This document shows, piece after piece, positions 1 through 64,000 of a stretch of 64,000 bases of DNA. Both the position numbers and the translations under genes were made by a program. Within the stretch, counting starts at the first letter, position 1; every line of letters begins with the position of its first letter. The notes beneath the pieces are model-generated. The model ran no database searches and was not told the DNA's origin. It worked only from the letters and a program-made list of their open reading frames with translations. Origin of the DNA: Candidatus Heimdallarchaeota archaeon (GTDB lineage Archaea > Asgardarchaeota > Heimdallarchaeia > Heimdallarchaeales > Heimdallarchaeaceae); NCBI GenBank assembly GCA_019057815.1, contig JAHLWR010000010.1, positions 1 through 64,000 of the forward strand, in the 5' to 3' direction.

Positions 1-305
1 GTCCCCTTGACTCTCCAATTACCCTCAAGTGTAACCCATGTCTGTTGAGTTAACATTGATATGCTACCAATAGAAAAAGTTTTGATAATTATTGAAAATA
101 CAATTGTGAAAATTCTTTCAAAGATAAAAAAACGAAAAACAAGGAAAAAGAAGTAAAATCTAAAATCAATGAGACACATATAGACAATTATGATTGAAAC
201 CGAATCAATCTTTATTCATAGAAATATGGGACTATCCCTTCAAATATCACTCACCATCAATGAAATCTAAAGGTACTTTTCCTAGATTATTCTAGAATAT
301 AGAAA

Positions 306-1628
306 TCATGTATTTAAATGAAATAACAAGGAATCCTGTGTTTCTTCTGTTATTGGTTTAGCAAACAGAGATCTATTTTCGAATTGACTCGGAATGTTCA
401 AGTTTCTGAAAATCTTATGAATGATCTCTAGAACAATATTTATACACTTATGAATGCTATCGTAGGTTTTATCTCTTGGTTCTGATTGATACTGTTTTCC
501 ATGAGCATATTTATTTCGAATTTCATAAGAGCTTAGTAATTTAGTAAAAGCTTCAGAACCACTCAGTATGTTAAGTTCCTTCTTAATATATAATACAGCT
601 CTAAGTGATGTTTCAAATTTTTTTGTATATCCAGTCTGCATAAGTAATTCTGTAATTGAAATAATATTAAAATAAAGCTCACCTATTGACCTTGATTGTG
701 GTATAATGGGAATTCTTTGAATTAAGGATGTCAAAAACTCTAAATCACGGTATAAAAGAAGTAATTCTCTTTGTCTCTTTGTATCATCAATATAGCTTTT
801 TGTTTCAACAATATAGCGTAATTTCTCGAAAACATTACCTATATTGTCTGTATAAACTAAGTTATCTTTCTCAAAAATTCCTTTCAACATATTTGTTCCT
901 GAAATTTCTTCAACCCACCCATAATCACATATAAATAAAGAAACCTTCCATATTGCTGTTATGACCCTATCCCATTGACTATTTATCCTATCTATTTTAT
1001 TTCCAAAAAAACTGTTGGGTTTAAGTTGTGGGTAGCTATAAATAATGAGATTGTCACCATCTTTCTCTGTTCTTTGGATACTAAACATTTCATCTGTGAA
1101 TATAGAATAGGGAAGATTCATTATTCGAATATCATCCTCAATCTCTAAGGACACTTTTTTAGGAGAATCAGAATAAATTGAGAGTTTGAAATTTCTAATG
1201 TCCTTTGATAAATCTATTATTAGAAGGAGATTTTCCAAATCCAATTGAATCATAAGTTCTTGCTCTCTAAGGTAACTCTCGACTGACAAGAAAAGCATTT
1301 TAATTAGTTCTTTCTCTTTATCAAAATCTGTTGAAATTTCTTGTTTAAATAAGAATATATCCTCATTTAAGACGCCAGAATCAATAAAATGACTATAGTA
1401 AGTTCTCAATGAGATAATATGATTCTGTTGTCTTTGATTTTTCTGTTGTCTTTGATTTAAGGCTCTATTAAACTCTATTACTGTGATATTTTCAATTATT
1501 TCAAGTACAGCTTTAACATATATTTTTGTTTTTTTTATTGTAAGAGAGAGAGATTGAGGCCATCTTAGATAAACTAAATCTATAGGTGCATCAAGAATGT
1601 TTTCAAGCCAATTAGTTGTAGATGACAC
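306..1628 (-). CDS. HEPN-domain protein (ApeA-like), putative RNase effector
   Basis: C-terminal RxxxxH motif (YEIRNKYAHG); GTG start overlaps the TAG stop of the upstream ParB-like gene by 1 nt. Confidence 0.65.
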   Translation of the reverse strand: MSSTTNWLENILDAPIDLVYLRWPQSLSLTIKKTKIYVKAVLEIIENITVIEFNRALNQRQQKNQRQQNHIISLRTYYSHFIDSGVLNEDIFLFKQEISTDFDKEKELIKMLFLSVESYLREQELMIQLDLENLLLIIDLSKDIRNFKLSIYSDSPKKVSLEIEDDIRIMNLPYSIFTDEMFSIQRTEKDGDNLIIYSYPQLKPNSFFGNKIDRINSQWDRVITAIWKVSLFICDYGWVEEISGTNMLKGIFEKDNLVYTDNIGNVFEKLRYIVETKSYIDDTKRQRELLLLYRDLEFLTSLIQRIPIIPQSRSIGELYFNIISITELLMQTGYTKKFETSLRAVLYIKKELNILSGSEAFTKLLSSYEIRNKYAHGKQYQSEPRDKTYDSIHKCINIVLEIIHKIFRNLNIPSQFENRSLFAKPITEETQDSLLFHLNT

Positions 1629-2749
1629 TAGTTTCCCCTTAATTTATCAACAATATTAAGAGCATTTTCAACCGCGGTTTTTAAGTTTTTTAGAACTCCT
1701 AAATTTTCATCTGTTATGATTTGAAGCTCAGAAGCAGGAATAGTGATAACTGTATTTGTAGCTTTCCTTAAGTATGCTGTCCAAACTGATGGTTTAATAA
1801 TTTCTTCTTGAGTTCTAATTTGCACCATCACAGTATAAGGACTAGTATTTTCATTAATTCGCTCAATCAGTTCACCGCTATCTGCTCTTGCAACAATTTC
1901 AGCTAATGCTCTAATATCATATCTACCAGATTTAACTATACCATCAGAAATCCAATTTGCTAGTAGTTCCACATTTTCTAAATTTTTAATACTTGGAAAT
2001 AGAAGATCAGACTGATTCTCTTCATATTCTAACCATTCTCTAAGATTCGGTCTCACTATTGCTTCTGTAAAAATATCAAAAGATAATTTTTGGAAAGTAA
2101 TTATTTCTACATCAAGATTCTCTAGCATCCAGTTTTGTAGTGCTATAGCCCTCAGTAATCGTTTAGTTTCTCGAACAGAAATCCCATAGCTTTCAGCCAC
2201 TTGAGATTCATCGTTTTCAAGCTCTATATACATTTCTGCAACCATAATTGCTTTTTGTAACAATTTCCAATCTTCAATAGCTACAATGTGTCTGACACCT
2301 AGAATATTAATCATATAAGAGTACTGCCCAGATTCTAAAACAATACAAGGAAGTTTTTGTAAAGTTTTTAGGAATTCCTCATTTAAACCCCCTAATTTTT
2401 CAGGATCAGACAAAATTTCCTTTACAGCGAGTAGTCTTCTGTTCCCTTCAATAACTAGATAGAAGAAACTACCATTTTCTTTTGTACATTCTGTTTTTAC
2501 AACTATTAACGGTTCAATCTGTATGAAACCAACACTAAGTATTGAGTTTATCAAAACATCTATCTTAGCTTCTTTGTCTAGTTGTTTACTAATTGCACTT
2601 TGTTTTCGAAGTAAACTGTCACATGAAGGTAGTTGTCGATATTTGCCTTCTTTCTCTATAATAGAAACTAATCTTGGATTTCTAGGATCTAGAAGAAGTA
2701 ATTCTGGTGCTACTAATTCGATTTTCATATTTTCATTAGTAGTTGTCAT
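1628..2749 (-). CDS. ParB/Srx-like N-terminal domain protein
   Basis: LLLDPRNPRL and YLVIEGNRRLLAVK motifs typical of ParB-like nuclease/NTPase folds in defence loci. Confidence 0.75.
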   Translation of the reverse strand: MTTTNENMKIELVAPELLLLDPRNPRLVSIIEKEGKYRQLPSCDSLLRKQSAISKQLDKEAKIDVLINSILSVGFIQIEPLIVVKTECTKENGSFFYLVIEGNRRLLAVKEILSDPEKLGGLNEEFLKTLQKLPCIVLESGQYSYMINILGVRHIVAIEDWKLLQKAIMVAEMYIELENDESQVAESYGISVRETKRLLRAIALQNWMLENLDVEIITFQKLSFDIFTEAIVRPNLREWLEYEENQSDLLFPSIKNLENVELLANWISDGIVKSGRYDIRALAEIVARADSGELIERINENTSPYTVMVQIRTQEEIIKPSVWTAYLRKATNTVITIPASELQIITDENLGVLKNLKTAVENALNIVDKLRGN

Positions 2750-2912
2750 AATAATCTCTTTCTACTAACTCTATATATCTATTATGTATCAAGTTATAAA
2801 AAAACTATATTTTATTGTGTTTAAAAGCTGACCTTTATAATTAATACTGTAAATAGAATCATTAGGTCCAAATTGGAAAAAGATTTCTTTAACACTTAGA
2901 TTTACTAGTTTA

Positions 2913-3675
2913 TCAAACTAAAAGCCATTTATCCTCTTCTGGATTGTACTCACGCATTTTCCCTGAATGTAGAACGTTTTTTGTCGATAATATTCCTAGA
3001 TGTATCAGATGTTTCTTGAAAGTAAAAATTGTAGAATGTGTAATGTACTCTCTCAACACTCTTTCTTCTTCATATATCCTCTTTTCTTCTCCCTTCTGAT
3101 ACATTCTCAACACTTCTTCTTTCTTGTTCTCCGGGCAGAAGAGATTTATGAACAGATTTGGTTTGTTTCTTACTATTTCTTCTACTAACTCTCTAAAACT
3201 CATTCCTTTCCTTTTCTGTTTTTCAAACACTTTCATCAATTCCATAAACAGCTCATTCTTATTGTAGAGCATTTTCAACGTTATAGCTATTTCCGGATAT
3301 TCTGTTGCTAAAGATACTCTTTTCTTTCTACTAGTCTCTTTCTTCATCTCTTCCAATTTCTCTAGTTTATCTAATCCTTCTAGTTGCATTATTCTCTTTA
3401 GAACGAACCCTTCATCCGTTATTCTTAGTTCTCCTGCTTGTTCTTTTATCAATCCTATTATCTTTGCTCCTCTGATAAGCTCCCCTATTGCTTGGATGTT
3501 GTAATTTTCCAATTCTTCCTCTACTTCCTTTCTTACTCTCCGATCAGAACTAACAAATATCAATGGTGCTAGACAATTTACTATATAATTTCTTGTCAAG
3601 TCTGTTAACCTCTTCTGTGATGACACCATATCTTTCTCAAGATTAACAACTCTATCTTAGTATCTTCTAGATAAT
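2913..3675 (-). pseudogene. 5'-truncated copy 1 of the repeated PD-(D/E)xK nuclease gene
   Basis: Near-identical to the C-terminal 238 aa of 19572..20735; similarity continues out of frame to about 3675 and stops at the IS left end; nuclease domain missing. Confidence 0.85.
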
Positions 3676-3680
3676 CTAGA

Positions 3681-4771
3681 GAAGCATGTCCCAAAACTAG
3701 TCTGAGTAGACTAGAGCTTCTCTGAGGGAGAAAGAGAGTTTTAACGGAGAAAAGGGGAAAAAACGCAAAGACCGAAGAGTCTAAGAAGTGAGGGTCAAAT
3801 CTTGAAATATGCTAATACTACAAAAACTTGACCCTCACGTAGTTAAACAGTTCATTGAACTAAATAAAGATTTGGTTAGAAGGAAATTTTCAGAGAAAAG
3901 AACAGAAAACCGAAGGAAAGGAGGAGCGCCAAGGTTAGGTGAAAGATGGATAATAGTCTTACTTTGTGTGATTGGAAGGATGGAAGGAGTACCATGGAGA
4001 ACACTACCTCTAAAACTGTCCTTGTGTGACTTTCTGACAAGAGAAGGGTACCTTAGGGCTATACCTTCGAAAACTACTTTTCACAGAATATGGCAGAATG
4101 TAAGAGTACAATCATTAGAGAGTTGGATTAGAGCTATAGGCTACAATACAGCTGTAGAATGGGAAGACTCGGAGTGTGCAGTAGATAGTTTAGGGTTTAA
4201 AATCACTACAGGTAACCTCTGGCGTTACCTTAAGTGGGCAAAAGGACAACTTAAGAAGACTTCCAAACTTTTCTACAAAGTGCATATTATTATCTCGCTT
4301 CCTTCTCGAGCAGTAGTCTCACTCACCACTTCTCCTTCTACTACTCATGACAGCAAAGTCTGTGGCAAACTCTTTCAAACTTTACCAAAGCGGTTGATAA
4401 AGCGCTTTAAATGTATGCACCTCGATGGAGCATACTGGGACGAAAATATCATGGGATGGATCAAGCAAGAAGGTATGTATCCTGATGTCCCACCCAACAA
4501 GAATTCTGTCGACCACGGGACTGATAGTCCTCAAGACCTGAGAGTTAGAGCAGAAGAAAATTATCCTGGGTTGTATCGTGAAAACCACCATCCTGAACGA
4601 CGTGCAAGCGTTGAACATGTTTTTGGTTTAATCAAGCTCCATCCCCCCACTATTTATGACCGCAAGCTGACTAATAAGCTCAAGACTTTACTCTGCCCTT
4701 TCCTCTGGTACACCTTTCTTTTGTACGCTCATACCCTCTGGAGGTGAATAAGAGGTTTTGGGACATGCTTC
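3681..4771 (+). mobile_element. IS5-family insertion sequence (1091 bp)
   Basis: Perfect 17-bp terminal inverted repeats GAAGCATGTCCCAAAAC (3681-3697 and 4755-4771), TAGA duplicated on both sides (3677-3680, 4772-4775), single DDE transposase, higher GC than the flanks. Confidence 0.9.
3809..4747 (+). CDS. DDE transposase (IS5/IS4-like)
   Basis: AVDSLG, YKVHI, HDS, LDGAY and RxxVEHVFGLIK motifs. Confidence 0.9.
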   Translation: MLILQKLDPHVVKQFIELNKDLVRRKFSEKRTENRRKGGAPRLGERWIIVLLCVIGRMEGVPWRTLPLKLSLCDFLTREGYLRAIPSKTTFHRIWQNVRVQSLESWIRAIGYNTAVEWEDSECAVDSLGFKITTGNLWRYLKWAKGQLKKTSKLFYKVHIIISLPSRAVVSLTTSPSTTHDSKVCGKLFQTLPKRLIKRFKCMHLDGAYWDENIMGWIKQEGMYPDVPPNKNSVDHGTDSPQDLRVRAEENYPGLYRENHHPERRASVEHVFGLIKLHPPTIYDRKLTNKLKTLLCPFLWYTFLLYAHTLWR

Positions 4772-4893
4772 TAGAGTATTATTAAAAAATTTTAAACCAA
4801 ACATATAAAAAGCTAAATGACCTACAACCTAGTTGATATAATTTAATTTACAGCAATGAATAACAACGATGCTATACAATACGAGGTGATTAT

Positions 4894-7800
4894 CTGAGCT
4901 ATATTCCAGATTCTGAGATTAACTTGTTTGAGGAAGAGGATGTTCTTGGAACAACTTCCTATGTAAATACGCTGTACGAGATTATTAATACCTGTGGAAC
5001 TCCATTTACAATAGGTCTGTTTGGGGGTTGGGGGACGGGAAAATCTTCGATAGTAAAAACAGTAAATAATAAGTTAAAAGAAGAGAAGAAAGAAAAGATA
5101 GAAGTTATAACTTATGATGCTTGGAAGTATTCCAAGGATTCTTTTAGAAGAACCTTTCTTTTAGAGATACTAAAGGAAACTGAGTTAGAAGAAACAAAAA
5201 AGCTTGAAAATGCTTTTTACAAGGAAGAATCTGAAGAAATAGGACATAAACCTAAAGTTAGAAAAGATATTTGGCTTAAAATCATTTATCTTATATTCCT
5301 TACAACTCTTATTGCAAGTATATGGATTTTTGTAGATGAAGAATTGGATTTGAAGCTTATACTAATGGGTTTAGGTATTATTAGTGCTGCTTTAATTTTC
5401 TTCATACAAGAATTCACAGTGATTTACAAAACAACAAGGTATCACCCTAGAATTTTTAACCCTGAACAATTTGAATCTATTTTCTGTGAAATGATAGAAG
5501 AATTGACATCGAAAGAGCGAACAAAGAAAGAATGGATTAAAAAAGGCTTTATTAGAAAAAAATTCGAAAAAGTTGTCATAATTATTGATAATTTGGATAG
5601 ATGCAGAAGAGAGACCGCAATTGAATTAATGCTTACCATTAAGAATTTTCTTGAAATAAAAGAATGTATTTATGTAATTCCAGTTGATAATCTCGCTATT
5701 AAACAATTTCTTGATGAGAATTTAAAAAACAGTAATAAACACGGTATAGAATATAAAAATAGTGATGAGTTTCTTAGAAAATTCTTTAATATAGTAATTA
5801 GAATAAAATCCTTCACATCACTAGATCTCTTTGACTTTGCAACCAAATTAAATCAAAAATACAATCTAAATTTTAATAGTATGGTGCTGGAAATAGGTTC
5901 ATATGAATATGCGAAAAACCCAAGAAGGATTATACAATTTTTAAACAATCTTAAAGTTGAATATCAATGGTTTAAAAATGCTGAAAATCTAGGATATTTA
6001 CCTAAAAATTTTGCAACAGAAAATGTTGAATTCATAGCAAAAATGATGATAATTAGAGAGGAATGGCCACACATTTACAGAGAAATAGAAGAAGATGAGA
6101 ATAACCTTTCATTGATAGAGAAAACAGTACAAGATTTGGATTTAGAAGGCTCAGTAAACGCTTCAAAATTAAAAGAAAAAGCGATTTTACGAAGTATGGA
6201 AGAATATTACTTCTTTCTGAAAACAAAACCAATTAAAACACAAAATATAGAAATATTCATTAATATTAGAGATAAATTCTCAGAATTACCATATGAGATT
6301 GAAAATTATATACTTAACCAAGACTTCGAAAGCATAAAAAATGAAATTTCTAAAGGATTAGATGTTGAAAAGTTTATTGATTTTATTAAACAAATATTCG
6401 AGAAACAAGTAGTAAGAAGAAAGCGAATTGACATAGCTGGTTATAATATACTTTCAATTATCATAAAATTATATTTAGACACAGACATTCTTGAAAAACC
6501 TTTTGAGAGCTGTAAAAGACTTCTACAGTTTTTTGAACCAAAGTATCTTACTCCTGTAATCCTAGATCTAAATGTTAATCTATTAATGAAATTCTCAAGA
6601 AACCTATACGATAATCGTTATGAAGAAGTCAGTCGTGTTTTGCTTGAATATATAACAGCTCTAACAGAGAATGATTTACTAGAAGATAAGCAAAATCAAA
6701 TTATCACTTTATTTATTGTTAATTTTCAAGATGTTCACGAATATCTGAAAGTAATTACACCACAGTTTAGTATTTTAATTTTGAGTAACACAAACATACT
6801 AGAAGAAATAAGTAATATTCTTGAAAATAAAGAAAATACTATTTTCTTATTAGAAGAAGATAGTATAAATCATATAGTTAATAATATATCTCAAGATCCT
6901 GCTTCAAATTATACAAAATTTAGAATTAAAATACTCACTGCTATAATAGGAGAAGATAAGTGGCAAGATGAAGTAGGTAAATTAATTTCCAAAATAACTA
7001 CCTTTGCAAATACTACAAGTTTACCACATTCAATATACTGGTTGGATGTTTTAAGTGATTTCATAAGAATAGAATATCTAGATAAATTTCCACAAATTTA
7101 TCAAATGTTAGTAAATAGAAATAGTCATTTAATAAAAATTCTCAACATCGAAGTTCTTTCTGAGCAGCAAAAAGAAGGTTTACAATGTTTCCTAACAATA
7201 TGCCAAAAACTTGCTATTCTTGATGATGGGCGAGTATCACAGATATTTGGACTAATTGATAGATACTTTGTGGAAGATATCGAAGAATTATTCGAAAGTA
7301 TTAATTCTTTTTATCAAGAAATATTCACAAACAATAAAATCGAATATTGGGATTTTTCTTCCACTCTATTTCAAAAATTCAAATCAAGCAATCACGAAGA
7401 TAAGAAACCAGCTATGGGAGAAACTGTATCTTTAATGCTTGAAAATAACAAATCAATAGAGCATCTAAATCAAGAATTCATTGATGAGATTTTCATTTAT
7501 CTCTTCTCAATACTTTTTGATGGAGAAGATAATCTCTTTGTGAATCTTGCTGAAAAAATGGTACAAAAATTACTTAATTTTGAGCATCTAATAGATACAT
7601 TCTTTTCAAGGATTAATCAACTTCATTCACGTGATATGGATACAGTAATACGATTTATCTCAAAGATCAAAAAGGTTGAAATCAAGAAAGCTCATTATAA
7701 GAACATTATTCAAAATACAGAGGAAGTTTCTAAACTAACTCGAATCACAAAACGGATAATTGAACTAACACCTGATGAGAATCAGATACTTAAAGATATA

Positions 7801-8109
7801 CTCTTTAACTTGCTTCCAGAGCTAGATACAGAGGATACTATCTATTATAAAAAAATGTTGGAGATTTATGTTAATAATATCGAGCTTTTCTCTAAAGAAG
7901 AAAAAGGTGAGATAGCTGATAAGATAAGTTTTTTCCTTAAATCTGGCAAGAGAGATCAGAACTTTGCATTGAAACAACTAGAAAAAATTGATAGTGTTCC
8001 AAAAGCTAGAAGAAAAATAATTTATTCAATGTTAGAGGATCTAAAGAATCATACTAAAAAAGAAGAAGAAGAACATTTAGAAAGAGTTAAAGAGATATAT
8101 AAAGGTTGA
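4894..8109 (+). CDS. KAP-family P-loop NTPase with two TM helices and a long helical C-terminus
   Basis: Walker A GGWGTGKS, YDAWKY, Walker B IIIDNLDRC, FLRKFF and NPRRI; hydrophobic hairpin after Walker A; GAGGTGA at 4883-4889 favours an in-frame CTG start at 4894 (track start 4924). Confidence 0.85.
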   Translation: MSYIPDSEINLFEEEDVLGTTSYVNTLYEIINTCGTPFTIGLFGGWGTGKSSIVKTVNNKLKEEKKEKIEVITYDAWKYSKDSFRRTFLLEILKETELEETKKLENAFYKEESEEIGHKPKVRKDIWLKIIYLIFLTTLIASIWIFVDEELDLKLILMGLGIISAALIFFIQEFTVIYKTTRYHPRIFNPEQFESIFCEMIEELTSKERTKKEWIKKGFIRKKFEKVVIIIDNLDRCRRETAIELMLTIKNFLEIKECIYVIPVDNLAIKQFLDENLKNSNKHGIEYKNSDEFLRKFFNIVIRIKSFTSLDLFDFATKLNQKYNLNFNSMVLEIGSYEYAKNPRRIIQFLNNLKVEYQWFKNAENLGYLPKNFATENVEFIAKMMIIREEWPHIYREIEEDENNLSLIEKTVQDLDLEGSVNASKLKEKAILRSMEEYYFFLKTKPIKTQNIEIFINIRDKFSELPYEIENYILNQDFESIKNEISKGLDVEKFIDFIKQIFEKQVVRRKRIDIAGYNILSIIIKLYLDTDILEKPFESCKRLLQFFEPKYLTPVILDLNVNLLMKFSRNLYDNRYEEVSRVLLEYITALTENDLLEDKQNQIITLFIVNFQDVHEYLKVITPQFSILILSNTNILEEISNILENKENTIFLLEEDSINHIVNNISQDPASNYTKFRIKILTAIIGEDKWQDEVGKLISKITTFANTTSLPHSIYWLDVLSDFIRIEYLDKFPQIYQMLVNRNSHLIKILNIEVLSEQQKEGLQCFLTICQKLAILDDGRVSQIFGLIDRYFVEDIEELFESINSFYQEIFTNNKIEYWDFSSTLFQKFKSSNHEDKKPAMGETVSLMLENNKSIEHLNQEFIDEIFIYLFSILFDGEDNLFVNLAEKMVQKLLNFEHLIDTFFSRINQLHSRDMDTVIRFISKIKKVEIKKAHYKNIIQNTEEVSKLTRITKRIIELTPDENQILKDILFNLLPELDTEDTIYYKKMLEIYVNNIELFSKEEKGEIADKISFFLKSGKRDQNFALKQLEKIDSVPKARRKIIYSMLEDLKNHTKKEEEEHLERVKEIYKG

Positions 8110-8142
8110 ATAATCATCAGTAAATTCTTTCTCTATTTGTAT

Positions 8143-8565
8143 TTATTCTGTTACAACTTTATCTATTTTCTTGATAAATATATCAGCCATCAAATCTGTA
8201 AAATATATTTTTGCATCTCTTACTGTTTTCGGATGGTTTGTACATAAAGCTACTTCGTGATTTCTGTTTAGTGAAGTATCTACTAGATTTGCTGAACCTA
8301 TTAGTAACTCTGTATCATCTATCAGCAATAGTTTTGCATGGACCTTCTCATCATGTTCTATCTGAAAACCTAATTTATGCAATGTAAGAACTGTAGCTTT
8401 GTGTTTTTGATCTTTTTCATAATCAGCTGTTCTTGTCACTATTCTAACACGAATATGTTTTTCATCCACAGCTATCTTCATAGCATCTAGAACTTCTTTT
8501 GATTCCCAGATCCAAGGTGAAGCAATTAAGATTTCTTTTTTTGCAAGTTCTATTAGTTTAATCAT
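8143..8565 (-). CDS. Single-domain PLD-family nuclease (possibly N-terminally interrupted)
   Basis: HAKLLLIDD..IGSANL HKD motif and ASPWI; the frame continues upstream past a TAA (8569-8571) to an ATG at 8634. Confidence 0.8.
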   Translation of the reverse strand: MIKLIELAKKEILIASPWIWESKEVLDAMKIAVDEKHIRVRIVTRTADYEKDQKHKATVLTLHKLGFQIEHDEKVHAKLLLIDDTELLIGSANLVDTSLNRNHEVALCTNHPKTVRDAKIYFTDLMADIFIKKIDKVVTE

Positions 8566-8618
8566 TTTTTACATGATTTCCCTATCTGCTAGGAACTCAA
8601 CTTTGAATCCATCTTCAA

Positions 8619-8729
8619 TTACCATAGTTTCCATATTTTCCATGCTAAAGCGAACTGAAAATCTTTTTCAGAATGGAAAAAGGGTCTGTCTTTTGATAGT
8701 TTTTCTAGAACTGAATCTAAGTCAATCAG
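8619..8729 (-). pseudogene. Truncated N-terminus of a putative endonuclease-like gene
   Basis: Hand translation LIDLDSVLEKLSKDRPFFHSEKDFQFALAWKI then stop, behind an AGGTGA RBS; recalls the RPxFHSExDFQxALAW start of PD-(D/E)xK-like hypothetical proteins. Confidence 0.45.
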
Positions 8730-9584
8730 TTATTTCACCTTTAATCCAAATTTTGGTTTCCAACCTTCTTCACGAAGTTTTCTTGAAGTTTTTTTAGGTT
8801 CTTTTAACCAATTTATCAAATCCTTTTTGATTTCTTCTGGTTTTTCCGCTAACAAAGCATTTGTTCTCATTAATGATTGTTCTAATCCCCACCTCTCTCT
8901 AAAGAAAATATTTGCTGGTTGATAATTATTTATTAGTAAATCAGAAGAAGATAGCTCCATTGCATAGTCAAACAAACCTGAAGATTTTGAATCACCAGAA
9001 AGAAAAATTCCTTTTTTTTCACGTAAAAACTTATCCCAGTCTTCAGGATTAAACATAGAAAAAAAGGGATGATCTTTGAATCTTCTTTTAAGATATGATA
9101 ATTCAGAAGAACTAGGTAAAGAATCAGAGTAAGTTATGATTGGATCTTCTTCCAAGATAAAAAAACCTAGAATAAATAGAGCATCAGCTTTGCTTTTATT
9201 GGGATTGAATACCTTTTCATTTATAAAAAATTTTAAGCTTGCATAGAAAACAATCAAATCTCCCACTGATAGTTTAGCAAGAGATAGGTATTTTCCAGTC
9301 AAATTCACCTCGAAAGTCAAATTAGAAAAATTAGGATTAATATAAGGGACAGCGCACTTAAGACGCCTAGGTAAATAATCTGATAAAAATCCACCTAGTC
9401 TACAACTAATCTCACTATATGTTCTACAATGATAGAAAGTTTCAACTGTATCTTCTTTACCAAAAATCACAGGAAAATAATCAAATTGCAATTCTTCATT
9501 GAAAACACCATGAGCTTTCCCTCCTTTCAATCCGCTGTCTAATCCTCTTCTAATAAATACTGCTTTTCTAGTCATACTAATCAC
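8730..9584 (-). CDS. Nucleotide-modification-associated domain 3 (Nmad3)-like protein
   Basis: RRGLDSG..GG, FDYFPV, TYSEI, NPNF..LTF and LxxGDLIVFYASL match the Nmad3 pattern as I recall it. Confidence 0.6.
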   Translation of the reverse strand: MISMTRKAVFIRRGLDSGLKGGKAHGVFNEELQFDYFPVIFGKEDTVETFYHCRTYSEISCRLGGFLSDYLPRRLKCAVPYINPNFSNLTFEVNLTGKYLSLAKLSVGDLIVFYASLKFFINEKVFNPNKSKADALFILGFFILEEDPIITYSDSLPSSSELSYLKRRFKDHPFFSMFNPEDWDKFLREKKGIFLSGDSKSSGLFDYAMELSSSDLLINNYQPANIFFRERWGLEQSLMRTNALLAEKPEEIKKDLINWLKEPKKTSRKLREEGWKPKFGLKVK

Positions 9585-9638
9585 TTATAATATTCAACAC
9601 CTATTTTTGAAATAAAACTACGGAATTATTTTTCTATA

Positions 9639-10073
9639 TTAAATATCTAATTTCTTTGCATATTTTTCAGCTGTTTTATTGTCTATTTTCCACATCAGTT
9701 TTGGTACAATCTTATCTGTATTTTCTGTTACCATCCTTTCAAAATCGTTTTTTGTTATTTTGTATAATATAGGCTTTTTTGAATCAATATCTACCACTAT
9801 CCATAATTCATCGGCTTTCAAAGAAGTAACTGTGCCTAAACTATCTTTAATAACCTGGCTATCAGAAAGATCGACAAGTGCAAATTTCTTTTTTGCGGTT
9901 GTTTTAACTTCAATTGTTATTTTTTCATTTGTAATTTGATGTGTTGCTTCTAAGTCCCAATGATAATTTTCTTTATTTGAAACTTTTTCCACACGATATT
10001 GTAGACTTTCAAAATACTTCCCTACAAGTTTTTCCCCCTTTCTACTTTTCAAAATATTTGAATCTTTACTCAT
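9639..10073 (-). CDS. DUF3883/NOV-C-like PD-(D/E)xK nuclease
   Basis: GEKLV..Y....Y.VEKVS, WDL and IEVKTT catalytic motifs. Confidence 0.7.
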   Translation of the reverse strand: MSKDSNILKSRKGEKLVGKYFESLQYRVEKVSNKENYHWDLEATHQITNEKITIEVKTTAKKKFALVDLSDSQVIKDSLGTVTSLKADELWIVVDIDSKKPILYKITKNDFERMVTENTDKIVPKLMWKIDNKTAEKYAKKLDI

Positions 10074-10175
10074 AAAATTCCCTTCTAGAACTTATGTATA
10101 GTTTGAATTATCTAAACAATTGTATATATTTATTGAAAACATAATATAAATGTTCTCTAGCAGATATATAATTCG

Positions 10176-10964
10176 TTATTCTCTTATAATCACATCTCCG
10201 TTGTCGAATACATATACTCTATTGCTTTCTAAAGGAATCCATTTCTCATTTCTAGTTAAAGGAACTGTAGCAATTACAACAGCTTCTTCTTTTACTGGTT
10301 TCATTAATAATTCTAATTCTTTACTTTCTGATTTTATTGCTTCCATAAATGGTGGTTTTCTTTCCACATAATAGAGTGTATTCCCTTTTCTATATGCATA
10401 CATTTTTTCTCCATCTGATAACAGAAAATTAAATGACCCATATTCAGATATTGTTCCTGTTATTTCATTTAATGTATCAACTAGTTCTCTTTCTGTTGCT
10501 TCTTTTCCTATTTTCCTCATTTCTTCCATTATTACACAGAAAGCTAGTTCTGAATCACTCTCTCCTTCAGGTTGATAGGTTTCTAAAGAAGTTAAGTGCC
10601 CTTTTTGCATATCTTCCAACATTTTTCTTTTGTTTAAATGACCATTATGAGCAAAAACCCAAGTTTTAACAAATAACTCTCTCGTGAATGGATGGGTATT
10701 TTCTATAGTTTGTTTACCTACTGAAGCATATCTTATATGTGAAATAAATAAATTACCTTCAAACATATGAGGATTAGTTATTATCTTCTCTACTTTCTCG
10801 CTTGTCATTGCCATAATTGGCTCTTTTTCAACTATCCATTTGTTCTTACAAAAATATGCATATCCCCAACCATGATAGTTCCTTGTTGAGTGCTCTCGCA
10901 GAATTTTGAATGAAAAAGAGATGTTTGTCTCTTTATTACAATTTATTCCTAATAACTCACACAT
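10176..10964 (-). CDS. Class II glutamine amidotransferase (YafJ/EgtC-like)
   Basis: N-terminal MCELLG, HGWG, SHIRYAS, ENTHPF, FAHNG, GESDSE and IATVPLT. Confidence 0.9.
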   Translation of the reverse strand: MCELLGINCNKETNISFSFKILREHSTRNYHGWGYAYFCKNKWIVEKEPIMAMTSEKVEKIITNPHMFEGNLFISHIRYASVGKQTIENTHPFTRELFVKTWVFAHNGHLNKRKMLEDMQKGHLTSLETYQPEGESDSELAFCVIMEEMRKIGKEATERELVDTLNEITGTISEYGSFNFLLSDGEKMYAYRKGNTLYYVERKPPFMEAIKSESKELELLMKPVKEEAVVIATVPLTRNEKWIPLESNRVYVFDNGDVIIRE

Positions 10965-11072
10965 AAATAACAATCATATAAAGAAATTTTATTTCAAAAG
11001 CTTTTCTGATTTTAAAAGGCAGTATTTTTTCTTTTTACTTCTTCCGATAAGACTTAAATATAATTTCTCCTA

Positions 11073-11678
11073 ATGATGAGCATGAAAGCTGCAATTGAAA
11101 AATTACAGAAATTATTAGATTTAATATTAGTAGTAGAACCAAATTTCCTTAAAAAACAAGAAAAGAATAAATCAACAGTCATAAGAAACTACGGTCAAGT
11201 ATTTTCCAGTAGTAACATTAAACAATTAACTGAACACAAATTTAGAGATTTTCTGAAATATGAAGAAAATTTGCATTGGACAGGTTTGCAGAGACAGGGA
11301 TCTAATCTGTGTAAAGACATGAGAAAGCTTCGTGATACCCTTGAAATTCTGATTGATGAAACAGTTCCCCTTTCAAATAGGGTGACTAGAGCGGAAAAAA
11401 CGGCTTATATGGGCAAGGCAATAATAACTCCAATCCTACAAGTTTCATTCCCAGAGAAATATGGCATTTGGAACGAAATTTCTGAAGAAACAATGAAAAA
11501 TTTAGGAATTTTCCCCAACAGAAATAAAAGGGAATTTGGTGATTGGTACGCTGAAATTAACTCCAGACTGGTTGAAATATCAAAAAACCTAAGAATAGAC
11601 CTTTGGACATTAGACACACTTCTTTATTTGTGGGGTATAATTGAAAAAAAACTAATGGACCTATTGATGCATAGCTGA
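11073..11678 (+). CDS. Hypothetical protein resembling the N-terminal DNA-binding modules of restriction-type nucleases; may be C-terminally truncated
   Basis: HWTGLQRQG, TPIL...PEKYGIWN and DLWTLD pattern; no catalytic domain follows. Confidence 0.5.
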   Translation: MMSMKAAIEKLQKLLDLILVVEPNFLKKQEKNKSTVIRNYGQVFSSSNIKQLTEHKFRDFLKYEENLHWTGLQRQGSNLCKDMRKLRDTLEILIDETVPLSNRVTRAEKTAYMGKAIITPILQVSFPEKYGIWNEISEETMKNLGIFPNRNKREFGDWYAEINSRLVEISKNLRIDLWTLDTLLYLWGIIEKKLMDLLMHS

Positions 11679-11910
11679 TGTAAGAAACTTAACGATAGAA
11701 AGGATACATCCAAATCAGATGTTTACTTTTGTAGTTCTTTAACTAACTCCTCCTCATGTCCTCCTTCAAGTGCCATTAATATCAATTTTTCTGGTTTCTT
11801 CCAATAAGCATCAGAAAACCGCTTCAGTTGTTTAATACAGTTATGAACTATCCTTGGTTTAGTATCTCTGTAATATGTTAGTTAATTGATAGTATTTGAC
11901 ATTGTAATAG

Positions 11911-12585
11911 TTGCGTTTTACTCCTTTATTGTTACCTCAGCACTATATGAAGATGAAAACAATGAATAAAAGAATTGAAAAATTTATCAATTATTGGAGA
12001 ACATTTCGTTCTTGTACTGAAATTGACATCGAAAGCTGGTTTAGAATTAAAGCACTTGAATACAAAGATGAAGAAGTTTTTTATATCTCAGAAAGAATGC
12101 TACAAACTTATCTATTCTTGAATATTGAAGATATTTTTCCTGAATGTAAAGAACTCATTCTCTATGAAAGACCTCTTTTTGATAAACATTCAACACAGTT
12201 TGGTAAGTTTGATTTTTTGTTTTTGACAAAAGAAAACAAATTAATGGTCATTGAAACAAAGATTATAGGTTCTAATTTTGGAGGAAAAACTGAGAGAACA
12301 AAAAGAACAAAAAAAAGGAGAAAAATCAAGGAACAGTTAATTAGAGATAAAAGACAACTTATTTCTTTAGGAATCCCAGAAGAATTGGTCTTATGTAGAA
12401 TCTTTGCAACTGATAATTTTTGGACAGAAATGGAGAGAAATTACTTAGGTGAACAAATCCAAGCTCAGTATATTTCCACTTCTGAACTGGAAAAGTGGAT
12501 TGAAAATATATGTAATTCGTCACATCAATTTGATATTAAGAAACATATCAGAATATTTGCTGTTTTAGCTAGAGGATGGCCATAA
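11911..12585 (+). CDS. PD-(D/E)xK nuclease (NucS C-terminal-like)
   Basis: SERMLQTYL, GKFDFLF and VIETK; true start probably an ATG at 11947-11962. Confidence 0.6.
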   Translation: MRFTPLLLPQHYMKMKTMNKRIEKFINYWRTFRSCTEIDIESWFRIKALEYKDEEVFYISERMLQTYLFLNIEDIFPECKELILYERPLFDKHSTQFGKFDFLFLTKENKLMVIETKIIGSNFGGKTERTKRTKKRRKIKEQLIRDKRQLISLGIPEELVLCRIFATDNFWTEMERNYLGEQIQAQYISTSELEKWIENICNSSHQFDIKKHIRIFAVLARGWP

Positions 12586-12704
12586 CTCATAAACAAACAA
12601 AATTACATAAATTAGAAACTGATAGAATAACAGAAATGATTTTATGATGAGAAATGAGTGGAAAAGATTTATATTTATTCTTGACATGAATATTTGATGA
12701 TAAA

Positions 12705-12896
12705 ATGATTGAAAATAAGGAAAAACCAAAAGCAGAGATAGAATTAATTTTTGAAAGGGCAACTAAAAACACATGGAAATTTGAAGAAGTTACTCAGCCG
12801 GGTGTAGCTACAGTATTGAACAGCCTCTATGTTCAAAAATCAGCATTTAAGAATCAACCTAATAGGATTAAAGTTACGATAGAACTTGTTGAATAA
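12705..12896 (+). CDS. Small conserved beta-rich hypothetical protein
   Basis: 63 aa with FERATKNTWKFEE and LYVQKSA; plausible coding composition. Confidence 0.55.
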   Translation: MIENKEKPKAEIELIFERATKNTWKFEEVTQPGVATVLNSLYVQKSAFKNQPNRIKVTIELVE

Positions 12897-13052
12897 GCTA
12901 GTATATAACAGAATCATATGTTTATTGACATTCTCTTTGTTTCATTCAACTAAGAGTAAATGAATTGTTCTCTTGATATTTCATTATTTCGATATCCATG
13001 CCAATAATTCAAAAAATAAGTAAAATGAATAGTAAGATAGTTCTTTCTATTC

Positions 13053-13274
13053 TTAATATCTTCTTGGTTTTTGCTGTTGAAAGCACTCTCTACAATACAC
13101 TGGTCTTGATCCATCAGGTTTGAAAGGAACTTCTGTTTCTTGCTTACATTTAGCACAAGTAGCTTTATGAAGTTCAACTGGTCTCCTTTGACCATATCCT
13201 GAACTTCTTCCTCTATTTCCACTTCTATTGTCTGGTCTACCGCTATTTCTATTTCGATTATCTCTATATGACAT
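13053..13274 (-). CDS. CxxC-x17-CxxC zinc-ribbon protein
   Basis: R/G/N-rich N-terminus then HKATCAKC..EVPFKPDGSRPVYCRECF; ATG at 13274. Confidence 0.9.
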   Translation of the reverse strand: MSYRDNRNRNSGRPDNRSGNRGRSSGYGQRRPVELHKATCAKCKQETEVPFKPDGSRPVYCRECFQQQKPRRY

Positions 13275-13456
13275 TGTTTTTACCTTTGTTTTTTTGCAGC
13301 TAACAGTTAGCAAAATTAGTTAATCTATTCAAATAAACTGTCGTTTTTTGTTCCTTTCAACCGGTTATCTATAACTACCTAGTTTTAGCTAATCGCATTC
13401 TCTACAAAGCAGTGGAAGAATCTCTGCTATTTAAACAATGATATAGGAATGAAATT

Positions 13457-14650
13457 CTAGATTAAATCATTATTTATTCCTTTTATCTGCTCAATTAATA
13501 GCTTAACTGACTTATCAATTGAATCCATTTCAAATAATGCTGCTTCCTTTCCCCCAAGACTTAACAATTCTTCTGGATTTTCCCTGAAATAATTCAACCA
13601 CACTCTGAGATAATTCGCTAATCTCTTTTGCATTCTCTTCTCTAATTCTATTATTTTATCTGATTTCTTTCTGTTGCATGTTTTACATGTTGGAAAAAGA
13701 TTCAAGAATCTATCAATCGGATACTTCGACCAAGGGATAAAATGATCCAAGTCAAATGATTTTATTTCTTCTTCACAATAAATGCATCTCATTGGTTCGA
13801 AGATACTTGCAACTATCTCTCTTAATCTTCTCATTTGAGTTGTTCCTCTTTCTGGAACTCTTGTGTGCAGATATAACCCATGGAATAGTGCATAAATCGC
13901 TTTAGCGTCGGATTTAAGATATGATTCAATGGTAAATTCTATCCATCTCTTGATTACTGCATCCTTTATGAAAAATCGCGATTTTGCCAATTCTGTGTAT
14001 GTATAATGTCCCATCTGGATGTAAGCTGTCTCATCAGCTTCTAAATCGCTCCAAGAATAAGGTTTTTTTGTTCCACCCCACGATTCAGACTTTTGTCTTA
14101 TTTTCTGATAATCGTCATGTTCTTCTAAAGATATACTTGTGTTTATTAACCCAAATAGTGTAAAAGATGGGTCTTTGATGTTTATTCCTTCTACTAATTC
14201 TTCCTCTCTTCTTTCATTACTTGCTATTTGTATATATTTCAAAGGTTGTTCTACAACTTTCCTTCTCATCTTTATTAATAGAGAAACTAATTGCTCACTT
14301 AAAATATAATTTGATTCTATCTTGTCCTTGATATTTAGAATAGCTTCAGGTTCAGAGTAAACTAATTGTTTATTTGTCTCTTTCTCATTGAATTCTCTAA
14401 CGATCTTACTCAAAGCTATCTGTGTGTTTCCCTGTCTGACACCATCTTCTTCATAAATCATTAGAGGATAATAGTAATATAACCATCTTTTTGCTAAATA
14501 GATAATCGGGATGTTATGAAAACCATTCTTCGGGTACTCATTAGGATTTTCAATTATGTAATCGATTATAGCTGAAACAAGTGCAAATTTATATGTGCTA
14601 GATTTTTTCTCATCAAAAAGAACTGACTCTAAGCTCATTAAAACTTCCAT
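13457..14650 (-). CDS. HNH endonuclease (restriction-like)
   Basis: N-terminal KSSTYKFAL; CIYC..DLDHFIPWS..NLFPTCKTCNRKKSD. Confidence 0.85.
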   Translation of the reverse strand: MEVLMSLESVLFDEKKSSTYKFALVSAIIDYIIENPNEYPKNGFHNIPIIYLAKRWLYYYYPLMIYEEDGVRQGNTQIALSKIVREFNEKETNKQLVYSEPEAILNIKDKIESNYILSEQLVSLLIKMRRKVVEQPLKYIQIASNERREEELVEGINIKDPSFTLFGLINTSISLEEHDDYQKIRQKSESWGGTKKPYSWSDLEADETAYIQMGHYTYTELAKSRFFIKDAVIKRWIEFTIESYLKSDAKAIYALFHGLYLHTRVPERGTTQMRRLREIVASIFEPMRCIYCEEEIKSFDLDHFIPWSKYPIDRFLNLFPTCKTCNRKKSDKIIELEKRMQKRLANYLRVWLNYFRENPEELLSLGGKEAALFEMDSIDKSVKLLIEQIKGINNDLI

Positions 14651-15140
14651 AAACTTCTATTCTTTATTTCATAGATAAAAATTCCTACTGAATTTCGTTC
14701 GAACTTCAAGTTGATTTAGGTTATTTTATTAATTCAGGAGTAGAGTATGTATGTACTCTTTTTCATTTATTTCAGATACAAGCTAAACTTCTCTTTGATT
14801 CCTATAATATGTAATTATTTTCGAAAAAAATTTCTTTTGAAGACTTCTTGACATATTGGAAGGTAAAAGAGAATGAGAAGTCTATGAAAACTTTTAGCTT
14901 CATTTTTCTATGAAGAATTAAGTTTAGAAGAATAGAAAGCACTTTTAAAATGCTTGATAAAATAGGGAAGAAGGCTCAGAATGAATACCAACAAATATGC
15001 TATTTTATAGCTTTATATAATTGGAGTGAACAAGAAGGAAAAGGAAAAAAAGCAGAATACTTTCAAAGGAAAATTATGGACGACTAGAAAAATTAATATT
15101 TATCAAGATTTACTGTAAAAAAATAGAGTTAGGTGTTAAG

Positions 15141-16284
15141 ATGAGATTTAAAATTCATTCAAATCAATTCTCAGTTTGGCAGAATGATAGATGGGAAATT
15201 CTTGTAAAGCAATCAATGGATAAAGGTGGAATTTTTTATGCTGAAGAAGATAGTTGGATTGGAAGCTGGATAGAATTCCCGTTACCTTCTATCTTTTCTT
15301 TAGAATTTGAAGGGATATCTTATTCAAAACGAATATTGCTAGATGAAAATTATGTTGAAGTATATGTTGAAAACAAATCCTTACTTCATCAACTAGCATT
15401 TCAACTAAGAGATTGGTTTGCAATTCAAAATTCTGAAAATACAAAAGAAAGCAATCCTATTGATTTAATTCTTAAAAGAAAAAGAAAAAGAACTATATTC
15501 CTTATTTCAATCTGTTAAAGAGGAAAAGAAAAAGGCTGAAGAAGAAATGACTATAGAGGAAATTAGAAAGTATGGTTGGGAACAAAAAAGCAAAATTTTA
15601 TCTGATTATTTAGTCTCTTTTCGAAATATACAATGGCCAAAACCATATTCAGAAAGATATTACAAGAAAAAGATGGATGAAAAATTAGAAAATCTTCTCA
15701 AGAACATAAACATCAATGATTTCTTTAAGATTGCTTGTCTTCGGGAGTTGAAATCTGTAACAGAGAGAGCTACAATCATTTGGGAAGAGTATAAAAGAAA
15801 TATGGGTAAAGAAGACACTAAGAAGATGAAAAATCTCTTGGAGAAAACTGAAAATGTTATAACGGAATTAAATAAATGGAAAAAAAACACCGAAAATTCT
15901 ATTGGGCGTGCAAACTGGATAGATAAGGATTATGGAAATATCTTCAACCCTACAAATGATGTTCTCTCTCAATTAAAACAAGAAGTGTTGAGATTGGTGA
16001 ATGAAGAAGAACAAAGATCAGCTGAACAAGAAGAAGAAAAAAGAGTTTTAGATCAACTCAAATCTTTAGATCCCGGAATTCAGATCAATATTGATAGATT
16101 AGGTGAGATTTGTATTTTGGATAAGGAATCAACAATAAGGATAATCAAAAACTTACTACAGAAAAACTCAGATTTAGGGAAGTATTATGAAAAACAGCAG
16201 GTTTTCCTCCCAGATAGCAGCTTAATATCTGAAATTGACAAATTATTCAAAATGTTTGAGAATGGAATTAATAAAAAGAAATAG
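15141..16284 (+). pseudogene. Frameshifted coiled-coil/winged-helix hypothetical gene (ORFs 15141..15518 and 15547..16284)
   Basis: Removing one A in CTTAAAAGAAAAAGAAAAAGAA (about 15471-15492) joins the ORFs as LKEKEKELYSLFQSVKEEKKKAEEEMTIEE. Confidence 0.6.
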
Positions 16285-16339
16285 GGAACTGTAAATAATA
16301 TCTTCAAAAAACTAAAAAGGAGAATAATCTTTGTTTAAT

Positions 16340-16398
16340 CACGTCCCAAAACTAGTCTGAGGGGACTAGAGATTCTCTAAGGGAGAAAGAGAGTTTTA
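16340..16398 (+). repeat. Degenerate relic of the IS left end
   Basis: CACGTCCCAAAACTAGTCTGAGGGGACTAGAGATTCTCTAAGGGAGAAAGAGAGTTTTA aligns with 3685-3743 with a few mismatches. Confidence 0.85.
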
Positions 16399-16419
16399 GC
16401 ATAGAAATGCTGAAGATCT

Positions 16420-17214
16420 TCAAATTTCTGTTGATTCTTTTTTTTCTATTAGTTTCAATATTGAATTAACTACTTCTTCTACTACATTGTGATCCAATGT
16501 TACTAACCCTGCTTCCCAGCTTTGTCCTCCTGATGATTGTACTATAAAATTCATCGATGATATTATTGCTAATGCTCTATCTATTACAATTATTTTTGCA
16601 TGAACACTTTCATTATTGTATAACCTTATTTCTTCATCTTTTAACAAAGTATGATATCCTTTATCCTCCCCATTATCTGGTTTTCTCATTATTACTGTAA
16701 CTGTTACTCCTTTTTCTTTTGCTTCTCTCAATGTTTCACTTAAATTACATTTTCTTATCCATGGATTAGTCACTAACACTTCTGCTTTAGCATTCACTAT
16801 TACATCTTTTGAGAATTCATCTAAAAATCTCCCTTCTAGAAAGAAGTGTCTTCTATTCAAATCTATTTTTAATTTTTTCAAATCTTTCCATTGATCAATC
16901 CATTTTGCTAGATCCTTTTGTACTTCCTCTGAAATTCTGACTACTGGAGCTGATTTTTCTTCTTGTTCTTGTTCAAAATATGTTTTATACTCATTATAGA
17001 GGGCTTTGTCTACTCTATATTCCGTTTGTTCATTAACTTTTATTTTTCTTATAGCATCTACATTGAACATCTCTCGCAGAACCAATTTTAGCTTATCTGT
17101 TGAAAGTCCTGTGCTATCTCTGATTTCATTCCATGTATAAGCTCCATCTATAGCTATCGCTTTAATTACCCGACCTTTCCATGATCCTAGATATTTTGGT
17201 GCTTCTTCTGCCAT
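16420..17214 (-). CDS. HTH + PLD-family nuclease fusion
   Basis: N-terminal HTH-like segment (TWNEIRDSTGLS); C-terminal HAKIIVID..ISSMNF..WEAG. Confidence 0.8.
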   Translation of the reverse strand: MAEEAPKYLGSWKGRVIKAIAIDGAYTWNEIRDSTGLSTDKLKLVLREMFNVDAIRKIKVNEQTEYRVDKALYNEYKTYFEQEQEEKSAPVVRISEEVQKDLAKWIDQWKDLKKLKIDLNRRHFFLEGRFLDEFSKDVIVNAKAEVLVTNPWIRKCNLSETLREAKEKGVTVTVIMRKPDNGEDKGYHTLLKDEEIRLYNNESVHAKIIVIDRALAIISSMNFIVQSSGGQSWEAGLVTLDHNVVEEVVNSILKLIEKKESTEI

Positions 17215-17389
17215 TTTATTATCCTGTAGAGTTTTTTTCTTATTGATATAAATCTTATTATCAGCAATTATTAGATACCCAGATAATGATATGCTTAAGA
17301 AAATGAGAGATCAGAATACTATAATAGGTTTATACTAACTAACAAGAGAAGTAAAAGATGAGTTTACTAGTCTACCAAGAATATTTAAT

Positions 17390-18574
17390 CTAATCTGGAA
17401 TTGGAGGATAGTATGTAATTAATCCATTTTCATTGAGTTTTTCTTTACAAACTGGACAAGCCCCTTTTACCTTAATCCATTCTATAATATGTTTCTTATG
17501 AAAAATATGCCCACACACAGTACTCTGAACTACTTTTTCTCCAGCGATAATGATGTTTTTACATATCTCACAGTAAGGTGCTTCTTTCCCACAATTCTGA
17601 CAAACTATTGGTCCTTCGTCTTCTACTACTTCTAACTTAGCTTCACAGAATAAGCATAATGATTTTCTTTTTTCTACCTTTTTAGTTTTAATTTTTGTTG
17701 TTACATTTTCAACTAAGGTTTCTTCTTCTATCTCATCAGTAACTAATTGAAAAGTTATGAAATCCCCCTTAATAGAAAATTTCCATTCAGCTGATAGAGA
17801 ATAAAGCCAATCCATTAAAGAAGATTTATCTTGAAAATTTAGTAAGTTTCGTAAGTCTGTTAGTCTTAGCTGTTCTGTTCTTTTAACTATAATATCTAAT
17901 TTTTCTAGCCTTTTTGTTTCAGAAAGATATCTTGGAGTGGAAGTTTGAATCTTGGAAGGAAGGGGTCTCTTTGTTAGCCTTCTTTCTTGAGCTATTTTAC
18001 GCTCTTCAGCTTTTTTCCTTTTCTTTTCTTTTCGCTTCATCTCTCTTTCTTTCGCACCTATATCCCACAACTTTTTGAGTGAAATATCCAAATTCCTTGA
18101 GTGAAACCACCCTAATAAAACTAAGTTGAGAATCAGTATGAGTAGAACAATAGGAATTAATATAGGCCACAATAATTCTGCATCTTCAGAATTAAAGAAC
18201 CAGTATAAAGTTAATAATAGAACTGAAATAACCACTATAATTAGATTATAAATACCATATTTTATTGAACTTGTAAATGAAGAACCAATAGATATCTCAT
18301 CTTCTTTTGAACTCAAACTCTTTCGTACAAATTTCAAGCATTTGACCATAAATATTAGAAGCACTACTCCAAGTCCTGTGCCATAAACTGAGATGAGCAT
18401 ACCAAAAACATAACAACCACCGCAAATACCAAATTCATCTTCAGGAAAGGAACCAAATATCTCTGAAGCGGGAATGAATATTTCTAAGAAACCATAAAAA
18501 ATAGCAATAGCAAAAGCAAAAACAAAAATTGAAGTTATTAATGCTGTAATTATTACAAATATCTTTGATTTCAC
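17390..18574 (-). CDS. Membrane protein with winged-helix-like domain, Zn ribbon and C-terminal RING-H2 finger (putative E3 ligase)
   Basis: About 4 N-terminal TM helices; CLFC..CQNC ribbon; CEIC..CGHIFHKKH..W....CPVC. Confidence 0.85.
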   Translation of the reverse strand: MKSKIFVIITALITSIFVFAFAIAIFYGFLEIFIPASEIFGSFPEDEFGICGGCYVFGMLISVYGTGLGVVLLIFMVKCLKFVRKSLSSKEDEISIGSSFTSSIKYGIYNLIIVVISVLLLTLYWFFNSEDAELLWPILIPIVLLILILNLVLLGWFHSRNLDISLKKLWDIGAKEREMKRKEKKRKKAEERKIAQERRLTKRPLPSKIQTSTPRYLSETKRLEKLDIIVKRTEQLRLTDLRNLLNFQDKSSLMDWLYSLSAEWKFSIKGDFITFQLVTDEIEEETLVENVTTKIKTKKVEKRKSLCLFCEAKLEVVEDEGPIVCQNCGKEAPYCEICKNIIIAGEKVVQSTVCGHIFHKKHIIEWIKVKGACPVCKEKLNENGLITYYPPIPD

Positions 18575-18901
18575 AAATGATAGTTAATTATTCTTGTTAT
18601 ATTACTTTTACTACAAAAATTGGTTCAGTGATAAGTTGTTTAGGTCAAGCTATGATTATAGAATTTAATTCGGTTTTTCTATATTGCTTGTGGCACTGGA
18701 TTATTTCCTTTTATGACCCAGATCAATCATTTTACTACAAATGTATTATGTCTTTTAATAAATTATCTTAGCAGAACCAATGGTTATTATGTTAACTATA
18801 GAAAAGTTAGAACAGAAGATTTTTATTATTCTTTAATTAAGGAAAATGAACATATTATTAACAAAAGTTAACTGTAAATCAGTTTAACTTGATGGTGTTT
18901 A

Positions 18902-19480
18902 ATGACAGAAAAGATACTTATAACAGGAGGAGCGGGTTTCATTGGTTCGAATCTGGTAGAACTCTTGTCTAAGAATAGCCATAAATATACAATTTTAGAT
19001 GTAAGAAGTAATGTTAATTACTCTAGAAATCTTGTTAATCCTAAAGATTACATCCAAGGCGATGTTCGAGATAAAGCTCTCTTAAAATCCATTCTACTTA
19101 AGGAAAAATTCAGAGGAATAATTCATCTTGCTGCTATTTCAAGAGTTATTTCAGGAGAGAAAGACCCAAAACGCTGTAAAAGCGTAAATATCGAAGGATT
19201 AAGGGCTTTACTAGATACTATTTCCAATACAAAACATAAACCATGGTTCATTTTTACTAGTAATCGAGAAGTTTATGGAAATTCAAAAGTATTGCCTGTC
19301 AAAGAGTCTTACCCACTGAAACCAATCAACACTTATGGTCAAGCAAAGGTCATAGGAGAGAAAATCGTCAAAGAATACTCCCTGAAAAGTAATTCTTGTG
19401 GGAGATTGTTTCACAAAAATCACTTAGAAGAATGGATGAACACTAGTAGTTACTGCCCTGTATGTAAGAGTAAATTATGA
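18902..19480 (+). pseudogene. Truncated NAD-dependent epimerase fused in frame to half a RING-H2 finger
   Basis: GGAGFIG, HLAAISRV and YGQAK, then an abrupt switch to CGRLFHKNHLEEWM...CPVCK; paralogue of 34906..35895. Confidence 0.7.
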
Positions 19481-19571
19481 AGTGTGTCATAGAATCTGTC
19501 AGTCTTAGAATAACATCAAAATCTCTCACAATACTTGTTTCAATATTTTTCACTTTTTAATCTTCCTTATA

Positions 19572-20735
19572 TTAAATTAATATCCAAATATCTTCTTCTG
19601 GGTCATATTCTAACATTTTTCCTGAATGTAGTTTATTCTCTGTGGACAGTGTTCCTAAATGTATCAGATGTCTTTTAAATGTGAAAACTGCTGAATGAGT
19701 TATTGTCTCTCTCAAAACTCTCACTTCTTCATAAATCCTTTTTTCTTCTCCTTTCTGATACATTCTCAACACTTCTTCTTTCTTATTCTTTGGACAGAAT
19801 AGGTTAATAAACAGATTTGGTTTATTCTTTACTATTTCTTCTACTAACTCTTTGAAACTCATCTCTTTCCTTTTCTGTTTTTCAAATACTTTCATCAATT
19901 CCATAAACAGCTCATTCTTATTGTAGAGCATTTTCAACGTTATAGCTATTTCCGGATATTCTGTTGCTAAAGATACTCTTTTCTTTCTACTAGTCTCTTT
20001 CTTCATCTCTTCCAATTTCTCTAGTTTATCTAATCCTTCTAGTTGCATTATTCTCTTTAGAACGAACCCTTCATCCGTTATTCTTAGTTCTCCTGCTTGT
20101 TCTTTTATCAATCCTATTATCTTTGCTCCTCTGATAAGCTCCCCTATCGCTTGAATGTTGTAAGCTTCCAATTCTTCTTCTACTTCCTTTCTCGTTCTCC
20201 AATCAGAACTAACAAATATCAACGGTGCTAGATAATTTACTATATGATTTCTTGTCAAGTCTGTTAACCTCTTCTGTGATGAAACCATATCTTTACTTAG
20301 AATTAACAGCTCTCTCTTTGTGTCTTCTAGGAAATGTACACGAAAAGGCTCTAAAGGATCAACCTTTCTAATCTCTGTTTCAGTAACAAAAATAGATCCA
20401 ATATTTCCTTGTTTTAATGCTACTTGGAAGTTCTGCAAAGATTTCTCTTCAGCTGCTAAATAAGCTAAATGTGAACCTTCTTTGTAAGTTAGAGCTTGAC
20501 CTATACCTTTCTGGATATCTCTTGTTCCTTTAGCTTCAATAGCTATGACATCTTCAAATTGGTTGAAACCTATTAAATCTGGCGTGAATCCTTTAATGGT
20601 TATATTATGTCTAGGATAGTCTTTAGCGTTTAGAGTTGAATAAGCTGGATGATTATCTATCCATAACTGATAATTTGATTCTTCTAATAAGAAATCGAAA
20701 GTACGTTTAACTACTTCTACTTCTTCCATCACCAT
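19572..20735 (-). CDS. PD-(D/E)xK nuclease with winged-helix/AAA-associated-like C-terminus (intact copy 2)
   Basis: PDLIG..IAIEAKG..IQKGIGQALTY nuclease motif; the only full-length member of a four-copy family. Confidence 0.75.
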   Translation of the reverse strand: MVMEEVEVVKRTFDFLLEESNYQLWIDNHPAYSTLNAKDYPRHNITIKGFTPDLIGFNQFEDVIAIEAKGTRDIQKGIGQALTYKEGSHLAYLAAEEKSLQNFQVALKQGNIGSIFVTETEIRKVDPLEPFRVHFLEDTKRELLILSKDMVSSQKRLTDLTRNHIVNYLAPLIFVSSDWRTRKEVEEELEAYNIQAIGELIRGAKIIGLIKEQAGELRITDEGFVLKRIMQLEGLDKLEKLEEMKKETSRKKRVSLATEYPEIAITLKMLYNKNELFMELMKVFEKQKRKEMSFKELVEEIVKNKPNLFINLFCPKNKKEEVLRMYQKGEEKRIYEEVRVLRETITHSAVFTFKRHLIHLGTLSTENKLHSGKMLEYDPEEDIWILI

Positions 20736-20851
20736 AAAGTAAAGAAAATAACTAAAGAAGCTTGTGGTTCTCTTTTGTTGAAGAACTTGCTAATTTTAAC
20801 TAGAAACAGTCAAGTTTATATGTTTTACAGCGAAATGTTTTTGAGATTAAT

Positions 20852-22291
20852 TTGAAAATCACTCAAATTAAAATTGATAATCTGTTTGGTTATTTGAATC
20901 ACACAATTGATTTTAATTCAGCAAAAGATGTAACACTTATATTTGGCTTAAATGGGGCTGGTAAAACCACAATATTGCGATTAATATATGACATTATTAA
21001 AGGGAGAAGTATTTACGATTATTTATTTGATAGAATCCAAATCGAATTTGATAATTCTGAGAAATTGATAATTTTGAGGAAACCTATAGATATAAAATAT
21101 TTTACTTTCAATCCATTTTTTGAACATATTTACACATATTACTGTGGAAAAGAAATCTCATTCTCAAAAGGTCCTTATTATATTGATAATGAAAAAAAAG
21201 GAAAAATGATAGAACTAACAGCTAAAACCTTGAAAGAAGATAGTAAACAAAAAGAAATTTACTTTCAAGAAATTAACAAAATGCATGAAGAAACTATTAA
21301 GATAAACGAGATAAAACAAAAAGAATATGAGAAAATAACACAAACAAAAAATCAGCTTTCAAGAAATAGAGAAGAATTTGAAAGTTCATTATCTGTATAT
21401 CTTCAAGAGCTAGAAAAAACTAAGAGATCTTATAAAGAAATAGAAAAAAAACTTCAATTAATTCCAATATCAATTATTCAAACTCAAAGGCTTAGAGCTG
21501 TCGATTTAATTTTAGAATGGTTTGTTGGTCCTGCTCCCGATATAATGGAACCTGATACCTTTAAAGAATTCACCAATATCATACTTTCAATTAATTTTGA
21601 TTTGATAAAAAAATTCAAGAGGTTAATGCAAGAATCAGAGGATAGATTGCAAGAATACTTCATAAATTATCATAAAATGCTTGAAGAATATTTGGAAAAT
21701 AGAAGATATCAAGATACTTCTAAGGAGGAACTGTTACTTGAAATAGAACATCTTAAAAGTGAAATCATGAACTACCATAGAGTTGGTTTTATAGATACCA
21801 AGATATTAGAAGGACGTCTTTTAATTATTGAACAGACACTACCAGAGATTAATTTTGGTGAGGTTTGTTTTGTAATAGATGAAGTAAAAAGACATTTAAA
21901 TCCTTATAAGGAGATAATGGATTCAATAGCTCTATTTAAAAAATTAATCAACAATAGATTTCATCGAAAAAAGATTGATGTAACAATAGATGATGGAATT
22001 ATAGTTTATTCAAAAGATGAAAAGGAAATACCTTTGAATTCTATATCATCTGGAGAAAAGAATCTTGTTATAGTTTTTTATAAATTGATATTTGAGATAC
22101 ATAGAAATTCATTTGTAATCATAGATGAACCTGAAATATCACTTCATGTTGCTTGGCAAGAGGAATTCATCAATGATCTTTTAAAAATTCAGAAATTCAC
22201 AGAACACTATTTTCTTGTTGCTACTCATTCTCCTCAAATTATCTGTGATCATTGGGATTTAACTGTTGGTTTGGAGATTGACAATGAGTAG
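20852..22291 (+). CDS. ariA: ABC-type AAA_15/AAA_21 ATPase, PARIS AriA-like
   Basis: GLNGAGKT, ISSGEK, IIDEPEISLH..WQ and ATHSP; overlaps the DUF4435 gene. Confidence 0.75.
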   Translation: MKITQIKIDNLFGYLNHTIDFNSAKDVTLIFGLNGAGKTTILRLIYDIIKGRSIYDYLFDRIQIEFDNSEKLIILRKPIDIKYFTFNPFFEHIYTYYCGKEISFSKGPYYIDNEKKGKMIELTAKTLKEDSKQKEIYFQEINKMHEETIKINEIKQKEYEKITQTKNQLSRNREEFESSLSVYLQELEKTKRSYKEIEKKLQLIPISIIQTQRLRAVDLILEWFVGPAPDIMEPDTFKEFTNIILSINFDLIKKFKRLMQESEDRLQEYFINYHKMLEEYLENRRYQDTSKEELLLEIEHLKSEIMNYHRVGFIDTKILEGRLLIIEQTLPEINFGEVCFVIDEVKRHLNPYKEIMDSIALFKKLINNRFHRKKIDVTIDDGIIVYSKDEKEIPLNSISSGEKNLVIVFYKLIFEIHRNSFVIIDEPEISLHVAWQEEFINDLLKIQKFTEHYFLVATHSPQIICDHWDLTVGLEIDNE

Positions 22292-23165
22292 CTATACTAG
22301 AACAAAGCGACCAATTGATATCTCTCCATCATCTGAATTTACAGCAATAAAAATTAAACGTCAAGATTTTGATGGTAGCTTTTTACTAGTAGAAGGAATA
22401 ACAGATTCGAAATTATTCAGAAAATTATTGGATTGTAACAGCTGTAATATCAGACCAGTGGAAGGGAAAGAAAATGTATTAGAAATTATAAAATTAGCTA
22501 ATAAATCCTTTGAACCAGGAATCCTGTCCATAATAGATGCAGATTTTGATCATATTTCAGGGTTTGAATATGAACATACAAATATCTTACGCACAGAAAC
22601 CTATGATTTAGAAGGTTTGATGCTTAAATCAAAAGCTCTGGATTTTCTATTAGAGGAAAAATCTGATAAACAAAAATTAAAAAAATTTCTTCAAGAGAAG
22701 AATATAAGAACAATTCTACTATCAAAAGCTCAATCAATTGGTTATCTACGATTAACAAGTTTAGAAAGCAATTGGAAAATCAAATTCAGCAATATGCAAT
22801 TTGATAGATTCGTAGAAAAAGAGACACTTGAAATCATATTGGATGAACTTGTTTCTGCTGTCAGAGATATCACTCTTTATGGAGATTTTTACAAAGAAGA
22901 TATGTTAGAAATAATAAAAATTCTTGAGAACTTCAAATCCCCTACAGATGATCTGTGGCTAATATGTAACGGTCATGATTTAATGAATATTTTATCAATT
23001 GGGTTGAAATTTATTTTCGGAAAAATAGGAAAAGAATTTCATACTAAAGAAATTGAATGGAAGCTAAGAGATTACTATAACTTGAGCTATTTTAAAACTA
23101 CACAGTTATATAATTGTTTGAGAACATGGGAAGAAAGGAATAAACCTTACAAAGTTTTAAAATGA
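22284..23165 (+). CDS. ariB: DUF4435 TOPRIM nuclease, PARIS AriB-like
   Basis: LVEGITD, GKENV, IIDADFD, YDLE and CNGHDL; ATG at 22284. Confidence 0.75.
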   Translation: MSSYTRTKRPIDISPSSEFTAIKIKRQDFDGSFLLVEGITDSKLFRKLLDCNSCNIRPVEGKENVLEIIKLANKSFEPGILSIIDADFDHISGFEYEHTNILRTETYDLEGLMLKSKALDFLLEEKSDKQKLKKFLQEKNIRTILLSKAQSIGYLRLTSLESNWKIKFSNMQFDRFVEKETLEIILDELVSAVRDITLYGDFYKEDMLEIIKILENFKSPTDDLWLICNGHDLMNILSIGLKFIFGKIGKEFHTKEIEWKLRDYYNLSYFKTTQLYNCLRTWEERNKPYKVLK

Positions 23166-23289
23166 GTAAATTAACCAACACATAACTAACTAAAAAAAGT
23201 TAAATGATTCTTACATATCCCAACCACAGATTTTTTTTATAAATGTTTATAAGAGCACATTATCAATTGCAGCCAGGAGATATATCTAG

Positions 23290-23560
23290 TTGATATTTAA
23301 AATAGAAGAATTCAAATCTAAAGAAGCTCCAGATGATTTTCTGGGATGGTTATTTCGAATTTACATAAACTAATCACAAGTATCACAATCCTATTGATCC
23401 TTTACCTAACAGAGAAGCTATCATCCAAAGTCAGAAAGCTGATATCCCTAATTATCATGTTAAACGTTGGTTAGCTTTTACTCCTGAAGATAAAATCGTT
23501 GGCTGGGCAAGGTTTTGGAGCTATTACTGAAACCTCTTCCGAATATGCAGAAAAATACAG
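23290..23560 (+). pseudogene. Decayed N-terminal fragment, possibly a GNAT acetyltransferase
   Basis: Broken frames give FKIEEFKSKEAPDDF..PIDPLPNREAIIQSQKADIPNYHVKRWLAFTPEDKIVGWA behind an AGGAG. Confidence 0.35.
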
Positions 23561-24343
23561 TCTTTGGATTTATTGAATTGTTATTTTAGTTTGCTATTTC
23601 ATCTAGTTTTTCAAATATTTCGTTAACTGCATCAACAAGTTCGTCAATCTTATCTATTACATTGTCAAGATAAAGACGAAATAATCAGATGAATTCATAG
23701 CTGTTTGTGTGTGCCTTCTTAAACTATTTCTATCAAAAGGGTTAATTTTTCTCTTTTTATAAGACAGATTTGCTGATTTATCTAATGAATTCATATTCCT
23801 GATTCACGAAATTGTTATATACAAAAAAACCTAATTATAAAGGGTTAAAGAATGGCAACAACAAAGGAAGAAGACGATACTGATGAGAACTTCAGTGAAG
23901 AAAAACAGATCTCCAAATTACAGCAATATAGAACTGAAACAAGTTGCTGCAAAAAGGAAATTTTCAATTTTTCATTATTTTGAAAACAAGTACTCAAATC
24001 CCTTAAATGAGTAATTATTCTTTTGTTCTTACCAATTTTCTTCTCCCAGAGTTTTTCATGTTTCATTAATTTTGCAAAAGTCTAGAGAAAATGAAGAAAA
24101 AGAAAATGAAGATTAAAATTTAAATGCAATTTCTATATTCTTAATCAACTAATCAATGGATGTAATTCTATTGTTTCAATTTATCTGGACAACAATCCTT
24201 GGAGAGAAAAATCTTTAGTGACACCAAACTAAAAGCATACTTACCTTGACATTTCTTCCCTTCTAGTTTAAGCTAAATAGTATTCGATAAATTTATTAAC
24301 TTATAAACAATTTAATGGATTATCAATACATGTGGTGAAAAAA

Positions 24344-26065
24344 ATGGAGATATCAACTGATAAAAAAGAGCTCAATATTCTTGTGAAAAAATCTATTAAA
24401 GGTGAAATAGTATTACCCCAATTTCAAAGAAACTTTGTATGGGCTAGAGATGATATTCAAGACCTTCTTGTCTCTATTACTAAAGGCTATTTTATTGGGA
24501 GTTTTCTCTTAATTAGAGTAGATAAAGATAATTTACCATTTCAGCCACGGTCAATAGCTGGTTTAAATTTAAGAGGAGATGAATTAAAACCTGAATGGAT
24601 GGTTCTAGATGGTCAGCAAAGGCTTACGTCTTTAGTTTACGTATTCACTGCTCCTAATATAAACCTAAAAGGAACAAAGTATCCTTACCGATTTTACCTT
24701 GATCTTAAGAAACTTTCTAGTGGAAATATAGAGGAAGCTATCTGGAGTAAAAGAGTGGATTATTGTGATGAATATGAAGAAGAGGAATACCAGTTTGAGA
24801 ATAGAGTAATCCCATTTACTAGAATTCTTGGTGATTGGGAAGGCTGGTGTGCAAAGTATATGAAATGGTTAATTAATAGAAACAAAAATGATATTTTAAC
24901 CAATGTTGTGGGAAGCGTTAAACCTGGTTGGGACAAATGGATAAAAAATATCAGAGAAAAATTGATACCTATCATAGAAATTCCTAAAGTAAAACCGGAT
25001 AATAAAAACGACATTGGAGAGGTTTGTGCTATTTTTGAAAAAATTAATAGTACTGGTGTTCTTTTATCAGTTTATGATTTATTGACAGCTAGGTTATACA
25101 TACACGATATCGACTTACATAAATTATGGCAAGAGTCTATCTCTCAACACGAAATGTTAAATTCCATTTCAGATGGTAAACCAGACTATTATGGCGTGCT
25201 CATTTTACGTATTATCGCATTGAAACGGGGTTTGGATGTAAAAGGTTCTACTATTATAAATCTCGAACCTAAAAATCTTGAAAAGGATTGGAAAACTGCT
25301 GCAACGTATTTTGAAAAGGCTCTTGAAAGAATAAAGTCTACAAATCAAGATGGCTTTGGAGCTTTTCAATCTAAGTGGATTCCATATTCAACAATGATAC
25401 CTGTCTTAGCTGCTTTGCAATGGAACATTAAAATGGATAAGAGGAATCATAAGGTATATGAATTTACTAAAAAATGGTACTGGGCGTCTGTTTTCTTAGA
25501 AAGATATAGTGGATCTGTAGAGTCAACTTCCTACAGAGACTATACTGATATGATCAAGTTATTTAATGATAGAACTTCTAAACCTGAATTCTTCAATGAA
25601 GTTGATATTCAAATAACCAAAAATCCTAATTTCACGATACGTAATGTGAATAGAATTAATGTTATTTACAAAGGCATAATTAATCTTATTGCACTTAATG
25701 GTGCTAAAGATTTCATAAAAAATGATGCAATTGAATTTCATGACCTTGATGACCATCATATTTTCCCAAAAGCGTTTTTAGGAAAGATGAAAACAAAAGA
25801 TGGAAAGAATAGATATGAGAGAGATCAAATTAACACAGTATTGAATAAAACATTAATAATTTCAGAAACTAATAGGATAATATCGAAGAGATCCCCATCA
25901 AGTTATATAAAGAATTTAATTCCTAAAGAAAAGAAAATTGAGATTTTACAAACACACTTTATTTCTGAAACAGCTGTAAAAAAACTAGAAAAAGATGATT
26001 ATGAAGAATTTTTAAATGAGAGAGAGAGAATCATTATTGAGAAATTAAAGGAGAAATTAATTTAA
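24344..26065 (+). CDS. GmrSD-like type IV restriction protein (DUF262 + HNH-like C-terminus)
   Basis: PQFQRNFVW, LDGQQRLTS and FEKINSTG; C-terminal DDHHIFPK..N..N. Confidence 0.85.
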   Translation: MEISTDKKELNILVKKSIKGEIVLPQFQRNFVWARDDIQDLLVSITKGYFIGSFLLIRVDKDNLPFQPRSIAGLNLRGDELKPEWMVLDGQQRLTSLVYVFTAPNINLKGTKYPYRFYLDLKKLSSGNIEEAIWSKRVDYCDEYEEEEYQFENRVIPFTRILGDWEGWCAKYMKWLINRNKNDILTNVVGSVKPGWDKWIKNIREKLIPIIEIPKVKPDNKNDIGEVCAIFEKINSTGVLLSVYDLLTARLYIHDIDLHKLWQESISQHEMLNSISDGKPDYYGVLILRIIALKRGLDVKGSTIINLEPKNLEKDWKTAATYFEKALERIKSTNQDGFGAFQSKWIPYSTMIPVLAALQWNIKMDKRNHKVYEFTKKWYWASVFLERYSGSVESTSYRDYTDMIKLFNDRTSKPEFFNEVDIQITKNPNFTIRNVNRINVIYKGIINLIALNGAKDFIKNDAIEFHDLDDHHIFPKAFLGKMKTKDGKNRYERDQINTVLNKTLIISETNRIISKRSPSSYIKNLIPKEKKIEILQTHFISETAVKKLEKDDYEEFLNERERIIIEKLKEKLI

Positions 26066-26197
26066 TGCGAATTTTAGTTGCTTTTGATAAGAAGAGAGAT
26101 AAATTTATGGAGAATCAGGGATTAGATATCTTACGATATAAAATAATCATTTAAAGACACTATTAAATATTCAAAAAATACTATTAGCTATTTATTT

Positions 26198-27357
26198 TTA
26201 TACTAATTTCAATAAATCCTCATCTGGGTCGTATTCTCGTAATTTTCCTGAGTATAGTATATTTTCTGTTGATAATATTCCTAGATGTATTAGGTGCTTC
26301 TTAAATGTGAAAACTGTCGAATGAGTTATAGTTTCCCGTAAAACTCTCTCTTCTTCATAGATACTCTTTTCTTCCCCTTCTGATAAATTCTCAATACTTC
26401 TTCTTTCTTATTCTTTGGACAGAAGAGATTTATGAATAGGTTTGGTTTATTCTTTACTATTTCTTCTACTAACTCCTTGAAACTCATTTCTTTCCTTTTC
26501 TGCTTTTCAAATACCTTCATCAATTCCATAAACAGCTCATTCTTATTATAGAGCATTTTCAGCGTTATAGCTATTTCTGGATACTCTGTCATCAACGATA
26601 CTCCCTTCTTTCTACTCGTTTCTTTCTTTATCTCTTCCAATTTCTCTAACTTATCTAATCTTTCTAGTTGCATTATTCTCTTTAGAACAAACCCTTCATC
26701 TGTTATTCTTAATTCTCCTGCTTCTTCTTTTATCAAACCTATTATCTGTGCTCCTCTAATCAGCTCCCCTATTGCTTGAATATTGTAAGCTTCCAATTCT
26801 TCTTCTACTTCCTTTCTCGCTCTCCAATCAGAACTAACAAATATCAACGGTGCTAGATAATTTACTATATGGTTTCTTGTCAAGTCTGTTAACCTCTTCT
26901 GTGATGAAACCATATCTTTACTTAGAATTAACAGCTCTCTCTTTGTGTCTTCTAGGAAATGTACACGAAAAGGCTCTAAAGGATCAACCTTTCTAATCTC
27001 TGTTTCAGTAACAAAAATAGATCCAATATTTCCTTGTTTTAATGCTACTTGGAAGTTCTGCAAAGATTTCTCTTCAGCTGCTAAATAAGCTAAGTGTGAG
27101 CCTTCTTTGTAAGTTAGAGCTTGACCTATACCTTTTTGGATATCTCTTGTTCCTTTAGCTTCAATAGATATAACATCTTCAAATTGGTTGAAACCTATTA
27201 AATCTGGCGTGAATCCTTTAATTGTTATGCTGTGTCTAGGATAATCTTTTGGATTGAGTTTTGCATAAGCAGGATGGTTGTCTATCCATAACTGATAGTT
27301 TGATTCCTCAAGTAAAAAATCAAATGTTTTCCTAACAACTTCTACCTCTTCCATCAC
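26198..27357 (-). pseudogene. Copy 3 of the repeated nuclease gene with a 1-nt frameshift near the 3' end
   Basis: Highly similar to copy 2; 1-nt deletion at about 26375; the other frame continues EKSIYEEERVLRETITHSTVFTFKKHLIHLGIL..YDPDEDLLKLV to a stop at 26198. Confidence 0.85.
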
Positions 27358-27679
27358 TCAAATTAGAGGTTTACATTTAAAATTATTTCTATGGATTCTT
27401 TAAGAACAATTAATTTGATTTAAGGTGAGATTATAAAAAATCTTCAAGCTACTTCAAATGAGTTTATTAATGTCGAAAGAAAACTTCGACTTAGTTTTGT
27501 TTATAGGAGAAAAGGATAAAACCGTAATATAATTATTTTGATAATAATAATAATAATTATTTTCGGATACTTAGTGCAAGAGTATATCGTTATTAATTTT
27601 AGTAGATTGTTCCTATTTATTAACATTATACATATTTATATATTGAAATACTTACAACAATATGATAGAGTGATAATCA

Positions 27680-27863
27680 ATGATTGAAAAACAAAAAATT
27701 GTTTGGTTAAACTCTGAACTATACACTTAATTGGATATTATTCAAGCTGCGATGAAAAAAAAAGAGTTTCAATGATACAATAGATTATCTTGTAGAATAC
27801 CTCGTTGAGCAGGAAGGAATCCAGCTAGAGCAATTATCCATTCTAACAGAATTAGGGGTATGA
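27680..27863 (+). pseudogene. Disrupted small ribbon-helix-helix/antitoxin-like regulator
   Basis: MIEKQKIVWLNSELYT*LDIIQAAMKKK/SFNDTIDYLVE; an in-frame TAA plus an A9 frameshift; ends 3 nt before the next gene. Confidence 0.5.
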
Positions 27864-27866
27864 AAA

Positions 27867-28202
27867 ATGGAAGTAATAGATTATTACATGAAAGTCTATG
27901 GGAAACTTGATGCAACAATAAAAGTCACATGCGATTGTGGTAATACTTTGTCAGGAGCAGAAAGTATAAATGAACTTGAATATATAAGAGAAGATTATCA
28001 TCAAAACTTCTTGATAGAATGTGACAAATGTAAAAAAACTTACGCTGTTATGTTTGTATTTAGTCATAAAATGAAACCATTCAAATCAATTTTATTGGGA
28101 ACAAATTTAGATGAAAATGAAAAAACAATACAATACGAAGAATGGATAGAAAACACCTATGATGAATGGTCCAAAGTTATTGAGGGGGGATTAGTTAAAT
28201 GA
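27867..28202 (+). CDS. Small Zn-ribbon protein
   Basis: CDCG and CDKC pairs; ATGA overlap with the next gene. Confidence 0.7.
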   Translation: MEVIDYYMKVYGKLDATIKVTCDCGNTLSGAESINELEYIREDYHQNFLIECDKCKKTYAVMFVFSHKMKPFKSILLGTNLDENEKTIQYEEWIENTYDEWSKVIEGGLVK

Positions 28203-29026
28203 CAACTGGAGTAGAAATATACATTGATGAAATAAGAGTTTTGGGAGAAACCATCAGAGATGCTATACGCGCTAATGATATCATAATTTTGAGGGGAATC
28301 CAAGCAATGGAATCCTCCATTTGGAATAAAATCCGTGCATCAGAGAGTATTGTTTCAACAATAATAACCAATGCTTATGACAAACTAAATCCAAGTGATT
28401 CAAACAGAGACAAAGCAAGTAAAATACAAACACATATCATGAAAGAATGGAAAAATAAATGGTATGGGGTTTCAGCTGAAAATATCCTTGAAACATTAGA
28501 AGAATTAGAGCGGTTAGAACTGGTTAATCTCCATATGCGTGACTACATTAACCGACAGGGAGAAGAAGCCTCTGCGCCTTATAAAGTGTCGTTAAAACCT
28601 ATCTGGGATGATGTCATAGAGGAAATGCACAAAGAAGGTGGTGATAGAGTAATCTTTGCTTCTTCAATAGGAAAACTTATTGGATTATCAATAGCTGGTA
28701 ACAGACCTGATGTTGCAGGAAGAAGAATATATGGTGTAGAAGCATGGAGACCAGTTGCTGTTGCTACAAGGAAAGCAAGCTCTGAACCTGATGGATGTAT
28801 TCCAAAAGAAGAACTTGAAGATATATTTGTAAGTACAACAACACATGGTAAGAGAAAATACATCGATATGAGGGAAAGAGATAAAGCTAAAGCTGAAGAA
28901 ATACGATTTATTACTGATGATAAAGGTGCATATGTTACAATTAATAGAAATGCTATACTTGCGTATGAACGCATAGTTACAAATGCACGTAGACTAACAC
29001 AACAGAGGTTTATAGATGACAAATAA
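28199..29026 (+). CDS. Hypothetical protein, possible winged-helix
   Basis: 275-aa ORF coupled to both neighbours; ILETLEELERLELV wHTH-like helix. Confidence 0.65.
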   Translation: MTTGVEIYIDEIRVLGETIRDAIRANDIIILRGIQAMESSIWNKIRASESIVSTIITNAYDKLNPSDSNRDKASKIQTHIMKEWKNKWYGVSAENILETLEELERLELVNLHMRDYINRQGEEASAPYKVSLKPIWDDVIEEMHKEGGDRVIFASSIGKLIGLSIAGNRPDVAGRRIYGVEAWRPVAVATRKASSEPDGCIPKEELEDIFVSTTTHGKRKYIDMRERDKAKAEEIRFITDDKGAYVTINRNAILAYERIVTNARRLTQQRFIDDK

Positions 29027-29717
29027 ACAAGATGAATTTTTAGTGTTGAATCCAATTGATATAAGAACAGATATCATCCAACTAAAAGGCAGAAAATACA
29101 ATGAAATCTACGATCTGGTTAAAAAAATAATCAGTCATCAATTTCAACGAAACATCGAAAATGGAATAAAAGGCTTCATTTTTCATGGAGATGTTGGTAC
29201 AGGGAAAACAACGATGGCTAAAGCTTTAAGCAAAGATTTGAACCTTCCTCTGTTTTTTGTTGATGGTATTGATATAGCTAGAAGCCTATATGGTCAGAGT
29301 GAAAGACAAATCGGTACATTATTTGAAATAGCTTCATTGAGAAAAAGCATAATACTAATTGATGATGCTGAATCAGTTTTTCCAAAGAGAGATTGGATTA
29401 AAGGTCAATCATGGCATGTGGCCCAAAACAATGTATTTTTCCATAAATTGGATAATGTTAACACAGCAAAAACAAGCGTAATTCTCACAACTAATCGTTA
29501 TGATCTAATGGATAAGGCTGTAAAGGATAGACTCTACTCAATAATGTTTGATTCTCTTGATATTGAAACACTAAAAGAAATTGCAAAGATAAAATGTGTT
29601 GAATTAGGTATAAGGTCAAAGGAAATATTAGAGAAATTAGAATCAAAAAAAGAAGAGTATTCAAGTGTGAGAGCATTAGAAAAGTTAATAAGAAGAAAAT
29701 ATATCGAAGCAATATAA
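29016..29717 (+). CDS. Stand-alone classical-clade AAA+ ATPase
   Basis: GDVGTGKT, pore loop SLYGQSE, Walker B ILIDDAE, and TTNR..MDKAVKDR second region of homology. Confidence 0.9.
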   Translation: MTNKQDEFLVLNPIDIRTDIIQLKGRKYNEIYDLVKKIISHQFQRNIENGIKGFIFHGDVGTGKTTMAKALSKDLNLPLFFVDGIDIARSLYGQSERQIGTLFEIASLRKSIILIDDAESVFPKRDWIKGQSWHVAQNNVFFHKLDNVNTAKTSVILTTNRYDLMDKAVKDRLYSIMFDSLDIETLKEIAKIKCVELGIRSKEILEKLESKKEEYSSVRALEKLIRRKYIEAI

Positions 29718-29754
29718 GACTCGGATTGGAAACCGGGTCTCAAAAGTGTTAGAA

Positions 29755-30126
29755 ATGGTATGGATTTTAATTAATACTCTAAATAAGAATTCATCCCAGC
29801 TTATAAACGAATATTGTAAAAGAAATCCAGAAAAACTGATTGCAAAATTACATTATAAAGTTTTAATATTGAAAAATGATGGTGAAGTACTAGCTTATCT
29901 TGTTAAACTCAAGAAAAGATTTGGCGATTGGGTTGAGTTGTATGTAATTCAACCTTTAGAACTATTTGCGATTCCTGAAAAAATAGTCAGAGTCGGTGAA
30001 TATATGGCAAATCATAAATTAGGCGTTACCACAGAGTATGCAATAAGGCACATACCAGAAATTGAAGATTTGGAGGAATTAAAGAAATGTCAGATAAAAT
30101 TCGAGAGGAAACGGGATATAGAATAG
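29755..30126 (+). CDS. Small hypothetical protein
   Basis: About 123 aa, same strand between the AAA and SMC-like genes; ATG at 29755. Confidence 0.65.
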   Translation: MVWILINTLNKNSSQLINEYCKRNPEKLIAKLHYKVLILKNDGEVLAYLVKLKKRFGDWVELYVIQPLELFAIPEKIVRVGEYMANHKLGVTTEYAIRHIPEIEDLEELKKCQIKFERKRDIE

Positions 30127-30231
30127 TTGATTTATTAAGAAAGAGTAATTTAAACTTGAAAACAAACATGTTAGATAAAAAGAGTGATCAAAGACTTGAC
30201 AAAATTATAGAGGAAGGGTTATCTCAGTGGG

Positions 30232-32070
30232 TTGATAATGATGATTAAATTAGAAATGGAAAACATTGGTGGGCTTAGAGGGCATTACGAGTTCTCATTA
30301 GATCTAGGATTGAATATTCTCGAAGCTCCTAATGCAACAGGAAAAACTAGTATTATAAATGGAATTAGAATATTAATTCTTCCATCAAATCATTTAAAGA
30401 ATTTAAGACATTTTCTTAATCTTATGGTCAAAGATGGAAAAATTAGCGCAAAAACTGAACAAAATCTGTACTTGAGAGAGATTCATGAAACTGGAGGAAA
30501 TCTTTTTGTTAGTGGTAACACCTTATTTGAAGTTGATGAGAAAGCCGATGTATTAGCTGTAGCTCATCGTGAAAATGAACTTCTAAATCTTGTAGTTCAA
30601 GGAAAATCTCTAAAACCTGTATTGGATAAATTTTCTGATTCAAAATACTATAGATCTGCTTCACAAATACTTAACTGGAAACAAAAAGCTACCTTAAATG
30701 AATTAAAAAATTATAGAGATGAACAGAGAAGATTAGATGAATACAGAAAGCAACTTACTGACCTTCAGAAGAAGAAACAAGGTTTAATATATGAGCAAAA
30801 GCAAATGGAAGAAATACCGAGTGCAAGTGCAGCAGATATGATGGAAAAACAAACAAAATTAAGGGAACTTACAGAAACGCAAACAAAAATAAAGATAAAC
30901 ATCCAGAACCTGAAGAATAGATTAGAAGACATTAAAACGGATATTAATGAAAGTAGAAGATTAGAAGAGTACTATGATCAACAAATCGAGGACTTTTCAC
31001 AGAGACATCCTGATATCGATAGAGAAATTAAGCAAATCGATGACAAAGTTTCAGAACTAACTAAACAAAAGAATGAAGTTCAAGCTGACCAAAGAATGAT
31101 AAGTATAATGCTTGAAGAAAGTAGAAAAAATCTCTCTGGTGCACATAAACTTGGAGTAGATGAATGTTTAGCATGTGGAAATAGAAGTTTCTCAAGGGCT
31201 GACGCGGAAATAAGAGTTAGAGATTTGGAAAAGAAATATACTAATTTAACAAAAATAATAGGACAAATCAATATTGAAATTGATCAAAGTCAATTAACAA
31301 TAGAATCATTACAAGAGGAACGTCAGAAGATAAAAACAGAATTTTTCACAAAATTAAATGATGTTAGGCAAAATCTTAAATTTAGAGAAAATGAGCGTAA
31401 GAAAAAATTAAACGAAACTTCATTGGAAGAAAAAAGGCTAAAAGAACTAGAAGTTAAAATCAGTGATGTTGAAAAAGGCTTTGATGAAAATATTCTATCA
31501 TTAATGCATAAACAAGGAGATTTGCGTTACCGAATAGGTGTTAATGATGGAGAAATTAATCGTATTCAAGAAACAATCACTGAACGAGCTGATGTAACAG
31601 GAAATATTCAGCGATTGGAAAATAAATTTGAATTTCTTGGTCAAATGATAACTTATTTACAAAATAAAGCGAAAAGCATATCTGATGAATTGATTAATGC
31701 ATTTAACACAAAAATTAATGAAGTTTATCAAAAACTTGATTTCAAGGATTTTGAAAGGATATATATCGATTCTAACTCATTTGAAGTAAACATAATTCGT
31801 AAAACTAATGGCAACCCCATACGACAACCAATTACATCTTTAAGCGATAGTGAACGAAATACTATTGGTATAATTTCAATGTTGGCAGGTAAAGAACAGT
31901 TTTTACCAAACTTTCCTTTATTTGTTCTTGATGCTGTAACTACGGACTATGATGACACTAGATTCAACTCAATTATTGGCTATTTGGTAGAAAATGTTGA
32001 TTATGTCTTAGTGACCAAGTTAAGTCCTTATGAAACAAGTTCAGAATTAAGAATTAAGCATACTTTTTAA
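30232..32070 (+). CDS. Archaea-specific SMC-related (Sph/Rad50-like) ATPase
   Basis: ENIGGL, Walker A APNATGKTS, long coiled coil with central CLACG zinc hook, LSDSE signature and atypical Walker B FVLDAV. Confidence 0.85.
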   Translation: MIMMIKLEMENIGGLRGHYEFSLDLGLNILEAPNATGKTSIINGIRILILPSNHLKNLRHFLNLMVKDGKISAKTEQNLYLREIHETGGNLFVSGNTLFEVDEKADVLAVAHRENELLNLVVQGKSLKPVLDKFSDSKYYRSASQILNWKQKATLNELKNYRDEQRRLDEYRKQLTDLQKKKQGLIYEQKQMEEIPSASAADMMEKQTKLRELTETQTKIKINIQNLKNRLEDIKTDINESRRLEEYYDQQIEDFSQRHPDIDREIKQIDDKVSELTKQKNEVQADQRMISIMLEESRKNLSGAHKLGVDECLACGNRSFSRADAEIRVRDLEKKYTNLTKIIGQINIEIDQSQLTIESLQEERQKIKTEFFTKLNDVRQNLKFRENERKKKLNETSLEEKRLKELEVKISDVEKGFDENILSLMHKQGDLRYRIGVNDGEINRIQETITERADVTGNIQRLENKFEFLGQMITYLQNKAKSISDELINAFNTKINEVYQKLDFKDFERIYIDSNSFEVNIIRKTNGNPIRQPITSLSDSERNTIGIISMLAGKEQFLPNFPLFVLDAVTTDYDDTRFNSIIGYLVENVDYVLVTKLSPYETSSELRIKHTF

Positions 32071-32099
32071 TCAAATAATTTAGAGCCTTTCCTTCTTCT

Positions 32100-32543
32100 T
32101 TCATATCTTAATTTTGAATGGAGAAACTCCACTACCTCTACTTTTTTCCTTCTTTTTCCTGCATCTAAAACAAAGAGTTTATTTCCTTCTTCTGTAATTA
32201 TTTCTGCTCTTATCACCTCCTCTATTCTTACAGGTCTAAAATTCTCCCTACCTCTTTTCTGTATTTTTCTTTTTCTATTCTTTCTAAATTCTCTATAATC
32301 TTCTCAAATTCCCCCTATCTTCTCTCTCGAACATCATTTTATAATCCTTATACACCTTCTCTATTTTTTGAATTATTTTCTCTTCTCCTATTTTTCATAA
32401 TATCCTGCTATTATTTTATGAAACTTTTTTCCGAAAACTAACCCTTTGTCTTCCTTTACCACTCTTCCTTTCTTTCTCTTCTTAAATTCATACATTTTCG
32501 GACATATACTATATATCTCCACATTTGTTGGATATACCTTCAT
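32100..32543 (-). pseudogene. Decayed PD-(D/E)xK (AddB/Cas4-like) gene fragment
   Basis: Hand translation MKVYPTNVEIYSICPKMYEF..GLVFGKKFHKII, then stops and frameshifts. Confidence 0.4.
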
Positions 32544-32621
32544 CTTCCTTCCTCTTTACTTGTTAGAACTTATCTGAAATACCCCAAGAACCTTTTTCTC
32601 ATCAACCCTTATATCTCTTAT

Positions 32622-34169
32622 TTGATTTTCACCTTGAAGAATGTAATGATATTTTCTTTTATCAAGAATCTAACAAGATTTAATTATGAAAATGACTTAA
32701 ACTATATAATGATCTTTTCCAAAGATGTAATAAGAAACAAAATCAGCTTACTTAACATAGAGCAAAGCATATTTTCAGATGGTGATATTAATAATATACT
32801 AGAAACTCGGAAGGAATTTTCACGTTCTCTCTTTCTTCTATCTAATCTAGAAGAAACTAACATTGATTCAATGAATGAAATTGAAAAATTAATTCTCCTA
32901 TTCAAGGAAATTGTTGGATTAGAACTATTGGTAAGGTTCAATGTAAGAGAAAAGATTAGAAGGATTTTTTCACGGAGAATATCGCTTTTACTCTCCACTA
33001 GAAAAGAACAACTTGAGATGATTCGAAATCAACTAGATGTCTTGTATATTTTAAGAAGTGATGTCGCACATACTTTATCGATAAATAAAAGTGAAGAATT
33101 TAGTTTTTATTATGGAAATGATATAGTTAAAGCAATACATTTTGCAAACTCTTACCACAAATTAGCACTTGTACGAATGTTCTTTACAGAAAAGAAGATT
33201 ATTGACAAGACATCTTTAGTACTAAAACTTAATGAATTTGATAAGCTTTCAAAGACAGATACAGATAAAAAATTGGACGTTCCTTTACCGCAATACAATT
33301 CAATTCTAAGTAAAGAATTATATCGACTTACAGGTATTGAATCAAGTTCTTCAAGACAAGCTTTCAGTTTTAAATTACCTGAAGAAAGAGAGAAGTATTA
33401 TTTAGGATTGAATTCACATGGAGGTTTAATCACACCTGTACATTCTTCTCTAGATAATTTCGAATACTTCTATGGAGATAAAGAAAATTTTACTGCAGAA
33501 TCACGAATTGTACCTTCAACCAAAGTATGGAATGAATTTATATCTCTGATTAAAGTGAAATTAAAGGAAATACAAATCCTAGAACCTAAACGACTAAGAA
33601 TCGTGTCAAAAACGCATAAATCAGTGTTATTCTTTATAGGATATTACTTTTCCAAAACAAAAAACACTATTGTTATATCAGATATTGACGGAAAAGAAAT
33701 TGATCTTAAACCTTATACTATCAATGTTGATTCTGAACAGTATTGGGACATAAAAAATCAAAACTTAAAACGTACTGATTCAGAAGCTGTTTTAATTCTA
33801 AATATTACTGGACATATTGATCAAATTGTACAAAATGAACATGAAAAACTGAATATTTTAGATCTCCCAAAAATTATATGTAAAATAAAATTAGAAGATT
33901 CTGTGTTGAGTCCAACGAATCAAAAGTTATACAGTTCTGAATTCATTCATAGAGCATGTAGAGCTCTTGAGCTTTATCTAAATAATAATATTCAAACCAG
34001 ATCTTTGAGGAAGATTCACCTATTTGTAAAATCCAGAGGTATTTTTACAATATTGCTTGGTATGCATATGAGATTACTAAATTACGAAGTAGTTCATTAT
34101 GAATTTGGTCGTGAAGACATTCATCAGGATAAAGAAGAATATTATCGAGTATTTAGTAGTCTTAAGTGA
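32622..34169 (+). CDS. SAVED-domain protein with an unrecognised N-terminal region
   Basis: C-terminal pattern SVLFFIGYYF, AVLILNITGHI, KIHLFV...ILLGMHM, VVHYEF..YYRVF; likely start ATG 32709. Confidence 0.65.
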   Translation: MIFTLKNVMIFSFIKNLTRFNYENDLNYIMIFSKDVIRNKISLLNIEQSIFSDGDINNILETRKEFSRSLFLLSNLEETNIDSMNEIEKLILLFKEIVGLELLVRFNVREKIRRIFSRRISLLLSTRKEQLEMIRNQLDVLYILRSDVAHTLSINKSEEFSFYYGNDIVKAIHFANSYHKLALVRMFFTEKKIIDKTSLVLKLNEFDKLSKTDTDKKLDVPLPQYNSILSKELYRLTGIESSSSRQAFSFKLPEEREKYYLGLNSHGGLITPVHSSLDNFEYFYGDKENFTAESRIVPSTKVWNEFISLIKVKLKEIQILEPKRLRIVSKTHKSVLFFIGYYFSKTKNTIVISDIDGKEIDLKPYTINVDSEQYWDIKNQNLKRTDSEAVLILNITGHIDQIVQNEHEKLNILDLPKIICKIKLEDSVLSPTNQKLYSSEFIHRACRALELYLNNNIQTRSLRKIHLFVKSRGIFTILLGMHMRLLNYEVVHYEFGREDIHQDKEEYYRVFSSLK

Positions 34170-34177
34170 TTATTTGA

Positions 34178-34795
34178 TCACTTCAACTCCTTTAGAATTC
34201 TTTTACAAATTCGTTCAGGTGACATTTTACACGTTTCTATTACCAATGATACTTCATTCCTATCTAATGTATCTAGAAAAATTTCTCTTTGTTTTAATAT
34301 GAAATCAATAACTATTTTATTCCATTTTTTAACTGATTTTAGCCTTTCAATAAGAGTTTCTTTTTCAGTATCCAAAACAATTTGAATAACTCGTACATTA
34401 GGCAATTTCTGTTTTAATAATCCTTTTTCAGGATACCATCTTTTTTTTTCAGGATTCTTTAGATAGTAGAATGTATCCCCAGATTCACCACCATTGAAAC
34501 CATCTACAATTACTGTGAAACCTTCATCAGTGAAATTTCTTACAAGGTCTAGCGTGTTTTTATCTGCTAGTTTACATTGTTTCCTATATTCACCAGGATA
34601 ATTTCCAGGTTGTAATCCTGTTCTAGATGCAACTAATCCATTGACAACCATATAGCGCAAAATATCTTGCTCTATGAAAACTGAAGGAGAGATTTTTTCA
34701 GCGAGTTTTTTTCCTATAGTTGTTTTACCAACACCTGTTCCCCCTCTGAGGAATATAGCAAAAGATTTCTTATTATTCACCTTTTGTTTCTTCAT
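34178..34795 (-). CDS. P-loop nucleoside/nucleotide kinase-like protein (AAA_33-type)
   Basis: GGTGVGKTT, QDILR, VIVDG and LIERL lid; divergent from the epimerase operon. Confidence 0.75.
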   Translation of the reverse strand: MKKQKVNNKKSFAIFLRGGTGVGKTTIGKKLAEKISPSVFIEQDILRYMVVNGLVASRTGLQPGNYPGEYRKQCKLADKNTLDLVRNFTDEGFTVIVDGFNGGESGDTFYYLKNPEKKRWYPEKGLLKQKLPNVRVIQIVLDTEKETLIERLKSVKKWNKIVIDFILKQREIFLDTLDRNEVSLVIETCKMSPERICKRILKELK

Positions 34796-34905
34796 TAAAA
34801 CACCATCTTCATAATTCTATATAGATTACTAATTACTAATCACTTTGAATGCAAATTTTTATAAAGAATTAGGTCTTTTTTTTATAGTTTAATAGGTGAG
34901 AATCT

Positions 34906-35895
34906 TTGAATATCGTTGTAACTGGTGGAAAAGGATTTATTGGTTCTAGTGTCTGCGATAGATTGTTAAAAGCAGGTTTTAATGTTATTTCAATTGATAA
35001 TAGAAAGGGCGATAATTATTATTCCATGAATTCCTCTATAATCTCAAAGGAGGTGGATATTACTAATTATACTTCATTGAAAGAAATAATTAGTCAAGCT
35101 GATGGAATCATTCATTTAGCAGCAGTTTCTCGAGTGATTTGGGGAGAGATTTTTCCACAAAAGTGTATTGATGTGAATGTCAAAGGTACTCTAAATATTG
35201 TAGAAGCTGCAAAGCAATCTAAAAGAAAACCTTGGATTATTTTGGGGAGCAGTAGAGAAGTTTATGGGGAAACAGATAGAAATCTTGTAACTGAAGATTA
35301 TCTATCAAATCCCATTAATACTTATGGTATTTCAAAGCTAGCAGCAGAATGTTTAGTAAAGCAATATGCTTTACAGAATGCTTCAAAAACAATGATTCTG
35401 AGATTTTCTAATGTTTATGGAGAGCTTTCTGATATACTTGATAGAGTAACACCAAAGTTTATCCTCAATGCTCTTTTGGATAGACCACTAAGTATCCATG
35501 GAGGGAATCAAATCATGGACTTTACTCATATTGTTGATACTGTCGACGCAATTGAGAGAGCTGTTCATTTTATGAATTCCATTTCTGAGGATAAATTTTT
35601 TGATCATTTCCATATACTTCCTGGAGAATCTAACTCTCTTTATGATTTAATTGAGCATATTAAATCAAATACTAGTAAAAATATCAGAGTTGAACAAGGG
35701 AAGAGAAGAGAATATGACGTTGAGAAATTTACTGGAAATCCTGATAAAGCAAAAGAATTACTTGGATTTAAGTGCAAAATAAAATATAAAGAAGGAGTCA
35801 AAAAAACAATGAATCTCTTCGAAAAAGAACTGCAAAACAACAAACCAAAAGTAGTACAAAAATTTAAGGAGGATTCAAAATGCGAATTGCTATAG
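34906..35895 (+). CDS. NAD-dependent epimerase/dehydratase
   Basis: GGKGFIG, HLAAVSRV, YGISK and LRFSNVYG. Confidence 0.9.
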   Translation: MNIVVTGGKGFIGSSVCDRLLKAGFNVISIDNRKGDNYYSMNSSIISKEVDITNYTSLKEIISQADGIIHLAAVSRVIWGEIFPQKCIDVNVKGTLNIVEAAKQSKRKPWIILGSSREVYGETDRNLVTEDYLSNPINTYGISKLAAECLVKQYALQNASKTMILRFSNVYGELSDILDRVTPKFILNALLDRPLSIHGGNQIMDFTHIVDTVDAIERAVHFMNSISEDKFFDHFHILPGESNSLYDLIEHIKSNTSKNIRVEQGKRREYDVEKFTGNPDKAKELLGFKCKIKYKEGVKKTMNLFEKELQNNKPKVVQKFKEDSKCELL

Positions 35896-37103
35896 TAATG
35901 CACGGATTTCCACCAGAATATATGGCTGGCTCTGAGGTTTATTCTTTACATTTAGCATTAGAACTAAACAAAACGCATGAAGTTTTTGTTTTTCATCGAA
36001 TAGATAATCCTTTTTTAAAAGAGTATAAACTAGTAAAATCTGAGTTTCAAGGATTAACTAAATATATGATAAATATCCCTTATCTACCTCATTATTTTGA
36101 AGGAAGGTACATCAATCCAAGAGTTGAAAGAATCTATGAACAATTTCTAAATGAAATACAACCGGATATTATTCATTTTGGTCACCTTAACTATCTGTCT
36201 ACTAATTTGGTTAAAATTTCAAAAGAGAGAGGATTCCAGAACATTTTCACTCTACATGATTATTGGTTATATTGCCCCCGAGGGCAATTGATTAACAGAA
36301 GAGATGAATCTCTTTGTGATGATATTGATTTTGAAATTTGTCTTGAGTGTTTAGATGAATATCTTGTAAATGAAAATAATGCTAAAGACAAAATAAAACA
36401 AAGATTTGATCATATTCAGAAAAATGTGGTTAATTATGTTGATATGTTTATATCTCCCTCCAAGTTTCTTCTAAACAAAATGGTCGAATTAGGGATTCCT
36501 AAAGAGAAAATGGTTTATTTAGATTATGGATTTAATCATGAGTATTTTAGTGATTATAAGAAAAAACCTTCAGAAAAAATCAGATTTGGATATATAGGTC
36601 GTATTATCCCTACAAAGGGAGTTCATCTTATTATTGATGCATTTAACAGAATTACAGATGAGAACACAGAATTGTTTATTTATGGTTCTTCATCAAATGT
36701 TCACTATCTCAAGAGTAGATCTACAAATCAAAATATTCATTTTAAGGGTTATTACAATAATTGGGAAATTGCAAAAGTGTTAGCTGAAATCGATATTCTG
36801 ATTGTTCCTTCAATTTGGTTTGAGAATTCACCATTAGTGATTCACGAAGCATCTTTAGCTCGAATACCCGTTATTGTAACTGACTTGGGAGGAATGGCTG
36901 AATATGTAAAGAATAATGTTAATGGTTTACTCTTTGAGAGAAATAATGTTGATGATCTATTAGATAAAATCATGATGTTTATTAGAAATCCTAATTTAAT
37001 AGATGAATTAGGAAATAATCCTATTTATGTTCAATCTGCTGAAGAACATGCAAAAAGTGTTGAGGAGATTTATTTTAAAATTCTTAAAGGTGTTAATTTT
37101 TGA
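35880..37103 (+). CDS. Glycosyltransferase family 4
   Basis: HGFPP..AGSE, TLHDYW.CP, GRIIPTKG and PSIWFENSPLV..EA. Confidence 0.9.
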   Translation: MRIAIVMHGFPPEYMAGSEVYSLHLALELNKTHEVFVFHRIDNPFLKEYKLVKSEFQGLTKYMINIPYLPHYFEGRYINPRVERIYEQFLNEIQPDIIHFGHLNYLSTNLVKISKERGFQNIFTLHDYWLYCPRGQLINRRDESLCDDIDFEICLECLDEYLVNENNAKDKIKQRFDHIQKNVVNYVDMFISPSKFLLNKMVELGIPKEKMVYLDYGFNHEYFSDYKKKPSEKIRFGYIGRIIPTKGVHLIIDAFNRITDENTELFIYGSSSNVHYLKSRSTNQNIHFKGYYNNWEIAKVLAEIDILIVPSIWFENSPLVIHEASLARIPVIVTDLGGMAEYVKNNVNGLLFERNNVDDLLDKIMMFIRNPNLIDELGNNPIYVQSAEEHAKSVEEIYFKILKGVNF

Positions 37104-38119
37104 AATTGAATAAACTCACTGGTCCTTGGAGAATAACGTTTGATACAAACCCAGATGAGTGTAATATAAGTTGTATAATGTGTGAAAGACAATTCTTAGA
37201 ACGATTAAAAAAGAGAAAAAAACCACGAAGAATGTCTACTTCATTAATTGAGAAAATTGTATTGGAAGGATTGGAAATGGGAGAACTGAGTGAAATTATT
37301 CCTTCCACAATGGGTGAGCCGCTTCTATTTAACAATTTTGATATTTTCTTTGATTTGTGTAATGAAAAAGATCTTAAACTGAATCTAACAACAAATGGAA
37401 CCTTTCCCAGAAGAGACATAGAGGAATGGGGTGACTTGCTTTTACCTGTATGTAGTGACATAAAGATTTCTTGGAATGGTTTAACTAAAGAAACTGATGA
37501 AGGCATTATGCGGGGTAGGAGTCATAATAAGGCACAAACAAGACTGATTGACTTCGTTAAAATTAGAGATAAGCTGAGATATGAAAGTAAAGAAGCTAGT
37601 ACAATAACGCTTCAACTTACATTTTTAGAACAAAATTATAAGGAGATTCCAGGTTTAATTAAATGGGCAATAGATATTGGTATTGATAGAGTTAAGGGTC
37701 ATCATTTATGGATTCATGATCAGAGAGCAGAAAAGTGGTCAATGAGAAGAAGTGAGGATTCAATTAAAAGATGGAATGAAATGATTGCTTCGTTGAATCC
37801 TTCTTATAGAAGAAAAATAAGACTTGAAAATCTCTATCCTATTTCAGCAAAAGAAGAAGTCATTCTTCAAGATTCTGTATGTCCCTTTCTAGGAAGAGAA
37901 GCTTGGATTTCTGCTATAGGAGATTTTAGTCCTTGTTGTGCTCCTGATGATTTAAGAAAACAGCTTGGTGATTTTGGTAATGTAAAAGAAAAGGCTCTTA
38001 GGGAGATTTGGTATAGTGAGGAATATTCTAATCTATGTCTGAATTATGATCATTATTACCTTTGTAAGACATGTAATATGAGGAAAAAACAACAGGATGT
38101 ATATAAGTATGAATCTTAG
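37100..38119 (+). CDS. Radical SAM/SPASM protein
   Basis: CNISCIMC, MGEP and TTNGT; C-terminal C..PCC..CxxC. Confidence 0.9.
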   Translation: MKLNKLTGPWRITFDTNPDECNISCIMCERQFLERLKKRKKPRRMSTSLIEKIVLEGLEMGELSEIIPSTMGEPLLFNNFDIFFDLCNEKDLKLNLTTNGTFPRRDIEEWGDLLLPVCSDIKISWNGLTKETDEGIMRGRSHNKAQTRLIDFVKIRDKLRYESKEASTITLQLTFLEQNYKEIPGLIKWAIDIGIDRVKGHHLWIHDQRAEKWSMRRSEDSIKRWNEMIASLNPSYRRKIRLENLYPISAKEEVILQDSVCPFLGREAWISAIGDFSPCCAPDDLRKQLGDFGNVKEKALREIWYSEEYSNLCLNYDHYYLCKTCNMRKKQQDVYKYES

Positions 38120-38840
38120 AAAAATAATAGTATCAAATGATAATACACACCATTTATTTAATGAAAAACCATTATATGCAAAAAAATTCAAACGTGTTTT
38201 CAAATTCCATCCACCAGGATTAGCACCTGTGTTAGATGAATCAGGAGCTTATCATATAGAACTTGATGGAAATGAAGCTTACAAAGAGAGATTCATCAAA
38301 ACTTTTGGTTACTATTTTGATAAAGCTGCAATAATCACGAAAGAGGGATGGGGTCATATTGACATTAAAGGTAATTTAGTCTATGAACCTATTTATGATT
38401 GGGTTGGAAATTATCAAGATGAAGTATGCACGGTACGAGATAAAAAAGGGAGTTATTTCCATATTAAAGATAATGGAGATAGAGTCTATTCTGCGAACAT
38501 GCTTTATGCAGGAGATTTCAGGAATGAAATTGCTGTAGTTAGAAAGAACAATGGATTATGTACCCATATTTATAAAGATGGAACATCAGTTCATGGAAAA
38601 TATTTCATTGATTTAGATGTATTCCATAAAGGATTTGCAAGAGCAAAAAACAAAGAAGGTTGGTTTCACATTAATGAAGAAGGAAAAGAAATCTATCAAG
38701 AAAAATATAAATGCAATGAACCGTTCTACAATGGGTATGCACTAGTTGAAAACATGTTAGGCAATAGACTAATCATAGATGAAGGGGGGAATTATGTACA
38801 CACAGTAATTGAACTTAGTAAGATAGAGGAAATGAAATGA
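38109..38840 (+). CDS. WG-repeat protein
   Basis: Repeats such as GWGHIDIKG, GWFHINEEG and FHKGFARA. Confidence 0.8.
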   Translation: MNLRKIIVSNDNTHHLFNEKPLYAKKFKRVFKFHPPGLAPVLDESGAYHIELDGNEAYKERFIKTFGYYFDKAAIITKEGWGHIDIKGNLVYEPIYDWVGNYQDEVCTVRDKKGSYFHIKDNGDRVYSANMLYAGDFRNEIAVVRKNNGLCTHIYKDGTSVHGKYFIDLDVFHKGFARAKNKEGWFHINEEGKEIYQEKYKCNEPFYNGYALVENMLGNRLIIDEGGNYVHTVIELSKIEEMK

Positions 38841-40501
38841 ATGATTTAATGACATTAGGATTTTATGGTCCTACTAATCAATGGACACATGATCATTCAG
38901 CAGTATTGACTAAAAATGGAGAGATACATACATTCCTACAATTGGAAAGATTAACAAGAATTAAAAGAGATAATCGAATTGCTGATTATTTAGCTTTTTT
39001 CCTTAAACAATCAGGATGTGATTTTCAGGATTTGGATAAGCTACAAGTAGGTTATGCTAATTCTTTTTCTCTTGATTCTGATCGTTTTTTTAGAATATCA
39101 GAGAACAACATTATGAGTTCAAACTGTGAAGTGGAATTTAAGCATGAAGGGACTGATAAGCTAGAGGAAACAAAAGTTATTGGTAAAATAGAAAAAAAGT
39201 CAGTGGAAGCTACTATTGTTCCCCATGAAATAGCTCATATTTTTTCATGTATTCCCTTTTACGGAAATTTTAAGGATAATTCTTTACTAATCCACGTTGA
39301 TGGAGCAGCATCTATATCAAATGCATCTGCTTGGATATACAAAAATAATAAGTTACAACTTCTAGAATATACAACAAATTTTCATCATGCTCTCCTGAAT
39401 TTTTCCTATAATGATCTAGTTTTTGATATCTTGAAACTTGAGAGAACAAAACACAAGGGGATGCCAGGAAGATTAATGGGTTACTCATCATATGGAAAAT
39501 GCAACAAAGGATTACTGCAATGGTTAAGAGCAAAGGATTTCTTTTTAGAATATGATAAATTTCCTAAAAAGCTATTTCTGAACGAATCAAAGAAGAAATT
39601 CTCATATAATTTAGACTACATTGAGAATAAACACCGATTTTCTTTTAACATTGCAGCTTGTATTCACAAACACTTTGAGAAAAAAATTCTAGAATTTATG
39701 GAAAAACACAGATTAAATACTGGTGCGGAGTTTTTATACTATTCAGGTGGAGCTGCATTAAATATCAAACTAAACAGGGAAATTGTAAATTCTAGGAAAT
39801 TTAAAGAGGTTTATATTCCACCTACCGCTGATGATTCAGGTGTGGGTTTAGGAGCTGCTTTTTATCTGGAATGGAAAAATAAAAATGATCCAATAATCCA
39901 TAATCCTTTTCTTAATAATTTTGGTCTTAGAAAAGATAAACACAACATTAAATTTTCTGTTGATGATGTATGTAAAGATATATCTAAAGGTAAAATTTTA
40001 GGTATATACACTAATAATGGTGAAGCAGGTCCTAGAGCATTAGGACATCGCTCAATAATTGCAAATCCTTGTATTAAAAGCATGAAACAAAAAGTTAGTG
40101 AGGAAATAAAAGGTAGAGAATGGTATCGTCCTTTAGCTCCTATTATTTTAGAAACAGAGTTGGAAGATTTGTTTACTAATTATGTTAAATCACCAATAAT
40201 GTATTTCATGTTATATGCGTTTAAGGTAAAGGATAATAAAAAAAATGAAATTCCTGCAATAGTTCACAAAGATGGTACTACAAGAGCCCAAGTTGTTAAA
40301 AAGGGCGATAAAAATCTAAGACTTCTTGTAGAAATCTTAATAACACTAAAAGATGATTATGATATTCCTTGTATGATCAACACTTCTTTTAATGCTACGG
40401 GTGAACCTATAGTTCATAGTGAAAAGGATGCATTAGATACAGCAAAAAAGATAGGTTTAGAAAGAGTGGTTATCAATAATGAGTATTTAAAATTGAGATG
40501 A
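38837..40501 (+). CDS. Carbamoyltransferase (NodU/CmcH/TobZ family)
   Basis: HDHSA..ERLTRIK, HEIAH, GRLMG, SGGAALN, EAGPRALGHRS, KGREWYRPLAP and NTSFNATGEPIV. Confidence 0.92.
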   Translation: MNDLMTLGFYGPTNQWTHDHSAVLTKNGEIHTFLQLERLTRIKRDNRIADYLAFFLKQSGCDFQDLDKLQVGYANSFSLDSDRFFRISENNIMSSNCEVEFKHEGTDKLEETKVIGKIEKKSVEATIVPHEIAHIFSCIPFYGNFKDNSLLIHVDGAASISNASAWIYKNNKLQLLEYTTNFHHALLNFSYNDLVFDILKLERTKHKGMPGRLMGYSSYGKCNKGLLQWLRAKDFFLEYDKFPKKLFLNESKKKFSYNLDYIENKHRFSFNIAACIHKHFEKKILEFMEKHRLNTGAEFLYYSGGAALNIKLNREIVNSRKFKEVYIPPTADDSGVGLGAAFYLEWKNKNDPIIHNPFLNNFGLRKDKHNIKFSVDDVCKDISKGKILGIYTNNGEAGPRALGHRSIIANPCIKSMKQKVSEEIKGREWYRPLAPIILETELEDLFTNYVKSPIMYFMLYAFKVKDNKKNEIPAIVHKDGTTRAQVVKKGDKNLRLLVEILITLKDDYDIPCMINTSFNATGEPIVHSEKDALDTAKKIGLERVVINNEYLKLR

Positions 40502-40505
40502 CAAT

Positions 40506-41084
40506 ATGTTGATTCTTATTGCAAGGCATGGTGAGGATGTGGGTTGCAATACACCCGAAGAAAAAAGACTTCTAACTAAAAGAGGAAGGAAACAAGCAGA
40601 AAAACTAGGAAAGCTAATTAAACATTTTAATCCAACTTACATCTACTCTAGTAGTTTAAACAGAGCAAAGCAAACAGCTAAAGTAGTAGCAGAAATGAGT
40701 AATTTAAGGTTTAGAATAAATGATTTTATTCACGAACAACAATTATTCAAGGAAGAAGAAGAGCTACAACTTTTAAGAGTTAAAAGAGGATATATAGATT
40801 TTAATGCAACAATCATAAAGGGAGAGAAATACACAGACTTAATATCAAGAGCCGAGAAGGTTAAAAGATGGATACTAAGTGAACACCAAATAAAAAAAGA
40901 TAGAATTGTGCTCATTACTCATGGAAGATTCATGACAGTTCTAATTAGCTTATTTCTGGGTTTTAAACCAGATGGATTCTTTCTAGCTAATTATAACACA
41001 TCTTATGCAATCATAAGAATATCCAGAAATTGGAGACCTATGCTAGTTCTTCCATCACCTGACAATTTACATCTTTTAGAATAA
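40506..41084 (+). CDS. Histidine phosphatase (PGM family)
   Basis: ARHGE, LT..G..QA, SS.L.RAKQTA and ITHG. Confidence 0.9.
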   Translation: MLILIARHGEDVGCNTPEEKRLLTKRGRKQAEKLGKLIKHFNPTYIYSSSLNRAKQTAKVVAEMSNLRFRINDFIHEQQLFKEEEELQLLRVKRGYIDFNATIIKGEKYTDLISRAEKVKRWILSEHQIKKDRIVLITHGRFMTVLISLFLGFKPDGFFLANYNTSYAIIRISRNWRPMLVLPSPDNLHLLE

Positions 41085-41103
41085 ATGTCCATGGGATGGA
41101 AAA

Positions 41104-42234
41104 TTGAGTACTACTGATCTACAAAAAATCAAGGAAAGAAATAGAAGAATTGCATATATTTCTTGGAAGAGAGGAGATTTAATAAACAAAGCAATGCCGA
41201 TAAGAGCTACATTAAACACTACTTTAAAATGTAATTTAAACTGTATAATGTGTCAGTTTCATAGAAATAAAAAAATATCAGAGAGGGTAATTCAAAATAA
41301 TGATGAGTTACATGTAGATTTATTTTTAGATTTCGCCGATCAAGTTTTTCCTACTTTAATTGAGGCTGAAACTACTACTGTCGGAGAACCTTTACTTTCC
41401 AGTTATTTAGATGAGATTATAGAGAAAGCGCTTGAATATAATGTTCTGTTATATTTTACAACAAATGGTCTTTTGTTAAAAGAAGAACTAATTAGTAAAT
41501 TGATTCCAACCCTTAGTAACCTTGTAATCTCAATTGATGCAGTAAACCATAAATTATATGAAAAAATTAGGAAGGGAAGTTGTTTTGCAAAATTAGAAAA
41601 AAATATTAAGAAATTCATAGAAATTAGAAATTCTTGTGAGAAATATAAACCTGAATTAACATTACAGATGACATTAATGAAAATGAATATTGAAGAACTT
41701 CCAAAGATGGTTCAATATGCAAACAAGATAGGAGCAAATAATGTAAAAGCATATCATGCATATATCTTCGAAAAAAAAATGAAGAATCAATCGTTATTCT
41801 ATCATAGGGAGATTGCAGAAAAATTCATTAAAGAAGCAAAAACCCTTGGGAAAAAACTAGGAGTAAACACTTTTCTACCGAGATTCTTTCCAGAAAATTG
41901 TTCGAATATTTATCCTGATCCAATCATATTTGATTTTCCCCCTTGTTTTTTCTTATGGTACGAAACATTCATAGAACCAAATGGTGATATTTCTCCATGT
42001 TTTTTTCCAACAAGACAAAAAATAGGGAATATCAAAGAAAGGACTTTTAATGAAATTTGGAATAATAGACAATATCAAATAATGCGCAGAGAAGTAATAA
42101 GACAACCTCCTAAAGGATATTGCAAGAATTGCGAGCTAAGATACACATATTTGAAAGATTACACAGGACCTGGGATTATAGAATCACAATTTATCTTAAT
42201 AGATGATAAAAGAGCGAGATTGTATCAATCATGA
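41104..42234 (+). CDS. Radical SAM/SPASM protein
   Basis: CNLNCIMC, GEPLL and TTNG; SPASM C..GDISPC..CKNC. Confidence 0.9.
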   Translation: MSTTDLQKIKERNRRIAYISWKRGDLINKAMPIRATLNTTLKCNLNCIMCQFHRNKKISERVIQNNDELHVDLFLDFADQVFPTLIEAETTTVGEPLLSSYLDEIIEKALEYNVLLYFTTNGLLLKEELISKLIPTLSNLVISIDAVNHKLYEKIRKGSCFAKLEKNIKKFIEIRNSCEKYKPELTLQMTLMKMNIEELPKMVQYANKIGANNVKAYHAYIFEKKMKNQSLFYHREIAEKFIKEAKTLGKKLGVNTFLPRFFPENCSNIYPDPIIFDFPPCFFLWYETFIEPNGDISPCFFPTRQKIGNIKERTFNEIWNNRQYQIMRREVIRQPPKGYCKNCELRYTYLKDYTGPGIIESQFILIDDKRARLYQS

Positions 42235-43109
42235 CACTTGATATTGTATGTGCAATTGATAATTCCTTATATTATCAAATGTTATGTAAAGGTTTAATTA
42301 AATCATTGCTTAAAAATTCCTGTCAGAATAAATTTAATATTCATGTTTTAAAAGATTGCAAAAATCATTATCCTTTGGATGATCTGAAAAATAAAATTAG
42401 TTTTCATAAGGTTAAGCCATTAAATATAATATGTGGATGTGTAAAATCAAAAACAACTTTTGCTAAACTAGAAATCCCTAATATTAAACAATTTAAGAAT
42501 CTAGAGAGAATCTTGTATTTGGATGTGGACACCTTCTGCTTAAGCGACATAACTTCGTTAGAAAAATTCAAATTTGAGAAAATTGCTATGGTAAACCCTG
42601 GAGGAAGTCTTTATCTTAAAGAGTTTTTACAACGAGTTTTTCATAAAAAGATAAAACCTTTAACTTATTTCTATAGAGGAAAAAAGCATTTAATAGCAGA
42701 TAAAGATCAAAAATATTCCAATGCTGGAGTTATGCTAATCAATCCAAAAATATGGTATATGAAACGAATTTCAGATCAAATAAAGAGGATTATTCTAACA
42801 CATTGTCAATATATGTATACAAGTGACGAAATGGCAATAAATCTCTTTTTCAAAGGGATGGTTGATCAACTTCCTGAAGAATATAATACTATGTCTTTTT
42901 CAAAAGTTAAAAATCCTAAAATAATACATTTTAATACCAAAAAACCAATATTAGGTAGTTCTTTATATTTTTTTCACAACTGGTTAAGTTTATTCGATAA
43001 AAATGATAAAAAAGTATTATTAAAACTTGAAGCAATGAGAGGAAAATCTGATAAATCTAGAATTATTAAAATCAAATCCGATGCATACCATGAATTTCTA
43101 AAGTCTTGA
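42231..43109 (+). CDS. Glycosyltransferase family 8
   Basis: ILYLDVD, NAGVMLIN, DEMAIN and IIHFNTKKP. Confidence 0.85.
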   Translation: MTLDIVCAIDNSLYYQMLCKGLIKSLLKNSCQNKFNIHVLKDCKNHYPLDDLKNKISFHKVKPLNIICGCVKSKTTFAKLEIPNIKQFKNLERILYLDVDTFCLSDITSLEKFKFEKIAMVNPGGSLYLKEFLQRVFHKKIKPLTYFYRGKKHLIADKDQKYSNAGVMLINPKIWYMKRISDQIKRIILTHCQYMYTSDEMAINLFFKGMVDQLPEEYNTMSFSKVKNPKIIHFNTKKPILGSSLYFFHNWLSLFDKNDKKVLLKLEAMRGKSDKSRIIKIKSDAYHEFLKS

Positions 43110-43171
43110 ATATCACTTTTAATTAATATACTCTAAAACAAAACATAAAAAATCACGATATCTCTTTTTCC

Positions 43172-44149
43172 GTGTTAATAAAAATAGCGACTAGAGTTCA
43201 TAATGAAGAATATTTTATGAAAACATTTCTTGATTATTATTTGGGATTAGAAGTTGATGAAATTCACATATATGATAGTTTCTCTACAGATAAAACGGAT
43301 AAAATAATAAATACGTATATAAAGAAATCAAAACCCATAATAAAAATCAATTTGAAAAAGGATTATCTTCATAGAGACTATTTTGAACAGGATAGACTTT
43401 GTAACGAAATATTAAATTATGCAATTGCTGATTTTCAGGAATCAAAAAAAGAAACATGGTGGATTTTTCCTGACATTGATGAATTTATACGAATTCCAAA
43501 TAATAGAAAGATTAAGGATCACTTTTTAAGAATAAAAGATATTTGTGTAAGGTTCCTATTTATCGATTGGTTTTTATCTCCAGATTTAATGTATAAAGAT
43601 ACAATAACAGCAAAAAAATTCTTAGATTTAATATATAATAAAAAATTAAAGGGAGAATATTTATTTCTATGGAACGATCCTTTTTATAAATACTATGCAA
43701 TAAAGCTAGATACTGGAGTTCTTTCCAAATATAACAAAATTAAAACACTTTCTGGTTTCCATAGATTCATAGTAAGAAATGAGATACTGTATCCTAGTGA
43801 TAATTCAATTCTTATTGTAGATCATCTGCGTGGAATACCTTATCCAAAACTTAAATTAAGAATAGATGATAGAAAGGAGTTATTAAAGAATCAGTCAGAT
43901 GATTGGGTTCTAGAACATTTTAAACTAGTAGAAGAAAAAGTGAGACAATATAAAGAAGGAGTTCTAGATAAACAATTACTTACATTTTATCAATTAGAAA
44001 AAAACAAAAATAGACTTACTGAATTTAGTGAGAATGACAGTATTTTTGATCGTATAATCACCCAAGATTTTTTAAGAGATCCTTTAGACTTTCGACCATC
44101 AAAATATAGAAATTATGATTTTAATAAGAGACATAATTGGAAAAGATGA
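43172..44149 (+). CDS. Glycosyltransferase family 2-like
   Basis: VHNEE..FLDYY, YDSFSTDKT and PDIDEF. Confidence 0.8.
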   Translation: MLIKIATRVHNEEYFMKTFLDYYLGLEVDEIHIYDSFSTDKTDKIINTYIKKSKPIIKINLKKDYLHRDYFEQDRLCNEILNYAIADFQESKKETWWIFPDIDEFIRIPNNRKIKDHFLRIKDICVRFLFIDWFLSPDLMYKDTITAKKFLDLIYNKKLKGEYLFLWNDPFYKYYAIKLDTGVLSKYNKIKTLSGFHRFIVRNEILYPSDNSILIVDHLRGIPYPKLKLRIDDRKELLKNQSDDWVLEHFKLVEEKVRQYKEGVLDKQLLTFYQLEKNKNRLTEFSENDSIFDRIITQDFLRDPLDFRPSKYRNYDFNKRHNWKR

Positions 44150-44532
44150 GAAATTAATTTTTTTAGAGCATTATTCTCTTCTTGCTTCAGATTACTATTA
44201 CGATGTCTTCTTGTTGTATATTGCTAAATAAGAAATAAGTACTATGATTTTCATCAGTAACAATACAACATTCTAATTTTTCTATCTCTATTTTTACTTC
44301 CTGTACCACTTGCAGAAACTGTCAATTCTTATATAAGAATAATAAGATGAAACAACAAGAAAGAAAGAAGATTAAGAAATAATCCTTGCAGAACAATGTT
44401 CTTATACTGTTTTATAGTTTGTTGTTTTTTTTAATACTATTTCTAATAATCCATTTATATTAAAAGAAGTTTAAGACATGTTTAAGAAGGAGGGAGAAAA
44501 AGTACTTTGAATCACATTTGCTTTGAAGAAAA

Positions 44533-45060
44533 ATGCCTATAATTATTGATAATGCTTGTTGTATTGGTTGTGGAATCTGCGTTGACATTTGTCCAGAATC
44601 CGTTATTGATATTGATCATAGTAATGAACAAGGTCTACATGAATTGGATGAAATAGCGATTGTTGTAAGAAAAGAAGATTGTACAAACTGTGGTTTGTGT
44701 ATTACTGAATGTCCAGCTGAATGTATTGAACTCGATAATGAACCATCCGTCCATCAAATGGAGACAGAAGCAGAAAAAGAAGACCTAAAAAAAGATAGAT
44801 TAGGAATTTTAGAGAAGATAATCAAGAGGTATGTGGAAATATCAATTAGTGATATGTGCCAATTACTAAAATTCGAAGAGGAGATTGATTTAAAGAAATG
44901 GTTAATTGATCTCCCTGATCATGTTGGTTTTGAGATACGAATTGATACTGTTTACATATCTAGTAAACTACAAGATGATTCTTCTGAAGCTCAAAAGGCA
45001 ATTGATGAACTACTAAAGAGTTTTTCAGACATTGAATATAAAAGTAACAAAAAACTATAA
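44533..45060 (+). CDS. 2x[4Fe-4S] ferredoxin fused to a winged-helix-like C-terminal domain
   Basis: CIGCGICVDICP and CTNCGLCITECP, then a domain similar to the middle of 17390..18574. Confidence 0.85.
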   Translation: MPIIIDNACCIGCGICVDICPESVIDIDHSNEQGLHELDEIAIVVRKEDCTNCGLCITECPAECIELDNEPSVHQMETEAEKEDLKKDRLGILEKIIKRYVEISISDMCQLLKFEEEIDLKKWLIDLPDHVGFEIRIDTVYISSKLQDDSSEAQKAIDELLKSFSDIEYKSNKKL

Positions 45061-45135
45061 TTCAATGCTTTTTCCACACAGTCATCAGTTGTACTTAATG
45101 GAATATCATGAGATAAGAAACTTGATATGAACGTT

Positions 45136-45786
45136 TCAAGAAATCCCCAAAAGTTTCAAATCAGTGAATTTATCCTCTAAGTTCGACCTTACACTTATAT
45201 CTAATTTAGCGTAATTTTCTTGTAACCAGCTCTTACAAAGACATAAAGAAAGCTCTAGTGCTAAATGGAAATCATTTTTCCAGTGCCCGAGTTTTTGAGG
45301 GCTTTCCCAACTCTCTCTTACAGAATTCACTTGAGAAAGAATATCTTTCACTGTACCATGAACTACACAAGATAGCTTTCGGTATAATTTTTGTAATTTA
45401 GCTTTCAACTCAGAAGGAAGTTTAGCTTCAACTTCAGTTCTAATATTCCCAATTCGAAATTTAAATCCCTTATCAATCTCATCTAATTCAAGTACATGAT
45501 TTGACCCATAAATAATAACAAATATCAGATCTATGATTTGTCTTAAGATGATTTGTCCTTCCTCATATAAATTATGCATTGCGAAGAAAATTGTAAATGC
45601 AAGATTTCTGCCAATCATATTAATTCTTTTCTGTGAGAAATCATTATGAGGAAAGATATTTCTAACCTCCATAAAGAGTAGTGCTTTCTCATAAAATGGT
45701 AAGAAAATCTTTATCTTTTTAGATTCTTCAATTATGTGATTTCTAATCCCTTCATCAAGATTAACAAAATCTTTTAAATGTGTCAT
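45136..45786 (-). CDS. HEPN-like helical protein
   Basis: ILRQIID and LYRKLSCVVHG resemble the degenerate HEPN (DUF5677-like) signature. Confidence 0.55.
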   Translation of the reverse strand: MTHLKDFVNLDEGIRNHIIEESKKIKIFLPFYEKALLFMEVRNIFPHNDFSQKRINMIGRNLAFTIFFAMHNLYEEGQIILRQIIDLIFVIIYGSNHVLELDEIDKGFKFRIGNIRTEVEAKLPSELKAKLQKLYRKLSCVVHGTVKDILSQVNSVRESWESPQKLGHWKNDFHLALELSLCLCKSWLQENYAKLDISVRSNLEDKFTDLKLLGIS

Positions 45787-45795
45787 TTTATCACT

Positions 45796-46104
45796 CTATC
45801 TGTCACTGAAAGCAGTATATATCTTATCAATGGTTTTTATTCCTGCATCACGATCCTCAAGAAGTCTGATTATTTCCGCTTTTCTAAACCTTGATGGGAT
45901 TTTAATATCTCTTCTTTTACATAAATGTCGAAGTTCAACGACTTTTAATTTCTCATAATCAGAAATTTCATCTGTTTCCCTGACAACTTCGATCATTTCT
46001 TTAAACTGTTTCGAAATAACAAATTTGGGGGCTTTCTTAAGCAACTTTGCTAAGTATTCAAGCTGTTTTGCTAATTCCCATGTGTTTGTTGGTTCTTCTT
46101 TCAT
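45796..46104 (-). CDS. Small protein with a Rho-N/SAP (HeH) nucleic-acid-binding motif
   Basis: LKVVELRHLCKRRDIKIPSRFRKAEIIRLL. Confidence 0.65.
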   Translation of the reverse strand: MKEEPTNTWELAKQLEYLAKLLKKAPKFVISKQFKEMIEVVRETDEISDYEKLKVVELRHLCKRRDIKIPSRFRKAEIIRLLEDRDAGIKTIDKIYTAFSDR

Positions 46105-46910
46105 TTTTCAACCTCTTTTATTACTCTCCGTGCAATCTCCACAAAAGGAGATCTATCATCTTTGTTATCAAGTGGTTTATGAGTTGATGGCCACTTGGAA
46201 TATGCTTGTATCTCCTTTATTTTGGTTAATATATTCTCTTTATATTCTATCTCCAACTCCTTTGTAATATTCTTATGGAAACTACTTCTTGTTGTTGGAA
46301 TCAAATTAATTACATAACCTAATAGTTGACAATTTATATGTTCTTTGATTTCTTCTAACTTCTTTTCAAGTATAATAAGTCCCTGTTGACTCATATAATC
46401 AGGTCTTATTGGTACGATATAATAATCAGAAGCACCGAGTGCTGCAATAACAAGTTCATCGAAGTCTGGAGGAGAATCTATAATACAATAATCGTAAGAT
46501 AGTGATTGAATTGGCTCCAAAGTTTTTTTGAGGTAGCTCTCTGAATAAGGTTTAGCAACAAGAATTCTTTTTTCTTCAAATAACCGGATACTAGATGGGA
46601 TAAGATCCATTTTCCCATTTTCAATTTTCCAAGGATTCAAAGTGATTATATCTGAAAGTCGGATTTTATTCTGTTCATCTATCAATCCTCCACTACTTTC
46701 TCTAAACAGATCTGCGATTGTTTTATTTGAACGATCTTTTTCTCTATAATTCTCCTCTTTCATTATTAATAGAGTAGCATTTGTTTGCGGATCCATATCA
46801 ATTAGAAGAACATCTTTGTTGAATGAACTTGAAAGCTCATAAGCTAAACCTACTGCGATTGTTGTTTTACCAACCCCTCCCTTCATATTTATTATACTTA
46901 GAACTATAAT
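46101..46910 (-). CDS. ParA/Soj-family ATPase
   Basis: KGGVGKTT, IDMDPQTNAT and IIDSPP; the first beta strand IIVLSIIN lies upstream of the ATG, implying an ATT/ATA start at 46910/46907. Confidence 0.9.
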   Translation of the reverse strand: MIVLSIINMKGGVGKTTIAVGLAYELSSSFNKDVLLIDMDPQTNATLLIMKEENYREKDRSNKTIADLFRESSGGLIDEQNKIRLSDIITLNPWKIENGKMDLIPSSIRLFEEKRILVAKPYSESYLKKTLEPIQSLSYDYCIIDSPPDFDELVIAALGASDYYIVPIRPDYMSQQGLIILEKKLEEIKEHINCQLLGYVINLIPTTRSSFHKNITKELEIEYKENILTKIKEIQAYSKWPSTHKPLDNKDDRSPFVEIARRVIKEVEK

Positions 46911-47647
46911 TTTATTTCACTTCCGAGTAACAATGGAATATTATAATTAAATAATTAAATTTTTTGAATTGTGATCAATTCTTTGTTTTTCTATTCTTGG
47001 AACTAGAATCTTTCGAGGTATTTTGTCATCTCCATGCTATTTAATTAGGTTTGGTTGCTGATTTTCAGTTGCTCAAGTTTGGAATGTTTATTTCACTTAC
47101 CTTTATTTTTATCTCCTACATTATGATCTCATAATTAATTTCATTACTATATATTAAAGCTTTGATAAATATTAGTCCTCTATCAGAACTTTAAAAGAAA
47201 TAGGGGTACTACTTTTTTTCATCCTTTACAAACATTCATTCCTACAAGAGAATATTAATCTTCATTTACTAAAAATCGCCAATAGATATCTTTGAATGAT
47301 AACAATAAATCCTTTAAAGTTTTTCTAGATTTGACTCTGATACAATTAAAATAGGAATTCTCCATTGATTTAAAACTGAGGGTTGAGATGGACTAAACAA
47401 AAAAAGTATCGAATTTGCTTCTATTAGTTCTTCTGTTGATTTTGGAGGAATGTTCTTACAATATAAAGGTCTGAAGATGTTATTAAAATAGGAATAATTA
47501 TATGAAGCACTATTCGAGAATTATAAGATTCTATTTAATAATTCTTGGTCTAAGAGCTGGAATATATCTTCTGTTTTAACGGTATGGGGCTAGAATCTCA
47601 CCCCCACAGAGAAACTTTTATTTCTTCCAAATCATTTCTTGATTTGA

Positions 47648-50590
47648 ATGAACAAAATAAAAATACTTGCATTGTCAGATGTTCGTATTCATGATTGGAA
47701 TCAAGTTGTTAATTATCTAAAACGCAATTATGAAAATGGGAATGTCATTGATTTATTGTTGTATGGAGGAGATGATGTTAATAAATTACTTAATTTAACC
47801 ATAGATGATTTCAGGAATTTGAACTATCATTATAAAATCTTTCAAAGTAAGAACTTTGATTTGACATATGCTGATCTAAAAGATGTAATTATGAGTGATT
47901 TATATTTAAGTAAAAATATAGATAAACTTGGAGAAATTCAGAATAAAAAATTAACCAATAGATTTATCAAAAAAACATCCAAAAAATCAAGAATTCACTG
48001 GAAATTAAAAACGCATCTTAAAGAAGATATCAACGAACTCCAAGAAAATCTCAATTATCCACATTTGAAATATTTTAGAGAAGACAAATGTTTAATTTCT
48101 ATTTTCCCTAAAAAAATAATTCCTATCAAGATTGAAAATTCTAAAGATATTTACAATCATTGTCAAAAAGAACATAAGAAATCACTTAAATTTCTTGATA
48201 ATTTTATTTCAGATCTTAATCAATTAAGAAATGCTAATTCAATCATGCTCTACAAAACATATAGAAGATTACTTAAAGCTACTAAAAACACCAAAACATA
48301 TCATAACAATAAAAAGAAAATACTAAGTCTTCTGGAAAAGATTTTAGAAAAATTTAGTTTAAACATATATGATATTAGTCAAGAATCCATTATTTTTAAT
48401 AATAGAAAAATAAGTATCCGTTTAAGTTCTTATCTTTTTTTTGAAACTGAAGGATTATTAAGAAAAGAACACTGTTCGATAGCATTTTTATATAAAACAT
48501 TGAATTTTTTTAGAAAATTCTGTATGATATATGAACATCTGATTAATCAAGATTCAGATCTAAAAGAAATTTTTTTTGAAGATCCCTTTTATAATTGGAG
48601 AGTTCTAATACTACAAATAGAACAAAAATCCATATTGAAAGAAATTAAGAAATATATAAAATATGGTGTTGCTTTAGTTTGTGGAAATGATGATTTTGAG
48701 GATTCCATAGAGAGGATAAAATTCTATGATTGTTTTAATCTACAAGAAAAACCACTGTTCTTTAGAAATCTAACAATAATTGGTTTAGAAGGATCTGAAG
48801 ATAGAGAACTAGATAAATATAGCAAAAATAGAGAGCTATTTAGAGAACCTAGATCTAATGTTGAGAAAATTAGAGTAGGAATTGGACCAACAATCTTTCC
48901 GATTAGAGAACAAGAAAAAAAACTACATAATCATATATCACTAATTGAAGAAAAAGCACCTGAGAATAAGATCCTAATAGTTTCTCATTCTCCACCTTTA
49001 GGTATTTTAGATTTAGCTTATAGATTTGGATGTAATCATATAGGTAGTATAGTATTAAGAGAATTTATAGATAAATTTCGGAAAAAAAATTGTGGAATTA
49101 TTTGCGGTCATGTTCATTCTTGGGGAGGTAATAAGAGCATTTACAAAGGAGTTCCTATTTACAACATCTCATGTCATGATATGACGAGTAAAGGGGATTA
49201 TCCCCCATTTAATGCTTTATTTCTAGAAGTTGATAAAAATGGAGATATCATATATGAAGATATCTTTAATATTCTTATTGCAGAAAAAGAGAAATATAGA
49301 AATCAACCAACTTCCGTTCTCTCCAATATCGGTAAAAAGAGACAAATAATGTTGGAAAAAATTGGAATCAACTCAATTGGGGAATATGCAAAAATAGACT
49401 ATGATGAGCTCTTCCTAAATTTGTATAACCTTTATAAAGAAATAGGTGACAAATTTTATTGGGGGTTTTATCATAAGACATATTGGGGCGCAAAATTTCT
49501 ACTTAAAGAAATTGATAAACCAAAAAAGCTAGATACCATAGAATATGAAAGAAAGAACGCCATTGTTTTGGATTTAGAAACTGAATTAGTACAAGATAGA
49601 ATGGCACAAGACTTCAGTAATACTCGTATTTGGATGATTGGAATATATCATGTTGAAAAATGTAAACTCAAACAATTCTATTTAGGCAATTACGATAATA
49701 TCAGAGACATGCTGGTTGATTTTCTTTCTTGGATTTTTGAGAATGAGATAGAAACGATATTTGTTTACAGTTCAAATAAATTCGATGAGAAAATCTTAAA
49801 CACCAATTTAGAAAGATTTGTATATAAATCTGGAAGGGGAATATTACCCCTAGAGTTTTCAAAATGGAGTATTAACCATTTATTCGTTCCTAAAGACTTC
49901 CCATCTTCTCCTAAATATGTTAATTTATTCGGAGAATGGATAAAAAAGCTTTGTTTACCCTCCTACAGACTTGCAGAAATGTCCAAGCTAATTTTTAATA
50001 AAGAAGATACTATAACTGGTTTTAATTGTGGTCAAATAGGATCTCACTTAATTATATCTAGAAAAGAAGATTATGGAATATTGGAATGCAAATACTGCAA
50101 AGATTTGGTACAAAAAGTTAAGAAAAAAAATGAAGATGATGTTGTTTTTACTTCTAAATTGTTAGACTACTTTGAGAAATTAGAAGTAAGTTCCAATGAG
50201 AAAAAAGAAATTAAAAAATCTGTTAGAAAGAAATCTGGAGATGGTTTTAAATGTATTTCTTATAAAAACGGAATGAAAAATTGTTATGATAATAGAAAAC
50301 TAAATCAGAAAGAATATCTCTGTTACAAAATAGTTGAAAAAATGTTAAAGTTTGGAGAGAGTCATAGAGATGAGAGCTCAAGTTTTCAAGAAGAATACCA
50401 AATTCAAATGAAAACCACATTCAGTGATATATCATTAAAAACTTGCCAAATAACTTATTTTTATAATCAAGGAAGAGTAAGAATAAAGAGGAATATTGAA
50501 AGACATAAACATCAAAGAGTTGGTATAGACATAATAAAACTAACAAAAAACCAACTTCTTGAGCTTGAAAAACTGACTGATAAAATTTAA
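47648..50590 (+). CDS. Metallophosphoesterase + HhH + RNase H-like (YprB-type) exonuclease fusion
   Basis: LSDVR, GGDD, CGNDD, SHSPP and CGHVH; NIGKKR..LEKIGI; LDLETE, SNKFD and NEDDV. Confidence 0.75.
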   Translation: MNKIKILALSDVRIHDWNQVVNYLKRNYENGNVIDLLLYGGDDVNKLLNLTIDDFRNLNYHYKIFQSKNFDLTYADLKDVIMSDLYLSKNIDKLGEIQNKKLTNRFIKKTSKKSRIHWKLKTHLKEDINELQENLNYPHLKYFREDKCLISIFPKKIIPIKIENSKDIYNHCQKEHKKSLKFLDNFISDLNQLRNANSIMLYKTYRRLLKATKNTKTYHNNKKKILSLLEKILEKFSLNIYDISQESIIFNNRKISIRLSSYLFFETEGLLRKEHCSIAFLYKTLNFFRKFCMIYEHLINQDSDLKEIFFEDPFYNWRVLILQIEQKSILKEIKKYIKYGVALVCGNDDFEDSIERIKFYDCFNLQEKPLFFRNLTIIGLEGSEDRELDKYSKNRELFREPRSNVEKIRVGIGPTIFPIREQEKKLHNHISLIEEKAPENKILIVSHSPPLGILDLAYRFGCNHIGSIVLREFIDKFRKKNCGIICGHVHSWGGNKSIYKGVPIYNISCHDMTSKGDYPPFNALFLEVDKNGDIIYEDIFNILIAEKEKYRNQPTSVLSNIGKKRQIMLEKIGINSIGEYAKIDYDELFLNLYNLYKEIGDKFYWGFYHKTYWGAKFLLKEIDKPKKLDTIEYERKNAIVLDLETELVQDRMAQDFSNTRIWMIGIYHVEKCKLKQFYLGNYDNIRDMLVDFLSWIFENEIETIFVYSSNKFDEKILNTNLERFVYKSGRGILPLEFSKWSINHLFVPKDFPSSPKYVNLFGEWIKKLCLPSYRLAEMSKLIFNKEDTITGFNCGQIGSHLIISRKEDYGILECKYCKDLVQKVKKKNEDDVVFTSKLLDYFEKLEVSSNEKKEIKKSVRKKSGDGFKCISYKNGMKNCYDNRKLNQKEYLCYKIVEKMLKFGESHRDESSSFQEEYQIQMKTTFSDISLKTCQITYFYNQGRVRIKRNIERHKHQRVGIDIIKLTKNQLLELEKLTDKI

Positions 50591-50739
50591 TCAAAGATAA
50601 AGAGGTGAAAGAAGAAATTTGTTTTAATTTTGAAATTTAGTTTTTTTAAAAACTGACATTTATAATTAACACTGTTGATAGAATCATAAATGCTTAAACT
50701 AGACTAAAGATTTCGTCAATTATATGATTTTCTAATTTC

Positions 50740-51150
50740 TTAGACTAAAAACCATTTATCATCTTTTGGGATATACTCACTTAATTTACCTGAATAGAGA
50801 ATATTTTCTAGCGACAATATTCCTAGATGCATCAAATGATTCTTAAACGTGAAAACTGCAGAGTTTATCAAAAATTCTCTAAGCTTATCTTTCTTCTCGT
50901 AAATCTCTTCTTCTTCCCTTTATTTATAGAGTTCTAGTGCTTCTTCCTTCTTCTTTTCTTTACAGAACAAATTGAGAAAAAGGTTAGTTTTATCTGAAAT
51001 AACTCTTTTTATTATTTCTTGAAAACTTATTCTTTTCTCTTTTTTTCTTTTAGAACAGCTAATAAATCCCTAAAGAGTGTATTTTGAGTGTAGACCATCC
51101 TTATGCAAGTAGCTAATTCTTTATATTTCAACACATAGGTTGAGATTTGT
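50740..51150 (-). pseudogene. Diverged relic (copy 4) of the repeated nuclease gene 3' end
   Basis: Hand translation ..EEIYEKKDKLREFLINSAVFTFKNHLMHLGILSLENILYSGKLSEYIPKDDKWFLV*; a frameshifted upstream part reads KELATCIRMVYTQNTLF. Confidence 0.8.
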
Positions 51151-51470
51151 TCGATTATTTTTATCATGTCTGTTGAATAAATATCAAACACATCTGTTTT
51201 TTTCAGGGAGTTTGAACCATTGAGTATTGTTATACTTCTCTTTATAACTATTGAGTAAATTGATAATTGAATTTACTTTTAATATAGTTTTCTCTGATTT
51301 AGCAAATACTAGTTCTAGCTATCCAGATCTTCTTTTTGGTGTTTTTTTAATGTATTATATAAGGAGTTAGGAATAGCTTTTTCTGAAGCACCCATTAGAA
51401 TCATAAAAAAAAATGTATATTTCTCTCTTATAGATACTTTGATAGTTATTTAAGTTTAGTGTGGTACAGA

Positions 51471-52997
51471 TTACTTTGAGACAAACCTAGCATTCTGTTT
51501 TATCTTTGGATATTTCTGAATATTATCTAGATCTTTAAGAGATTTTAGAACAACATAGTATTCACTTTTTAGTTTAAATATCTCATAGGGAAACTTAAAG
51601 GGTTTTAATTTAACACCTTGTTTCTTCTCTTTTTTGGTTATAAAAAGTTCCATATGGTCAATCTTTTCAGCTTCTTCAGGTAATTTTGGAGGGACGATTG
51701 TCCTTGTTACAGTAATTTTTTTAGGTATTTTGTCCTCAAATTTCTTTGTGGTAACTGGTTTTTCTTTTAAGAGTTTATTCATTTCACTTAAATCCTTTGT
51801 CTCTCTTTTACCTTGATCATCGAAAAATTCTGCTATTATTTCCTTTTTCAGAATATCTCTACCTTTTGGAATTTGAATAAAACCAACATCACAATCTTGC
51901 ACAGATTGTTTTTCCTTCCATTCCAAGGGAGCAGATTCAATCCAATTTTTCGCAATTTCTTCTAATTCACTTAATGAATTGTTAGAAAGCTTTATTCCGA
52001 CTTCAAATCCTTCATCCAATCCTCTCTTCTCAAAATTCGCTGTCATTACTATACCAAGTTCATTTTCTGAATCCATGATAAATTTAGCGTGAAGATATTT
52101 GTAAGCTAAAATCCTTACACCGTTTTTTGCAGCTGCTTCAACAAACGGATAATTTTTTTCCTTTGGTCTAGTTAGAATTGTAAGTTTTTTCTCTTTACAA
52201 AAATTAATCAAATCTTGTGCAATTTCATGTTTAATGTCAAAACTGTAACTAGATATAATTAGTTCGGAAGAAGCATTTTTGATTAATTTAGAAATTTCTT
52301 CTTTAAGAGTTCTAGAGGAATAAGAAGTATTGATAATGGCATCTTTTGCACTAATATCTTTGAGTTTAATAGTTTTAACATCATCCCAATGCCCTATTCT
52401 TGTAAGTTCTTGTTTACTTTCTAACCAGAAGCCTTTACGAAAAAGGTTGAAAAGGCTTGATGTTTCATCTTTATCTAATATTATTCCTATCTCTTGATTT
52501 CTAGTTAAAGCTTCTTTGGTAAAGTTTGCAGTTGATAAAAATCCTTTCTTATTTTCTGTAGTTGGATCAATGAGCAAAAATTTAGCATGTAGATGTTCAC
52601 TTGTTCTTGCTAGTACTTTACCTGTAAGTTTACTCAACATCATTTTGTGTTCTTCTAAGGTTTTTTTATCGAAATCAGATTGTTCATCTTTGTATTCTTT
52701 CTCAAGTTGAGCATCTGTAGAAAATAAAAGATAACACCTTACACCTCTTTCACTTGCATTAATAATTGATTTAATAATTCTAGTATCACTTAAAATAAAT
52801 GAGCACAACATTACAGTATGTTTTGCGCTTTTGATTGCCCCAATTAACAACTTATGGAAATCATCAGATTCATTTCCAATTTGAATGACCGTAGAGAAGG
52901 TTGTTGAATCTATTTTTCTATGTCTTCTTTCTTTCCAATGCGCTGGAATTGTATACTCGTATTGATAACTATTGTTTTGTTCTTTTTCTTTAATCAA
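51471..52997 (-). CDS. Double-PLD nuclease (Mokosh MkoB-like)
   Basis: Two HxK motifs: HAKFLLID..STANF and HAKFIMD..MTANF. Confidence 0.85.
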   Translation of the reverse strand: MIKEKEQNNSYQYEYTIPAHWKERRHRKIDSTTFSTVIQIGNESDDFHKLLIGAIKSAKHTVMLCSFILSDTRIIKSIINASERGVRCYLLFSTDAQLEKEYKDEQSDFDKKTLEEHKMMLSKLTGKVLARTSEHLHAKFLLIDPTTENKKGFLSTANFTKEALTRNQEIGIILDKDETSSLFNLFRKGFWLESKQELTRIGHWDDVKTIKLKDISAKDAIINTSYSSRTLKEEISKLIKNASSELIISSYSFDIKHEIAQDLINFCKEKKLTILTRPKEKNYPFVEAAAKNGVRILAYKYLHAKFIMDSENELGIVMTANFEKRGLDEGFEVGIKLSNNSLSELEEIAKNWIESAPLEWKEKQSVQDCDVGFIQIPKGRDILKKEIIAEFFDDQGKRETKDLSEMNKLLKEKPVTTKKFEDKIPKKITVTRTIVPPKLPEEAEKIDHMELFITKKEKKQGVKLKPFKFPYEIFKLKSEYYVVLKSLKDLDNIQKYPKIKQNARFVSK

Positions 52998-54096
52998 AAG
53001 AAATAACCTCCTCTAATAACATGTCTTCTGGAGCCTTGAGAAACCAATATTTTTGAGAACCAAATTCAAGTTCGTCAAGAAGTTCATCCCTTTTTGGTAT
53101 ATCTAGTTTAAAATCTTTTAAATCAGAGAATTCATCAAGCATTTCTTTCCATTGAATTTCATACTGATTACCTACAAGATATAGGAAGCATTTACGTTCT
53201 AAAAATATAGTTTTAGCCCATAATATCGCACTTATCTGACAATCTGGAAAGATTGAAACATCATAAAATTTTACTTGTGAAAAATTGCCTAAATCTCCAA
53301 GTTTAATGCTCTTTTTATCAAAGTTTTTTAGAAAACTATTTACCTCAGATAATTGCAAATTTGAAGGATTCTGAGGAATTCTCCATCTCTTTAGGTCTGC
53401 ATTGGGTGAGATTATTTTAAGTAACTGATCAACCAAAAGTTTGTGTTCATATCCTTCAGGGAATGGAAAAGAAAATTCCTTGTTTTGGATAACTACTTTA
53501 GATTTCCATTTTCCTTCAGAATAAGTAAGAAGGATATCTAAATTTACCACCGAATTTCTATTAACTATTCCTATCTTATTTATTTCATGTATATCCACCA
53601 ATCTTGGCCGTTTTTCAAGTGTTCTAAGTTTAGTACCTTCTGTTTTTAAAACATGATTAGGTAAGACAATTTTTTTCTCTGTTCTCCCGTCTAGAGATTC
53701 TTTTAATTCTCTATCCAAATTTGGGTCTAATCTTTTAAAATCAATAATCACTTGTGGCAATAAAACATCTTTGACTGTTCGAATTTCAAAAGCACCTTCA
53801 TCTGGTGTTAAAATAGTCTCTTCTTCTAGTGCCTCAAATCCTCTGGGAGACAAAGAATAATCACTATCAATCAAATCTAATATCTTTAGTTCTTCTAGTA
53901 TATTTATAACAAATTTCTCTGAAAAACTTTGAAACAAGGTCTTATTCATATATTTAACCGAATTTTCTTTCTTTTCTTCAGCTTCTTGAACTGCTTTAAG
54001 AAGTGGTAAAAGTTCTGGTCTTCTTTCACTTATAAAAACACTCATCCTTACTGAATAAGAGACACTAGATATCTGTCTTTTTAGTACTATTCTCAT
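52990..54096 (-). CDS. Hypothetical protein with an N-terminal winged-helix-like segment
   Basis: LEELKILDLID...LSPRG; overlaps the PLD gene by 8 nt. Confidence 0.7.
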   Translation of the reverse strand: MRIVLKRQISSVSYSVRMSVFISERRPELLPLLKAVQEAEEKKENSVKYMNKTLFQSFSEKFVINILEELKILDLIDSDYSLSPRGFEALEEETILTPDEGAFEIRTVKDVLLPQVIIDFKRLDPNLDRELKESLDGRTEKKIVLPNHVLKTEGTKLRTLEKRPRLVDIHEINKIGIVNRNSVVNLDILLTYSEGKWKSKVVIQNKEFSFPFPEGYEHKLLVDQLLKIISPNADLKRWRIPQNPSNLQLSEVNSFLKNFDKKSIKLGDLGNFSQVKFYDVSIFPDCQISAILWAKTIFLERKCFLYLVGNQYEIQWKEMLDEFSDLKDFKLDIPKRDELLDELEFGSQKYWFLKAPEDMLLEEVISFD

Positions 54097-54102
54097 TTTA
54101 TC

Positions 54103-56877
54103 TCACCATATTTTTTTAGATTCAACTCTTTCAGCAAGTTGCTGCAAAATTTCTGACCTTTTTTGAATCTCCTTGAACAATTTTTTATTTCCAACGATAA
54201 CTAGTTGATACTTTGCTCTTGTTAATGCTACATTTAATCTATTAGGAGTATCTAAGAATCCCAATCCTCTACTTCTAACTAGTGATAAATATACAATATC
54301 AGCTTCATGACCTTGAAAGCGATCAACGGCACATAGTTCAATCACTACATTTTTTTCAGGAAGATAAAAAGTTCTAGTTCTTCTACTTTTTAAATAAGAT
54401 TGAAGTTTTTTTCTGATTAAATTTTCTTGACTAAGATAAAAGGGTAATATTGCAATTTTCCAAGGTTTATTATCCTTCCTTCTGTTATCCGAAGTCCACA
54501 TTAAAAGATCTTTGATTTCTTTTATTATTGCATTTGCTTCCTTGGAATTACTATTTTTATGTGATTGATTGATTTCTCTGTTTGAAAGCCTTATGTCAAT
54601 CCAAACTATCCTATTTTTGTAATTAGGATATTCAAATTGCCTTTCTTCTGAGATATATTGGGGGTCTTGTAATGCTTCATTATCATAGAAAAATTCTCGT
54701 GGAAAACTAGATATACTAGGATGCATTCGATGTTGAAACCTTAAAATCTTATGACGGTGTTTCATTACATTTTTAACGGGTAGCCCATCAGTTATTATCA
54801 ATCCAATATCCTTTTCTTTTTGAGATTGACTCCTCTCAAAACCCTTCTGTAGAAGTTCAATAATGGAAGGAAATGCTAATCTTTTTACTTGATCCAAATC
54901 AGATAGAAATTTTGTCCTTCTAATGTCACTCCAATGATTTGGAATTAATTTTTCTATTTGCTTCTTGTATCTGTTATCCACAAGACTCCTTAACTCATAA
55001 TCACGAACTAATCGCCAACCTATAGCCTCACTCCATGTTTGATCATTTGATATCTTGAGATTAATCTCATAATTTTCTTTCAGAACCATTCTTATTTTTC
55101 TTTTCCATCTTCTAAGATCATCATACAGAGAAGATAACTCTATTGGTTGTAAAGAACTTGCATCGTGTTCTACATAAGAATTTATACTCAGAGGAAGAAA
55201 TTCTTCGTTTTTTTCGAAATCTGCCTTTGTTCCAAATATAATAGAAGCACCGAGTAAATTATAAAATTCCATTTTATTCAAATCTGATAGTACATAGTAG
55301 GGGATAGTACTTGGAATAAGTTTTTCTAGAAGTTCATCATTATGCAATGGTTTAGCTAACAGTTTCAAACACTTGATTGTATGATTTTTGTTAATTTTCT
55401 GGATTTCTTCAAAATTATTGACTAATGCAATTATATTTCCTTCTTCAGGAGCAAAGGTTATAATATTACTGACAACACCGTCTTCATCAACATAAGGTGG
55501 AAGCTGTTTTATATCTCCTACAATTATATGACGTTCTGCAATTAAAGCAGGAACAAGAAATTCTTGAAAAGTTGTTTTACTAGCTTCATCAAGAATTAAT
55601 ATATCATAAGGTCTCATTGATGCTGTTTTACCTTCAAACCTTAATTTCTCAATTTCTGGATGTTTAAGAATACCAATGGTTGTTCCACAAACTAAATTTG
55701 CAGCTCTTACAAACACACGTTTCATATAATCGGGAGTTGTTTTCTCATCAGATTCTAAAATTCCTAACATCATATCTTGTGATTCAGTTTTGTTCTTAAT
55801 TGATCTCAAATTTTTTCTCAATTTTTCCTTCTCAGTTTCCCAAAAAGAATCAAGCTGATATTCAGTTGCCAAATCTGATATTCTGTCTGTTTTACCAATT
55901 CTAATAGGAAGAACATACTGTTTAACTTTTTCATAAACATCTGAATCTTCATCCATAAGTTTCTCTATCACATTGTCTACTGCTACATGAGTTGAAGCTA
56001 CAAGTAGAATTTTTAAGTCTCTTTTTAACGCTTGGTAAATTAGCTCACATATAGTTGTTGTTTTTCCTGAACCAGGAGGACCCTCTAAAATTGCTAGGTC
56101 AGGAGTACCAAGAGCAATTTTAACAAATTCTCTTTGATCTACATTGCCTGACCTAAGATCGTCTGTCAAAAATAACCACTCATTATTTCGAATTGGATGA
56201 GGAATAACATCATCAAATTTTACAGTTCTTATATTTTCGAATAGTCTAATCAGATTTCTGTTGTGTTTAAGAGGACGATTTAGGAGTTGCTCTAGAGATT
56301 GGTTGATCACATCAAGTTGATACAAGTTTGGTCTTAAATATAATCTCATTCTGTTTCTTTTATTATTGATATCCTCTTTTTTTAGTACTAGTATGTCATA
56401 TGGAGGGTATGTTGCTAAGACTTTGATACTTCTTGGATTTTCTAGATGTTTAGTGGGAAAAACTTCTTTTGAATTCAAAAACTGTTCTTTTTTATGCTGA
56501 TAGGTTTCTAAACCCTCGCTATTCTGGGGTTCTATACATTTATATAAGACCCCTCTTCCATTAGTAGATAGCTTAGTTACTCGATCTAGTTGTTTTTTCA
56601 ATCTTTTTTTTCGTTTGATTTCCTTTTTATCATAACCTCCTAAATAGAGATCGTTTTCAGTTGTATAGTCCTCAAGCAGATAAAACTCCTCAGTCATTAA
56701 ATCTTCTACTTCAAACCTCTCTACAGTAATATATATTCGCTTAACTCTTGACGTATACATTATTCTATCAATAAAACGGAAATATGGTTTAATTCCATGG
56801 AGTGTTGTCCACATAATTGATTTTACATCTCTTTCAGATAACCTCTCATCTAAGTTCTCATAATAAAGAAAAGACAT
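54103..56877 (-). CDS. SF1B helicase (UPF1/DNA2/MOV10-like, AAA_11 + AAA_12)
   Basis: GPPGSGKT, THVAVDN, LDEAS, GDIKQLPP, QHRMHP, VDRFQGHE and RLNVALTRAK. Confidence 0.92.
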   Translation of the reverse strand: MSFLYYENLDERLSERDVKSIMWTTLHGIKPYFRFIDRIMYTSRVKRIYITVERFEVEDLMTEEFYLLEDYTTENDLYLGGYDKKEIKRKKRLKKQLDRVTKLSTNGRGVLYKCIEPQNSEGLETYQHKKEQFLNSKEVFPTKHLENPRSIKVLATYPPYDILVLKKEDINNKRNRMRLYLRPNLYQLDVINQSLEQLLNRPLKHNRNLIRLFENIRTVKFDDVIPHPIRNNEWLFLTDDLRSGNVDQREFVKIALGTPDLAILEGPPGSGKTTTICELIYQALKRDLKILLVASTHVAVDNVIEKLMDEDSDVYEKVKQYVLPIRIGKTDRISDLATEYQLDSFWETEKEKLRKNLRSIKNKTESQDMMLGILESDEKTTPDYMKRVFVRAANLVCGTTIGILKHPEIEKLRFEGKTASMRPYDILILDEASKTTFQEFLVPALIAERHIIVGDIKQLPPYVDEDGVVSNIITFAPEEGNIIALVNNFEEIQKINKNHTIKCLKLLAKPLHNDELLEKLIPSTIPYYVLSDLNKMEFYNLLGASIIFGTKADFEKNEEFLPLSINSYVEHDASSLQPIELSSLYDDLRRWKRKIRMVLKENYEINLKISNDQTWSEAIGWRLVRDYELRSLVDNRYKKQIEKLIPNHWSDIRRTKFLSDLDQVKRLAFPSIIELLQKGFERSQSQKEKDIGLIITDGLPVKNVMKHRHKILRFQHRMHPSISSFPREFFYDNEALQDPQYISEERQFEYPNYKNRIVWIDIRLSNREINQSHKNSNSKEANAIIKEIKDLLMWTSDNRRKDNKPWKIAILPFYLSQENLIRKKLQSYLKSRRTRTFYLPEKNVVIELCAVDRFQGHEADIVYLSLVRSRGLGFLDTPNRLNVALTRAKYQLVIVGNKKLFKEIQKRSEILQQLAERVESKKIW

Positions 56878-57758
56878 TAGCTAACACTCCTTGGCTTGAG
56901 ATTCCAGTTATAAATTCCACCACGTTTCTTGAATTTTTCATAGTGCCAACCTACTTGTTGAATTGCTGAATAAGGGTCTACTTCAAGAATAGATAGACTA
57001 TATTTCAGATAACCCTCAGAGTTCTGAAAAAACCTACCCATAGCGTCAAGCATAAGATAAGAACCTCTCATAAGTTCATTATTCTCTGCAATGGGATTCA
57101 ATGATTCATGCTTCTGTACAAAATTGTCAAATTGCTCTGATGATATCTGAAGAGACTGAAAATATTCATCATTCTGACCTTTTACAGATAATACTTGGAA
57201 TACTTTCCATCTTTGAGGATTGAGTTCAATAATCAAATCAGTCATCTCTTCTTCCCAGTTCATACTAGTAACAACAGTATTGATTTTAAGTTTGATACCA
57301 GCTGTATGAATTACTTTTACTATTTCTTTAATCTTTTGGATATGATTTCCTGAACCTCTTCCAAGTTTATATTGTGTTTCTTCTTTTGAACTATCTAAAC
57401 TTAAAGCAATCCAATCTATGTAAGATTTGTACTCTTCGATAAAATTACCCGTTAGTAATGAACCACTTGTTATCAGCATTGTTGTCATATCTAGCTTTTT
57501 AGCTTCTATTATTAAATCTCCTAAATGAGGACAGAGTAACGGTTCTCCACCTGTAAGAGATAATTTCTCTGTTCCTGCAGAATTGAGGATTGAAGGTATT
57601 TTTAGTGCTTCTTCTTTTGATAATAAAGATTTTATCTCATTAAAGGTTCCAAAACAGAATTTGCATTTATTCGTACATCTAGGCCACAAATGCCAGTTTA
57701 CACTTATCAAAGGAAAAGAGGAATTATTAAGACAAGAATAATTCTCTTTCATTTTCAT
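56877..57758 (-). CDS. vip: Viperin-family antiviral radical SAM enzyme (putative ddhNTP synthase)
   Basis: SVNWH..CTNKCKFCF, GGEPLL, KINTVV, RWKVFQVL..GQND, M.GSYLMLD..GRF and C-terminal F.KRGG.Y.W. Confidence 0.92.
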   Translation of the reverse strand: MKMKENYSCLNNSSFPLISVNWHLWPRCTNKCKFCFGTFNEIKSLLSKEEALKIPSILNSAGTEKLSLTGGEPLLCPHLGDLIIEAKKLDMTTMLITSGSLLTGNFIEEYKSYIDWIALSLDSSKEETQYKLGRGSGNHIQKIKEIVKVIHTAGIKLKINTVVTSMNWEEEMTDLIIELNPQRWKVFQVLSVKGQNDEYFQSLQISSEQFDNFVQKHESLNPIAENNELMRGSYLMLDAMGRFFQNSEGYLKYSLSILEVDPYSAIQQVGWHYEKFKKRGGIYNWNLKPRSVS

Positions 57759-58228
57759 TAATGAGTAGCTCCTAGGATTATATCAGATTTTGATAGATTC
57801 ACGAAATTTGACTGTTTGAAAAAGAAGAAATCAGTCGCTTCAGTTGCTAGATTTCCATTAGCTATTTTATAAGGAAACACTCTATTGAAGTCTAAATCAT
57901 AAAACATTGTTTGAAATTCTCTAAATCTGTCGTTCGAAAGAATAGCAGTATCTAATTCTCTAGCGTAAGCTAGTATAGCTATGTCATCATATATTCTTGG
58001 GTCAAGTAAAAGAACATCATCATCCTCTTGAAATCTTTTCTTGAATTTCTTGAATCCTGGTAAAATAAAGAGTGGCGATACTCCATTATTCTTTGCCCAA
58101 ATTCGGACATAATCAATATTATGAAGATTGCTTTCTCCTTTTGGATGTTTTATAACATTAAGTCCATCAACTATTAAGATATTTTTTTGGTTTTCTCTTT
58201 TTGTTTTTCGTTTTGTTTGGAGTTGCAT
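57758..58228 (-). CDS. Zc3h12a/Regnase-like NYN (PIN-fold) ribonuclease
   Basis: LIVDGLNV, YDDIAIL and ILSNDRFRE; ATG at 58228 or TTG at 58249. Confidence 0.8.
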   Translation of the reverse strand: MQLQTKRKTKRENQKNILIVDGLNVIKHPKGESNLHNIDYVRIWAKNNGVSPLFILPGFKKFKKRFQEDDDVLLLDPRIYDDIAILAYARELDTAILSNDRFREFQTMFYDLDFNRVFPYKIANGNLATEATDFFFFKQSNFVNLSKSDIILGATH

Positions 58229-58270
58229 TAAATATACAAAGAAGAACAAGATATTAAAAGTTTTTCTTTT

Positions 58271-58317
58271 ATATTTAAAATTAATATTGTATTATACAAA
58301 ACAATCTTTTTAAATAT
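58271..58317. promoter_or_regulatory. Back-to-back TATA boxes flanking a palindromic putative operator
   Basis: ATATTTAAAA (58271-58280) and its reverse complement TTTTAAATAT (58308-58317) bracket TTGTAT-T-ATACAA (58287-58299). Confidence 0.6.
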
Positions 58318-58335
58318 GTCTGCTCTCACAACATT

Positions 58336-58980
58336 ATGCGCAACTTGCATATTGCGACTGTTGGTAAATCACCTGGTCCAATCATTGAAGGAATTAGAGT
58401 ATATCCTATTGATGATTTGTATATGTTGTATAATGAGGGGTCCCATAAGGAAGCTTTAGAAATAAAAAAATCAGCAATCAATTGGAAGCTTAAGTGCAAC
58501 ATGATTGAGGTTGATCAATTTGATATCGAAAATATTTTTGTTACAATCCTGTTGATTCAAAAACGAAACCTTGGAAGTAAAATTTACATAAACGTAACAG
58601 GAGGTACAAAAATAATGTCAAACGCAGCTTTTCTTGCAGGATATCTAATAGGTGCTACTATTTATTATATTAGAGAAGCTCAAGAAAATGAATCTCTTCA
58701 AGATTGTGTTATTGAGCTTCCTGTACCTAAAATACAATTAGATGACATCGATGAAAATCAACAAAAAATTTTGTCTCATTTGCTAAAAAATAATGGAAAG
58801 ATAACGACAGGAACTACAGAACTAAGTAAGAACCTTCATTTAAAACCTCAATTAATAAGTTATCATCTTAAAAGATTGGAAATTGCTAATCTAATCATAA
58901 ACGAAAAAAAAGGAAGAATAAATATTATAAGTTTAACAAGCGCAGGTAGGTTTGCAGCAAAATACCATGGTATTTTATAA
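58336..58980 (+). CDS. CARF + winged-HTH transcriptional regulator (Csa3/DUF6293-like)
   Basis: HIATVG..PII.G, IYINVTGGTKIM and ELPVP; C-terminal HTH ELSKNLHLKPQLISYHLKRLE. Confidence 0.85.
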   Translation: MRNLHIATVGKSPGPIIEGIRVYPIDDLYMLYNEGSHKEALEIKKSAINWKLKCNMIEVDQFDIENIFVTILLIQKRNLGSKIYINVTGGTKIMSNAAFLAGYLIGATIYYIREAQENESLQDCVIELPVPKIQLDDIDENQQKILSHLLKNNGKITTGTTELSKNLHLKPQLISYHLKRLEIANLIINEKKGRINIISLTSAGRFAAKYHGIL

Positions 58981-58999
58981 ATTTGAGAGATGGAAAATA

Positions 59000-59950
59000 T
59001 TGAATATTCTCATCACAGGAGGTTTGGGTTTTATTGGTTCTCATCTTGTTAAATTCCTTTTAGAAAAAACAGAGAACAATTTAATCATTTTAGATAACTT
59101 ATCAACTGGTAAGAAATCAAATATTTACAATCTGGTTAATAAAGAGAATATCTCCAGAGTAGAAATTATTAAGGAAACAGTTGAAAATGTAGACCAAATA
59201 AAGCTAAAAAATATTTCAAAAATATTCCATTTGGCAAGTCATGCTAGTCCAACAGATTTTAGAAAACACTCTCTAGAAATTATGATGACTAACTCTATTG
59301 GAACAAAGAAAGTTTTAGATATAGCGCTTAAGAACAATGCTACATTCATCTTAGCTTCAACATCTGAAATATACGGTAATCCATTAATTCATCCACAAAA
59401 CGAAGATTATTATGGTAACGTTAATACACTAGGAATAAGAGCATGTTATGATGAATCTAAGCGTTTTTCGGAAACACTTTCGATGATTTATAAAAGAGAT
59501 AAAAATTTGGATGTTAGAATTCTTAGAATTTTCAACACATATGGAACTAATATGAGACTTAATGACGGGAGAGTTATACCAACTTTCTTGAAACAAGCAT
59601 TAACAGGTAACCCCATAACTGTCAGAGGGGATGGAAAACAATCAAGATCGTTATGTCATGTTTCTGACCTTATAAATGGGATTTATTTGATTTCGGTTAT
59701 TAAAAACATTAAATACAATGTGTACAACATTGGGAATCCAGAAGAAATAGAAATAATCGAGTTAGCTGAAATGATAAAAAAAATGACTTGTTCATGTTCG
59801 AAAATCAAATATATAGAGGAATTAGACGATGAACCTCGAAGAAGAAGACCGGATATTAATAGAATAAAGGACGAAACAGGTTGGTCACCCACTATTTCGT
59901 TAAGGGAGGGACTTAAGAAGATTATACCACATTACAAAGAGATGTTATAA
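59000..59950 (+). CDS. UDP-glucuronate decarboxylase-like NAD-dependent epimerase/dehydratase
   Basis: GGLGFIG, HLASHASP, STSEIYG, YYGNVN..G.RACYDESKR and RIFNTYG; TTG start at 59000. Confidence 0.9.
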   Translation: MNILITGGLGFIGSHLVKFLLEKTENNLIILDNLSTGKKSNIYNLVNKENISRVEIIKETVENVDQIKLKNISKIFHLASHASPTDFRKHSLEIMMTNSIGTKKVLDIALKNNATFILASTSEIYGNPLIHPQNEDYYGNVNTLGIRACYDESKRFSETLSMIYKRDKNLDVRILRIFNTYGTNMRLNDGRVIPTFLKQALTGNPITVRGDGKQSRSLCHVSDLINGIYLISVIKNIKYNVYNIGNPEEIEIIELAEMIKKMTCSCSKIKYIEELDDEPRRRRPDINRIKDETGWSPTISLREGLKKIIPHYKEML

Positions 59951-59966
59951 AAGAAAAAAGAATAAG

Positions 59967-60965
59967 GTGGCAGCAATTTCAGTTAAAAACAATAAATTTG
60001 CTAATATTGACAAACAAAATTCTTTAGTTATTGATGTGACCTATAAATGTAATTCTAGCTGTTATTACTGTCAATGGGGAGAATCAAGGAAATCGTCAAA
60101 GGAAATAAATTATGAGAAATTACTTGTTCCTGAAAAAACTTTGTCATCTATAGGTATTGAGCGAGTTGTTCTTTCAGGAGGAGAACCACTTCTTCATAAT
60201 AGAATAATAGACATAATAGATTATTACAACCAGAAAAAAGTTGATTCCATTATCTTATTAACAAATGGAATATTATTAGATCTGTCAAAACTTCAACTAT
60301 TGTTAAAGCATGGAGTGACTGGAATGACTTTCTCAATTGATTCACTTGATTTTGAAGTCATGAAAAAATCCAGAAACGTTACAAAAGAAGTACACCAAAA
60401 AATTATCAATAATATTAATTCGATTGTGAAATTTCGAGAAACCAAAAGTTTTGAATTGGGAATAAATTGCGTTATCTCCTCTTCCAATTTGCGTTGGGAT
60501 TATCTTCATCCTCTTGTTCAGTTTTGTAATCAAAACAACATTGATTGGCTGAAATTTCAGCCAATTTTTGACGATGGTTATCTATCGTTAAATGCACCTC
60601 AACTTAAACTGAGTAAGAATCATTCGGAAGACGTCATTGAAATAGGAAAAAAGATACTAAATTTTGCAACAATAAACACCAATAGTATAGAATTCTGGAA
60701 ATCACTTTCATCGGTTTTGCATGGTAAAAAACTTCTAGGTAAGTCATGTGGGCTAGTTAAAAGACAAACTATTCTAATTAGAGGGGATTTGAAATTTTGC
60801 TATTGGTTAGATAATCCAATTTACTCTTCATGTTCTATGGAATTAACTAAAGAGAAAATTCAAGAAATAAGAGATAAATTTAAAGATTCAAAAGAAAGGT
60901 GTAAAACAGGAATGTATTGTTTCTGTCTACAATCTTTATCACATAAATGGGATATTTCAAAATGA
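59967..60965 (+). CDS. Radical SAM protein
   Basis: CNSSCYYC, SGGEPLL and LTNG; Cys-rich C-terminus. Confidence 0.88.
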   Translation: MAAISVKNNKFANIDKQNSLVIDVTYKCNSSCYYCQWGESRKSSKEINYEKLLVPEKTLSSIGIERVVLSGGEPLLHNRIIDIIDYYNQKKVDSIILLTNGILLDLSKLQLLLKHGVTGMTFSIDSLDFEVMKKSRNVTKEVHQKIINNINSIVKFRETKSFELGINCVISSSNLRWDYLHPLVQFCNQNNIDWLKFQPIFDDGYLSLNAPQLKLSKNHSEDVIEIGKKILNFATINTNSIEFWKSLSSVLHGKKLLGKSCGLVKRQTILIRGDLKFCYWLDNPIYSSCSMELTKEKIQEIRDKFKDSKERCKTGMYCFCLQSLSHKWDISK

Positions 60966-62083
60966 ATGCTTCAAGTATTGATATCATAATTCCCTCATTT
61001 AGAGCGGATTCAGAATATCTAATTCCAATTTTCAATTTAGATAAACCTGAAAATGTCGAAATTAGATATTTTCTCATAATTGATAATCCAGAAATCGAAA
61101 TTTGTGAAACATTAAATGAATATTTAGAACACAAGAATGTTTGTGTTATAAAAAATGAAACAAATTTGGGAGCATCAGCTTCTAGAAACAAGGGTATTGA
61201 GGAAGGGACTGGGGATTGGTTACTATTTTTAGATGATGACATTACTGTAAATCGAGATTTATTAATTAAGTACATTAATGCGATTACAGAATCAGAAAGT
61301 AAAGTGCCTGGGTTTGTTGGAGTTACAGATTTTCTGGATCCTATTAATAGTTTCACAAAAGGTGTTAATGCAAGCGATATTCTTACATTCTTTCCTTTAG
61401 CTGAATATGAGGGAGAGATGTCTTGGGGTGTTACTGCTAATCTCCTGCTTAAAAGAGAAGCTGTCGGAAATTTTAGATTATAAGATGAAATATTCCCGAA
61501 ATTTGGAGGTGGAGAAGATATTGATTTGTGTTTAAATATTGTTCAACAAACAGGTATCAAATTCAAAACTATTCCTGAAGCTAAGGTTACTCACCCATGG
61601 TGGAATGATGGAAAGAGATCATATACACGATTCAGAAGATGGGCTTATGGTGACAGCATATTACCTAAACTTTTTCCGCAATATAAATATTATAATTTTC
61701 CCAATGTAATTGAATCTTTAATCTTGTTTGCCGTTTTAGGGATTGTCTTATCTGTCCTAAAACTTTCACCTATCCCTCTTATCTTATGTTTAGGTTCTGT
61801 AATTCTAGGTGAGATACTAATTGAATGGATGAAGATAATCAAAAACAAAAAGATATATTCACTAATCACTGCTTTAGAATCAGTATTAATTCGAACATCA
61901 AATGATCTAGGAAGAGCATTAGGGAACATCAAAAGGTTAAACTTCGCTGGATTTATGCAGAGATTTGATTATTTTTGTGATGGTAAGCACATTAAGAATG
62001 AAAGGATTTGGGCAGGATTGAAAACATTGTCTTATTCCATCTTTGCATCCATATTTGTTTATTCTTTTTGGGTATTATGTTAA
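60962..62083 (+). pseudogene. GT2 glycosyltransferase with C-terminal TM helices, interrupted by one in-frame TAA
   Basis: ORFs 60947..61483 and 61526..62083 share a frame: FLDDD..GNFRL*DEIFPKFGGGEDIDLC. Confidence 0.8.
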
Positions 62084-62097
62084 AGGAAAGATATAGT

Positions 62098-63456
62098 ATG
62101 GTAAACGGAATCATTATGTCCAACAATTCAGAGAACATATCAATTGATAAAATACTGCAAATGTACTCAGAAGCTAAAAAAACTAATGATTATCAATTCT
62201 GGATATACACAGGTTTATTAGCTGAGATTTTGAAACAATATCATTATTCTATTGATTGTTATACAAATGCATTAAAAATGCAAATTTCTCCATTTTTAAG
62301 AACTTCTTTAGCAAGAGCACAAGCAGGAGTAGGTCAGTGGGAAGGTTCGCTTAAGACTTTATTGTCACTTAGCGTTAGTGAGTTTTCTTCTGTAATAAGC
62401 AACTATAATCTTTGCTTAACTATAGGTTTCCTTCCATATAATCTACAAAGAAAAGTAACTCAACATTTCAAGGAACAAGGTTTGATTGTACTTGATGATA
62501 TTGAAAATCTTGAAAATGCTTTAGCTGTAAGAGAGGAAAAGTACATAAATCAAAAATACAGGGATAGTTCACAACTTCAGATCCAAACTTATATAAAGTT
62601 CTCCAAACTTTTGATTGGTGATTTTGATCCTAGAAGAATGACTGAATTTCTACAGATGGGTTACACAGAAAATATTGCTCAGAAGATTCTAAAAACCAAT
62701 CCCGAAGCAGTAGAAACTTCAATTCTACGGAAAGCTAAATTAAAAGAACATGATAGAGAATATCAGAAACTTGATAGATTGGATGGTTGGTTAACTCCTC
62801 TGGAAGGAAGGGTCTTAGCTGTTTTAGCAGAAAATGTTGAATATAATTCAGTAATTGTGGAAATTGGTAGTTGGAAAGGGAAATCATCTTGTTTTTTAGG
62901 AACTGGTAGTAGTATAGGGAAAAAACCCTTAGTATTCTGCATAGATCCTCATAATTGGACGGATAATGTTGAAGTAGCAAATACTTTCAGCTCTTGGACG
63001 AGTACCATTGAATATTTGAGTCTAGAAAATTTAGTAATAAATATTCGTAAAGAATCTGAACATGTAGCAAGAGATTTTAGTGAAAATGTAGGATTGCTCT
63101 TTGTAGATGGGGATCATTCTAGAGAATCTCTAATCATAGATATTGAAAACTGGCTTCCCAAACTAGAAAAAGGTGCTTATATTGCTTTTCACGATGCATA
63201 TTTTCCTGATGTTTTCGAAGTACTTCAAGAAAGAATATTCAGAAGTGAAAAATTCAGAATTGTTGATTTTGTTGAAGGATTATTAATTGTTCAATTTTCA
63301 CCCAATAGAAATTCAACAAGAACCTACTCTGAACTTGTCATCTGGCTATATTTTATTTACAAATCACAAATATTCAAAAAATTAGAAGATAAAAGAGTTT
63401 CAGAACTAGTAAATATTGCATTATCTTATAGAGAGAATCTACAAGCAGGAGTTTAG
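62098..63456 (+). CDS. TPR-like + class I SAM-dependent methyltransferase (Methyltransf_24-like)
   Basis: GWLT..EG, VEIGSWKGKS, FVDGDHS and AFHD; N-terminal TPR-like helices; start uncertain (62098 or 62116). Confidence 0.8.
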   Translation: MVNGIIMSNNSENISIDKILQMYSEAKKTNDYQFWIYTGLLAEILKQYHYSIDCYTNALKMQISPFLRTSLARAQAGVGQWEGSLKTLLSLSVSEFSSVISNYNLCLTIGFLPYNLQRKVTQHFKEQGLIVLDDIENLENALAVREEKYINQKYRDSSQLQIQTYIKFSKLLIGDFDPRRMTEFLQMGYTENIAQKILKTNPEAVETSILRKAKLKEHDREYQKLDRLDGWLTPLEGRVLAVLAENVEYNSVIVEIGSWKGKSSCFLGTGSSIGKKPLVFCIDPHNWTDNVEVANTFSSWTSTIEYLSLENLVINIRKESEHVARDFSENVGLLFVDGDHSRESLIIDIENWLPKLEKGAYIAFHDAYFPDVFEVLQERIFRSEKFRIVDFVEGLLIVQFSPNRNSTRTYSELVIWLYFIYKSQIFKKLEDKRVSELVNIALSYRENLQAGV

Positions 63457-63457
63457 A

Positions 63458-64000
63458 GTGAAAAACAAAGCAAGAATTAACAAAATAATAGAGAAAATAG
63501 AGAATAAGGGAGGATCTAAGTTAATTGTCATCCTTCGTCACTCAGATAGAGAAGAAATTTCAGATGCCAAAAAATCTTTTGACGTTCCTCTAACTGATCA
63601 AGGTAAGGCAATTGCTCGAATACTTGGAAATGAATTATCAAAGATTAATTCATATAGACTATATCATAGTGATGTACCTAGATGTAGAAATACGGCAAAA
63701 AGTATTGCAGAAGGAATTGAAGCAAGTCAAGGATCAGTCACCATCCTAGGAGAAAGAGATTATCTTGGTGGATTTTTCATTAAAGATTTTAATAGTGTTT
63801 TAGGATTAGCTAATCAAGTCACTGGACTTGAATTCATGCTTAAATGGTTTGCTGGAGAAATAGAGGAATCAGAAATCATACCCTTCAACAAAGCAACAAA
63901 TTATCTACTAAGTTCTTTATTAAATGAATCAAATGAGAATGAAAGAAGCGAAGTTGACATATACATAACTCATGATTGGAACATGATGCTACTCCTATAC
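63458..64000 (+). CDS. Histidine phosphatase family protein (runs off the window end)
   Basis: Hand translation from GTG 63458: ILRHSDR..PLTDQG..SDVPRCRNTA..ITHD; absent from the ORF track. Confidence 0.8.
   Translation, partial: MKNKARINKIIEKIENKGGSKLIVILRHSDREEISDAKKSFDVPLTDQGKAIARILGNELSKINSYRLYHSDVPRCRNTAKSIAEGIEASQGSVTILGERDYLGGFFIKDFNSVLGLANQVTGLEFMLKWFAGEIEESEIIPFNKATNYLLSSLLNESNENERSEVDIYITHDWNMMLLLY

What the first reader, a model, noticed from the sequence alone, without database searches (positions are those of the whole stretch)
51471..58249. One operon joining Regnase-like RNase, viperin, UPF1/MOV10-like helicase and PLD nuclease
Seen: five minus-strand genes are coupled by TAATG overlaps at 57758 and 56877, a 6-nt gap and an 8-nt overlap. 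Known: viperins make chain-terminating ddhNTPs, and SF1 helicase + PLD is the core of Mokosh. In animals Regnase-1 works with UPF1, and MOV10L1 works with PLD6. Inference: this is an integrated anti-RNA/anti-transcription defence unit whose four recognisable parts each have eukaryotic innate-immunity or RNA-silencing counterparts, in a probable Asgard host. The helicase shows no kinase domain, unlike Mokosh type I MkoA, and there is an extra 368-aa subunit. I know of no described system with this composition.
Basis: partly seen in the sequence, partly recalled or inferred. Interest (0 to 1): 0.88.

Follow-up and report, generated by a model that had tools for sequence, protein, structure and literature searches.

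The report
Viperin-RNase cassette joined to helicase-nuclease trio
An Asgard archaeon strings the antiviral enzyme viperin and a small RNA-cutting enzyme in front of a widespread, unnamed helicase-scaffold-nuclease trio under one sensor-type regulator; the gene order is real and conserved, but it looks like swappable defence modules sharing a promoter, not one ancient machine.

Summary
The five coupled minus-strand genes are real, with intact catalytic motifs. This is not chance: in 11 of 16 viperin-bearing genomes of the host's class (Heimdallarchaeia, inferred) viperin heads the same helicase operon. But the unit is modular. The helicase-X-PLD trio occurs without viperin in 35 bacterial and 18 Asgard loci. 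The NYN RNase heads the operon only here and in one same-family genome, while a different NYN clade pairs with viperin in Loki-type archaea. Viperin and helicase trees disagree, so heads and trios were swapped. The 368-aa protein is a winged-helix scaffold predicted to dock on the PLD (0.80 vs best control 0.15) and laid out like the front end of Mokosh MkoB (suggestive, unproven). Verdict: a Mokosh-related three-gene variant co-regulated with a viperin(+RNase) cassette; not found in the papers searched. The eukaryotic parallels are family-level only, and RNA targeting by the trio is untested. This scan has noted the operon core, the NYN-viperin pair and the MkoB link before on other genomes; this window joins all five in one reading direction.

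The parts
58336..58980 (+).
   Evidence: PADLOC CARF3 4.6e-50, Pfam CARF + wHTH; divergent homologue before viperin in G004, G036, G038, G041, G042, G054, G056 and Methanobacteriota L110
58229..58335 (.). AT-rich divergent promoter region; 13-bp palindrome at 58287-58299 is a candidate operator or overlapping TATA boxes
   Evidence: Same palindrome at the same distance from the CARF start in G004, variants in G054, G036, G038; alone it is not significant (16% of shuffles). Function inferred.
57758..58228 (-). Small NYN/PIN-like RNase of the Zc3h12a (Regnase/KHNYN/PRORP) family; accessory. Frame is open to TTG 58249
   Evidence: PF11977 above cut-off; acidic motifs D28, D88-D89, S105-N106-D107 counted from 58249; profile of viperin-adjacent NYNs hits KHNYN and ZC3H12A/B/C at about 1e-6
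56877..57758 (-). Viperin (radical-SAM ddhNTP synthase), predicted promiscuous Asn-type pocket
   Evidence: NF038283 288 bits over cut-off 180; CxxxCxxC at 28-35; N246 and L251 align with the Cys and Lys of the CTP-type loop in 9dfw, the pattern Shomar et al. link to promiscuity
54103..56877 (-). UPF1-like SF1 helicase (COG1112-type), no Ser/Thr kinase domain
   Evidence: AAA_11/AAA_12, MkoA profile on the helicase part only; Walker A 266-273, DEAS 430, motifs III-VI intact; best PDB hit UPF1 105 bits
52990..54096 (-). Protein X: conserved beta/winged-helix scaffold subunit whose C-terminal helices are predicted to dock on the PLD
   Evidence: AF2 model pLDDT 96; wHTH at 25-93, Z 9.8, rmsd 1.9 over 67 residues; 100 homologues; complex score 0.80 vs best control 0.15
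51471..52997 (-). PLD-family nuclease with two HxK motifs in one chain
   Evidence: PLDc_2; H137/K139/D144 and H303/K305 invariant in 34 homologues; PDB hits are nucleases Nuc, NucT, BfiI, PLD3, poxvirus K4-type

Best explanation
A co-regulated composite antiviral operon built from separable modules. (1) Shown by sequence and conservation: helicase, X and PLD form a fixed three-gene unit found across bacteria and archaea. Predicted: X binds the PLD through its conserved C-terminal helices. Inferred: X plays the role of the winged-helix front end that Mokosh type I carries fused to its nuclease, and the ATP-driven helicase gates the PLD nuclease against invader (or host) nucleic acid; RNA versus DNA is open. 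(2) From family knowledge: viperin makes ddhNTP chain terminators, probably from several NTPs, that stall viral transcription. (3) Inferred: the NYN RNase is an accessory partner of viperin rather than of the helicase; it travels with viperin and adds RNA decay. (4) Inferred: the divergent CARF-wHTH protein switches the operon on when it binds a nucleotide alarm (cyclic oligoadenylate from the genome's type III Cas10, or an RNA fragment), so that several costly effectors are expressed together. The modules act in parallel on one infection, and each should work without the others.
For: Trio conserved with gaps mostly under 30 nt in 33 loci, in 35 bacterial loci without a viperin in the fetched flanks and 18 Asgard genomes without an adjacent viperin. 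Viperin directly upstream of the helicase in 11 of 16 viperin-bearing genomes of the class and 10 of the 80 best metagenome viperin loci. Viperin and CARF trees keep L014, L015, L229, L230, L233 together (100/100, 100/99) while their helicases fall in two distant 100-support clades: modules were swapped but the layout was kept. NYN next to viperin in 8 of 27 Asgard genomes and 5 metagenome loci, mostly with no helicase alongside. X-PLD model: score 0.80, best control 0.15, runs agree in at least 93% of contacts, partner pLDDT at least 81; the mark was reached by 58 of 80 solved complexes and 2 of 110 mismatched pairs, roughly applicable here; interface residues W351, D358 (X) and Y89, W191 (PLD) are nearly invariant. 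MkoB N-terminus folds with a wHTH at 25-97 and a similar order of strands and helices to X 1-230. Intact Cas10 (HD + GGDD) on contig C20. Asgard viperins are antiviral in E. coli (bioRxiv 10.1101/2023.09.13.557418).
Against: No experiment or expression data. The persistence of viperin ahead of different helicase clades could reflect tighter coupling than shared regulation. Cas10 was found in only 4 of 11 genomes tested and not in complete MK-D1, so the alarm is uncertain. X-MkoB homology is not shown by sequence: hhalign aligns only the wHTH (probability 5.6%, against 3.6% for an unrelated CARF-wHTH control). The window's NYN groups, on a long branch, with NYNs from sugar-modification gene clusters, and the locus sits inside such a cluster, so it could be a local passenger.
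Confidence: 0.6

Rival explanations
1. One integrated system: viperin's ddh-terminated transcripts, or NYN-cut RNA ends, are the substrate or trigger that loads the UPF1-like helicase and activates the X-PLD nuclease, so the parts are synergistic or interdependent.
For: Translational coupling of all five genes; viperin sits ahead of at least three distinct helicase clades, including non-Asgard archaea; all five genes meet again in other layouts in MK-D1 (divergent) and partly in L283 (PLD, CARF, NYN, viperin); a nucleotide-type AAK kinase is inserted between viperin and helicase in several genomes.
Against: The trio lacks a nearby viperin in over 50 loci, viperins of close kin (G005, G024) lack the trio, NYN is missing from 8 of 11 class-level operons, and trees are incongruent.
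Confidence: 0.2
2. The core is CARF, viperin and the trio; the NYN gene is a passenger picked up from the surrounding sugar-modification cluster and has no defence role.
For: Only two of 11 class-level operons carry it; nearest relatives (G053, G079) lie upstream of epimerase/glycosyltransferase/radical-SAM genes like those flanking this locus; one origin for all viperin-adjacent NYNs is rejected (AU p 0.013; group named after a first tree, long branch).
Against: It is fused to viperin by a TAATG overlap here and in G022 (56% identical, catalytic residues kept); unrelated NYN clades were recruited next to viperin at least twice more, which suggests selection.
Confidence: 0.13
3. The locus is an ancestral, pre-eukaryotic version of the Regnase-1/UPF1 and MOV10L1/PLD6 pathways inherited from Asgard archaea.
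For: Best PDB hits are UPF1 for the helicase and KHNYN/ZC3H12 for the NYN profile; host is in the Heimdall group; Mokosh domains resemble MOV10L1/PLD6 (bioRxiv 10.1101/2022.12.12.520048).
Against: The helicase is 33-39% identical over about 740 residues to bacterial trio helicases (E to 1e-155) but matches UPF1 only in short stretches (105 bits); Asgard trio helicases are spread among bacterial and other archaeal ones; the PLD is a two-motif chain with no Zucchini/PLD6 hit at E 0.01; Leao et al. infer a bacterial origin for MkoA (PMC11291487); NYN is accessory.
Confidence: 0.04

Closest known systems
Mokosh type I (MkoA + MkoB; Millman et al., bioRxiv 10.1101/2022.05.11.491447)
   Same: COG1112/UPF1-like helicase gene followed by a PLD-nuclease gene; MkoB's N-terminus and X both model as a long strand, a wHTH at about 25-95 and further strands and a helix in similar order.
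   Different: No Ser/Thr kinase on the helicase; three genes, not two; X is a separate 368-aa chain with an extra C-terminal PLD-docking part; helicase only 26-35% identical in patches to ETEC MkoA and outside the trio clade; PLD not alignable to MkoB by BLASTP (E 0.09); viperin, NYN and CARF regulator attached.
Prokaryotic and Asgard viperins, including viperin-kinase pairs (Bernheim 2021 from memory; Shomar bioRxiv 10.1101/2023.09.13.557418; Leao PMC11291487)
   Same: Full viperin family member with radical-SAM motif and Asn-type pocket; relatives carry an adjacent kinase gene.
   Different: Described partners are kinases and a TPR protein; neither 'helicase' nor 'NYN' occurs in Shomar's text and a five-term paper search for viperin with NYN in archaea gave no paper.
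Csa3-type CARF-wHTH regulators (family knowledge; structure 6wxq)
   Same: CARF plus C-terminal wHTH, divergent placement before a defence operon.
   Different: Not at a CRISPR locus; ligand untested; Cas10 not found in most carrier genomes tested.
Regnase-1/ZC3H12, KHNYN, N4BP1 and PRORP NYN RNases
   Same: PF11977 domain with the acidic catalytic motifs.
   Different: Stand-alone 156-aa domain without the CCCH finger; family present in 181 of 400 Asgard genomes; no evidence that it works with the helicase.

Membership tests
Mokosh type I | COG1112/UPF1-like SF1 helicase with intact ATP-binding motifs | tested here: met
Mokosh type I | Ser/Thr kinase domain on the helicase gene | tested here: not met
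   No kinase hit in Pfam/NCBIfam; MkoA profile matches only its helicase part; only about 240 residues precede the helicase core
Mokosh type I | PLD nuclease on a separate downstream gene | tested here: met
   PLDc_2, two HxK motifs invariant
Mokosh type I | Two-gene layout, MkoB with its N-terminal region fused to the PLD | tested here: not met
   Three genes in all intact trio loci; MkoB profile hit only 1.7e-9 on the PLD domain
Mokosh type I | X homologous to the MkoB N-terminal region | tested here: inconclusive
   Similar secondary-structure order and wHTH position in AF2 models; hhalign only on the wHTH, probability 5.6%; models could not be superposed directly
Mokosh type II | Helicase and PLD fused in one gene | tested here: not met
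   Separate ORFs with X between
Mokosh (any) | Anti-phage activity dependent on helicase and PLD active sites | not testable with these tools
   Needs plaque assays
Viperin | Family HMM above curated cut-off and CxxxCxxC motif | tested here: met
   NF038283 288 vs 180 bits; motif at 28-35
Viperin | ddhNTP production | not testable with these tools
   Needs LC-MS
Zc3h12a-like NYN RNase | PF11977 domain with conserved acidic residues | tested here: met
   29 vs 23 bits; D28, D88, D89, D107
Regnase-1 orthologue | Orthology to ZC3H12 and UPF1-dependent action | not tested
   No tree with eukaryotic rows; single-sequence PDB search found no ZC3H12 hit
Csa3-type regulator | CARF + wHTH architecture | tested here: met
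Csa3-type regulator | Cyclic oligoadenylate binding and a Cas10 source | tested here: inconclusive
   Cas10 in own genome and 3 of 10 other carriers; binding not testable

The most novel reading that the evidence does not exclude
Viperin, the NYN RNase and the helicase-X-PLD complex form one alarm-controlled relay in Asgard archaea: ddh-terminated or NYN-cut transcripts are handed to a UPF1-like helicase-nuclease, the first case of a viperin product feeding a downstream effector, with repeated independent recruitment of Regnase-family RNases to viperin.
Probability: 0.18. Interest if true: 0.88.

Novelty: new variant of a known kind. Interest (0 to 1): 0.6.

Why it matters
Viperins are treated as stand-alone enzymes with at most a kinase partner, and Asgard viperins were tested alone. 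Here about two thirds of the viperins in the archaeal class closest to eukaryotes head an operon with an unnamed Mokosh-related nuclease trio under a CARF regulator, and RNases of the Regnase family were recruited to viperin more than once. That gives a direct test of how archaeal viperins are induced and whether they cooperate with RNA-decay enzymes, and defines a widespread three-gene defence candidate that PADLOC profiles do not capture as such. A cultured carrier exists (P. syntrophicum MK-D1 has all five genes plus CARF regulators).

Tried and rejected
Word-index homologue search with X found only itself; the HMMER scan of representatives found 100. Foldseek of X against PDB gave nothing at E 0.001; beyond the wHTH the fold is unassigned, and Atlas neighbours are unnamed clusters (TM 0.73-0.81), with weak rows for wHTH-PRTase-associated (0.42) and PLD-fused proteins (0.29-0.31). 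hhalign X vs single MkoB or MkoA: nothing. Metagenome scan with the NYN protein and viral-contig scan with the helicase found no relative. No RNA holder listed: no evidence either way. Sigma-70 promoter scan at chance level and not suited to archaea. No SMODS cyclase found in the genome. First helicase tree run timed out; FastTree used. Weak viperin-profile hits near bacterial trios are NrdG-like 4Fe-4S proteins, not viperins. The CapK/CapS, nuclease-NTPase and Adt1 papers do not describe this unit. DefenseFinder's newer Mokosh subtype models (recalled from memory) could not be run.
Full report
Observation. The five ORFs and their junctions are as described: NYN 57758-58228 (frame open to 58249), viperin 56877-57758, helicase 54103-56877, X 52990-54096, PLD 51471-52997, coupled by TAATG, TAATG, a 6-nt gap and an 8-nt overlap. 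Profiles confirm four identities and leave X without a family. Catalytic motifs are intact in all four enzymes. A CARF-wHTH gene starts 107 nt upstream on the other strand (58336-58980). The stretch lies in one contig of a run that may be the source, and a contig of another run with 114 differences spans viperin 5' part, NYN and CARF. The locus interrupts a sugar-modification gene cluster inside a defence-rich region.

Host. P. syntrophicum MK-D1 is 'same phylum', so the host is Asgard. Two single-contig genomes of the host's family measure 3.08 and about 3.3 Mb, the sizes published for the two Ca. Heimdallarchaeum species (PMC8813620). I infer the family of Ca. Heimdallarchaeum.

The trio. 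X has 100 detectable homologues and strong matches in 29 of 400 Asgard genomes. Wherever the contig allows, it lies between the helicase and a PLD or PLD-like gene. A scan with the helicase alignment brought 35 bacterial loci with helicase and X, from more than ten phyla, none with a viperin in the fetched flanks, plus Thermoplasmata and Methanobacteriota loci. In the helicase tree the window sits in a 99-support clade of eight Heimdall-class rows, all viperin-linked; other Asgard trios fall among bacterial and other archaeal rows, and ETEC MkoA lies outside on a long branch. X folds confidently (pLDDT 96) with a winged helix at 25-93. The X-PLD model scored 0.80 against a best control of 0.15 (runs agree in at least 93% of contacts, partner pLDDT at least 81; mark reached by 58 of 80 solved and 2 of 110 mismatched pairs, roughly applicable). 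X residues 345-367 contact PLD 60-61, 82-89, 126-129 and 186-191, where the near-invariant residues of both families lie. This supports binding but does not show it.

Relation to Mokosh. The two-gene Mokosh-type locus of E. coli ETEC H10407 shares the helicase and PLD families. Its MkoB N-terminus models with elements E6-23, H29-40, H45-52, H56-68, wing, H87-93, E105-113, E120-123 ... H215-234, close to X's E2-24, H29-41, H46-53, H60-72, H84-92, E95-107, E117-122 ... H218-229, and both wHTHs align to the same PDB chains in the same register. Profile comparison with 42 MkoB and 152 X sequences aligns only the wHTH (probability 5.6%, control 3.6%). So 'X plus PLD is a split MkoB' is plausible and unproven. 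The kinase domain and two-gene layout of type I are absent, so this works like Mokosh but is not a member as defined. Mokosh's substrate is itself unsettled: type II protected only against an ssDNA phage in one panel (bioRxiv 10.1101/2025.07.10.664194).

Viperin link. 27 of 400 Asgard genomes have a viperin; 16 also have X, about 2 expected if independent (descriptive). In the host's class 11 of 16 have viperin directly ahead of the helicase, three of those with an AAK-family kinase between in full loci and one more in a cut locus. Ten of the 80 best metagenome viperin loci show the same link, nine with a CARF gene before viperin. Trees are incongruent: five f6-type loci share one viperin clade and one CARF clade but carry helicases from two distant clades; the window's viperin is nearest G022 (76%), its helicase nearest G004 (60%). 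Family members G005 and G024 have related viperins with no trio match. The pocket has Asn at the CTP-loop Cys position and no Lys, the promiscuous type of Shomar et al..

NYN. Among the 11 class-level operons it is present here and in G022, absent in eight, and untestable in one cut contig. Separately, NYN lies directly beside viperin in G137, G139, G142 (MK-D1), G175, G185 and G229 and in five metagenome loci. In MK-D1 the NYN-viperin pair and a CARF-wHTH gene run divergently from CARF, helicase, X, PLD; L283 reads PLD, CARF, NYN, viperin. The window's NYN is not in the Loki-type clade (AU p 0.013, with long-branch and post-hoc caveats); its nearest rows sit in sugar clusters. None of the 20 control loci of other small NYN genes had an adjacent viperin. 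The pairing therefore arose more than once, which favours function, but NYN follows viperin, not the helicase.

Regulation. The CARF-wHTH gene is the most constant neighbour. A 13-bp palindrome at 58287-58299 recurs in G004 and in variant form in three others but is common by chance in such DNA. The genome has an intact type III Cas10 elsewhere; only 3 of 10 other carriers do, and MK-D1 does not by this search. Many Asgard trios carry extra CARF plus PIN-type genes, and 13 bacterial loci a sigma-54-type activator with a faint CARF signal (E 0.019), so an alarm-sensing regulator recurs while its ligand is unknown.

Eukaryotic parallels. They hold at family level: UPF1 is the best solved relative of the helicase, KHNYN/ZC3H12 of the NYN profile. 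But bacterial trio helicases are far closer than UPF1, the PLD profile hits Nuc, NucT, BfiI, PLD3 and a poxvirus enzyme and not Zucchini, and PF11977 is in 181 of 400 Asgard genomes. No tree with eukaryotic rows was built.

Literature and earlier notes. Nine completed paper searches and eight papers read in part gave no description of the trio, of viperin with a helicase operon, or of viperin with NYN; the library lacks most subscription papers. Earlier notes of this scan describe the operon core, the NYN-viperin pair and the MkoB link on other genomes; I reached these points from my own calls and count the notes as repeats, not support.

Verdict. Real, conserved and apparently unpublished; best read as a Mokosh-related three-gene nuclease module co-regulated with a viperin(+RNase) cassette (0.6), with an integrated relay as the main rival (0.2). 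New variant of a known kind; interest 0.6.

Noticed in passing
window 29016-34169 (+): AAA ATPase (IetA/TRIP13-like), LmuB-like SMC protein and a 515-aa protein with a C-terminal SAVED domain in a row; no SMODS cyclase found in the genome.
   Followed up: partly
window 47648-50590 (+): 980-aa protein with split metallophosphoesterase-like motifs and a C-terminal nuclease-like part; no Pfam or NCBIfam family, weak PADLOC PDC-S10 hit. Converges on the PLD gene.
   Followed up: no
window 45136-46886 (-): Tight three-gene unit: ParA-like ATPase, 102-aa SAP/HeH-domain protein, 216-aa protein without family.
   Followed up: no
window 306-26065: Defence-rich stretch: PDC-M38A-like ParB protein, KAP NTPase, HNH protein, AriA/PtuA-like ATPase with partner, DUF262-type protein.
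   Followed up: partly
window 34906-44149 and 58952-63456: The defence genes interrupt a cluster of epimerases, glycosyltransferases, radical-SAM enzymes and a carbamoyltransferase; similar clusters in G053 and G079 start with the NYN's nearest relatives.
   Followed up: partly
G000 contig C20 463-8845: Type III CRISPR-Cas operon with intact Cas10 (HD and GGDD), a possible source of cyclic oligoadenylate.
   Followed up: partly
L068, L071, L072, L074-L078, L082, L100, L107: Bacterial trios followed by a 480-aa sigma-54-type AAA activator with a faint N-terminal CARF signal, reminiscent of RtcR (from memory).
   Followed up: partly
L062, L066, L083, L087, L095, L105, L108, L109, L114: A second trio subtype: third gene PLD-like without HxK motifs, accompanied by a 520-aa AAA ATPase and a NrdG-like 4Fe-4S protein; present in bacteria and some Asgard genomes.
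   Followed up: partly
L052 (P. syntrophicum MK-D1) 4493-13122: All five genes plus two CARF genes in a divergent layout in a cultured Asgard archaeon.
   Followed up: yes
L012, L014, L015 and G000 C33 64719-66515: Related DNA-methylase-like genes lie near the operon in four genomes, suggesting a shared insertion hotspot; identity judged by motif only.
   Followed up: no
L128:2248-3927 (G040): 559-aa frame in which viperin follows an N-terminal region resembling the start of a type I restriction subunit, followed by an AAK kinase; may be a fusion or a read-through remnant.
   Followed up: no
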